This document shows, one piece after another, positions 1 through 26,102 of a DNA stretch of 26,102 nucleotides; position 1 is the stretch's first letter; each line of letters begins with the position of its first letter. The position numbers and the translations under genes are program-made. The DNA lies in IMG/VR virus record IMGVR_UViG_2529292998_000006; one strand, written 5' to 3'. Source of the stretch: a virus. Its lineage: Duplodnaviria > Heunggongvirae > Uroviricota > Caudoviricetes. Under the pieces are notes generated by a model, which was given only the letters and a program-made list of their open reading frames with translations, ran no database searches and was not told where the DNA came from.

Positions 1-1131
1 TCAAATGACCAGTTTTTTCCACTCCTTACCGCGTACATCGTTGTAAATATCGGTCATTTTTTGATTCGAATGGCCTAGCAAAATTTTGGTATCAACCCCC
101 TGCTCTCTGAACAATCGCTCTGATAAAGATCTCTGCTCATGGAAAGAGGGTGGGGTGCCATTAGCACGCCAGTTGTAATCCACAGAATCCCGGGCTTTTT
201 TAAATGCAACGGTTAATGTTGCTGGCTTAACCATCCCGCCGCGCTTAGCTGTCCCTTTCGCGTGATGGTGGTGCAATAGCCACGGACTAAGAACGCAATC
301 GCGGCAGGATGACACCACATCATCTAGGGTGAGATTTAATTTATCGCAACGCAGAGCCAGAGGGATGGCAATCCGGGTTCCTGTTTTTTGCTGTTCGACA
401 TGAAGATAACCATCCCGGATATCCGAAAATTGCATTTTGCAAATATCTGAAAGGCGCTGGCCTGTCATCAGTGCCAGCAGCATACCGCGCTGTAAAAAGT
501 AACCATCCTTTTCCGCTGCGTTATAAATCATCATCCACTCATCAAAAGTCAGTCGCTGTCTTGATATCCGCACCTGCGGTTTTTTTGCCGATTCTGCAGG
601 GTTAAAGCCTGGCGGGACATCGCCCGTTTGCTGAGCTTCCCGGAAAACATCGATCAGTACTTTCCTGAAAATTTGTCCCATTCTGTTATGTCCTCTGGCC
701 TTGTACTCTTCCAGTACTGATACCACATCTTTTACGGTTATGGCATCTAACGGTCTGGTGCCAAAACGTTCATCAAATACCCTGAGAGGGGCCGCTTTCT
801 GTTTCAGCGTGTTGAGTTTGATCTCGCCGTTTTCATATCTTTCCTGTTGAATTTTTCTGTAATTATTCAGAAAAATGGTAACGGTTGATGAACCGCCGGT
901 ATCACTAATAATTTTCTCCTGCAGACTGAGCATTTGTTCCATTTGCTGCCGGGCAAGACGGCTGTTCGCTTCTGCTGCAATAGTTTCTGCCAGTTTCTGG
1001 TCAATACTGCCGAGACCGTGATTTTTGCCTGTTATGGGATGCCTGTAACGCCAGTAAACTTTGTTATTTCTTTTGTCAAAATACGGAGATAATCCCGGAA
1101 CATCGGTTTTATATTTTCGCGGGCGCGCCAT
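1..1131 (-). CDS. int: Tyrosine recombinase, lambda-family prophage integrase (376 aa)
   Basis: ATG-started 376-aa ORF. C-terminal half carries an H-x-x-R motif (FHEQRSL) and LLGHS...TDIYND with a candidate catalytic Tyr. Sits at the prophage end and overlaps a small excisionase-like gene by 23 nt. Confidence 0.88.
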   Translation of the reverse strand: MARPRKYKTDVPGLSPYFDKRNNKVYWRYRHPITGKNHGLGSIDQKLAETIAAEANSRLARQQMEQMLSLQEKIISDTGGSSTVTIFLNNYRKIQQERYENGEIKLNTLKQKAAPLRVFDERFGTRPLDAITVKDVVSVLEEYKARGHNRMGQIFRKVLIDVFREAQQTGDVPPGFNPAESAKKPQVRISRQRLTFDEWMMIYNAAEKDGYFLQRGMLLALMTGQRLSDICKMQFSDIRDGYLHVEQQKTGTRIAIPLALRCDKLNLTLDDVVSSCRDCVLSPWLLHHHHAKGTAKRGGMVKPATLTVAFKKARDSVDYNWRANGTPPSFHEQRSLSERLFREQGVDTKILLGHSNQKMTDIYNDVRGKEWKKLVI

Positions 1132-1357
1132 CTTCCAGTATCCTCTTCAAAGCAGGGTGATCTGTGGCGATCACCTCCGGCTTGTTTACCATTCCGACAA
1201 AGCGAGCTTGCGGATCCACTCGCCAGCGTCTTCCAACTTTTTTGGGGAGAGGAAATATCATTCCGGCTTTAGCGTATTTACTTAACGTACTCGGAGTAGG
1301 GACCGGTTCACTGAATTCCTCTTTTGCCCACTCAGTGAGCAGAATAAGTCTTGCCAT
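1109..1357 (-). CDS. xis: Excisionase-like small DNA-binding protein (82 aa)
   Basis: Small basic ORF directly upstream of and overlapping int on the same strand, the usual int-xis arrangement. Family is not identified from the sequence itself. Confidence 0.6.
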   Translation of the reverse strand: MARLILLTEWAKEEFSEPVPTPSTLSKYAKAGMIFPLPKKVGRRWRVDPQARFVGMVNKPEVIATDHPALKRILEDGAPAKI

Positions 1358-1421
1358 GAGCGTCGTTCGCTAATCATGGTCGCCGCCACTATAGCTGGTG
1401 GGCAACGACCGGGGTTGAACA

Positions 1422-3893
1422 TTAAAAATCAGCCTGATTTGGGATCAGTTTTTGCCAGATAGCTGAAACGTATTTTGCCTGGTAACGGGCGTCATCAAGT
1501 GCATTATGGCGCTCACCTTCGAATGGAATAGCCGTTCTGGCATCGAAGTCTATGGCTTTCCCCAGCTCAACGATTGTGCGTACATCGCGATCGTTGTAGT
1601 AACGCCACGGGCAGGGGATCCCCTGCCGTTCGTATGAACGGCGCAAAATCGTGTTGTCGAAGTTGGCTCCATTTCCCCAAACCTGAACAAAAAATTCACC
1701 GGAGTTTTCGTCGATAAATTCCCGCAATTGTAACAGTGCATCATCTAACGGGATTTCATCGGTCATAATGGCAGATTGCGCTTCGCGTGATTGCTTAAGC
1801 CACCATTTAATGGTGTCCCGATCAATGACTCCGCCAGCAGTTTCCAGATCGATAGTCTTACTAAATTCCGGTCCCATATCTCCGGTTTGCGGATCGAAAA
1901 ATATTGCACCTATTGAGATGATCGGGGCATCAGGATTTTTTCCCATGGTTTCAAGGTCGATCATTAGATGGTCACACGTCCTGCTGGTGGATGTGATTTC
2001 GTGATGACCGTTCACCTTAATTGAGTGATCTGCCGTCTCGCCAGTTTCATTATCGCTATCGTGATGCTGATTGCCGCCAGTGTTCTCCTTGTGTGGATGT
2101 TCAGCGCCTTCCATTTCCTCCGGATCATCTTCCTGAACTTCAGGCTGATACTCTTCATCGAATGTTTCCTGGTATGTTGCGTCGCCCATTACCGCGCCAC
2201 AATCAGGGCAGTTGCCGCCGCCGGTCTGACCGCAGGCGGTGCAGACTTTTTCCACTTCCTGTTGCGCCACTGATTCAGGCTGTTTCGTTTCTGGCTCGTT
2301 TTGTAACGCATTTGGGCTGTTTTGTTCCGCTTTCTGGTCGTTCTGTTCCGTTTCTTGCTGGTTCTGGTTCACAGAATCGCGGGTCTGGTTCCCCTTAACC
2401 CATTTCGGATCATTCGGGTCGCTAATCCCTTCAACAAATTCACCACGTGATACTGCAAGCAGTTCATCGGCGTCAGGCTGGCTGATATTGGCTGCCTGCA
2501 TAATTTTGTTTACTTCGTCAGCGGTAACTTTTACTGACCCTGGTTGTGCGGTCGTGTCAGATGCACCAGTATTTTGTTGTGAACCTGAGTATGTACCGTT
2601 TTTGCGGGCGAAATATTCTTCTTTCGTGATTTCAGTAGCCCCAGCAGACAGCGCCTTATCCAGACCAGAAAGTTTGTTTGCGCGACCGTATTTTTCGCCA
2701 TCCTTGTCGGTGAAGAGGAAGTAGAACGGCCCCTCACGTTCTACAGATGGTTCGACTTCCACTTTGCATTCGGTTTTTTCGTTGTCCGGAATTGCCGTTT
2801 CCACTGCATCAGTTTCTGGTACTGGCGACGAGAGAGTATCAGTTGCGCTCTGATTTGTTCCTTCATCTTCAAACACGCCCTTTGTAGTCAGGTATTCAGT
2901 AATGTATTTGTTCAGTGCCACAGGGTCTTTGTGAATGTCGATCGGACGTTCACGGACAAGGCCAAAAATAGTCTGGCGGTCGTAGCGAAGGGCATCAGGC
3001 TGTTTGCGCATTGATGCCGAGATACGCTTCCAGTCTTCGCGGTCGTTGTCGATAACTTCATTTTTTGCCCAGCGATGGATGCTGCCGTCAATGTTTCCGG
3101 CATCCACATCACCAGGCCAGAGAGCGTAGGCCAGTTCGTCATCCAGTGTTTTCCATGTCTGCTTGTATTCGCGATGAATGGCAGCAATGACCGGGTTGAT
3201 TTTTCCTGTTGAATTTTCAGTGTGCTGTTGATTGGCTCTGGCGCGGGCGAGATCAACAACAGACGTGTATTTTCCGGCTTCCTTGCGTTCACCTTCGCGA
3301 CGTTTTTTCCAGATGTGCATCTCTGCCTGAATTTCGGGCCATTTGGCACCAGGCTTACATTTATGCTTAACCCACCCGATGGCATGCAGCTTAAGCTCCG
3401 GATACATGGCGTTAACTTCTGGCATTTTCATCAACGCTTCAACGATATGTCCGTCGAATGTTGCCATGTCTTCCTGCAACAGTTCCTGCGCGCTAATCAC
3501 CATATCAACGGTGATGTTTTCACATGTGTCGAACTTAACCATGACAGCGTTCTGTACTTCAGGGGCCAGCTTGTCAAAAGTGACGTTCATCGGATCTGAT
3601 TCAGTCTCAACCGGGACAAAGGAAGCAGACGCCTCATCCCAGCGGTTTTCCTGCATATATTCAGCATCCCAGGAATCTAGGGCAGGGCGGGGTATACCGG
3701 GTTTATCCTCGCAGACAAGAAATTTATAAGCGCAGTCCTGAGCAGCCGGATAATGTTCCAGGAATTGCCAGTGAAATTTTGCGCGGGCGCGACGTTCATC
3801 ACCGGCTTCAATGGCAGTGGCTACAGCGACTGCACCTTCTTCCTTTATTGCCTGTTCGTCCGGAATGGCGGCGCAAATAAAGACTTTACTCAT
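1422..3893 (-). CDS. ydfE: Prophage exonuclease (823 aa, YdfE / 'exodeoxyribonuclease VIII'-like) with a C-terminal DnaQ-like DEDDh 3'-5' exonuclease domain
   Basis: ATG start. C-terminal motifs DLETMG (Exo I), WGNGANFDN (Exo II) and HNALDDARY (Exo III, H-x4-D). Central acidic Q/E/N-rich low-complexity linker containing a CxxC...CxxC motif (VCTACGQTGGGNCPDCG). N-terminus matches my memory of K-12 YdfE, which is interrupted in K-12 and appears full length here. Confidence 0.8.
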   Translation of the reverse strand: MSKVFICAAIPDEQAIKEEGAVAVATAIEAGDERRARAKFHWQFLEHYPAAQDCAYKFLVCEDKPGIPRPALDSWDAEYMQENRWDEASASFVPVETESDPMNVTFDKLAPEVQNAVMVKFDTCENITVDMVISAQELLQEDMATFDGHIVEALMKMPEVNAMYPELKLHAIGWVKHKCKPGAKWPEIQAEMHIWKKRREGERKEAGKYTSVVDLARARANQQHTENSTGKINPVIAAIHREYKQTWKTLDDELAYALWPGDVDAGNIDGSIHRWAKNEVIDNDREDWKRISASMRKQPDALRYDRQTIFGLVRERPIDIHKDPVALNKYITEYLTTKGVFEDEGTNQSATDTLSSPVPETDAVETAIPDNEKTECKVEVEPSVEREGPFYFLFTDKDGEKYGRANKLSGLDKALSAGATEITKEEYFARKNGTYSGSQQNTGASDTTAQPGSVKVTADEVNKIMQAANISQPDADELLAVSRGEFVEGISDPNDPKWVKGNQTRDSVNQNQQETEQNDQKAEQNSPNALQNEPETKQPESVAQQEVEKVCTACGQTGGGNCPDCGAVMGDATYQETFDEEYQPEVQEDDPEEMEGAEHPHKENTGGNQHHDSDNETGETADHSIKVNGHHEITSTSRTCDHLMIDLETMGKNPDAPIISIGAIFFDPQTGDMGPEFSKTIDLETAGGVIDRDTIKWWLKQSREAQSAIMTDEIPLDDALLQLREFIDENSGEFFVQVWGNGANFDNTILRRSYERQGIPCPWRYYNDRDVRTIVELGKAIDFDARTAIPFEGERHNALDDARYQAKYVSAIWQKLIPNQADF

Positions 3894-3985
3894 TTTGTTT
3901 TACCTCATTACAGATTTAAGGGTGAACAAATCCCTGCCATTGCTGGCATATAAGAATGAAACCGGATATTTATTACGGAACTGTT

Positions 3986-4177
3986 TTAAAGACCTGCCGG
4001 GATTTCGTTATTATCCTGGTGAATAACTTTATCGACCGGGTAACAGTTACCGGGAATTTTCTGTTCGGTTGCTGCAGTCACACACTCCTGCATTGTCCTG
4101 TGAACACTGACTGCAATATCAACTGGCTCTCCGGAAACAAGAAAAACTGTCAGAACAAGTGCAAATGCTGTATTCAT
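3986..4177 (-). CDS. ydfD: YdfD-like small membrane/lysis protein (63 aa)
   Basis: ATG at 4177 overlaps the dicB stop (ATGA). Hydrophobic N-terminus (MNTAFALVLTVFLVSG). Position immediately downstream of dicB matches K-12 synteny. Confidence 0.7.
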   Translation of the reverse strand: MNTAFALVLTVFLVSGEPVDIAVSVHRTMQECVTAATEQKIPGNCYPVDKVIHQDNNEIPAGL

Positions 4178-4362
4178 TGTGCACATCCTTTTTGTATCGG
4201 ACGTAAACGGGCCAGCATTGAAAGAATGCATATTTTATTTAATAACTCCCGTTCGTGTTTTCTCTTGTTAATGGCATCTTCAGTAAATACAGGGTTACTG
4301 ATAGTGACACCAATTTCAAAACAACCTTCAGACGTATTAACGTTTGGTAATAACGTTTCCAT
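4174..4362 (-). CDS. dicB: Cell-division inhibitor DicB (62 aa)
   Basis: Protein METLLPNVNTSEGCFEIGVTISNPVFTEDAINKRK...KGCAQ matches recalled DicB nearly end to end. Lies immediately downstream of the DicF sequence. Confidence 0.9.
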   Translation of the reverse strand: METLLPNVNTSEGCFEIGVTISNPVFTEDAINKRKHERELLNKICILSMLARLRPIQKGCAQ

Positions 4363-4540
4363 TATCGCGTCCTCAACAATGAATTTTGTGATGCAGTGCC
4401 TGGTGCCTCCAGGTGACGTTAACCAGTTAACAATTAACGCCGGGTTAGTTGATGCTCGTTACGCCCGTAAAATACCGCCTTACTGCTTTAACTGTTCCGC
4501 GTGCGCTCAGCCGCATTCACCACATCACAAAATTCACTTT

Positions 4541-4598
4541 AAAAAGGGCGGCAGAGCAGTCACGGAGTAAAACTGATACCGCCAAAAGTCACCAGAAA
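4541..4598 (-). ncRNA. dicF: DicF small regulatory RNA with intrinsic terminator
   Basis: Minus-strand sequence UUUCUGGUGACUUUUGGCGGUAUCAGUUUUACUCCGUGACUGCUCUGCCGCCCUUUUU matches recalled DicF. It ends in a GGCGG...CCGCC hairpin followed by a U-run. Confidence 0.85.
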
Positions 4599-4930
4599 AT
4601 TGATAACAGAGGGCGTTGCAGCGGAGTTGTCACTTAAGCGTATGGTCAACCTGACAACCCGGTGTCCTCAACGGGGGAAGGAATAACCCCGCCATACTTA
4701 CCGCCGCGCCATTTCGCGGAGTGCCACAACCGGAAGCGCACGGTCGAACTAAATTTAACGACACCGTACAGAGAGACCAATTTCGCCGTGCGCTTTCGCT
4801 TTATGCCCTGACTTTTCAGGGACATATCCTTTCAGTAAACTGTCAGTGCCGGATGTTCACCCGTGTCCGGCGCACGCACTCCACCTGACCCGTGGAGAAC
4901 TCCTTAATTACCAACCCTCAGGAGGGTGAA

Positions 4931-5209
4931 ATGGATAAAAAGCAAATTGAGGCCCTGCAATCTATTATTGAAAAACAAGATGAAGCTATCAGGATTCTTT
5001 CATATCGCACTGATATGATACTAAATATGCTTTCTGCATTAACGGCTGCGCTTGGTGGTACAAAAACAAACGTATACCGCGAAGTTGTTATTCAACAGAT
5101 AGATAAATTTGAAAAAACCATACCAGGTATTAATGCTCATCTTGCAGAACAAGAGAAAGACCATGCTCTTATGGCAATTTCTTCAGTAGCTCTCCCGAAA
5201 GTTGAGTAG
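4931..5209 (+). CDS. Hypothetical protein (92 aa), opposite strand to the surrounding operon
   Basis: ATG at 4931 preceded by AGGAGGG. The longer GTG-initiated ORF from 4892 is less likely. Coiled-coil-like N-terminus, no recognisable domain. Its 3' end overlaps the 3' end of the 133-aa minus-strand gene by 41 nt. Confidence 0.45.
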   Translation: MDKKQIEALQSIIEKQDEAIRILSYRTDMILNMLSALTAALGGTKTNVYREVVIQQIDKFEKTIPGINAHLAEQEKDHALMAISSVALPKVE

Positions 5210-5570
5210 TTTTAATTGTTGTTTTGAAATAATCACTGCTTTCACATTTGAGTGATTTCATGGCAATCCAAATGCGGGCCTCTGTGCCTGCATTTGGTTC
5301 CAGTTGCTGTAGACGTTTTGCGTCTTCCAAAAGTAAGGCGATAATGTGTTTCAGCTTCTCATCATTTGCTTGATTCTTGTTTTCAGGCGAATTCTGTCCG
5401 CCGAATAGGCGCTTCTCTTCATACAGACCTATAAAGGCACGACGCACGTTACCGGATATAGTATCGATGGTTTCCTTTTCTACAGTACTCAGGTCAAGAG
5501 TCGCCAGTTGAGAGCGAACCACATTCGCTGCCATTTCCTGGAATGGCATTGGTAAATCTTTAAATTCCAT
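5169..5570 (-). CDS. Hypothetical protein (133 aa) within the dicB operon
   Basis: ATG start with GAGG 7 nt upstream. Same strand as ydfC and dicB, between them. No recognisable motif. I do not recall it in the K-12 dicB operon. Confidence 0.55.
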   Translation of the reverse strand: MEFKDLPMPFQEMAANVVRSQLATLDLSTVEKETIDTISGNVRRAFIGLYEEKRLFGGQNSPENKNQANDEKLKHIIALLLEDAKRLQQLEPNAGTEARIWIAMKSLKCESSDYFKTTIKTTQLSGELLKKLP

Positions 5571-5592
5571 TATTAGCCTCGTTGGTTAGCTA

Positions 5593-5811
5593 TTAACGTG
5601 GGTATGTAACCATTCTGGCAATGCTTAATGCCGCTGCTTTTTCCAGCCTGGTGATATCCTGCTCCAGAGCGGACAGATTTTCAGCCTGCTTAGTCCTGGC
5701 TTCATTGGCCCATTTCAGATCCTGCACTGCATTAATTTTCTGGCGCATCCACTCATAAAGTTCATCATCGGTATAGTCTGGCGCGATGATGACGGGTTCT
5801 CGTTTCTGCAT
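5593..5811 (-). CDS. ydfC: YdfC-like protein (72 aa)
   Basis: 72-aa ATG-started ORF in the expected position and of the expected size downstream of ydfB. Confidence 0.65.
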   Translation of the reverse strand: MQKREPVIIAPDYTDDELYEWMRQKINAVQDLKWANEARTKQAENLSALEQDITRLEKAAALSIARMVTYPR

Positions 5812-5840
5812 ACTGATTCCTCGCGGTGCTGTTTCGCTTA

Positions 5841-5969
5841 TCAGCCGTTAGATTTTGCCGAACTGGAAAGCGCCTGTTTAAATTCACTGAAGCTGAGAGC
5901 TTCTTCGCCTTCGGCAAGACCATCGAAGTATTCTTCGTAAGCCTTTTCCATGATTGTGTCGAAATCCAT
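5841..5969 (-). CDS. ydfB: YdfB-like small protein (42 aa)
   Basis: Hand translation of the minus strand gives MDFDTIMEKAYEEYFDGLAEGEEALSFSEFKQALSSSAKSNG. Its start overlaps the ydfA stop (GTGAGTGATATG). Not in the ORF track because it is under 60 aa. Confidence 0.7.
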   Translation of the reverse strand: MDFDTIMEKAYEEYFDGLAEGEEALSFSEFKQALSSSAKSNG

Positions 5970-5970
5970 A

Positions 5971-6126
5971 TCACTCACCTGAGTTTCTTTCCAGCCAGCG
6001 ACGGGCACCATTTTCGGTTTTAAACGTTTTGCTTTTGGTATACGTCATCGCGGTGAATGTGCCGTCCTGGTTGGGAAACACGCCGTACACCAGAGATTCG
6101 TTGTTGCCAAGCTCGATAGTATCCAT
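5971..6126 (-). CDS. ydfA: YdfA-like small protein (51 aa)
   Basis: Hand translation gives MDTIELGNNESLVYGVFPNQDGTFTAMTYTKSKTFKTENGARRWLERNSGE. GAGG lies 6 nt upstream of the ATG. First gene of the leftward dicB operon. Confidence 0.7.
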   Translation of the reverse strand: MDTIELGNNESLVYGVFPNQDGTFTAMTYTKSKTFKTENGARRWLERNSGE

Positions 6127-6197
6127 GCTGACCTCATTTCCCCTTAACGCCGGGTGGCGGAACTAAAACCTACAGCGCCGTGCTGTTCTTGATAGAA

Positions 6198-6226
6198 ATA
6201 TTAGTAACGCGTATATTTTAAGTCAA
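6198..6226 (-). promoter_or_regulatory. Putative sigma70 promoter of the ydfA-dicB operon
   Basis: Minus strand reads TTGACT, 17 nt, TAATAT, about 65 nt upstream of the ydfA ATG. Confidence 0.5.
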
Positions 6227-6323
6227 CAGTATGGCGTATGATATTTTTGATTTGGTAACTATGTAAATGTTTTTTCAAGGGAAAAATATTAGTTATACAG
6301 CTGATTTGCAGAAGTTATGGCAC

Positions 6324-6353
6324 AAAAAAACCGACTAAGACGTCGGTTTTTTT
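6324..6353. terminator. Bidirectional intrinsic terminator
   Basis: A7, then hairpin CCGAC-TAAGAC-GTCGG, then T7. Sits just beyond the stop of the repressor gene at 6380. Confidence 0.6.
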
Positions 6354-6379
6354 GTTGTGGATGGGGTAGTGAGCGGTGG

Positions 6380-6841
6380 CTACTGGTTACGTTTCTTTAG
6401 TGCCAGCATGTTCTCGAAGGCTTCCTCGTAGAGCTTGTTTAGTCCACGTAGCTGGTTAAGGAGTTTGGCTTTTTCTGACGCAGGTAGAATCTCGAAGAGG
6501 TTAAGTAACTCTGCCTGTTCTTCATTGACCAGCCTCCATCCTTTGCCTGAAAAGTTATCATCATAAGTATCTGATGATCTTACATAATTCATTAAGTCTT
6601 TAAGGTCTTCTCGAATGTCCTCTGGTTTTACCTTTAACAGAGCCGCAAATTTTAGCGCAGCGTCGGTATTTACCGGTATCTTGCCGTTCAGATACTGGCT
6701 AACGGTGCCTTGAGATTCGAATCCCAACAACTCAGCCGCCAGCTCTTGAGTCAGCTTCAGCTCTTTTTTTCTTGCATTCCATGCGGCTTTTAAATTCTTG
6801 CTCGCTTCTGGAGTTGCAATCACTTCGCGTGTTTTTTTCAT
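6380..6841 (-). CDS. XRE-family HTH repressor, DicA/CI-like (153 aa)
   Basis: HTH segment LTQELAAELLGFESQGTVSQYLNG. C-terminal region (EQAELLNLFEILPASEKAKLL...LNKLYEEAF) resembles the recalled C-terminus of DicA. Divergent from a Cro-like gene. Confidence 0.75.
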   Translation of the reverse strand: MKKTREVIATPEASKNLKAAWNARKKELKLTQELAAELLGFESQGTVSQYLNGKIPVNTDAALKFAALLKVKPEDIREDLKDLMNYVRSSDTYDDNFSGKGWRLVNEEQAELLNLFEILPASEKAKLLNQLRGLNKLYEEAFENMLALKKRNQ

Positions 6842-6873
6842 ACATAGAGTTTATTTGTTTTACCAATATTATC

Positions 6874-6918
6874 AAAGATAGTCTGGCTATTGATCTTTAA
6901 AATTAGCGGGGCTAATAT
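6874..6918 (+). promoter_or_regulatory. Putative rightward promoter with overlapping inverted repeat (candidate operator)
   Basis: TTGATC (6890-6895), 17 nt, TAATAT (6913-6918), upstream of the Cro-like ATG at 6949. Inverted repeat AAAGAT...ATCTTT (6874-6879 and 6893-6898) overlaps the -35. Confidence 0.45.
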
Positions 6919-6948
6919 TTGCTCGAGGCATAACGTAGAAGGTTGGCT

Positions 6949-7224
6949 ATGAACTTAAGAGACTATTTAAAAGAGAAACATATCACCCAGCTACAGTTTG
7001 GGAAGCTAACGGGTTTATCTCAGGTGCATGTAAGTCGAGTGCTGGGGGGCTATGAAAGATTCAGCCCTGAAAAAGCATTACGTGTTGCTGAAGTAACGAA
7101 TTTCGAGGTTACACCTCATGAACTCCGGCCTGATATTTACCCGAATCCAACCGACGGCTTACCTGTTGGATTCAAGGCTAACACACCAAATGCATCGGAG
7201 TTGATTCATGAAAATCAGGCATGA
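6949..7224 (+). CDS. Cro-like HTH protein, YdaS/DicC-like (91 aa)
   Basis: ATG at 6949 with a purine-rich SD. The track ORF starts at TTG 6943. HTH-like LTGLSQVHVSRVLGG, then VTPHELRPDIYPNP. Divergent from the repressor. Confidence 0.65.
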   Translation: MNLRDYLKEKHITQLQFGKLTGLSQVHVSRVLGGYERFSPEKALRVAEVTNFEVTPHELRPDIYPNPTDGLPVGFKANTPNASELIHENQA

Positions 7225-7633
7225 GCACATCCGCATGGCGATGAATGCCTGGGCGCATCCGGACGGTGAAAAAGTTCCGGCAGCTGAAATAACCCGGGCT
7301 TATTTTGAGCTTGGTATGACGTTCCCGGAATTATATGACGACAGCCATCCGGAAGCCCTGGCTCGCAATACCCAGAAAATTTTCCGCTGGGTGGAGAAAG
7401 ACACTCCTGATGCGGTTAAAAAAATTCAGGCGTTGTTACCAGCGATCGAAAAAGCAATGCCGCCTCTGCTGGTGGCCCGAATGCGCAGCCACAGTTCAGC
7501 TTATTTTCGGGAGCTGGTGGAGACGCGGGAACGACTGGTGAGAGACGCTGATGATTTTGTCGCAGTGGCGATCGCTGGTTTCAACCAGATGAATCGTGGT
7601 GGCCCTGCAGGAAATATTGTGGCTGTGCATTGA
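7208..7633 (+). CDS. CII-like / YdaT-like regulatory protein (141 aa)
   Basis: Begins MKIRHEHI. Starts inside the 3' end of the Cro-like gene, in the position a CII analogue would occupy. Assignment to the YdaT family is from memory. Confidence 0.55.
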   Translation: MKIRHEHIRMAMNAWAHPDGEKVPAAEITRAYFELGMTFPELYDDSHPEALARNTQKIFRWVEKDTPDAVKKIQALLPAIEKAMPPLLVARMRSHSSAYFRELVETRERLVRDADDFVAVAIAGFNQMNRGGPAGNIVAVH

Positions 7634-7704
7634 CTCGCAATATTCATACCGGATCACTTCCGGCAATTTGTGAGTAAAAAGATTCGGTATCAGAAGAGGT
7701 GAGT

Positions 7705-8745
7705 ATGGCTAACGCCTGGCTCAGATTATGGCATGACATGCCAAATGACCCTAAGTGGCGAACAATTGCCAGGGTGTCAGGGCAGCCAATTGCAACAGTG
7801 ATGGCAGTGTATATCCACCTTCTGGTGAGCGCGTCACGAAATGTCACGACATGTCACGGCGTGTCACTACGTGGTCACATTGATGTCACGACGGAAGATT
7901 TAGCAAGTGCGCTTGATGTGACGGAAGAAGTAATTGATTCAATTTTACAGGCAATGCAGGGGCGGGTACTTGATGGAGATTTAATCACCGGATGGGAAAA
8001 ACGCCAGGTACTGAAAGAGGACAATGGCAACGTTTCACAAACCGCGAAATCCCCGGCAGAGCGCAAGAGAGCGCAGCGCGAGAGGGAAAAATTACGAAAA
8101 CAGAATGAGGGGTGTCACGACGAGTCACGCATATGTCACGACATGTCACGACGAGTCACGACAGATAAAGATACAGATAAAGAATTAAACCCCACACATA
8201 ACGCGCACGTGCGCGAGAGTGCTCCGACCAGTGAGTCGAGTGGTACGCCGTTGCAGGCAGCAGAACCTGCATCCCTGGATGGACTGAGCGAACCCATCGG
8301 GAAATTTCCGATGGTCGATGACTGGCATCCGTCGCCGGATTTTCGACGACGGGCTGCGTTGTGGGGGATGGCTTTGCCGGAGCCGGAATTTACACCTGCT
8401 GAACTTGCCGCTTTCCGGGACTACTGGGCAGCGGAGGGGAAAGTTTTCACGCAGGTTCAGTGGGAGCAGAAATTCGCCCGTCACGTAAATCACGTCAGGG
8501 CGCAGGTTAAGCCAGTCAGCAAGGGGGTAAACCATGCAGCAGCACCAGGTGGCACCGCATCACGGGCAGTTCAGGAAATTCGGGCAGCACGTGAGCAGTG
8601 GGAACGTGAAAACGGATTTATCAGCGACGGAAACGGTCTGGAAGCTGTGGGAACTCATGGGGGAGGTTTATTCGAACCGCTGGACCCAGAAGAACGGGGC
8701 CGCACCTTCGAAGCTCTGGATTGCACAGATTGGCGCGATGACTGA
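7705..8745 (+). CDS. Replication initiator, YdaU (DUF1376)-like N-terminus with DnaT-like C-terminus (346 aa)
   Basis: ATG at 7705 with GAGGTGAG upstream. The track ORF starts at GTG 7699. N-terminus WLRLWHDMPNDPKWRTIARVSGQP. Contains two internal clusters of phased direct repeats. Confidence 0.7.
   Translation: MANAWLRLWHDMPNDPKWRTIARVSGQPIATVMAVYIHLLVSASRNVTTCHGVSLRGHIDVTTEDLASALDVTEEVIDSILQAMQGRVLDGDLITGWEKRQVLKEDNGNVSQTAKSPAERKRAQREREKLRKQNEGCHDESRICHDMSRRVTTDKDTDKELNPTHNAHVRESAPTSESSGTPLQAAEPASLDGLSEPIGKFPMVDDWHPSPDFRRRAALWGMALPEPEFTPAELAAFRDYWAAEGKVFTQVQWEQKFARHVNHVRAQVKPVSKGVNHAAAPGGTASRAVQEIRAAREQWERENGFISDGNGLEAVGTHGGGLFEPLDPEERGRTFEALDCTDWRDD
7831..7892. repeat. Iteron-like cluster 1: six GTCAC(G) repeats at about 10-bp spacing
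   Basis: GTCACG or close variants at 7833, 7843, 7853, 7863, 7874 and 7885. An inverted copy follows at about 7915. Confidence 0.6.
8112..8190. repeat. Iteron-like cluster 2: five GTCACG repeats at 10-bp spacing, then an AT-rich tandem CAGATAAAG x2
   Basis: GTCACG at 8114, 8124, 8135, 8145 and 8155. AT-rich stretch 8161-8190 could serve as an unwinding element. Confidence 0.6.
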
Positions 8746-9199
8746 GCAGCAAATCCGACAGGTCTGCCGCCAGTGCATGGACCGCTGCCGGGCGGGTGAA
8801 ACATGGCCTCCGGACCTGGCTGAGTTTGTGGCGCTGATTTCAGAAAGCGGGGCCAATCCATTTGGCCTGACGGTGGATGCTGTGATGGAGGAGTACCGCC
8901 GCTGGCGTGATGAGTCCTGGCGATATGACGGAAGCGACAAATATCCGTGGCCTCAGCCTGTGCTGTACCACATCTGCCTCGAAATGCGTACCAGAGGGAT
9001 TGAGCGCCAGATGACGCAGGGTGAGTTAAAACGACTTGCGGAACGGCAACTGACGAAATGGGCAAAGCATGTTGGTAACGGGATGAGTGTTCCGCCAGTG
9101 CGACGACAACTGGAAGGGGCGAAACACCCGCAAGGGCCAACGCCAATTGAACGGCTGAAACAGGAATACGAACGCCGGAAGGCAGCTGGTTTTATTTGA
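8657..9199 (+). CDS. Replication protein P-like helicase loader; start uncertain (8534, 8657 or 8738)
   Basis: Segment LWIAQIGAMTEQQIRQVCRQ...PPDLAEFVAL...KYPWPQPVLYHICLEM...MTQGELKRLAERQL is colinear with recalled lambda P. It overlaps the 3' end of the initiator gene. An ATG at 8534 has a good SD (AAGGGGG) but would give a 212-nt overlap. Confidence 0.6.
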   Translation: MGEVYSNRWTQKNGAAPSKLWIAQIGAMTEQQIRQVCRQCMDRCRAGETWPPDLAEFVALISESGANPFGLTVDAVMEEYRRWRDESWRYDGSDKYPWPQPVLYHICLEMRTRGIERQMTQGELKRLAERQLTKWAKHVGNGMSVPPVRRQLEGAKHPQGPTPIERLKQEYERRKAAGFI

Positions 9200-9232
9200 A
9201 TCTGAGAAACGATTTTGTCGGAGGAAATTTTA

Positions 9233-10003
9233 ATGGAAACCGTATTTGACGCACTGAAAGCAATGGGAAAAGCCACATCGGTAGAACTGGCCGCGCGACT
9301 TGATATCAGTCGTGAAGAGGTTCTCAACGAGCTGTGGGAACTCAAAAGAAATGGCGTCGTTGATAAAACTGGTCACACCTGGTTTCTGGCTGGCGAAGGT
9401 GAATCCCGGGTAACCGAAGAGCGGCCAGTAAAATCTGAAGCACAGGATATGCTGACCGGGGAGGTCGAACAAAAAGTTACCGCAGACATGATGATTGAGT
9501 TTATCGGTCAGGATGGTGCTAAAACGTGTGAGGAACTGGCGGGTAAGTTCGGCGTCAGTACTCGCAAGGTTGCCTCCACGCTGGCGGTGGTAACCGCAAC
9601 GGGGCGGCTGGCACGCGTTAATCAGAACGATAAATTTCGTTACTGCATGCCGGGCGATAATTTACCAGCAGAGCCGAAAGCCGCGCTGGTAACGGAAAGT
9701 GATGGTAAGGCCTTTCCTCAGCCAGCAGGTGCTGCGTTACCAGTCCGGGAAGCCGCAACACAGGAAGAAATTAAAACAGAAACTGTGGCGGACATTGTGC
9801 AGCCGTTGCCATCGTTTACCGAAACGCAAGCAGATGAGCTGATTTTTCCGTCCCTTCGCAGGGCAAACCTGGCGCTGCGCAGGGCGAAAAGTGATGTTCA
9901 GAAGTGGGAGCGAGTCTGCGCCGCGCTGCGGGAGCTGAACAAGCACCGGGATATTGTTCGACAGATTACTGATTCTTCCCGCCGTGTTGTATCGGAAAAG
10001 TGA
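9233..10003 (+). CDS. Hypothetical protein with two winged-helix-like segments (256 aa)
   Basis: ATG at 9233 with GGAGG upstream. The track ORF starts at TTG 9215. HTH-like [27 protein letters not shown] and a second [19 protein letters not shown]. Confidence 0.55.
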
Positions 10004-10018
10004 TTGCCGGAGGCGCTT

Positions 10019-10444
10019 ATGGCAAAAGTATTTACACAAGAAGAGCGGGAAAAAATTAAAGGGCAGGTTGTTGAACTTGTACGTCTGAGCGGTCGCGAGA
10101 CGTTGCGGCAACTGGAAGCCAAGACAGGTGCGACAAGATATCTGATGAGTGTTCTCGCCAGAGAGCTGGTTGCCAGTGGCGATGTATACAACTCTGGTTA
10201 CGGGTTATTCCCGTCTGAACAGGCGCGTAAGGACTGGCAAAATGCTCGCAAAAAACTCTCAAGGGCAAAGGTGAAGAAACCTGCAGTGGTTGATCCGGAC
10301 CTTATCTGGTCGTTACCAGACGGCGAAATACGCCGCTACGACAGGCGCCTGAATATAATCTGTCGCGAGTGCCGGAAGAGCGAAGCTATGCAGCGTGTAC
10401 TGGCATTTTATCAAGGAAATGTTAGGTATTTTAGACGTTACTAG
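10019..10444 (+). CDS. Hypothetical protein (141 aa)
   Basis: ATG at 10019 with GGAGG 5 nt upstream, immediately after the previous stop. The track ORF starts at TTG 10004. Basic C-terminal half. Confidence 0.5.
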   Translation: MAKVFTQEEREKIKGQVVELVRLSGRETLRQLEAKTGATRYLMSVLARELVASGDVYNSGYGLFPSEQARKDWQNARKKLSRAKVKKPAVVDPDLIWSLPDGEIRRYDRRLNIICRECRKSEAMQRVLAFYQGNVRYFRRY

Positions 10445-10597
10445 ATTAAAGAGCATTAGTTCAGATGTGAATTGACATTTTCATGGCGCAGGGTAGAGCC
10501 AGCGTGGTTGTCCGCTTTGCGTCAAAACCAGATATTACCAGATTTAGACATATATTCCCGATAGCCCTGCTCTGATGCTACACTCTGTGCTATTTTC

Positions 10598-11284
10598 ATG
10601 ACCCCAATAAAAATATTTATGACTATTGCTGATTTCAAACGGCCTAAATTGGAGCTCCCAAACGGGGCAAACAAACTACTACTGCACTCTTGCTGTGCTC
10701 CATGTTCCGGTGAAGTGATGGAGGCGCTTCAGGCCTCGGGAATCGACTACACCATCTTTTTCTACAACCCGAACATTCATCCTCAGAAAGAGTATTTAAT
10801 TCGTAAGGATGAAAATATTCGCTTTGCTGAACAACACGGCGTGCCGTTTATCGATGCTGATTACGACACCGACAACTGGTTTGAACGTGCCAAAGGAATG
10901 GAATGGGAGCCTGAGAGGGGGATCCGTTGTACCATGTGTTTTGACATGCGTTTTGAGCGGACAGCGTTGTACGCTGCTGAAAATGGTTTCAGTGTGATCA
11001 GCAGTTCACTGGGCATTTCACGCTGGAAAAATATGCAGCAGGTTAACGAGTGTGGGCGGCGAGCTGTTGCGCATTATCCGGGTATGGTGTACTGGGATTA
11101 TAACTGGCGCAAGCAGGGCGGCTCGTCCCGTATGATTGAAATCAGCAAGCGCGAAAAATTCTATCAGCAGGAATATTGTGGCTGTGTGTATTCTCTGCGC
11201 GATACCAATCTACACCGCAAATCTCAGGGACGCCCTCTTATCAAAATTGGCCAACTCCACTACGGAAAAGAAGAGAAGGAGTGA
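10598..11284 (+). CDS. QueH-like (DUF208) putative epoxyqueuosine reductase (228 aa)
   Basis: Motifs [24 protein letters not shown] and [11 protein letters not shown] match what I recall as conserved QueH signatures. Stand-alone gene between the replication module and hokD. Confidence 0.65.
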
Positions 11285-11521
11285 TTTTATGGATCACCTT
11301 TCTGATTGATTTCATATTGGCGAGGTGACGTGAGTTAAGTAGAATGGCTGCGGGTGCTTGAGGCTATCTGTCTCAGGCATGAACACTGAAAGGCAGATAG
11401 AGAAAAGCCCCAGTTAACATTTCGCGTCCTGCAAGACGCTTAACATTAATCTGAGGCCCAATCTATGTCTCACAAATGTAGGTTAGCCTCTTACGTGCCG
11501 AAAGGCAAGGGGAAGCAGGCT

Positions 11522-11677
11522 ATGAAGCAGCAAAAGGCGATGTTAATCGCCCTGATCGTCATCTGTTTAACCGTCATAGTGACGGCACTGGTAACGAGGA
11601 AAGACCTCTGCGAGGTACGAATCCGAACCGGCCAGACGGAGGTCGCTGTCTTCACAGCTTACGAACCTGAGGAGTAA
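11522..11677 (+). CDS. hokD: Hok-family membrane toxin HokD/RelF (51 aa)
   Basis: MKQQKAMLIALIVICLTVIVTALVTRKDLCEVRIRTGQTEVAVFTAYEPEE. The track ORF from 11465 extends it in frame, which I take to be an artefact. Confidence 0.85.
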   Translation: MKQQKAMLIALIVICLTVIVTALVTRKDLCEVRIRTGQTEVAVFTAYEPEE

Positions 11678-11745
11678 GAGACCCGGCGGGGGAGAAATCC
11701 CTCGCCACCTCTGATGTGGCAGGCATCCTCAACGCACCCGCACTT

Positions 11746-11776
11746 AACCCGCTTCGGCGGGTTTTTGTTTTTATTT
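11746..11776 (+). terminator. Intrinsic terminator after hokD
   Basis: Hairpin AACCCGC-TTCG-GCGGGTT followed by TTTTGTTTTTATTTT. Confidence 0.7.
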
Positions 11777-11893
11777 TCAACGCGTTTGAAGTTCTGGACG
11801 GTGCCGGAATAGAATCAAAAATACTTAAGTAGCGCGCAGGGATAAGAGGGATGGTCCCTTAAAGGGGAGAGCTAATTATCCGGAAGGATTCTG

Positions 11894-12145
11894 ATGATGA
11901 ACATCGAAGAACTGCGTAAAATTTTTTGTGAAGATGGCCTCTATGCTGTGTGCGTTGAAAATGGAAATCTTGTTAGTCATTACCGCATTATGTGTTTGCG
12001 AAAGAATGGGGCTGCGTTAATTAATTTTGTGGATGCTCGGGTCACGGACGGATTTATCTTGCGCGAAGGTGAGTTTGTCACTTCATTACAGGCATTGAAA
12101 GAGATCGGAATAAAAGCTGGCTTTTCTGCTTTTTCAGGAGAATAA
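11894..12145 (+). CDS. rem: Rem-like protein (83 aa)
   Basis: 83-aa ORF with GGAAGGA upstream, between hokD and ydfU as in K-12 Qin. Named by size and synteny from memory. Confidence 0.55.
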   Translation: MMNIEELRKIFCEDGLYAVCVENGNLVSHYRIMCLRKNGAALINFVDARVTDGFILREGEFVTSLQALKEIGIKAGFSAFSGE

Positions 12146-12211
12146 ACTCATCTACAATCTTGCGCGGGGCTGAACTCCCGCTGAGTAACACCGTGCCACC
12201 GGAGAAAACCG

Positions 12212-12490
12212 ATGGCACGCAACGCAAAATATTACAATTCTGATAATTCGCCCGTTCTTGCCTGCACGCACGGGCGGTATTCTCACGCATTCAAGTCTGA
12301 ATGGTTCCAGCACCCTCCATGCACTGCAGAACAGGCCGAATGGCTGATTCATTCTTACCGCAGGCGCGGGTTCGAGGTTAAGAAAGCTCTCAGTCTCGAC
12401 TATCGGCACTGGATAATCTCTGTCAGGCTGCCTTATTCCGAACGCCCACCACGTGCGTCCCGCACTTTCCAGCAACGGATCTGGAGGTAA
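12212..12490 (+). CDS. Hypothetical small protein (92 aa)
   Basis: ATG with GGAG 7 nt upstream. Its stop TAA (12488-12490) directly abuts the GTG start of ydfU. Confidence 0.4.
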   Translation: MARNAKYYNSDNSPVLACTHGRYSHAFKSEWFQHPPCTAEQAEWLIHSYRRRGFEVKKALSLDYRHWIISVRLPYSERPPRASRTFQQRIWR

Positions 12491-12491
12491 C

Positions 12492-13541
12492 GTGCGGGTA
12501 TTACTTAGACCTGTTCTGGTGCCTGAGCTTGGGCTGGTGGTCCTTAAGCCGGGCCGTGAATCCATACAGATATTTCATAATCCTCGAGTGCTGGTGGAAC
12601 CGGAACCAAAAAGCATGCGTAATCTGCCATCCGGAGTCGTTCCTGCCGTTCGCCAGCCGCTGGCGGAAGACAAAACATTGCTGCCGTTTTTTAGTAACGA
12701 ACGGGTGATTCGTGCTGCTGGCGGCGTTGGCGCATTGTCCGACTGGCTATTACGTCATGTTACATCCTGCCAGTGGCCTAATGGCGATTACCATCACACT
12801 GAAACAGTCATTCACCGTTATGGTACCGGCGCAATGGTGTTGTGCTGGCACTGCGACAACCAACTGCGTGACCAGACATCGGAATCACTGGAGCTGCTTG
12901 CTCAACAAAATCTGACAGCATGGGTGATTGACGTCATCCGTCACGCAATAAGCGGTACGCAGGAGCGGGAATTATCTTTGGCTGAATTATCCTGGTGGGC
13001 GGTCTGCAATCAGGTGGTGGATGCACTACCTGAGGCTGTATCGCGTCGTTCGCTGGGATTACCAGCGGAAAAAATCTGCTCGGTGTACCGCGAAAGCGAC
13101 ATCGTACCGGGAGAGCAGACCGCCACCAGCATATTGAAACAACGCACAAAAAATCTTGCACCGTTGCCTTACGCCCACCAGCAACAAAAATCACCACAGG
13201 AAAAGACGGTGGTAAGCATCACCGTTGATCCAGAGTCTCCGGAATCTTTCATGAAGCTGCCTAAACGTCGCCGCTGGGTTAAGGAGAAATACACACGTTG
13301 GGTTAAGACACAGCCGTGTGCTTGCTGCGGTATGCCAGCCGACGATCCGCATCATCTGATTGGTCACGGGCAGGGCGGAATGGGAACAAAAGCACATGAT
13401 CTCTTTGTGTTGCCTTTGTGCAGAAAGCATCACAACGAGCTGCATACGGATACAGTGGCATTTGAAGATAAGTATGGCTCCCAACTGGAGCTGATATTTC
13501 GTTTTATCGATCGCGCGCTGGCAATTGGCGTACTGGCGTAA
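12492..13541 (+). CDS. ydfU: YdfU-like protein with C-terminal HNH-like/DUF968 domain (349 aa)
   Basis: GTG at 12492 with GGAGG upstream gives 349 aa. C-terminus CACCGMPADDPHHLIGHGQGG...CRKHHNELH has a Cys/His-rich HNH-like signature. Confidence 0.65.
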   Translation: MRVLLRPVLVPELGLVVLKPGRESIQIFHNPRVLVEPEPKSMRNLPSGVVPAVRQPLAEDKTLLPFFSNERVIRAAGGVGALSDWLLRHVTSCQWPNGDYHHTETVIHRYGTGAMVLCWHCDNQLRDQTSESLELLAQQNLTAWVIDVIRHAISGTQERELSLAELSWWAVCNQVVDALPEAVSRRSLGLPAEKICSVYRESDIVPGEQTATSILKQRTKNLAPLPYAHQQQKSPQEKTVVSITVDPESPESFMKLPKRRRWVKEKYTRWVKTQPCACCGMPADDPHHLIGHGQGGMGTKAHDLFVLPLCRKHHNELHTDTVAFEDKYGSQLELIFRFIDRALAIGVLA

Positions 13542-13554
13542 GTGGAGAACGAGC

Positions 13555-14307
13555 ATGAACCTTGAAGCCTTACCAAAATATTACTCCCCAAAATCTCCAA
13601 AATTGAGCGATGACGCTCCAGCGACAGGCACCGGTTGTTTAACAATTACGGATGTAATGGCAGCGCAGGGGATGGTGCAGTCGAAAGCACCACTTGGGTT
13701 GGCCTTATTTCTGGCAAAAGTTGGTGTTCAGGACCCTCAGTTTGCGATTGAAGGCCTGCTAAATTACGCGATGGCACTGGATAACCCGACATTGAACAAA
13801 TTGAGTGAAGAAATCCGGTTACAGATTATTCCTTACCTCGTGAGTTTTGCCTTTGCTGATTACTCCAGGTCTGCGGCAAGTAAGGCTCGCTGTGAGCATT
13901 GTTCAGGTACGGGATTTTATAATGTATTGCGCGAAGTGGTGAAACACTACAGACGCGGGGAATCTGTAATCAAGGAAGAATGGGTGAAGGAACTATGTCA
14001 GCATTGCCATGGTAAGGGCGAAGCCAGCACAGCGTGCAGAGGGTGTAAGGGTAAAGGGATTGTTCTGGATGAAAAAAGAACCCGGTTTCATGGCGTACCG
14101 GTATATAAGATTTGTGGGCGTTGTAATGGAAACCGGTTTAGTCGTTTACCGACCACGCTGGCACGACGTCATGTCCAGAAGCTGGTACCAGACCTGACCG
14201 ATTATCAGTGGTATAAGGGGTATGCGGACGTCATTGGTAAACTGGTAACAAAGTGCTGGCAGGAAGAAGCATACGCGGAAGCGCAATTGAGGAAGGTGAC
14301 GAGATAA
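13555..14307 (+). CDS. quuQ: Late-gene antiterminator Q (250 aa)
   Basis: ATG at 13555 gives 250 aa. The track ORF starts at TTG 13525. Cys-rich zinc-binding region CEHCSGTG...CQHCHGKG...CRGCKGKG...CGRCNG. Followed by a promoter and terminator. Confidence 0.8.
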   Translation: MNLEALPKYYSPKSPKLSDDAPATGTGCLTITDVMAAQGMVQSKAPLGLALFLAKVGVQDPQFAIEGLLNYAMALDNPTLNKLSEEIRLQIIPYLVSFAFADYSRSAASKARCEHCSGTGFYNVLREVVKHYRRGESVIKEEWVKELCQHCHGKGEASTACRGCKGKGIVLDEKRTRFHGVPVYKICGRCNGNRFSRLPTTLARRHVQKLVPDLTDYQWYKGYADVIGKLVTKCWQEEAYAEAQLRKVTR

Positions 14308-14338
14308 ATGATTTTTGCTGAAGATGGCGACATGATGT

Positions 14339-14367
14339 TTGCATTTTTCAAAAAATATGGATAAAAT
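14339..14367 (+). promoter_or_regulatory. PR'-like late promoter (the qut site is expected to overlap it)
   Basis: TTGCAT (14339-14344), 17 nt, TAAAAT (14362-14367), about 30 nt past the Q stop. Confidence 0.55.
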
Positions 14368-14412
14368 TTTTTCAACGATGGGCTTTGTATACCCGACGTT
14401 AAGAAAAAGTAG

Positions 14413-14442
14413 AAAACCCGCTGATGAGCGGGTTTTGTGCTT
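14413..14442 (+). terminator. tR'-like intrinsic terminator
   Basis: Hairpin CCCGCT-GATG-AGCGGG followed by TTTTGTGCTTT, about 50 nt downstream of the putative -10. Confidence 0.6.
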
Positions 14443-14728
14443 TAAATGGGGCAATGGTAATGTTGAATCTCATCCCGGGACTCATGTCTGTTAACTTATT
14501 ATTTAGCTGGTGACTTGGTTATTTGCCTGATGTTTAAAATGTTTTCTTCCAGTACAATGTCCCTAAACACAATGAGTCTGCTTATTATATTATTAGCAGA
14601 GCTATTACGGCCAAAGTACAGCATAAGCTTTTAAAGCCAATCAACCAGTCATCAAGACAGACGGGGTTATTCATAAAAACTCTCCATGTGTGATCCGATG
14701 GGGCCTGAAATTAAAGCTTTAATATAGC

Positions 14729-14941
14729 TCATGAAAGGTAAACATTGGCAGCTGAAGGGCCACGCAGACCATTTATCCGGCAAAATTCCACGCGTAATCC
14801 GGTGGTAATTTCTTCTGCATCGCGGAGATTGAGCGCTGAAACATGAAGCTGGACATCGATACGACCATCGGATGGGGTGATAAGACCCTTGCCGCTTTTG
14901 CCGTCAAAGGTTTTGACAATTCCTGTCATTTTACGGGACAA
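14729..14941 (-). CDS. cspF: Cold-shock-domain protein CspF (70 aa)
   Basis: [27 protein letters not shown]...[10 protein letters not shown]. The first codon is TTG here; the first ATG is at 14929 (MTGIVK...). Confidence 0.85.
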
Positions 14942-15241
14942 AAAAATTCCTTAATACTGATAACTTGGCGCACTATACACACGTTCCTGAAGAAAGCTAT
15001 AGTTTTTTGATGGGGTTGAAGATGGCTGGATGTCTAAAATAAACATTGCTTCATATGTTCAACTATGCGTTAATGATTGCGTCGGTTTGAAGAACAGACG
15101 ATATACGAAGTAGTTTACTAAAGCAGTTCTCATTTCAGGTGTTATTCACTTATTCCTTCTTTGAGTCTCTCCAATTAAGTACGAAGTCGTTTCTGTTATG
15201 CAAACCATTTATGCCGAAAGGCTCAAGTTAAGGAATGTAGA

Positions 15242-15457
15242 ATGTCAAATAAAATGACTGGTTTAGTAAAATGGTTTAACGCTGATAAAGGTTTCGGCTT
15301 TATTTCTCCTGTTGATGGTAGTAAAGATGTGTTTGTGCATTTTTCTGCGATTCAGAATGATAATTATCGAACCTTATTTGAAGGTCAAAAGGTTACCTTC
15401 TCTATAGAGAGTGGTGCTAAAGGTCCTGCAGCAGCAAATGTCATCATTACTGATTAA
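15242..15457 (+). CDS. cspB: Cold-shock protein CspB (71 aa)
   Basis: [71 protein letters not shown]. Divergent from cspF with a long 5' leader. Confidence 0.9.
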
Positions 15458-15739
15458 AATTCATCGCTCGTCTGTATACGATAACGAAGAAGGCTGATGC
15501 CTGAGTAGAGATACGGACAGAGTAGTGAATATTGGATCTCTTTAATAAAAAGTAAGGAGGTCCAATACATGAAACAATGGCTAGCATATTTGGCAAAATC
15601 TTAATCAGGAAAAGTATGCTAACCATTGTGGTGAAGTGCAGGTTTGCTGCATGAATAGTTTTACAGCAGAAGCTAACTGCTGGCATGGCAAAACAAAGTG
15701 CGTAAGTGGATGACTCCCACAAAAAGCACCACAATCTCA

Positions 15740-15766
15740 AACCCGCTCAGGCGGGTTTTTTATTAT
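15740..15766 (+). terminator. Intrinsic terminator downstream of cspB
   Basis: Hairpin AACCCGC-TCAG-GCGGGTT followed by TTTTTATTAT. Confidence 0.7.
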
Positions 15767-15820
15767 CTGCTTTAAATATATTATTAAAATATAAAAAATA
15801 CTTGTTACTAATAAAATCAA

Positions 15821-15991
15821 TCAGGCTACAGCTTTAAGATTTGTCTGGAATACTTTGTTGCAATGAGGGCAGATCAAAAGGGCACCTTTTTGTACTCTTG
15901 AAAAACTGTGTTCTGACTCTTGGGTGCAGTTTGGGCAGGAACATTTAACGAGATAATTACGGCGTGATTTTGAGTTTTTACGTTCTGACAT
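15821..15991 (-). CDS. ynfU: Small zinc-ribbon protein, YnfU-like (56 aa)
   Basis: ATG at 15991 with AGGA upstream gives MSERKNSKSRRNYLVKCSCPNCTQESEHSFSRVQKGALLICPHCNKVFQTNLKAVA, with two CxxC pairs. Antisense to the late operon between cspB and the holin. Confidence 0.5.
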   Translation of the reverse strand: MSERKNSKSRRNYLVKCSCPNCTQESEHSFSRVQKGALLICPHCNKVFQTNLKAVA

Positions 15992-16210
15992 AGGCTTTTC
16001 CTGTATAAATGGCCGTATACAGTACACTAAATATGAAAACATTTCTCGTATTATTATTTTATATATGACTTTCTTTCAAAATAATTACCCACATTTTTAA
16101 TGTGTATGTTTTTTTAGCGCCGTTGAGAACAACGTGTGCTGTCAAAACTACCCCGTAGACTCCGATCTTTTCAAACATATTGCACCATCCGTGTACATCG
16201 GGGTGAGGAT

Positions 16211-16426
16211 ATGAAATCAATGGATAAGTTAACAACAGGTGTTGCCTATGGCACATCGGCGGGTAATGCTGGTTTCTGGGCATTGCAGTTACTCGATAAA
16301 GTAACTCCGTCACAGTGGGCTGCAATCGGTGTGCTGGGTAGCCTGGTTTTTGGCCTGCTGACGTATCTGACAAATCTTTATTTCAAGATTAAAGAAGACA
16401 GGCGTAAGGCTGCGAGAGGAGAGTAA
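16211..16426 (+). CDS. essQ: Holin (71 aa)
   Basis: ATG at 16211 with GGGTGAGGA upstream. [30 protein letters not shown]..., hydrophobic core, charged C-terminus. Confidence 0.85.
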
Positions 16427-16430
16427 TCCA

Positions 16431-16738
16431 ATGACTCAAGACTATGAACTGGTTGTGAAAGGAGTCCGTAATTTTGAGAATAAAGTTACGGTAACTGTAG
16501 CCTTACAGGACAAAGAACGCTTTGACGGTGAAATTTTTGACCTGGATGTCGCCATGGACCGTGTTGAAGGAGCTGCGCTGGAGTTTTATGAGGCAGCAGC
16601 CAGAAGGAGCGTCCGGCAAGTCTTCCTGGAAGTAGCAGAAAAATTGTCAGAAAAAGTTGAGTCTTATCTGCAGCATCAGTACTCCTTTAAGATTGAAAAT
16701 CCTGCCAATAAGCACGAGCGTCCTCATCATAAATATCT

Positions 16739-16742
<4 letters not shown>
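16431..16742 (+). CDS. ydfR: YdfR-like protein (103 aa)
   Basis: 103-aa ORF between holin and lysozyme. Its stop overlaps the lysozyme ATG (ATGA). Confidence 0.7.
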
Positions 16743-17766
<1,024 letters not shown>

Positions 17767-18128
17767 GGTAATATTAAATCGGAACATTTACATCGCGGAA
17801 TGTAAAATTTAAATAAAAAGGACTCTTCCATGAGCCAAAATTCCTGAAATCTTAAGGGTAAGATAAAAGGTCTTAATCAGAATGACACGTTTTATTAATA
17901 AATAAAGCTATTCTTTCATTGCTGTGTTTTTCTTTACAAAAGTAATCCTTGCTATGGGTGGTTAATCATGCGTTAATGGTGTTCTGGTTTGTTACAAATT
18001 TATCTGAAGCAGTCATTGTTATAATTTTATTATTTGTACCTCTTGAGATTTCCTTGTTGGTTTTTCTCTCTGATATTTTTTTTCGGACCATTCTGCCCAA
18101 GGGCTAATTTCTTCAAAAGGTAATAATT

Positions 18129-18341
18129 ATGTCTAACAAAATGACTGGTTTAGTGAAATGGTTTAACCCTGAAAAAGGTTTTGGTTTCATCACGCCGAAA
18201 GATGGCAGCAAAGATGTGTTTGTCCATTTCTCAGCAATTCAGAGCAACGATTTCAAAACATTAACTGAGAATCAGGAAGTTGAATTTGGTATTGAGAACG
18301 GACCTAAAGGTCCTGCCGCTGTTCATGTAGTGGCGCTTTGA
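18129..18341 (+). CDS. cspI: Cold-shock protein CspI (70 aa)
   Basis: [70 protein letters not shown], with a long AT-rich 5' leader. Confidence 0.9.
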
Positions 18342-18544
18342 GGTAGACAATATTACAAACCATATTCACTTTAGATGCCCGTGTTGTCATGGTTCCCAGT
18401 ATAGAACATCATCTTTTGATGTTTCTGACATGAATCCTTTCGGGGCAAAATGTATCTTTTGTAAATCAATGATGATTACATTTGATAATATTTCACAATA
18501 CTTAAATGCCAGCCGTCTGTCGTTGGATTTAAAAAAGTGAAAAT

Positions 18545-18570
18545 GAAGGCTCCTTCGGGAGCTTTTTTGC
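18545..18570 (+). terminator. Intrinsic terminator after cspI
   Basis: Hairpin GAAGGCTCC-TTCG-GGAGCTT followed by TTTTTGC. Confidence 0.65.
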
Positions 18571-18612
18571 TTGGTGTCTATTCGATGGATACTCACATAC
18601 TACGGTAACATC

Positions 18613-18843
18613 ATGAAAAAAATCATAGTTTTTTTTAACTCTGAACCAGCAGTGGTAGTGCCAGCGATGACTGGAGTTAACACCATCATGCGTGAATATC
18701 CAAATGGCGAAAAAACACACCTTACTGTAATGGCCGCAGGGTTTCCATCTCTGACCGGAGATCATAAAGTCATTTATGTAGCCGCGGATCGACATGTTAC
18801 TTCAGAAGAAATTCTGGAAGCAGCAATAAGGCTCTTGAGTTGA
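18613..18843 (+). CDS. Hypothetical small protein (76 aa), possibly YnfN-like
   Basis: ATG at 18613; the track ORF starts at TTG 18571. Weak SD. Position matches ynfN in K-12 Qin but I cannot confirm the sequence. Confidence 0.35.
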   Translation: MKKIIVFFNSEPAVVVPAMTGVNTIMREYPNGEKTHLTVMAAGFPSLTGDHKVIYVAADRHVTSEEILEAAIRLLS

Positions 18844-19014
18844 TTTGATGCTATTGCATTGATAATTCAGGAAAATTCTCTTTGTCTGTTTGTGTAAAAT
18901 TTAGACTATCGTATGTTGATTATTGCGATGTTTCATCTTATCTTTTACACGTTTGCACCATATAATCGACTTACTGTGTAACTGGAAAGTCATAACAGAC
19001 TAAAAGAGGAAATG

Positions 19015-19188
19015 ATGAATATTGAAAACTTAAAAACAAAAGCAGAAGCAGATATTTCTGAATATATAACAAAAAAAATTATTGAACTTAAGAAAAAGAC
19101 CGGGAAAGAAGTTACCAGTATTCAGTTTACCGCACGGGAAAAAATGACGGGTCTTGAAAGCTATGATGTCAAGATTAATTTAATCTGA
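19015..19188 (+). CDS. gnsB: GnsB-like protein (57 aa)
   Basis: Hand translation gives MNIENLKTKAEADISEYITKKIIELKKKTGKEVTSIQFTAREKMTGLESYDVKINLI, preceded by AGAGGA. Under 60 aa, so absent from the ORF track. Confidence 0.7.
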   Translation: MNIENLKTKAEADISEYITKKIIELKKKTGKEVTSIQFTAREKMTGLESYDVKINLI

Positions 19189-19339
19189 TGTATTCAATAA
19201 TAAAATTTATCCATAAACCTCGTTTTTACGGGGTTTTGTTATATTTGAATGGTTCCGAATATCTAAATCACAATTGTTGATGGTTTTTATTAAACCAATG
19301 CAGTCCGGCTCAGGAGTGAGAGAAGCCGGACGTTATGGT

Positions 19340-19750
19340 TTAGCGTGGTAAGATCTGTGTAGTTTTCTGGATGCTTTCAGTAAATAGTAATGAATTATCA
19401 AAGGTATAGTAATATCTTTTTTGTTCGTGGATATTTGTAACCCACCGAAAAACTCCTGCTTTAGCAAGGTTTCTTCTGTATTCCTGAAATGTGATCTCTC
19501 TGGATTTCAGCTTATTAGAGGTCGTTTCTATAAGATGCCTATCCTTTGAAAATTTGACAGACACAATGTTTTTTAGGCCCTTTAATAACACTGTATTATC
19601 ATTTTTTAATACAATATGAACATTCTCTGTGGCTAAATAGTAAATGTAATGTGAGACATTGTGACGTTTTAGCTCAGAATAAAACCATTGATAGTTTAAA
19701 TCGTTTCGAACTTTATCAAATATTTGTTTAAAAATGACTACCTGATCCAT
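19340..19750 (-). CDS. ydfO: YdfO-like protein (136 aa)
   Basis: ATG at 19750 with GGAAGG 7 nt upstream; the track start at 19765 lacks an SD. Size and position match ydfO. Confidence 0.6.
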
Positions 19751-19807
19751 AGATAAACCTTCCATGTGATATGAGGGGGCGTAGTCTGCACGATTATCTA
19801 AATTGCT

Positions 19808-20041
19808 TCAATCTGGTCTGACCTGTTTTCTGAGCAATTCAGTAATGTCACTCTTTTCTTTGTTTGCTTCAGAAGAAACTCTTTTTTCTGAGCACAGTCT
19901 CCGGCGGCAGGCTTCAATGACCCAGGCTGAGAAATTCCCGGACCCTTTTTGCTCAAGAGCGATGTTAATTTGTTCAATCATTTGGTTAGGAAAGCGGATG
20001 TTGCGGGTTGTTGTTCTGCGGGTTCTGTTCTTCGTTGACAT
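19808..20041 (-). CDS. Hypothetical small basic protein, possibly ribbon-helix-helix (77 aa)
   Basis: RNIRF (beta-strand-like), PNQMIEQINIALEQ and NFSAWVIEACRRRL (helix-like). Lies just left of cos. Confidence 0.4.
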   Translation of the reverse strand: MSTKNRTRRTTTRNIRFPNQMIEQINIALEQKGSGNFSAWVIEACRRRLCSEKRVSSEANKEKSDITELLRKQVRPD

Positions 20042-20199
20042 GAGGTTGCCCCGTATTCAGTGTCGCTGATTTGTATTGTCTGAAGTTGTTTTTACGTTAA
20101 GTTGATGCAGATCAATTAATACGATACCTGCGTCATAATTGATTATTTGACGTGGTTTGATGGCCTCCACGCACGTTGTGATATGTAGATGATAATCAT

Positions 20200-20430
20200 T
20201 ATCACTTTACGGGTCCTTTCCGGTGATCCGACAGGTTACGGGGCGGCGACCTCGCGGGTTTTCGCTATTTATGAAAATTTTCCGGTTTAAGGTGTTTCCG
20301 TTCTTCTTCGTCGTAACTTAATGTTTTTATTTAAAATACCCCCTGAAAAGAAAGGAAACGACAGGTGCTGAAAGCGGGCTTTTTGGCCTTTGTCGTTTCC
20401 TTTCTCTGTTTTTGTCCGTGGAATGAACAA
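20200..20430 (+). other. Lambda-type cohesive-end site: cosQ, cosN (GGGCGGCGACCT at 20241-20252), cosB
   Basis: CGGGTCCTTTCCGGTGATCCGACAGGTTACG + GGGCGGCGACCT + CGCGGGTTTTCGCTATTTATGAAAATTTTCCGGTTTAAGG... matches the recalled lambda right-end/left-end junction almost base for base, followed by the Nu1 start. Confidence 0.85.
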
Positions 20431-20687
20431 TGGAAGTCAACAAAAAGCAGCTGGCTGACATTTTCGGTGCGAGTATCCGTACCATTCAGAACTGGCAGGA
20501 ACAGGGAATGCCCGTTCTGCGAGGCGGTGGCAAGGGTAATGAGGTGCTTTATGATTCTGCCGCCGTCATAAAATGGTATGCCGAAAGGGATGCTGAAATT
20601 GAGAACGAAAAGCTGCGCCAGGAAGTTGAAGAACTGCGGCAGGCCAGCGAGACAGATCTCCAGCCACCCGCGCTACGGCATGGGTAA
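20430..20687 (+). pseudogene. nohA: Truncated terminase small subunit Nu1 (nohA-like; lambda-like for about 78 aa, then out of homology)
   Basis: MEVNKKQLADIFGASIRTIQNWQEQGMPVLRGGGKGNEVLYDSAAVIKWYAERDAEIENEKLRQEVEELRQASE matches recalled lambda Nu1. Diverges after DLQP at about 20665, with a stop at 20687. Confidence 0.8.
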
Positions 20688-21945
20688 ACGTCTTGGTGCG
20701 GCAGATGTGGATAAATGGGCGCTGTATGTCATCGGCCAGTGTTGCGACCAGTCGGTGCCGGACGGTTTTGGCGGCACGGAGCCGCGCATCACCTGTAATG
20801 CCTGGCTGACCACGCAGCGTAAGGCGTGGGATGTGCTCAGTGATTTCTGCTCGGCGATGCGCTGTATGCCGGTATGGAACGGGCAGACGCTGACGTTCGT
20901 GCAGGACCGACCATCAGATAAGGTGTGGACCTATAACCGCAGTAATGTGGTGATGCCGGATGATGGCGCGCCGTTCCGCTACAGCTTCAGCGCCCTGAAG
21001 GACCGCCATAATGCCGTTGAGGTGAACTGGATTGACCCGGATAACGGCTGGGAGACGGCGACAGAGCTTGTGGAGGACACGCAGGCCATTGCCCGTTACG
21101 GTCGTAACGTCACGAAGATGGATGCCTTTGGCTGTACCAGGCGGGGGCAGGCGCACCGAGCCGGGCTGTGGCTGATTAAAACGGAACTGCTGGAAACGCA
21201 GACCGTGGACTTCAGCGTGGGTGCCGAAGGGCTTCGCCATGTACCAGGTGATGTCATTGAAATCTGTGATGATGACTATGCGGGGATCAGCATCGGCGGG
21301 CGCGTGCTGGCGGTGAACAGCCAGACGCGGACACTGACGCTCGACCGTGAAATCACGCTGCCATCCTCCGGCACCACGCTGATAAGCCTGGTTGACGGAC
21401 AGGGGAATCCGGTCAGCGTGGAGGTCCAGTCCGTCACCGACGGCGTGAAGGTGAAAGTGAGCCGGGTTCCTGACGGCGTTGCAGAATACAGCGTGTGGGG
21501 GCTGAAGCTGCCGACGCTGCGCCAGCGCCTGTTCCGCTGCGTGAGTATCCGTGAGAACGATGACGGTACGTATGCCATCACTGCCGTGCAGCATGTGCCG
21601 GAGAAAGAAGCCATCGTGGATAACGGGGCGCACTTTGACGGTGACCAGAGCGGCACGGTGAATGGTGTCACGCCGCCAGCAGTTCAGCACCTGACCGCAG
21701 AAGTCACCGCAGACAGCGGGGAATACCAGGTGCTGGCGCGCTGGGACACGCCGAAGGTGGTGAAGGGGGTGAGCTTTATGCTTCGCCTGACCGTGGCAGC
21801 GGACGACGGCAGTGAGCGGTTGGTCAGCACGGCCCGGACGACGGAAACCACATATCGCTTCACGCAGCTGGCGCTGGGAAATTACAGGCTGACAGTCCGG
21901 GCGGTAAATGCATGGGGACAGCAGGTGCACATACCCATTCGATGA
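20668..21945 (+). pseudogene. Internal fragment of tail tip/host-specificity protein J, fused to the Nu1 remnant
   Basis: GMGKRLGAADVDKWALYVIGQ...[12 protein letters not shown] is colinear with the middle of lambda J as I recall it. No start of its own. The frame ends 6 codons past the homology. Confidence 0.8.
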
Positions 21946-22220
21946 CATTTGTTTCAGGTGGTTCCAGTGGTGCTCCGGGAAGTGGATCACCTGATTATTC
22001 TAAATACAGTGTTAACACTTCTTCTGCAGGCGCTCATACGCACTCTGTATCGGGTACTGCTGCAAGCGCAGGTGCACACGCACATACTGTCGGTATTGGT
22101 GCTCATACGCACTCCGTTGCGATTGGTTCACATGGACATACCATCACCGTTAACGCTGCTGGTAACGCGGAAAACACCGTCAAAAACATCGCATTTAACT
22201 ATATTGTGAGGCTTGCGTAA
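21912..22220 (+). pseudogene. stfQ: C-terminal remnant of side tail fibre protein (Stf)
   Basis: Repeated GAHTHS motifs and the ending [11 protein letters not shown] typical of the lambda Stf C-terminus. Different frame from the J fragment. Confidence 0.7.
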
Positions 22221-22795
22221 TGGCATTCAGAATGAGTGAACAACCACGGACCATAAAAATTTATAATCTGCTGGCCGGAACTAATGAATTTATTGGTGAA
22301 GGTGACGCATATATTCCGCCTCATACAGGTCTGCCAGCAAACAGTACCGATATTGCACCGCCAGATATTCCGGCAGGCTTCGTGGCTGTTTTCAACAGTG
22401 ATGAGGCATCGTGGCATCTCGTTGAAGATCATCGGGGTAAAACGGTTTATGACGTGGCTTCCGGCGACGCGTTATTTATTTCTGAACTCGGTCCGTTACC
22501 GGAAAATGTTACCTGGTTATCGCCGGGAGGGGAATATCAGAAGTGGAACGGCACAGCCTGGGTGAAGGATACGGAAGCAGAAAAACTGTTCCGGATCCGG
22601 GAGGCGGAAGAAACAAAAAACAGCCTGATGCAGATAGCCAGTGAGCATATAGCGCCGCTTCAGGATGCTGTGGATCTGGAGATCGCAACGGAGGAAGAAA
22701 CCTTGTTGCTGGAAGCCTGGAAAAAGTATCGGGTGTTGCTGAACCGTGTTGATACATCAACTGCACCGGATATTGAATGGCCAGCACTGCCGTAG
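22220..22795 (+). CDS. tfaQ: Tail fibre assembly protein (191 aa)
   Basis: ATG overlaps the stf stop (TAATG). 191-aa Tfa-like protein located next to a Pin invertase. Confidence 0.85.
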
Positions 22796-22892
22796 GGTAA
22801 AACATATAAATTCTATAATTAGATGTATCTCTCCATTTACGGCAAGGAAGGGGGCTTGGAAGACGTAAAGCATCTCACACCGAGATTATTTT

Positions 22893-23483
22893 TTATATGT
22901 CAGGTGTCTGAAGTTTTGCTTTGGCTCTTAAAATGGTTTGCCGCGAGGTTTTGAATTCCCGGGCAATGGCACTTATACTTACACCTGACTTAATTCGTTC
23001 GAATACCACCTGTTTCTGTTCTTCATTTAACACAGGTGGTCGACCAAAACGTTTCCCTGCGCCGCGGGCTCTTACTATCCCGGAATGAGTGCGTTCAAGT
23101 AAAAGGTCTCGTTCAAATTCAGCGACTGCTGAAATTACGTGCATCATCATTTTTCCTGTTGGACTGGTCAGGTCAATGCCCCGCAATGCTAAGCAATGCA
23201 CTCTGATACCTGTTTCGGTCAGTTGTTCCACTGTTTTCCTGATATCCATTGCATTACAACCAAGGCGATCCAGTTTTGTCACAATCAATTGATCACCACA
23301 TTTCAGGCGAGCAAGCAACCGGTTAAAACCAGGACGCTCACTGGTTGCTGCTGAGCCGCTAATGTGTTCTTCGATTATTTGCTGAGGTTTGATTTTAAAA
23401 CCTGCACTTTCGATTTCCCGGCGTTGATTTTCGGTGGTCTGATCCAGCGTTGATATCCGACAGTAAGCAAAAATTCGAGACAT
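22893..23483 (-). CDS. pinQ: Serine recombinase, DNA invertase Pin/Gin/Hin family (196 aa)
   Basis: N-terminal catalytic region [16 protein letters not shown] with the active-site Ser, resolvase core, C-terminal HTH ([17 protein letters not shown]). Confidence 0.9.
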
Positions 23484-23706
23484 AGTGAGACTCTATACGA
23501 AATTGGTGTTCATATCATAATGCATCTCAGAAAATAATTTTGATTATTTTTGTGCATATTTGTATGTACACGTTCGAAAATAAACGAATGCGTATGCAAC
23601 CCCGTAACTTTGGTGAGACCCAAAATCGATTTTGTGAAAAATGGCTTTAACTCGGTTTGTTTTTCGAGTTCCGGGCGGACTCAAGGAAGAAGAATAGTGT
23701 TGCGTG

Positions 23707-24033
23707 TTATTTTAACCAGATTTCAAGTTGTTTGGTCGTGGAAAAGTGGAGCAAAATGTTGTTAAAGTGGAAAAATGATAAAAAAGTAAGTTTATTATAT
23801 TGCATTTTACCATTTAAATTTTGGTTGTCTTTAAGAACTGATATCGCTGTTTGTAATAATTCTTTGTTATCCAGCCATGATTTTTTCTTTATGTTTCCTT
23901 CAATGTAATCAAGCAATGTTCTGGTATTGATAGGTCTTCCCTGTTTTGCTACTTCCACTACAGCATCCCCTAGGATAATTCTGACTTCAGGAAGCTGCGC
24001 AGGGAACCACTTTAGGGTGTCTTTTGATTTCAT
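23707..24033 (-). CDS. ydfK: YdfK/YnaE-like protein (108 aa from the ATG at 24033)
   Basis: ATG with AAGGA 8 nt upstream. Lies between pin and the host junction, as ydfK does in K-12. The length differs from what I recall for ydfK, so identity is uncertain. Confidence 0.45.
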   Translation of the reverse strand: MKSKDTLKWFPAQLPEVRIILGDAVVEVAKQGRPINTRTLLDYIEGNIKKKSWLDNKELLQTAISVLKDNQNLNGKMQYNKLTFLSFFHFNNILLHFSTTKQLEIWLK

Positions 24034-24818
24034 GAATATATTCCTTAAAATATTATTGATTTTCATTGCGATATTGTATGTCTGATTCAGGATATGTTGA
24101 CTTATACATCGGTTTTGTCTGGGTTATTGGATATGCCAATCCCTAATTTTATTAGAGCATGACTAAAAATGCTGAATATGATAAGGAGCGAAGTGATTAT
24201 CAGTATGCTGTTCATATAGCCTCGAATTAATAATGTGTTATATATGATATAGTTGACAATTTTTATCCTGGGTGTTCTTAAAGTTCGTAGATAAACATTG
24301 TCGTTTCAGGTATACAGGAATGCTAACAGATGGCGGCAAAAATCAGGCGGTTTATGGCGCAAGCTGAAGTGGCAACTGCAAACTATCTTATGCAGAGACT
24401 CTACACGGATTGGGTTTAAAAGTATACATAGATAACAGTTTTTATCTGAAGAAGAAAAATATCAAGGTGATATAGCCTATATGCCTTTGATGTGGAGGAA
24501 TGAATGTGATGGGAGTGATGTATCTGAATAGTTGAAAAACCGCAGACACGCCTTATGCAAGAACGTGCTGCGGTTGGCTGGTAAATTTTTCGATAGTGCG
24601 AGTATTGAATGATTTCCAGCCGTTATTGATTTTACGCGTAACTCCATGAAAAAACTACTTATCTGTTGAGGAGTTTTTTTGGGGCATATATGGGACAGAA
24701 ATGGGCCCCAGATAGACACTGAGATCGAACTTAGGATGCTTTTTAAAAAATGCAACTATCTGAAAAAACCTAGAAAACGCCAAGGAAACCACAGGATGGG
24801 AAAAAACACCTGTGAATT

Positions 24819-26102
24819 ATGGATTTCCAGTTATATTCGCTCGGCGCAGCGTTAGTGTTTCATGAAATATTTTTTCCTGAATCATCAACGGCAATGGCGT
24901 TAATTCTGGCAATGGGAACCTACGGTGCAGGTTATGTGGCGCGTATTGTCGGAGCATTTATTTTCGGCAAAATGGGCGACAGAATAGGGCGTAAAAAAGT
25001 GCTCTTTATTACCATCACCATGATGGGGATCTGTACCACCTTAATTGGTGTGTTACCGACCTATGCACAGATTGGTGTTTTTGCACCCATCTTGCTGGTG
25101 ACGTTGCGTATTATTCAGGGGTTGGGTGCAGGTGCGGAAATTTCCGGTGCCGGTACGATGCTGGCGGAATATGCGCCAAAAGGTAAGCGCGGAATTATCT
25201 CCTCATTTGTGGCTATGGGAACTAACTGCGGAACCTTGAGCGCAACGGCAATCTGGGCCTTTATGTTCTTCATTCTCAGTAAAGAGGAACTGCTGGCGTG
25301 GGGATGGCGTATACCGTTCCTGGCGAGTGTTGTCGTGATGGTCTTTGCTATCTGGTTGCGTATGAATCTGAAAGAAAGCCCGGTCTTTGAGAAGGTTAAC
25401 GACAGTAACCAACCGACAGCAAAACCTGCACCTGCTGGTAGCATGTTCCAGAGCAAATCCTTCTGGCTGGCAACAGGGCTGCGTTTTGGTCAGGCGGGTA
25501 ACTCCGGGTTAATTCAGACTTTCCTTGCAGGCTATTTAGTGCAGACGTTATTGTTTAACAAAGCAATTCCAACAGATGCATTGATGATCAGTTCGATTCT
25601 CGGCTTTATGACCATTCCGTTCCTTGGTTGGTTATCCGATAAAATTGGTCGCCGGATCCCGTATATTATTATGAATACCTCCGCGATTGTGCTGGCATGG
25701 CCAATGCTTTCTATCATTGTAGATAAAAGCTATGCCCCGAGCACCATTATGGTTGCACTGATTGTGATTCATAACTGTGCGGTGCTGGGATTATTTGCTC
25801 TGGAAAACATTACCATGGCAGAAATGTTTGGCTGTAAAAACCGCTTTACCCGGATGGCTATTTCTAAAGAAATTGGTGGTCTTATCGCTTCCGGTTTTGG
25901 TCCTATCCTGGCGGGTATTTTCTGCACCATGACGGAATCCTGGTATCCGATCGCCATTATGATCATGGCATATTCAGTGATTGGTTTAATCTCTGCGCTG
26001 AAAATGCCAGAGGTGAAAGACCGTGATTTAAGTGCGCTGGAAGACGCTGCGGAAGATCAACCGCGTGTTGTAAGAGCTGCGCAACCTTCCAGAAGTCTGT
26101 AA
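24819..26102 (+). pseudogene. ydfJ: 5'-truncated MFS (MHS-family-like) transporter, ydfJ-like; host gene interrupted by the prophage
   Basis: 12 TM-like hydrophobic segments. It starts inside the conserved TM1 motif (DFQLYSLG...FFPES, lacking the preceding W/Y residues), and an in-frame TGA lies 2 codons upstream of the ATG. Confidence 0.65.

Follow-up and report, generated by a model that had tools for sequence, protein, structure and literature searches.

Layout of the locus and the DNA absent from K-12

The window, by which we mean the whole stretch of 26,102 nucleotides that was analyzed, carries a Qin/Rac-like lambdoid prophage whose early-left (dicB) operon lies on the minus strand (Table 1). 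Between ydfC and dicF sit a gene for a 133-aa protein on the operon strand and a gene for a 92-aa protein on the opposite strand, both at the positions given in the initial annotation, and the 41-nt overlap of their 3′ ends was confirmed. The Shine-Dalgarno (SD) sequence AGGAGGG was located at 4920–4926, with the ATG 4 nt further on, and both reported inverted repeats are present, GCCGGA-N12-TCCGGC at 4848–4871 and GCGCACGG...CCGTGCGC at 4736–4793. In E. coli 118UI, whose locus is 98% identical to that of the window, the order is DicA-like repressor, DUF1391 (ydfA), ydfB, ydfC, a 133-aa hypothetical protein (minus strand), a 92-aa hypothetical protein (plus strand), dicB, DUF1482 (ydfD), and an exonuclease. 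PGAP gives no dicF feature at the 118UI locus.

Table 1. Features from dicF to ydfC, with positions counted from the first letter of the window
Feature	Positions	Strand	Basis or remark
DicF sRNA gene	4546–4597	−	Rfam RF00039, 75.8 bits, E = 2.6e-15
DicF-proximal ydfC–dicF untranslated region (best read as DicF precursor leader)	4599–4800	−	in K-12 and 128/128 DicF loci
Distal spacer, proposed shared 5′ leader (“platform A”) of antisense cargo	4801–4930	+	
656-bp segment absent from K-12 Qin	4917–5572		blastn breakpoints and alignment
92-aa gene, phrog_18692, WP_000358769.1 (RefSeq)	4931–5209	+	antisense to dicBF operon; PGAP CDS
Convergent 3′ overlap of the 92-aa and 133-aa genes, 41 nt	5169–5209		
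133-aa operon-strand gene, phrog_1363, WP_000394529.1	5169–5570	−	
Tail DYFKTTIKTTQLSGELLKKLP of the 133-aa protein	5172–5234	−	
YmfJ-like motif LKHIIALLLEDAKRLQQLEPNAGTEARI of the 133-aa protein	5247–5366	−	aa 69–108
N-domain of the 133-aa protein	5385–5570	−	aa 1–62
ydfC, last K-12-type gene before the insertion	5593–5811	−	PGAP of the 98%-identical locus; K-12 alignment

About 1 kb at this site had been taken to be foreign to the K-12 operon. Alignment with K-12 MG1655, which gives clean breakpoints, reduces the extra DNA to 656 bp: positions 4300–4916 of the window match K-12 at 90% and positions 5573–5900 at 96%, and because the K-12 counterparts of these two flanks directly adjoin, only 4917–5572 is additional. 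This segment contains the SD sequence, the 92-aa gene, and the 133-aa gene. An insertion with an opposite-strand gene relative to K-12 is thus upheld, whereas the inclusion of 4599–4916 in that insertion is not, since K-12 has this sequence as well. Among 5426 complete E. coli genomes, the full 656 bp (at least 80% coverage) is found in 124, and partial matches, chiefly to the 5′ third of the 133-aa gene, in 1688. The GC content is 0.52–0.58 over 4575–4874 versus 0.33–0.41 in the 92-aa gene.

The 330-nt GC-rich region in front of the 92-aa gene had been described as part of the insertion and as a leader specific to that gene, a description that must be abandoned, as the ydfC–dicF spacer is carried by K-12 and by all 128 DicF loci examined. 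Positions 4599–4916 correspond to the K-12 ydfC–dicF untranslated region (340 nt) with ~90–93% identity and are collinear, on the operon strand, with the K-12 sequence immediately 5′ of dicF, as a DicF precursor leader would be. Published work describes dicF as lying inside this long untranslated region, which both RNase E and RNase III process (PMC5069750). Its proximal ~210 nt (4599 to ~4800) occur at every DicF locus, with or without an antisense gene (termed cargo below), even where the distal part has been replaced, and they hardly vary outside two hypervariable hairpin tips at about 4654–4683 and 4762–4784.

The GC-rich stretch folds better than its shuffles on both strands (z −4.3 on the plus strand and z −2.8 on the minus strand). 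The plus-strand value is in keeping with an alternative in which the whole of 4599–4930 would be a long structured cis-regulatory leader RNA of the 92-aa gene, similar to a riboswitch or thermosensor, as are the pairing of the SD sequence with an upstream anti-SD in both of the leader types described below and the conservation of sequence up to the ATG across differing cargo. Against this alternative, K-12 and 51 of the 128 DicF loci have 4599–4916 without a cargo gene, and the proximal ~210 nt stay in place at loci with another distal part and another cargo. RNAalifold predicts 66 pairs for 45 diverse leaders, several of them invariant G·U pairs, and none of the 66 pairs shows a two-sided compensatory change among the 45 sequences; the covariation check suggested for this region thus provides no evidence for a structured leader RNA. 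The asymmetry that does exist favors the minus strand, as many one-sided changes stay paired only on the operon strand and an alternative spacer hairpin is stable only there (−12.6 versus −5.3 kcal/mol). An Rfam scan of the whole window returned only DicF in this region and no family for 4599–4930. We consider a leader RNA of this extent quite improbable; on the basis of conservation and strand asymmetry, the proximal spacer is best understood as a segment of the DicF precursor and not as the leader of the 92-aa gene.

The 92-aa gene and its convergent neighbor

The 92-aa open reading frame is a genuine gene under purifying selection. Comparison with its Salmonella homologs gives dN/dS values of 0.08–0.25 at dS of 0.7–1.0 (Nei-Gojobori), and in the invariant core of residues 25–57, which was measured partly outside the overlap, dN/dS is 0.04–0.07. 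The absence of domain matches, the absence of a consensus promoter, and the narrow taxonomic range of the family would all suit a chance antisense reading frame, but a dN/dS far under 1 with saturated synonymous sites already refutes that notion. Full-length homologs are 90–93 aa long at 33–45% identity and, down to 33%, share the same helix pattern and conserved motifs; the gene also has a strong SD sequence at ideal spacing. A chance frame is, in our judgment, scarcely credible.

Relatives of the 92-aa protein form 22 clusters at 90% identity from E. coli and Salmonella, and a profile HMM search yielded 13 matches among 1.84 billion representatives, none of which is annotated. As judged from these sequence searches, the family is tiny and taxonomically narrow and belongs to enterobacterial prophages. 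The match to phrog_18692 (5.9e-63), for which PHROGs assigns no function, agrees with the PGAP CDS. When the 92-aa and 133-aa proteins were compared with Pfam, NCBIfam, PADLOC, and PHROGs, only PHROGs of unknown function were returned, and the 92-aa protein has no similarity in Pfam, NCBIfam, or PADLOC to SieB or to any defense, toxin, or antitoxin family.

An AlphaFold (AF2) model of the 92-aa protein computed with only five sequences was poor (pLDDT 65), and one computed from an eight-sequence alignment predicts a three-helix bundle with helices at residues 3–41, 48–58, and 69–84 (pLDDT 80.4, pTM 0.63). Structure comparison of the predicted fold matched generic helical bundles only, and sequence searches of the PDB gave no match. 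The protein is predicted to be soluble and is not obviously membrane-bound. The initial remark that neither protein has a nameable motif therefore holds after family, profile, and structure comparisons.

Homologs of the 92-aa protein always lie in a prophage on the opposite strand to its early-left operon, near that operon or the immunity region; they are either antisense within such an operon or converge on a gene for a CI-type repressor or an integrase. In Salmonella they converge with a 71-aa gene with an identical 41-nt overlap, and in a P2-like prophage a homolog with 45% protein identity overlaps a 214-aa HTH gene, also by 41 nt. In two other phages the homolog points toward a CI/S24 repressor gene, and one homolog adjoins an integrase gene. 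Terminator-like hairpins lie on the own strand directly 3′ of distant homologs, and at one locus (L018) the distant homolog is faced by a good PL-like promoter.

The 133-aa protein is a mosaic of three parts, as delimited by its PHROG domain split: an N-domain, a YmfJ-like motif, and a tail. The DNA of the N-domain is found in more than 1,500 E. coli genomes, where this domain is joined to many differing C-termini across prophages. The YmfJ-like motif is 75% identical over 40 aa to YmfJ of e14 and is under very strong protein-level selection, with pS of 0.28–0.82 versus pN of 0–0.06; because pS is so far above pN, a nucleic-acid hairpin was rejected as the cause of its conservation. The coding region of the tail runs across the 3′ end of the 92-aa gene on the opposite strand. 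Its motif, (D/E)Y..I..TQ(L/I)S.ELL, co-occurs with the 92-aa family over large distances, either in stand-alone open reading frames of 55–58 aa (L018 and L019) or fused to the YmfJ-like motif or to an HTH protein. From the sequences, this co-occurrence could reflect a protein partnership or the mere mutual codon constraint of the overlap.

Antisense cargo at DicF loci

A survey of 128 DicF-bearing stretches reveals that the site beyond the distal end of the spacer is K-12-like and empty in 51 and holds an antisense open reading frame in 31, of which 19 use one conserved SD-bearing leader (platform A) and 12 another (platform B). The 31 frames comprise at least eight unrelated families of small open reading frames, each joined to its leader exactly at the ATG. 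Platform A ends in ...CTCCACCTGACCCGTGGAGAACTCCTTAATTACCAACCCTCAGGAGGGTGAA-ATG and precedes frames of 92, 73, 77, and 91 aa, and platform B ends in ...CTCAATGGAGGATAAA-ATG and precedes frames of 64, 69, 94, and 61 aa as well as a 57-aa frame at L009. At that locus, the 57-aa frame stands in place of the 92-aa gene with unchanged flanks, and the 133-aa gene is kept. The earlier proposal of a hotspot with exchangeable cargo is borne out by these counts, and the pattern of presence and absence expected of a moron is seen both among the loci and in the clean 656-bp indel relative to K-12. Antisense frames are also found at other junctions; they include a membrane protein of 106 aa (13 loci) and a protein of 66 aa (eight loci).

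When their starts are set at the platform ATG, the cargo frames match PHROGs of unknown function from end to end. At the Pfam threshold, the 94-aa cargo resembles GhoS. In the same slot, the 91-aa cargo is distantly homologous to the 92-aa family (hhalign 96.3%), indicating that this family is diversifying in place.

The exchange of cargo bears directly on the possibility, which we regard as unlikely, that the 92-aa and 133-aa proteins constitute a dedicated two-component module, either toxin–antitoxin (TA)-like or an effector with its regulator, in which the 92-aa protein would bind the tail and the 41-nt overlap would couple expression. Such a module would be consistent with the retention of the overlap in E. 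coli, Salmonella, and the P2-like prophage at 45% identity and with the tail motif that accompanies the 92-aa family in stand-alone or fused form. A GhoS-like, antitoxin-type frame among the other cargo and a weak match to the RelB-like NCBIfam family NF048017 can be added, although this match (15.9 bits versus a cut-off of 50, E = 0.011) falls short of type II TA membership. However, the antisense frame sets each wobble base opposite the second codon base of the other gene, so that conservation of one tail forces that of the other. The 133-aa gene is found with different cargo at L009, N-domain genes are found without cargo in the L047 group, and no toxin or antitoxin domain is present in either protein. 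The convergent orientation is also atypical of type II TA systems, the partner being without a toxin domain and not co-directional. The two-gene module put forward in the initial annotation thus survives insofar as the tail travels with the 92-aa gene, but cargo and sense-gene types are shuffled between DicF loci, which argues against an obligate module; strict linkage of the two was rejected for the same reason.

In terms of expression signals, K-12 keeps the platform A sequence up to 4916 but without the SD; both the SD and the opposite-strand frame, which are missing from the distal end of the K-12 ydfC–dicF region, are present in the window. The distal spacer contains hairpins at 4848–4871 and 4879–4897, and two anti-SD stretches, CUCCU at 4900–4904 and CCCUC at 4915–4919, are complementary to AGGAGGG; each platform has, upstream of its SD, a complementary stretch with which the SD can pair. 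The distal 50–130 nt of the spacer plausibly serve as a shared 5′ leader for antisense cargo. Of the leader originally proposed, the last ~50–130 nt (about 4800–4930, with the SD) can therefore be retained, as a leader that is shared, and the rest cannot. A promoter scan found no consensus sigma70 promoter on the plus strand upstream of 4931; a weak sigma70-like candidate, TTTTCA (4813–4818)-17-TAAACT (4836–4841), has an 8/12 match and lies below the threshold of the scanner. A terminator scan of the window found none after the 92-aa gene. The compact convergent arrangement at the slot leaves no room for terminators.

This compactness would also fit an explanation in which the main role is played at the RNA level and the protein is secondary, with rightward transcription acting as a safety lock on leaky read-through into dicF, dicB, and ydfD: transcriptional interference and antisense RNA would block the toxic read-through. 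DicF, DicB, and YdfD are indeed toxic (PMC5069750; PMC11879457), and excludons provide a precedent (PMC12288877). A lock of this kind would, however, leave the strong purifying selection on the cargo protein sequence and the many unrelated frames held in frame from a shared ATG unaccounted for, and many DicF operons (51/128) manage with the slot empty. We find this explanation very unlikely.

Proposed role and relation to known systems

With slightly better than even confidence, we read the 92-aa gene as an independently acquired accessory gene of the moron type that occupies a recurrent antisense cargo slot in DicF/DicB early-left operons and is expressed in the lysogen to the exclusion of dicBF. 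Rightward transcription would begin near 4848, at the foot of the 4848–4871 hairpin, from the weak candidate promoter, and it would take place in the lysogen, where the DicA-like repressor holds the dicBF operon off. Given the geometry of the locus, the operon transcript is necessarily antisense to the cargo: the coding regions overlap by 41 nt, and the operon must be read through the whole of the 92-aa gene for dicF and dicB to be reached. Once the operon fires, the leftward transcript would cover the entire 92-aa gene, and polymerase collision together with RNase III cleavage of the duplex would silence it, making the expression of cargo and of DicF/DicB mutually exclusive in the manner of an excludon. 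The predicted helical bundle may act by binding another protein, for which the best candidate is the conserved C-terminal tail encoded opposite the 3′ end of the 92-aa gene. The outcome may be a benefit to the lysogen, for example the exclusion of superinfecting phage; this final step is a guess and the weakest in the scheme.

A bolder proposal, tentative and in our view rather doubtful, is that the distal end of the DicF precursor doubles, on the other strand, as a conserved platform that supplies a promoter, a 5′ hairpin, and a masked SD for the expression of interchangeable small-protein genes of at least 8–12 families, whose expression would be wired as the mirror image of that of DicF/DicB. 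The 92-aa family and the tail would then represent a hitherto unrecognized two-part exclusion or regulatory module that is diversifying in an arms race.

The DicF/DicB region is matched in most complete E. coli genomes (4730/5426), and DicF/DicB operons have been studied for their roles in cell-division control, phage resistance, and EHEC virulence. To our knowledge, the long untranslated region before dicF has so far been regarded as mere spacer. The present analysis corrects the anatomy of the locus, with 656 bp of extra DNA rather than 1 kb, a leader region common to K-12, and a 92-aa frame that is a true gene, and it identifies the far end of the spacer as a docking point for exchangeable antisense genes that are small and uncharacterized, in the position that sieB holds in lambda and Rac. 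The cargo of the slot amounts to a concrete, testable set of candidates for exclusion or regulatory proteins expressed in the lysogen, and the slot itself offers a natural system for studying how convergent transcription couples an accessory gene to a toxic sRNA/protein operon.

Among the closest known systems is sieB, the superinfection exclusion gene of phages lambda and P22 and of the Rac prophage. In lambda, sieB on the plus strand abuts N on the minus strand, in the same slot and orientation as the 92-aa gene, and in Rac, sieB (plus strand) overlaps ydaF (minus strand) just upstream of the sRNA KilS and kilR, much as the 92-aa gene precedes DicF/dicB. The 92-aa gene is likewise antisense in the early-left operon and convergent on the preceding gene. 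SieB, however, is a membrane-associated protein of ~160–190 aa, whereas the 92-aa protein, a predicted soluble bundle of three helices, has no sequence or family relationship to SieB in Pfam, NCBIfam, PADLOC, or PHROG; the 92-aa gene is a new occupant of the “sieB slot” and not a member of the SieB family. In P22, the PL transcript reportedly acts as an antisense RNA on sieB mRNA, which is the kind of coupling proposed here for the 92-aa gene. In Rac, part of the DicF 3′ region has homology near KilS/kilR.

The convergent pair also resembles ymfI (plus strand) and ymfJ (minus strand) of e14, which have a 63-nt 3′ overlap and lie beside a repressor gene. Both ymfI–ymfJ and sieB–ydaF are listed among the convergent excludons derived from K-12 RNA-seq (PMC12288877). 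YmfJ shares LKH..EPNAGTEARI with the 133-aa protein and differs at its C-terminus. YmfI was considered as a relative of the 92-aa protein and rejected on comparison, the two being unrelated; both e14 genes are uncharacterized.

Prophages have accessory-gene hotspots, such as P2 old/tin, P2 Z/fun, and the genes flanking immunity cassettes. As in moron hotspots, where unrelated small genes of deviating GC are swapped at a fixed site between conserved flanks, the slot receives exchangeable genes, and expression in the lysogen is presumed for both kinds of cargo. Unlike morons that bring their own promoter, and with no canonical promoter or terminator found by scanning at the 92-aa gene, the slot cargo is joined at its start codon to a shared leader with an SD sequence, and, unlike the cargo of moron hotspots, it is encoded antisense in an operon that is also the source of a regulatory sRNA. 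Antisense accessory genes are a known kind of gene in lambdoid early-left operons; what goes beyond this is a cargo slot with a shared leader.

Variable hairpins around DicF and the 92-aa gene

Two hairpin tips in the untranslated leader of the DicF precursor are hypervariable among prophages, and the remainder of the leader is near-invariant. One conserved stem of 12–14 bp bears at least eight differing tip sequences; at the other variable hairpin, a single wholesale alternative hairpin is found. A nuclease or a protein could recognise these hypervariable tips, or they could be scars left by recombination.

The 133-aa gene, convergent with the antisense 92-aa gene, contains a perfect 12-bp hairpin (CCAAATGCGGGC / GTGCCTGCATTTGG) located about 60 nt beyond the stop of the 92-aa gene. 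This hairpin, which lacks a T-run, could act as a pause or stop for rightward transcripts. Elsewhere in the window, Rfam gives the other matches listed in the table.

Features of the window and of compared loci
Feature	Sequence	Position	Basis
Variable DicF-leader tip	window	4654-4683	
Variable DicF-leader tip	window	4762-4784	
Perfect hairpin in 133-aa gene	window	5268-5297	
Conserved motif of 133-aa protein	window	5247-5366	
sok antitoxin RNA (hok/sok locus)	window	11352-11527	Rfam match
cspA-type thermoregulator leader (prophage cold-shock gene)	window	15081-15473	Rfam match
cspA-type thermoregulator leader (prophage cold-shock gene)	window	17983-18368	Rfam match
IS009 RNA	window	22563-22761	Rfam match
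Extra 119-aa ORF, plus strand	L006, Salmonella prophage	4361-4720	
Shared layout	L141, K-12 Rac prophage	2906-3660	

The 133-aa protein motif and exchangeable cargo

Residues 69–108 of the 133-aa protein form a motif, LKHIIALLLEDAKRLQQLEPNAGTEARI, whose conservation at the protein level is extreme and whose synonymous sites are saturated. The motif also occurs in YmfJ of the e14 prophage, in Salmonella 71-aa genes and in a 48-aa stand-alone ORF of L108, an IMG/VR locus; at the DNA level, two phages share it, phiES15 of Cronobacter and pAEv1818 of Aeromonas.

The slot that holds exchangeable antisense ORFs carries other cargo as well. In L108, the alternative cargo is a 94-aa ORF that matches Pfam GhoS at 21.2 bits (cut-off 21); GhoS is an endoribonuclease that serves as the antitoxin in the type V GhoT/GhoS system, and no GhoT-like partner was noticed for this ORF. 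The L021 group of 13 IMG/VR loci carries a 106-aa antisense ORF in the slot with a different junction. This ORF, which shows clear hydrophobic segments (MSQPPINPLKNMKIDYWYKALTVVGAALFV...), has no match in Pfam, PHROG or PADLOC and, judged by its composition, is the most SieB-like cargo.

In the Salmonella prophage locus, the extra 119-aa ORF lies within the distal spacer, upstream of the homologue of the 92-aa protein, the C-terminus of which is replaced; a ParE/Phd pair is close by.

KilS of the Rac prophage

The Rac prophage of K-12 has a layout in common with the window. In Rac, sieB (+) and ydaF (−) overlap by 4 nt, and sieB is situated upstream of kilR and the annotated sRNA KilS. The KilS region is 74% identical to window 4378-4584, which comprises the 3′ part of DicF and the stretch downstream of it. 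Given this identity and the Rac layout, KilS appears to be related to DicF by position.

Follow-up and report, generated by a model that had tools for sequence, protein, structure and literature searches.

In Gram-positive bacteria, plasmids with a RepA_N-type initiator carry their iterons inside the rep gene. In phage lambda the iteron is a unit of roughly 19 bp that has internal symmetry and recurs every two turns or so. The lambda iterons and an A+T-rich tract occupy the central part of gene O, where the O-some is assembled, and P delivers DnaB (PMC7466680). Phage SPP1 has its oriL, with AB boxes and a DUE, within gene 38, and the replisome organizer G38P, a non-AAA+ protein, binds there. 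The same protein binds a second region ~13 kb away, and the two regions of SPP1 are separate origins (PMC6316719, PMC5737612). The Rac prophage has an origin known to be active, oriJ (PMC3945230).

We analysed a window of 26,102 nucleotides of viral DNA in which two arrays of short direct GTCACG repeats lie inside a replication initiator gene (7705-8745, + strand, 346 amino acids). From the sequence, it is highly probable that the two arrays and the adjoining AGATAAAG tract constitute the cis-acting replication origin of a lambdoid (PPompW-type) prophage, placed inside its own initiator gene. An earlier note on this DNA had proposed a candidate origin laid out like lambda ori, with the iterons of the initiator in the initiator gene, and the comparisons described below support this proposal. 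By analogy, the best reading is an iteron origin that would work like lambda ori or SPP1 oriL, but that would be bipartite and composed of one-turn units. The principle is textbook, and the apparent novelty is in the detail: the family, its bipartite layout and its four classes of specificity. In the literature searched, in which coverage of older papers was partial, we found no account of these iterons.

The locus resembles lambda ori in several respects. The candidate origin is in the initiator gene, within the same pR-type operon (repressor, cro-like, cII-like, initiator, loader). Direct repeats that are putative sites for the initiator are followed at once by an A+T-rich tract, between the sequences encoding a DNA-binding N-terminal domain and a putative loader-recruiting C-terminal domain, and, as in lambda O, array 2 and the A+T-rich tract encode the disordered linker between the DNA-binding and recruitment domains. 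A P-like loader gene is adjacent, its place being taken in some relatives by a DnaC-like, DnaB or primase-helicase gene. The N-terminal module and the iterons are exchanged as a unit, as they are in lambda. As in lambda and the Stx phages, the number of iterons varies among relatives and extra iterons add codons (PMC7466680). On the other hand, no sequence relation to lambda O could be detected for the N-terminal domain encoded in the window, and the C-terminal domain resembles DnaT. The repeats are cores of 6 bp that recur every 10-11 bp, and a further array is located ~230 bp upstream, where the sequence encodes the folded DNA-binding domain.

In sequence anatomy the locus matches SPP1, with candidate origin repeats in the initiator's own gene followed by a candidate A+T-rich unwinding element; it also has a non-AAA+ initiator that would hand over to a separate loader or helicase, and two discrete repeat regions, comparable to the two that G38P binds. 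The N-terminal domain is a predicted winged helix whose closest folds are DnaD-NTD, the best, and the RepA_N plasmid initiator (4pta), and it has weak PHROG profile matches to ‘replisome organizer’ and ‘DnaD-like’ families. Unlike the two SPP1 regions, however, the two arrays share a gene and are separated by 230-270 bp; their repeats are unrelated in sequence to those of SPP1, and the family of the window belongs to Gram-negative lambdoid phages. The likeness to RepA_N (4pta) is limited to ~13% identity over the aligned fold, in a protein from plasmids and not from phages. The P1, F and RK2 replicons have iterons of ~17-22 bp compared to the 10-11 bp unit seen here, and two separated arrays are the sole common trait.

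The YdaU genes of K-12 Rac, with its oriJ, and of Rac-SA53 occupy the same operon position as the initiator gene of the window. Rac-SA53 also shares the DnaT-like C-terminal half, the A+T-rich tract, a palindrome and the P-like gene at ~90% DNA identity. However, both ydaU genes encode a DUF1376 N-terminal domain, lack GTCAC arrays and carry TGTTCAAAC-type repeats of their own. Comparison with K-12 Rac ydaU had been put forward as a check on the candidate origin. The K-12 gene has no GTCAC arrays, but because its N-terminal domain is a different one the comparison is uninformative, and any refutation drawn from it would be false.

Results

Repeat arrays in the initiator gene

Array 1 (7833-7890, + strand) consists of six direct copies of GTCAC(G), which begin at 7833, 7843, 7853, 7863, 7874 and 7885 and have spacings of 10, 10, 10, 11 and 11 bp. 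Array 2 (8114-8160, + strand) consists of five direct copies of GTCACG at 8114, 8124, 8135, 8145 and 8155, with spacings of 10, 11, 10 and 10 bp. The description in the earlier note of eleven copies in two clusters at 10-11 bp spacing is therefore confirmed, positions included. Across both arrays, 9 of the 11 copies are GTCACG and all eleven contain GTCAC on the + strand. TRF reported period-10 arrays at 7833-7878 and 8113-8163. A single inverted core (7918-7922, - strand), which reads GTGAC on the + strand and falls in codons for D-V-T, is located 33 bp 3' of array 1.

GTCAC is not over-represented in the window overall (44 copies vs 39 expected). We compared its clustering with that in 1000 dinucleotide-preserving shuffles, using as the statistic the largest number of GTCAC copies on one strand within 60 bp. 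The maximum was 1 in 222 shuffles, 2 in 758, 3 in 19 and 4 in a single one, compared to the 6 and 5 copies per 60 bp observed in the two arrays. The clustering of GTCAC is far beyond chance.

The core is read in three frames: GTC-ACG encodes V-T, tGT-CAC or gGT-CAC encodes C-H or G-H, and g-TCA-CGn encodes S-R. As 10-11 bp is no whole number of codons and each of the three frames is used, the repeat belongs to the DNA and not to the peptide. Compared to most homologues, array 1 of the window has two extra copies, and these correspond to a 21-bp, 7-codon in-frame insertion.

A scan for promoters and terminators across 6300-9400 gave nothing relevant except a palindrome at 8202-8215, which is described below. 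RNA folding of the two array regions on both strands was no better than that of shuffles (z = 0.71, -1.45, 0.53, -1.21). Near the arrays there were no DnaA boxes beyond chance; for a lambda-like mechanism, this absence is neutral.

Selection on the repeat DNA

Homologues were drawn from phage records, from IMG/VR and from one genome per species. For the codon test we used 22-23 GTCAC-type homologues with a median amino-acid identity of 0.70, whose hosts range from 34% GC (Entomomonas) to 69% GC (Pseudothauera). The seven conserved degenerate codon columns with their third base inside a core had a mean entropy of 0.11 bit, compared to 1.49 bit for the 61 other conserved degenerate columns (Mann-Whitney p=1e-5). 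Five of the seven in-core columns use a single codon (GTC, GGT, CAC, GTC and GTG) while none of the other 61 does. Within array 1 the codons GCG-TCA, GTC-ACG, GGT-CAC and GTC-ACG are fixed in 21-23 of the 23 sequences, and the Val codon of the inverted core is GTG in 20 of 20 homologues. Along the N-terminal domain, frozen codons were seen at residues 43-62 and at V72 and nowhere else.

This pattern of codon usage indicates that purifying selection acts on the repeat DNA sequence itself. Neither recent slippage nor selection on the peptide nor simple relatedness of the DNA can be its cause, as frozen codons are restricted to the cores. Slippage in this copy alone, with homologues that lack the repeats, had been named earlier as an outcome that would speak against an origin. 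Instead, the repeats are kept in homologues from 34 to 69% GC and down to 37% identity. It had also been suggested that the coding sequence across the repeats is a linker constrained by the DNA. The frozen synonymous sites bear out the constraint and array 2 does encode linker, but the first cluster is located in the sequence for the folded N-terminal domain.

Repeat classes among homologues

In GTCAC-type homologues the ancestral form of array 1 has four copies, at gene positions 129, 139, 149 and 160, with the inverted copy at 193. Array 2 was present in every GTCAC-type homologue, as 3-5 copies at gene positions ~379-431, directly before the A+T-rich tract. The two arrays and the tract keep their gene positions, ~129-160 and ~387-431 for the arrays, from E. 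coli to the Ralstonia phage Hennie (37% protein identity), and also in phages of Aeromonas and Pseudomonas. The copy number of array 1 is 3, 4 or 6, and in one locus (L109) an insertion of 22 codons has enlarged the array further, with the gene intact. Conservation of array 1, at synonymous sites and across all sub-families, is as strict as that of array 2.

Cores of other kinds occur elsewhere in the family. GTAACG(C) was found in loci from Enterobacter (L111), Pantoea (L107), Sphingomonas (L089) and Marinobacter (L117), and CGAACGC in a further set (L114, L116, L118 and L121). Phage Hennie has GCAACG at 130, 140, 151 and 161 and again at 401, 411, 421 and 431, and an Erwinia locus (L096) has CGTCACG at 5-10 bp spacing. 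The 3' ACG is common to all core types. In each branch the change of core is concerted, such that both arrays are altered together and the A+T-rich tract is unchanged; in the Enterobacter locus of the GTAACG type the inverted copy is altered too, from GTGAC to GTTAC. Core type is independent of host genus: Pseudomonas loci have either GTCACG or CGAACGC, and enterobacterial loci have either GTCACG or GTAACG. Four natural specificity classes provide a system for the co-evolution of initiator and origin, and for how co-resident prophages avoid cross-firing each other's origins.

The low-GC homologues L110, L115 and L119 contained only degenerate repeats in which no clear arrays could be defined. 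These sequences indicate that an array can decay or cease to be easily recognised.

A fixed helical phase between the two arrays was considered and rejected. The inter-array distance, taken from last copy to last copy, ranges from 249 to 339 bp and tracks protein length. Because this distance is not conserved in helical phase, there is no support for a fixed loop geometry.

The A+T-rich tract and the mosaic joint

Array 2 is followed by the A+T-rich, purine-rich tract ACAGATAAAGATACAGATAAAGAATTAAAC (8161-8190, + strand), which encodes D-K/D-T repeats and is a candidate DNA-unwinding element. TRF identified 1.9 copies of ACAGATAAAGAT at 8161-8183, and GC content is 0.325 across 8160-8199, in agreement with the A+T-rich tandem reported earlier after the second cluster. 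In all homologues AGATAAAGATAAAGA or AGATACAGATACA comes directly after the last iteron, whatever the GC content of the host or the type of iteron, and a AGATAAAGA or AGATACAGA tract 3' of array 2 is common to all branches of core type. Just 3' of the tract there is a perfect 14-bp palindrome, CGCGCACGTGCGCG (8202-8215), which has relatives in Rac-SA53 (CGCGCGCGTGCGCG) and in a Serratia locus (L088). We tentatively include this palindrome in the candidate origin.

The tract coincides with a joint in the mosaic structure of the window. Positions 7600-8183 are ~88-90% identical to Evi, Tritos and vB_EcoS-689R5, and this similarity stops at 8183. Positions 8163-9300 are ~90% identical to Rac-SA53, where they correspond to the C-terminal half of ydaU together with ydaV, and this similarity starts at 8163. 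As the similarity to Evi and Tritos ends and that to Rac-SA53 begins there, we place a crossover within the A+T-rich tract (8163-8183). The ydaU gene of Rac-SA53 encodes an unrelated DUF1376 N-terminal domain, yet it has the same ATAAAGATACAGATACAGATCTAAAAGAATTAAACC tract and palindrome after repeats of its own. These data make the tract a shared boundary at which an origin-recognition module (N-terminal domain and iterons) is joined to a recruitment module (C-terminal domain and loader). A tract shared in this way accounts for where initiator modules get swapped.

The initiator protein

The initiator comprises a predicted N-terminal winged helix (residues ~1-100), a basic helix (117-134), a disordered segment (136-195) and a DnaT-like ssDNA-binding domain (~200-270). 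For the whole protein, DnaT was the sole family matched in Pfam. The gene had previously been called a YdaU/DnaT-like initiator ORF. Both clusters do lie inside 7705-8745 and the C-terminal half is DnaT-like, but the N-terminal half is not YdaU/DUF1376: DUF1376 (PF07120) gave no match in the initiator even at E<=10, compared to scores of 2.7e-26 for K-12 YdaU and 5.9e-26 for Rac-SA53 YdaU. With the N-terminal 135 residues, no Pfam family was matched at E<=10 except for a chance-level match to HTH_Crp_2; the Phage_rep_O and replisome-organizer families likewise gave no match on the N-terminal domain at E<=10. The initiator did not match the Rep families of Pfam (the RepA/pi/TrfA winged-helix-pair class), and matches in a PDB sequence search with the family profile were confined to the DnaT domain.

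The AF2 model of the initiator has a mean pLDDT of 67, with ~90 in the folded N-terminal domain. In this model the domain is formed by helices at 2-14, 16-25 and 29-45, a lower-confidence hairpin at 46-62, helices at 63-70 and 74-84, and a beta wing. Array 1 encodes residues ~43-62, a loop or hairpin with pLDDT ~65 between the helices at 29-45 and 63-70 (~90). Its product is thus predicted to be a surface loop within the folded DNA-binding domain, outside any linker. Array 2 encodes residues 137-152 at the start of the disordered linker, where pLDDT is below 50 at 136-162.

The segment around the basic helix (~103-130) differs by core type, with AERKRxQRERE in one type and AERAKxWR in another. 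As a lead only, this segment is a candidate determinant of specificity.

Gene neighbourhood

The gene order in the window is repressor, YdaS/Cro-like, YdaT/CII-like, initiator, lambda P-like loader, DUF1627 and DUF977. The HTH repressor is encoded at 6380-6841 on the minus strand, the YdaS/Cro-like protein at 6943-7224 and the YdaT/CII-like protein at 7208-7633. The lambda P-like helicase loader occupies 8534-9199 (+ strand) as a long ORF from 8534, within which RefSeq annotates ‘replication protein P’ at 8738-9199. It matched Pfam Phage_lambda_P (5.2e-16) and PHROG 109 ‘P-like helicase loader’ (2.2e-63, residues 19-221 of the long ORF), and it is the presumed partner of the C-terminal module of the initiator.

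The gene downstream of the initiator differs among relatives. It is lambda P-like in the window and in a Rahnella locus (L093), IstB/DnaC-like in L004, L106 and L111, DnaB in Hennie and a Toprim-DnaB fusion in phi1. The C-terminal domain of the homologues is DnaT-like in some and has no assignment in the rest. The N-terminal domain is the sole constant partner of the arrays and it is for this reason that we name it as the putative array binder, a linkage that is partly trivial as the iterons lie inside the gene for this domain.

A centromere of the ParR/parC type was considered among known systems and does not fit: there is no adjacent gene for a partition ATPase, or for an actin-like protein with its adaptor, and the neighbours are the repressor, cro-like, cII-like, P-like, DUF1627 and DUF977 genes.

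Proposed mechanism and alternative explanations

We propose that the N-terminal winged-helix domain would bind the 6-bp cores with one protomer per helical turn, head-to-tail on one face of the DNA. Array 2 in the linker sequence and array 1, which is ~230-270 bp upstream of it, would both be bound, and the single inverted core probably too. The nucleoprotein complex, as an analogue of the lambda O-some or of the SPP1 G38P-oriL complex, may destabilise the A+T-rich tract at 8161-8190. Judging from the family assignments, the DnaT-like C-terminal domain and the P-like loader would bring host DnaB to the opened DNA. Array 1 would be an auxiliary part of the same complex and might be either an enhancer, cooperative or acting through looping, or a control site.

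One possibility, which we think rather unlikely, is that both arrays are sites for the initiator but that one of them, most likely array 1, is there for control (autorepression, titration or handcuffing), and that array 2 and the A+T-rich tract are the origin proper. Auxiliary iteron clusters serve control in the plasmids P1, F and RK2. In the window the tract adjoins array 2 only and array 1 is ~230 bp off with an extra inverted copy; across the family the gene is kept whether array 1 has 3, 4 or 6 copies or, as in L109, a 22-codon expansion. In lambda, moreover, unwinding needs just two iterons and the A+T region, although Stx phages require extra distal iterons for replication (PMC7466680). 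Lytic phage replication also has little obvious need for copy-number control. The strict conservation of array 1 at synonymous sites and in every sub-family makes clear that it matters, whatever its purpose. It is much harder to see the repeats as sites for a protein other than the initiator, be it a host factor, the neighbouring Cro/CII-like regulators, or a partition or packaging protein, and we regard this as very improbable. Two sets of short direct one-turn repeats are typical of centromere-like sites as well, and parC of plasmid R1 has two sets of 11-bp repeats in a similar geometry. However, the core type changes among elements within one host genus, which makes a host factor unlikely, and loci that share a core have different flanking genes (a YdaT-like gene in the window, hypothetical ones in phi1, pAEv1818 and Hennie). 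In the window no ParM/ParR-like or terminase gene adjoins the arrays, and the arrays always occur with the A+T-rich tract at the domain boundary of a replication initiator.

The remaining explanations deny the repeats a function at the level of DNA. That they are a by-product of recent slippage or of selection for a repeated peptide is extremely unlikely. Slippage does alter copy number, as seen in the 21-bp in-frame duplication that gave the window its two extra copies, but it does not explain a period that is no multiple of 3 in three reading frames, synonymous sites frozen only in the cores, arrays that persist across 34-69% GC and down to 37% identity, or the replacement of all copies together in sub-families. 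We give almost no credence to the idea that the bases are conserved for the sake of a structure in the initiator mRNA or of a signal for its translation. The constrained sequence is indeed transcribed and translated; however, the repeats are direct and not inverted, they fold no better than shuffles, and the constraint follows a 10-11 nt period and not the codon phase.

If, as we prefer, the arrays and the tract are the origin, then the positions given above are candidate base-level origin coordinates for the replication module of many E. coli prophages. Since synonymous changes suffice to destroy the cores, the function of the origin would be cleanly separable from that of the initiator, which is difficult for lambda.

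It could be speculated, as a long shot, that this is a widespread and apparently undescribed class of origin, with bipartite one-turn 6-bp iterons in the initiator gene and with array 1 encoding loop 43-62 of the very domain that reads the iterons. In its boldest form, the loop would aid recognition or oligomerisation, so that site and reader would be the same DNA and would co-evolve in one step. If this were true, any change of iteron specificity (GTCACG, GTAACG, GCAACG, CGAACGC) would necessarily rewrite loop 43-62.

Distribution of the module

No origin was annotated at this locus in the examined records of the window's relatives, and their initiator gene is annotated just as ‘DnaT-like’ or ‘hypothetical’, or is left unannotated. 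A search of the plasmid collection gave no minimal replicon; the 11 records found are mostly prophages on large replicons or whole chromosomes. Relatives of the N-terminal domain are found in phages of Pseudomonas, Aeromonas, Ralstonia, Bordetella, Chromobacterium and others. The window is E. coli DNA, and a 1.7-kb region of it is 100% identical in E. coli ABU 83972, NCTC86 and other strains, and the ABU 83972 copy belongs to a lambdoid prophage adjoining an ompW remnant. Some part of this region was matched in 3188 of 5426 complete genomes and most of it in 658. The module also occurs in phages that have been isolated or induced, namely Evi, Tritos, pAEv1818 and phi1.

Array variation among homologous initiators

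The loop encoded by array 1, within the N-terminal winged-helix domain (N-domain) of the initiator, tolerates large changes in length, as shown by a 22-codon insertion in Pseudomonas sp. JAI111 (locus L109). This insertion enlarges array 1 at gene positions of about 149-220 and contains extra direct copies of the core together with several inverted (GTGAC) copies. Pseudomonas phage phi1 (KT887557.1; L125 2501-3400) has a 299-codon initiator ORF with 4+4 GTCACG iterons. The ORF occupies a region without an annotated CDS in the deposited record and lies immediately 5' of a gene encoding a Toprim-DnaB fusion, which the record labels "replication protein P".

Two groups of homologues had few or no recognisable iterons. 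In a Serratia MAG (L120) and a Pantoea sp. (L122), the conserved N-domain ends after about 110 residues and gives way to unrelated sequence (YVYYVATTDG...VGISRNPWAR...); there were no iteron arrays, and the continuation had no Pfam match. The N-domain may have been domesticated or re-used in these two loci. In three Entomomonas/Ventosimonas MAGs of about 34% GC (L110, L115, and L119), the N-domain is retained, as is an extended (GATAAA)n tract that reaches nine units in L119, but there are just one or two degenerate GAAC-like repeats. One possibility is that their arrays have decayed; another is that the core in use may be one that our analysis did not recognise.

The DUF1376-type initiator genes carry repeats of their own at the equivalent position (L003 2420-2475; L005 3472-3563). 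In ydaU of Rac-SA53 (L003), TGTTCAAACA/TGTTTGAACA stands directly 5' of the A+T-rich tract (8161-8190 in the window) that the window and Rac-SA53 have in common, while K-12 ydaU (L005) has a AGATGTTCAA-type repeat with a spacing of 33 bp. These two sets of repeats could be the iterons of oriJ, the Rac origin.

Sequences flanking the A+T-rich tract

Immediately past the A+T-rich tract is a perfect 14-bp G+C palindrome, CGCGCACGTGCGCG (window 8202-8215), with slightly altered counterparts in Rac-SA53 (L003 2542-2555) and Serratia L088. A palindrome is likewise present past the AT-rich region of lambda ori. The sequence AGATCT, which includes a GATC Dam site, was found within or ending the AGATAAAG tract in many of the homologues (L004, L088, L098, L108, L113, L089, and L096); the window copy of this tract lacks it.

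The initiator-loader junction and neighboring genes

For the lambda P-like loader, the longest ORF begins at 8534; RefSeq places the start at 8738. The long form shares the final 212 nt of the initiator gene (window 8534-8745) in a different frame. The alignment with PHROG 109, a P-like loader family of 236 positions, begins at residue 19 of this form, and PHROG 15931 covers both the initiator and the P-like loader proteins. The junction is possibly a long out-of-frame overlap, or possibly the product of a wrongly set start (or end).

The prophage's early region also contains, directly 3' of the DUF977 gene, a gene for the epoxyqueuosine reductase QueH (window 10598-11284; Pfam 1.1e-65), an unusual tRNA-modification cargo gene. 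A Hok/Gef family toxin ORF (window 11465-11677; Pfam 3e-23) resembles hokD of Qin/Rac-type prophages.

Follow-up and report, generated by a model that had tools for sequence, protein, structure and literature searches.

The window, that is, the whole stretch of 26,102 nucleotides that was analysed, is a Qin-like lambdoid prophage whose features are listed in Table 1. Genes for terminase, portal, head and tail are absent from the window, a tail protein J fragment and a tail-fibre assembly gene excepted. The prophage, having lost its morphogenesis genes, is defective; queH is nevertheless intact. A maximal open reading frame (ORF) of 228 aa was confirmed at 10598..11284 on the plus strand, exactly as an earlier note on this DNA had described it. 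Its product is, judging from the sequence and the predicted structure, a genuine member of the QueH family. The ORF had been placed between the replication module and hokD, and this location was confirmed by the Pfam and Rfam scans, the former covering 20 window proteins, among them the products of all non-spurious ORFs with 250 aa or more. At the equivalent position of the Qin prophage of E. coli K-12, relB-relE directly adjoins hokD, as had also been noted, and queH is absent.

Table 1 Features of the prophage window from left to right, with approximate limits for the captured cassette
Feature	Coordinates	Strand	Remarks
Integrase	1-1131		
Exonuclease			between integrase and DicF
DicF	4546-4597	-	
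Repressor/cro pair, then YdaT-family gene			followed by the replication genes
DnaT/O-like replication gene	7699-8745		
Lambda-P-like gene	8534-9199		
DUF1627 gene	9215-10003		
DUF977 gene	10004..10444	+	Pfam PF06163; upstream neighbour of queH, last of the early-right/replication block; outside the cassette
Captured cassette, approximate limits	10570..11290	+	~720 bp homologous to chromosomal queH loci
Putative extended -10 element TGcTACACT	10576..10584	+	TG 10576-10577, hexamer 10579-10584; from conservation only
Seven in-frame codons 5' of Met8	10598..10618	+	probably 5' UTR, not coding
queH CDS, probable true start Met8	10619..11284	+	221 aa + stop; Pfam PF02677, orthologue N-termini, PGAP WP_000150294.1
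hokD/mok/sok type I toxin-antitoxin locus	11352..11677	+	downstream neighbour of queH; Rfam, Pfam HOK_GEF
sok RNA	11352-11527		Rfam RF01794, 120.5 bits
mok/hok ORF	11465-11677		Pfam HOK_GEF
rem, DUF968, antiterminator Q gene, cold-shock genes			3' of hokD
Lysis genes (lysozyme, DUF2514 spanin-like gene)			after the cold-shock genes
Tail protein J fragment (455 aa), tail-fibre assembly gene, invertase, host MFS transporter			right end

Membership of the QueH family

The profile search matched the ORF product to the Pfam family PF02677 (QueH, formerly DUF208/COG1636) with 221.5 bits and E=1.1e-65, spanning profile positions 1-174 of 175 and aa 27-201 of the query; the curated cutoff of this family is 23.5 bits. 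The sequence of the T. maritima QueH crystal structure (PDB 7lc5) was matched over residues 27-203 with E=8e-22. No NCBIfam model matched the query although PGAP names the product QueH, and the name presumably comes from another type of evidence.

Residue conservation was evaluated by aligning the query with 57 representatives of 50%-identity clusters and with T. maritima QueH. Wherever a column is conserved to at least 95%, the query has the consensus residue; these positions are C32, C33, C36, N59, E65, Y66, R69, E106, R110, C111, C114, R118, A126 and K144. Three motifs quoted in the earlier note were found in the translation (HSCCAPCS at aa 30-37, FFYNPNIHP at aa 54-62 and a third motif at aa 189-199). 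They are real QueH signatures, with C32, C33, C36, N59, C111 and C114 at least 95% conserved across the 57 diverse representatives. C194 and C196 are also present in the query; Cys occupies each of these two columns in 46 of the 57 representatives, and most of the exceptions are truncated sequences.

The query residues C32, C33, C111, C114, C194 and C196 align with T. maritima C9, C10, C87, C90, C169 and C171, respectively. All six conserved cysteines thus have a counterpart in the T. maritima enzyme, laid out as an N-terminal CC pair, a central CxxC and a C-terminal CxC. Over these six columns, the number of representatives with Cys ranges from 46 to 57 out of 57. The column of T. maritima Asp13 is occupied by Cys36 in the query and by Cys in 55 of the 57 family members, which makes Asp13 the outlier and 'CCAPC' the family norm. 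The candidate ligand roles of individual residues are drawn from this alignment and from the C9S and D13N mutant entries of the T. maritima enzyme.

The AlphaFold2 model of the queH product was of moderate confidence (pLDDT 71, pTM 0.72). T. maritima QueH entries took the first five places among the Foldseek matches, with TM of 0.77-0.80 when normalised to the target, rmsd of 3.0-3.3 Å and probability of 1.0; the next matches, TtuA/NcsA-type enzymes, had TM of at most 0.37. The predicted structure has the QueH fold with an adenine-nucleotide-alpha-hydrolase-like Rossmann core. T. maritima QueH mutant entries, C9S and D13N (9dco), were among the structure matches. The query and T. maritima QueH (PDB 7lc5, 7lc7, 9deu) share the full-length domain, the six cysteines, the fold and the residues N59, E65, Y66, R69, E106, R110, R118 and K144. 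They differ in that the query has Cys36 instead of Asp13 and approximately 20 extra C-terminal residues, which are conserved among the Enterobacterales copies. The assignment to QueH/DUF208 made in the earlier note is supported by these profile, residue and fold comparisons.

Distribution and relatives of queH

Among the 5,426 complete genomes of E. coli, 995 (~18%) carry the queH ORF; 80% or more of the ORF is present in 985 of these carriers. Carriers have one or two copies, almost all of which are chromosomal. ST131, O104:H4 and APEC isolates were seen among the queH matches. The statement in the earlier note that E. coli normally uses QueG agrees with the presence of queG in all 5,426 genomes, and every queH carrier consequently has both enzymes. 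Compared with the QueH family (PF02677) in general, the query gene is not found at a housekeeping locus of the chromosome but on lambdoid prophages and phages, and its host always has QueG.

The same slot, just 3' of DUF977, is occupied by queH in an O104:H4 prophage at ompW, in an ST70 Rac-like element, in a Qin-like element of NCTC10537 and in phage HannyBb; the right-hand neighbours of the gene vary among these four elements. HannyBb is an isolated, apparently complete 45-kb phage, and its queH is annotated as 'hypothetical protein'. Relatives were found on 191 viral contigs of IMG/VR, the best 80 of the 191 all being 100% identical to the window protein, and an E. albertii contig carries an identical queH with identical neighbours.

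RefSeq already calls the gene QueH in approximately 1,000 complete E. coli genomes, and the name 'epoxyqueuosine reductase QueH' appeared in 40 of 40 records sampled across the ranking. The novelty of the gene had therefore been rated too high in the earlier note, and its identification is not new. The family, the reaction and the RefSeq name were already known, and what is new here is the context. PHROG 3217, labelled 'unknown function', aligns to aa 41-228 only, and many phage annotations begin queH at Met41, thereby dropping the CCAPC motif; this truncation may be one reason why phage resources overlooked the QueH family. Hutinet et al. 2019 reported no QueA, QueG or QueH homologues in the viruses that they analysed (PMC6884629). 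The presence of queH in lambdoid prophages corrects both the PHROG 3217 label and that survey. Our literature search found no paper on prophage-borne E. coli QueH, including its activity, expression or phenotype.

The nearest non-phage QueH proteins are those of Scandinavium (92% aa identity), Kluyvera (91%) and Enterobacter (88-90%); below these comes a long tail of relatives from Enterobacterales and other Proteobacteria, at 75-86%. Four phage/prophage alleles formed one clade, with 96.6-99.5% mutual aa identity, in a neighbour-joining tree built without bootstrap from 208 ungapped columns. This clade was sister to Scandinavium/Kluyvera (92-94%) and nested within Enterobacteriaceae, and a single nested phage clade suggests that a lambdoid lineage captured queH once from an Enterobacteriaceae chromosome. 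At the DNA level, the prophage locus resembles those of Scandinavium, Kluyvera and Enterobacter from approximately 45-50 nt 5' of the Met8 ATG to a few bases past the stop codon. The chromosomal proteins of these three genera match the window protein in length and start, and are 92-94% identical to it over the 208 ungapped columns.

None of the Scandinavium, Kluyvera and Enterobacter queH loci shares the phage neighbours. In Scandinavium, queH is accompanied by SPFH, SnoaL, SDR and metallo-beta-lactamase-fold genes, and one Enterobacter queH adjoins rluE, icd and a chorismate mutase gene; unlike the window queH, the Scandinavium and Enterobacter genes thus have metabolic or housekeeping neighbours and no phage genes nearby. 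The Providencia and Erwinia copies also lie in core neighbourhoods, at tmcA/dapE/purC and purL/glrK/glnB, respectively. Among three prophage alleles, the pairwise Nei-Gojobori dN/dS was 0.05-0.06 at dS of 0.27-0.45, which indicates strong, long-term purifying selection within the lambdoid gene pool; against the Erwinia and Providencia copies, synonymous sites were saturated.

Translation start and upstream signals

The 228-aa ORF of the earlier note exists as an ORF, but its full length is probably not the protein, given that the orthologues and PGAP favour a start at Met8 and a product of 221 aa. The N-termini of the orthologues line up with the query Met8 (for example, Erwinia MTNPAFKRAKLELPQG in the alignment), and the PGAP product WP_000150294.1, with 221 aa, begins at this same codon. 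The seven-codon extension has no aligned counterpart in any orthologue. The ATG at 10598 would also sit only approximately 6-8 nt from the transcription start site (TSS) predicted by the -10 box. The orthologue starts and the PGAP call make the shorter CDS the likely one. No Shine-Dalgarno sequence was found before either candidate start.

The upstream DNA of the prophage and chromosomal copies is otherwise unalignable, and GCTAC (10577-10581) is its sole invariant block. A match to TGnTAnnnT, 40-45 nt 5' of the ATG, is shared by the window-type alleles (E. albertii, O104:H4) and NCTC10537, as well as by Scandinavium, Kluyvera, Symbiopectobacterium, Erwinia and three of the four Enterobacter copies. 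The ST70 allele keeps TGCTAC and has lost the final T. Chromosomal QueH loci of Scandinavium, Kluyvera and Enterobacter have the box as TGcTACAnT approximately 43 nt 5' of the ATG, as does the window. From this putative extended -10 element, a TSS is predicted near 10591, with a 5' UTR of approximately 27 nt. The box, TGcTACA(A/C)T, is common to the prophage and chromosomal loci, which would mean that queH was captured with its native promoter, and the prophage gene appears to keep this ancestral element. A -35/-10 consensus scan missed the site at 10576-10584, and no recognisable -35 was seen.

No terminator-like site was found between 10445 and 11464, and folding of the flanks was not significant (z = 0.30 upstream and -1.75 downstream of queH). 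With no terminator between the early operon and queH, read-through in the lytic phase is just as possible as transcription from the gene's own promoter. Riboswitch control was considered and dropped, as neither the Rfam gathering scan of the whole window nor a permissive scan of 10300-11900 returned a preQ1 or cobalamin hit; near queH, these scans returned only sok and a weak isrK-like match 3' of hok. Phage tRNAs with GUN anticodons that might need Q were likewise discarded, since ARAGORN found no tRNA in the window. Enrichment of NAU codons in the prophage genes was also rejected, their NAU fraction of 0.54 being near the E. coli average of approximately 0.56. Membership in a defence system was set aside as well, because PADLOC gave no match for QueH or its neighbours except trivial weak HTH matches of DUF1627.

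Function of the prophage queH

E. coli cannot make the corrin ring de novo and depends on uptake through BtuB. QueG needs cobalamin, and prophage QueH is therefore most likely a B12-independent backup. The last step of queuosine tRNA modification in E. coli, from epoxyqueuosine (oQ) to queuosine (Q), is described as cobalamin-dependent in a passage of PMC4646009 that cites Frey 1988, and QueH is the cobamide-independent alternative (PMC6461909; PMC5372724). QueG and QueH carry out the same reaction, oQ-tRNA to Q-tRNA (PMC5372724, PMC6461909), but they belong to non-orthologous families with unrelated folds, and only QueG depends on cobalamin. PMC5372724 sets out the whole Q pathway of E. coli; as a core gene, queG stands at its end in every complete genome, whereas queH is an accessory gene of the 995 carriers. 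With this pathway, the host should make oQ, the substrate of QueH. A precedent for both enzymes in one genome is given by 755 Streptococcus strains (PMC12632869).

We consider it probable that prophage queH is a captured promoter-plus-ORF moron that encodes a competent QueH and provides a B12-independent backup of Q maturation beside QueG. The cassette of approximately 720 bp, consisting of promoter and ORF, would have been taken once by a lambdoid lineage from the chromosome of an Enterobacteriaceae relative, and would now be carried as cargo by Qin-like and Rac-like prophages, flanked by their replication module and their hok/nin/Q region. Its product would act as an iron-sulfur enzyme that, without cobalamin, reduces oQ to Q in tRNA-Asn, -Asp, -His and -Tyr, where the modified base occupies position 34. 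QueH would keep tRNA at Q instead of stalled oQ under a shortage of cobalamin or after loss of its uptake. We infer that the enzyme would be active in E. coli and that, in the lysogen, the conserved -10 box would drive transcription of its gene; its benefit would be expected under B12 limitation.

The QueH/QueG pair would parallel MetE/MetH, in which a B12-dependent and a B12-independent enzyme serve one step in one genome (PMC6461909). Unlike in that pair, the B12-independent isozyme, QueH, is strain-variable and phage-borne rather than core, no B12 regulation of queH is evident, and no riboswitch was found nearby.

QueH may instead serve the lytic growth of the phage, being expressed by early-right read-through after induction and raising Q/oQ for phage translation or manipulating a Q-dependent host response to infection; we regard this as unlikely, though not negligible. 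The gene lies in the delayed-early region of the lambdoid layout with no terminator separating it from the upstream replication genes, and HannyBb, an apparently complete isolate, has it in the same slot. A 2026 preprint on Shewanella also describes a phage-induced oQ-to-Q conversion by queG that affects biofilm formation and resistance. These points are offset by the promoter element that queH retains from its chromosomal ancestors and by its intactness in a prophage no longer able to make virions. The window genes, moreover, lack NAU codon bias, and the window contains no tRNA genes. A lytic role is plausible and compatible with the B12-independent backup, and the two are not exclusive.

Neutral hitch-hiking is disfavoured and, in our estimate, quite improbable. 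The gene, functional or half-functional, would then have spread with successful lambdoid prophages and conferred no benefit, as might be thought from the redundancy of its function beside a universal QueG, from its restriction to 18% of genomes and from the lack of a known queH phenotype. Long-term purifying selection on phages, seen in the low dN/dS, argues against such neutrality, as do the near-complete ORF in 985 of the 995 carriers, the uniform QueH naming of the 40 sampled RefSeq records and the survival of queH in a prophage stripped of morphogenesis genes. A function in phage 7-deazaguanine DNA modification, or in anti-restriction or anti-defence, instead of tRNA maturation is very improbable. 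Phages do use preQ0-derived DNA bases (PMC6884629), and the earlier note had raised a 7-deazaguanine-related function. This proposal found no support in the window: a phage DpdA/preQ0 system would be expected to include a transglycosylase together with FolE, QueD, QueE and QueC, and the 20 scanned window proteins include no homologue of these preQ0-synthesis enzymes, of DpdA/TGT or of QueA. PADLOC had no defence-model match for QueH, and an identity of 92-94% to housekeeping chromosomal QueH leaves little room for a new substrate. To our knowledge, oQ, the substrate of QueH, has been described on tRNA only.

On the reading of queH as a B12-independent backup, approximately 18% of complete E. 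coli genomes would have a phage-delivered isozyme beside QueG, a situation that is apparently unstudied. The hypothesis is testable, and it covers this whole share of the genomes. If the inferred function is true, E. coli strains would differ in having Q or stalled oQ when cobalamin is limiting, and work on queuosine, B12 and translation could be confounded where it takes K-12 as representative of the species. It is a doubtful further step that prophage QueH is a true lysogenic-conversion factor, freeing the end of queuosine synthesis from cobalamin supply and altering the oQ/Q state of four tRNAs in approximately 1 in 5 E. coli strains. Such conversion would count in niches poor in B12, or where a strain has lost BtuB, the B12 receptor that phages and colicins also use. 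NAU-rich genes would then be translated differently, or superinfection would take another course. On this doubtful reading, QueH would be the first enzyme encoded by a phage whose dedicated task is the maturation of an anticodon modification in host tRNA.

Similar to lambdoid morons and phage auxiliary metabolic genes, queH stands alone as a foreign gene between conserved modules, with its own putative promoter and a demonstrable non-phage origin, and is kept in defective prophages. Unlike for morons, no flanking terminator was found, and its GC content of 48.2% is close to the 46.3% of the prophage.

Start of queH in phage annotations

The profile of the phage protein family PHROG 3217 (188 positions), which is labelled 'unknown function', aligned with the QueH protein of the window only from Met41 (10718), an internal methionine of the 228-aa ORF, onward, and the ORF is therefore called too short in many phage genome annotations. 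The shortened ORF that begins at Met41 lacks the CCAPC cysteine motif. Such start calls are probably caused by GGTGA, a Shine-Dalgarno-like motif that sits before Met41. The Met41 start looks like an annotation artefact that masks the assignment of these proteins to the QueH family in phage databases.

Counterparts of queH in other genomes

A contig of the E. albertii type strain (NBRC 107761, NZ_BBMY01000048.1) encoded YdaT, O, P, DUF1627, DUF977, QueH and Hok proteins with 98-100% amino acid identity to those of the window; thus, Escherichia species have this prophage region in common. In Enterobacter sp. ECC-175 (NZ_CP143776.1; 2900-6670 of the compared locus), a chromosomal queH was located immediately downstream of rluE and icd. 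Given that the 3' end of icd in E. coli is a classic attachment site of lambdoid phages and e14, the Enterobacter rluE/icd/queH locus may, speculatively, represent an old integration hotspot, and this icd-side locus would be a plausible, albeit equally speculative, site for the pick-up of queH by a phage.

In the Qin-like prophage of E. coli NCTC10537, the stretch that separates queH from the remnant of a methyltransferase gene contains a perfect 10-bp inverted repeat (8908-8938 of the compared locus; TGTCTGCTTT...AAAGCAGACA; fold z = -2.6), and its counterpart in the window (10508-10535) was degenerate (fold z = 0.3). No T-run was found at the NCTC10537 repeat, which was thus ruled out as a canonical terminator.

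Prophage decay and RNA family matches

The prophage (window 1-24400) is a defective Qin-like element that lacks genes for terminase, portal, capsid and tail; past the lysis genes, it keeps only a fragment of the tail protein J gene, a tail-fibre assembly gene and a Pin-like invertase gene.

Coordinates of prophage genes, the adjoining host gene and RNA family matches in the window
Feature	Position	Strand	Remarks
DicF antisense sRNA	4546-4597	minus	75.8 bits
isrK-like match	11686-11767		Rfam, 25.1 bits, below gathering score, E=0.007; weak
cspA-thermoregulator match	15081-15473		Rfam, 158.8 bits; covers cold-shock-protein gene 15242-15457
Lysozyme gene	16739-17272		lysis genes
DUF2514 gene	17269-17766		lysis genes
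cspA-thermoregulator match	17983-18368		Rfam, 112.8 bits; covers cold-shock-protein gene 18129-18341
Tail protein J, 455-aa fragment	20578-21945		downstream of lysis genes
Tail-fibre assembly gene	22220-22795		downstream of lysis genes
IS009 RNA match	22563-22761	same as tail-fibre assembly ORF	Rfam, 221.5 bits, full length
Pin-like invertase gene	22893-23483	minus	downstream of lysis genes
Host MFS transporter gene	24819-26102		after prophage

DicF was located in the early-left region of the prophage, consistent with a Qin-like dicB/dicF module. The isrK-like match lies directly 3' of hokD and terminates in a hairpin (11746-11763) followed by a T-run, the sole intrinsic-terminator-like hairpin of the region; this match is probably just the 3' end of the hok mRNA with its terminator. 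The IS009 match falls wholly within the tail-fibre assembly ORF, in its 3' portion, and what is classed as an 'sRNA' family may be no more than a conserved stretch of coding sequence. The two cspA-thermoregulator matches and their cold-shock-protein genes, the counterparts of cspB/cspF in K-12 Qin, are found on either side of the lysis cassette.

Follow-up and report, generated by a model that had tools for sequence, protein, structure and literature searches.

The cos site and its subsites

The window, which is the whole 26,102-nt stretch of the virus record IMGVR_UViG_2529292998_000006, carries a lambda-type cos site followed to the right by stumps of the terminase small subunit gene Nu1, the tail-tip gene J, and the side tail fiber gene stf, and then by an intact tail fiber assembly gene, tfaQ. 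Segments were mapped by blastn to the lambda reference NC_001416, with E-values that were all 0 or about 1e-125. Positions 19879-20666 are collinear with the joined lambda ends. The right-end segment at 19879..20240 on the plus strand (lambda 48141-48502) is 98.3% identical over 362 nt and ends at the top-strand nick position 20240/20241; immediately left of the nick, 241 nt are identical to lambda without exception (241/241). On the other side, 20241-20666 corresponds to lambda 1-427 with 8 mismatches and 1 gap.

The phage 434 record OL657226 supplied the annotation by which the cos subsites were placed; for the roles of cosQ, cosN, I2, and cosB we rely on published lambda biology (PMC4669245; PMC4856287). 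The packaging termination subsite cosQ (heptamer GGGTCCT) lies upstream at 20211..20217 (+), 30 to 24 nt left of the nick, with the same sequence and offset as in lambda and phage 434 (OL657226). Within the partly symmetric cosN, the cohesive end GGGCGGCGACCT at 20241..20252 (+) equals lambda bases 1-12 and its flanks are identical too; nicks are predicted at 20240/20241 on the top strand and 20252/20253 on the bottom strand. This is the only exact copy of the 12-mer in the window. A copy with one mismatch at 11054-11065 was considered as a second cos and rejected as a chance occurrence, since it lies in a stretch matching VR50 queH and has no cosQ or cosB context. The I2 spacer, an AT-rich bent segment between cosN and cosB (20258..20290, +; lambda bp 18-50), is identical to lambda with unchanged spacing and no indel; its role and the need for correct cosN-cosB spacing come from lambda work (PMC4856287). 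In cosB (20290..20406, +), the IHF site I1 (20314-20326), the inverted R2 (20348-20363), and R1 (20391-20406) are identical to both lambda and 434, while R3 (20290-20305) is one base off lambda (C53T at 20293) and identical to 434. The substitution hits a core base, and the same base is found in phage 434. Eighteen records from viable phages carry the 55-nt stretch from R3 to I1 without a single difference, and the R2/R1 inverted repeat was also recovered by an independent repeat search.

When compared with lambda bases 1-190 the window shows five differences, and five are likewise found over 20185-20421, the equivalent of the lambda interval 48446-182 that constitutes a sufficient cos (PMC4856287); in each comparison all five (5/5) carry the 434 base. 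No mutation absent from a viable phage occurs in the cos subsites. Their spacing and orientation also agree with lambda and 434, and the Nu1 ATG is located at +190 in both the window and 434. The initial annotation had described an intact, almost lambda-identical cos followed by Nu1, J, and Stf deletion scars, and direct alignment to lambda supports this description, R3, I1, R2, and R1 being those of lambda or 434. Disruption at the nicking positions, which it had raised as a concern, is not seen: these positions and every defined subsite are undisrupted. Rfam gave no match in the cos/scar region.

Stumps of Nu1, J, and Stf and their junctions

The truncated Nu1 ORF (20430..20687, +) would specify an 85-aa product in which codons 1-79 are authentic (to 20666), followed by six out-of-frame codons from J DNA and a stop. 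The stump aligns from residue 1 to lambda Nu1 and K-12 NohA. Pfam PF07471 is matched at positions 1-81 of 164 only (E 3e-48), whereas a full-length Nu1 would comprise an N-terminal wHTH and a C-terminal half for oligomerization and TerL binding. At junction 1 (20664..20666), Nu1 codon 79 meets J codon 282 at a 3-nt microhomology, CCA, by which the two blastn segments overlap. The junction amounts to a loss of lambda 428-16346 (about 15.9 kb), i.e., the rest of Nu1, A, all head genes, the tail genes Z to I, and the J N-terminus; this and the other deletion sizes are in lambda coordinates only, and the exact gene content of the ancestor may differ.

The J stump (20664..21925, +; lambda 16347-17608) is an internal fragment of 420 codons (residues 282-701 of 1132), with no authentic start and with the receptor-binding C-terminus absent. 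It is 93.2% (nt) and 97.1% (aa) identical to lambda J and 98.1% identical at the nt level to J of phage mEp460, and it matches PF13550 and PF24421. A SNP patch at 21399-21597 and 21923, private to the window, sides with lambda J and not with the other Qin copies. Since the patch agrees with lambda J, gene conversion as well as deletion appears to have shaped the region.

Junction 2 (21924..21925) joins J codon 701/702 to the side tail fiber at a 2-nt microhomology, GG: J homology ends at 21925 and fiber homology, similar to the gp37-like fiber of phage AV116, starts at 21924. In lambda coordinates about 4 kb is lost here, including the J C-terminus, lom, and most of stf. The Stf stump (21924..22220, +) consists of the C-terminal 98 codons with GAHTHS-type His repeats and matches PF03335. 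It shows 81% aa identity to the C-terminus of the AV116 gp37-like fiber and 73.8% to lambda orf-314, and over its last 68 aa the identity to K-12 StfQ is 95.6%. The first 30 or so residues are unlike lambda or K-12 StfQ and resemble a T-even-type gp37 C-terminus. The end of stf and tfa are recovered by blastn at 22071-22785 (lambda 21824-22538). Between codon 79 of Nu1 and the 98 retained Stf codons, nothing is left but a 1.26-kb internal piece of J. The three stumps are pseudogenes, and terminase, head, and tail cannot be made.

These alignments sharpen several details of the initial annotation. The truncation of Nu1 and the subsequent run into J in another frame stand, and the number of retained codons is 79 and not about 78. 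Breakpoints had been placed at about 20664-20670 and about 21925-21935; the first mapped junction falls within its interval, and the second straddles the lower edge of its interval. The claim of three reading frames does not hold, as there are two phases only: Nu1 (ATG 20430) and Stf (register 21912) share one and J (register 20578) is in the other. It had also been stated that the deletions left cos and tfa, and every cos subsite is indeed present and tfaQ (22220..22795, +; 191 aa; Pfam PF02413) is intact; at the aa level its product is 96.3% identical to Tfa of lambda and 95.3% to TfaQ of K-12.

Near-identical lambdoid prophages, with a median of 5 matching places per E. coli genome, are a classic cause of misassembly, so that base-calling frame errors or a chimeric assembly of several such prophages might be blamed for the arrangement; one continuous gene broken by a sequencing error had been considered as well. 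Of 5426 complete E. coli genomes, 26 contain the identical 55-mer spanning junction 1, and 91 the one spanning junction 2. The recurrence in these independent genomes means that the junctions are not sequencing errors, and no single-base correction joins three pieces that are separated in lambda by about 15.9 kb and by about 4 kb. The probability of an artefact is therefore negligible in our estimate.

The intact serine invertase gene pinQ (22893..23483, minus strand; 196 aa; Pfam Resolvase and HTH_7), so named in matching genomes, belongs to the neighboring context and is not part of the scar. In a search for a local PinQ crossover site, neither the e14 P-segment repeat CCTTCTCCCAAACCAA nor a gix-like core gave a usable match, a result consistent with the action of PinQ in trans on e14 (PMC12529663).

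Qin relatives and deletion history

By its flanking genes, the prophage is classified as Qin-type with its right end in ydfJ. The Qin gene order gnsB, ydfO, ynfO, cos, tfaQ, pinQ, ydfK, ynfT, ydfJ is present in matching genomes and in K-12, and alignment to K-12 and BUCT2930, together with annotation, finds the Qin right end, with ydfK-pinQ-tfaQ, then ynfO-ydfO-gnsB-cspI-lysis-cspB/F-Q, ending in ydfJ. The element as seen measures about 24.8 kb, from the window start (int gene; the left end is not visible) to the right end as defined in K-12. Lambda qin hybrids reportedly carry Qin late DNA. A passage of PMC5811629 cites Espion et al. (1983) for the Qin cryptic prophage of K-12. K-12 Qin shares with the window the ydfJ junction and the genes from hokD through the lysis cassette, cspI, gnsB, ydfO, ynfO, cos, and then tfaQ, pinQ, and ydfK; identity is 99.85% over window positions 11508-20666. 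In the cosB-Nu1 part, 11 of 14 differences from K-12 fall within 328 nt, starting 41 nt right of the cohesive end. A K-12-type early region (intQ, dicA/dicC, relBE, flxA) was not found at 1-11507, where matches to K-12, at 94-96%, are confined to about 2.4 kb around ydfA-C, dicB, and dicF. Strain VR50 carries, beside ompW, a prophage whose early region matches the entire 1-11507 stretch at 99.7% identity.

The scars differ between the two prophages. K-12 Qin has lambda 1-719 (nohA) fused to a 320-aa StfQ without J, whereas the window has lambda 1-427 joined to J and then to Stf', and no nohA/stfQ fusion of the K-12 type. Because K-12 keeps Stf sequence that is absent in the window lineage, neither form derives from the other, and the two scars are independent. 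Alignment to K-12 Qin had been suggested for finding the breakpoints, and it proved unusable for this purpose since K-12 has another scar; the lambda alignment supplied the exact positions.

Exactly the window architecture is found in BUCT2930 and about 25 other genomes at 99.6% identity, and PGAP calls the same three pseudogenes there. RefSeq labels them "terminase small subunit, missing C-terminus" (Nu1), "host specificity protein J, missing N- and C-terminus" (J), and "tail fiber protein, missing N-terminus" (Stf). The structure is ordinary and already known, as the public genome annotation records the same stumps, and it has little import beyond correct annotation. Four other architectures were found besides that of the window, three with the J/Stf junction and the fourth being K-12, whose type is carried by roughly 365 genomes. 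P13-6 has lambda 1-956 joined to 13434-13575 and 16534-17608 and thereby keeps A' and L'; ML35 has 1-703 joined to 17302-17608; FDAARGOS_1337 has 1-699 joined to 16135-17608, with more Nu1 and more J than the window. These three have only the J/Stf junction in common with the window, and their left junctions differ.

The comparison suggests an order of events. The J/Stf junction, common to at least four left-side architectures, formed first and the Nu1/J junction later. Since FDAARGOS_1337 combines lambda 1-699 and 16135-17608 with the same J/Stf junction, the Nu1/J junction of the window probably arose in two steps via an FDAARGOS_1337-like intermediate, a large deletion being followed by a trimming deletion of about 480 bp; the FDAARGOS_1337 architecture is a plausible direct precursor of the one seen here. 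At least two large deletions had been proposed for this locus; that number is borne out as a minimum, and FDAARGOS_1337 points to the further trimming step.

The same region could also be read as acquisition, in which a K-12-like Nu1/Stf scar gained the J fragment and a foreign fiber tip by prophage recombination. The gene-conversion-like SNP patch in the J stump, the first 30 Stf-stump residues, which are of another allele type than lambda and K-12 StfQ, and the divergence patch against K-12 in cosB-Nu1 all lend it some color. The order of Nu1, J, and Stf is, however, collinear with lambda, and the extra collinear remnants in P13-6 (A', L') and FDAARGOS_1337 (Nu1, J) are predicted by nested deletion and not by insertion; the mutual non-derivation of the K-12 and window forms is a further argument against a K-12-like starting point. 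We consider acquisition very improbable. Our favored reading, held with high confidence, is that the region is the eroded late end (packaging, head, tail, and fiber genes) of a Qin-type lambdoid cryptic prophage, which kept a complete cos of lambda/434 packaging specificity and suffered its losses by successive illegitimate (microhomology) deletions. It offers a worked example of a lambdoid prophage shedding its virion genes by nested microhomology deletions with the packaging site intact, and the locus has at least five scar variants, of which K-12 Qin is just one.

Possible activity and retention of cos

In contrast to the cos of lambda and 434, the cos in the window is chromosomal and lacks a cognate terminase. 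With Nu1 cut after codon 79 and gene A absent, it could act only in trans, and as judged from its subsites it should still serve as a substrate for a terminase of lambda or 434 specificity. We found no experimental test of Qin cos function in the literature searched. TerS would bind R3, R2, and R1, IHF would occupy I1, and the nicks at 20240/20241 and 20252/20253 would be made by TerL. Packaging would then proceed to the right, taking in Nu1', J', stf', tfaQ, and pinQ before entering ydfJ and host DNA. Without another cos, oriented alike, 38-51 kb downstream, the yield would chiefly be dead-end products with a single cos, plus a double-strand end prone to recombination.

It might be asked whether cos and the 85-aa Nu1 DNA-binding stub have been kept by selection, either as a terminase decoy or as a hitch-hiking packaging signal. 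All five architectures (5/5) retain cos and at least Nu1 codons 1-79, including the winged-helix DNA-binding domain, and the freedom of the cos subsites from mutations unseen in viable phage fits such a role; by inference, a lambda head would have room for a dimer of the element of about 24.8 kb. Five architectures descending from one ancestral locus are, however, not independent trials, and chance alone would be expected to leave about 0.7 kb beside a scar. A scan of 19700-23000 for promoters and terminators came out at chance level, with no sign of stub expression, and the element carries nothing like the Rpp or redirecting proteins of cos-type PICIs. Its early region differs in origin from that of K-12 Qin, and its attachment sites lie outside the window. 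A cos-type PICI is a small island that lacks lysis genes and has its own int, regulator, and primase-replicase together with a terminase-redirecting protein and a cos matching that of its helper; by annotation only, the window shares just the helper-matching cos and carries a lambdoid Q-lysis cassette and early genes. Domestication is thus unlikely, and we would give it only a slim chance. If it were true, a decoy would bind cosB or capture incoming lambda/434-type terminase, leading to abortive chromosome cutting or to packaging interference; as a packaging signal, cos would let a helper mobilize the remnant of about 25 kb as a dimer, or host genes to the right (ydfJ, ydfI, rspR, dcp). On that view, recombination with visiting phages, initiated at cos, would have left the cluster of K-12 differences that begins 41 nt right of the cohesive end.

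For the eroded Qin-type late end that we favor, the chromosomal cos remains a possible site of cutting and recombination during growth of phages with lambda or 434 specificity, which may be relevant to phage-prophage gene exchange and to cosmid or lambda work in such hosts. The DLP12 cos-nohD region of K-12 is likewise a chromosomal lambda-like cos with a Nu1 homologue. It occupies another locus and has 3.3 kb of lambda-like DNA including part of A. The DLP12 cos region recombines with infecting lambda, and the junctions are clustered at cos (PMC3945230).

Nu1, J and fibre remnants in a Qin-type prophage

When region 19900-22600 was read, its ORFs listed and the sequence then aligned to phage lambda (NC_001416), positions 19879-20240 matched lambda 48141-48502 (the final 241 bases identical) and 20241-20666 matched lambda 1-427 with 8 mismatches and one 1-nt gap. 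Lambda-type chromosome ends are joined at 19879-20666; a cos site is therefore present, running into the first 79 codons of the terminase small subunit gene Nu1. Further right, 20664-21925 corresponds to an internal part of J (lambda 16347-17608, 93.2% nt identity), and 22071-22785 aligns with the end of the side tail fibre gene stf and tfa (lambda 21824-22538). The initial annotation, which had described a cos site followed by Nu1, J and Stf scars, is confirmed in its observation by these alignments and by subsite placement via phage 434; its interpretation of the scars as deletions is supported, with minor corrections.

At Junction 1, the Nu1/J breakpoint (...GATCTCCAGCCA|CCCGCGCTACGG...), the Nu1 sequence ends through CCA and the J sequence begins with CCA, thus placing the breakpoint within 20664-20666. 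In lambda coordinates, 428-16346 (15.9 kb) has been lost: the remainder of Nu1, A, every head gene, tail genes Z to I and J codons 1-281. Read from its ATG at 20430, Nu1 runs on past the junction through six foreign codons to a stop at 20685-20687, giving an 85-aa ORF of which residues 1-79 are genuine Nu1 and which matches positions 1-81 of the 164-position Pfam Nu1 profile. The J stump comprises residues 282-701 of the 1132-residue J (97.1% aa identity) and is closest to J of phage mEp460 (98.1% nt).

At Junction 2, the J/Stf breakpoint (...GGGGACAGCAGG|TGCACATACC...), lambda J homology stops at 21925 and homology to a gp37-like fibre gene of the T-even-type phage AV116 starts at 21924, the breakpoint being a GG common to both sides. 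The loss amounts to about 4 kb (the C-terminus of J, lom and the bulk of stf), a rough figure given that the fibre allele is not that of lambda. The last 68 residues of the 98-codon fibre stump are 95.6% identical to K-12 StfQ, and the first 30 are of AV116 type, matching neither lambda nor K-12. The remnants had been assigned to three reading frames; Nu1 and the fibre stump in fact share one phase (both 20430 and 21912 are multiples of 3), with J alone shifted; even so, both junctions are out of frame.

Judged from the flanking genes (gnsB, ydfO and ynfO on the left; tfaQ, pinQ, ydfK, ynfT and ydfJ on the right) and the alignments, the element is a Qin-type cryptic prophage. It shows 99.85% identity to K-12 MG1655 over 11508-20666 and 99.87% to BUCT2930 over 11508-25809. 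The NCBI annotation of BUCT2930 carries exactly the same three truncated features, labeled by the pipeline as "terminase small subunit, missing C-terminus", "host specificity protein J, missing N- and C-terminus" and "tail fiber protein, missing N-terminus". Among 5426 complete E. coli genomes, the 55-mer spanning Nu1/J occurs in 26 and that spanning J/Stf in 91, which excludes an assembly or base-calling artefact, the sequencing-error alternative raised initially, and means that the structure has been publicly recorded before. It is an unremarkable relic, annotated earlier, of a well-known cryptic prophage. Rfam matches to DicF sRNA at 4546-4597 (-), the sok antitoxin RNA of hokD at 11352-11527 (+) and cspA-type thermoregulator leaders at 15081-15473 (+) (cspB) and 17983-18368 (+) (cspI) are expected Qin cargo.

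The cos site and its possible fate

Subsite coordinates were transferred from the phage 434 record (GenBank OL657226), since positions in the window and in 434 run in register, the Nu1 ATG being at +190 in both. They comprise cosQ (GGGTCCT, 20211-20217), the cohesive end GGGCGGCGACCT (20241-20252), I2 (20258-20290), R3 (20290-20305), I1 (20314-20326), R2 (20348-20363) and R1 (20391-20406); a repeat finder independently recovered a perfect 15-nt R2/R1 inverted repeat. In lambda, cosB together with IHF positions the terminase, cosN is nicked, I2 sets spacing and bend, cosQ is required for termination, and a 238-bp fragment (48446-182) contains all cos subsites (work of the Feiss laboratory: PMC4669245; PMC4856287). 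Lambda has the same sequence as the window in cosQ, cosN, I2, I1, R2 and R1. Five differences from it fall within bases 1-190 (positions 53, 73, 102 and 150, and a 1-nt deletion near 136), and 434 agrees with the window at each. Position 53, in the R3 core (CGTTTCC to TGTTTCC), is the sole difference within a defined subsite. A 55-nt query centred on it, forcing every megablast seed to include that base, matched 24 phage-collection records, 18 of them at 100%, including 434, 2H10, 1H12, PhiR29_1 and PhiR70_1. Every base of the defined subsites is thus also known from some viable phage, and we infer that this copy could be cut and packaged.

The gene set itself is non-working, with three pseudogenes and without TerL or any head or tail gene. 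The cos site would act as a passive substrate, recognised by a terminase of lambda/434 specificity from another phage, and packaging would proceed rightward, first through the remaining 4.6 kb or so of the prophage and from there into host DNA. To terminate, it would require a downstream cosQ-cosN. No second cos was found within the window, so a double-strand break with abortive or single-cos packaging is expected rather than the formation of transducing particles. A precedent is provided by the single-cos "doc" particles to which unexcised lambda prophages give rise. A 12-mer at 11054-11065 (+), GGGCGGCGAGCT, one mismatch from the cohesive end, lies in a stretch matching VR50 queH, with neither cosQ nor cosB around it, and is most probably a chance match.

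Scar variants and recombination patches

The initial annotation had proposed lambda and K-12 Qin for breakpoint mapping, but K-12 does not carry these scars: lambda 1-719 (nohA) is joined directly to a 320-residue StfQ and J is absent. K-12 keeps fibre sequence absent from the window and the window keeps J sequence absent from K-12; each retains what the other lost, so the two arose independently from a more complete ancestor. Among the roughly 30 typed genomes of the 91 with the J/Stf junction, three more architectures share it but have different left junctions: P13-6 (L002 6092-8255; lambda 1-956 ^ 13434-13575 (L) ^ 16534-17608; in 5 genomes), ML35 (L010 8030-9028; lambda 1-703 ^ 17302-17608) and FDAARGOS_1337 (L011 1103-3267; lambda 1-699 ^ 16135-17608). 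FDAARGOS_1337 contains all of the window's sequence here plus about 480 bp, so the window's Nu1/J junction is most simply read as a second, small deletion that erased an older junction. Neither of these two can descend from P13-6, nor P13-6 from either of them. The J/Stf deletion would be earliest, with several independent deletions later eroding the left side; microhomology of 2-10 nt was found at every junction mapped. It is possible, but very improbable, that cos or the 85-aa DNA-binding stub of Nu1 has been domesticated; the sole support is that both are kept in all five architectures.

The J stump differs at nine positions from other Qin copies (BUCT2930, P13-6), clustered at 21399-21597 plus 21923, and seven of these restore the lambda J base, probably through gene conversion by another J copy of that genome. 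Window and K-12 Qin differ at 14 positions over 9.2 kb, 11 of which lie within 328 nt (20293-20620), from R3 into Nu1, beginning 41 nt right of the cohesive end; only three occur in the preceding 8.8 kb. This cluster resembles a tract of recombination or conversion that has cos as its border, and the converted lineage could be either. Both patches look as if converted by other lambdoid copies. When lambda infects K-12 it recombines with the cryptic prophages there, and its junctions with DLP12 concentrate at cos (PMC3945230), a pattern that the cos-adjacent patch fits.

Flanking genes and the early half

Downstream, tfaQ (191 aa) and pinQ (22893-23483 (-), 196 aa) are intact. According to a 2025 paper, PinQ acts in trans to invert the P segment of e14 and so blocks T2 adsorption (PMC12529663), consistent with an intact pinQ in a window in which no e14-type P-segment crossover repeat was found. 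A full-length match to RF02111 (IS009 candidate sRNA) lies inside tfaQ at 22563-22761 (+), at 221 bits (gathering score 117).

Window 1-11507 is unlike K-12 Qin and shares 99.7% identity with the early region of the VR50 prophage beside ompW, meeting the Qin-like part at hokD/sok (~11508). This junction was found at >96% identity in no complete genome of the collection; it may be a naturally occurring form of Qin, or the outcome of two prophages having recombined or of an inversion between them, the left flank lying beyond the window. The early half encodes an integrase (1-1131 (-)), excisionase, exonuclease, ydfD, dicB, ydfC/B/A, a repressor, ydaS/ydaT, O/P-like replication genes, DUF1627, DUF977 and queH, and its genes appear uninterrupted.
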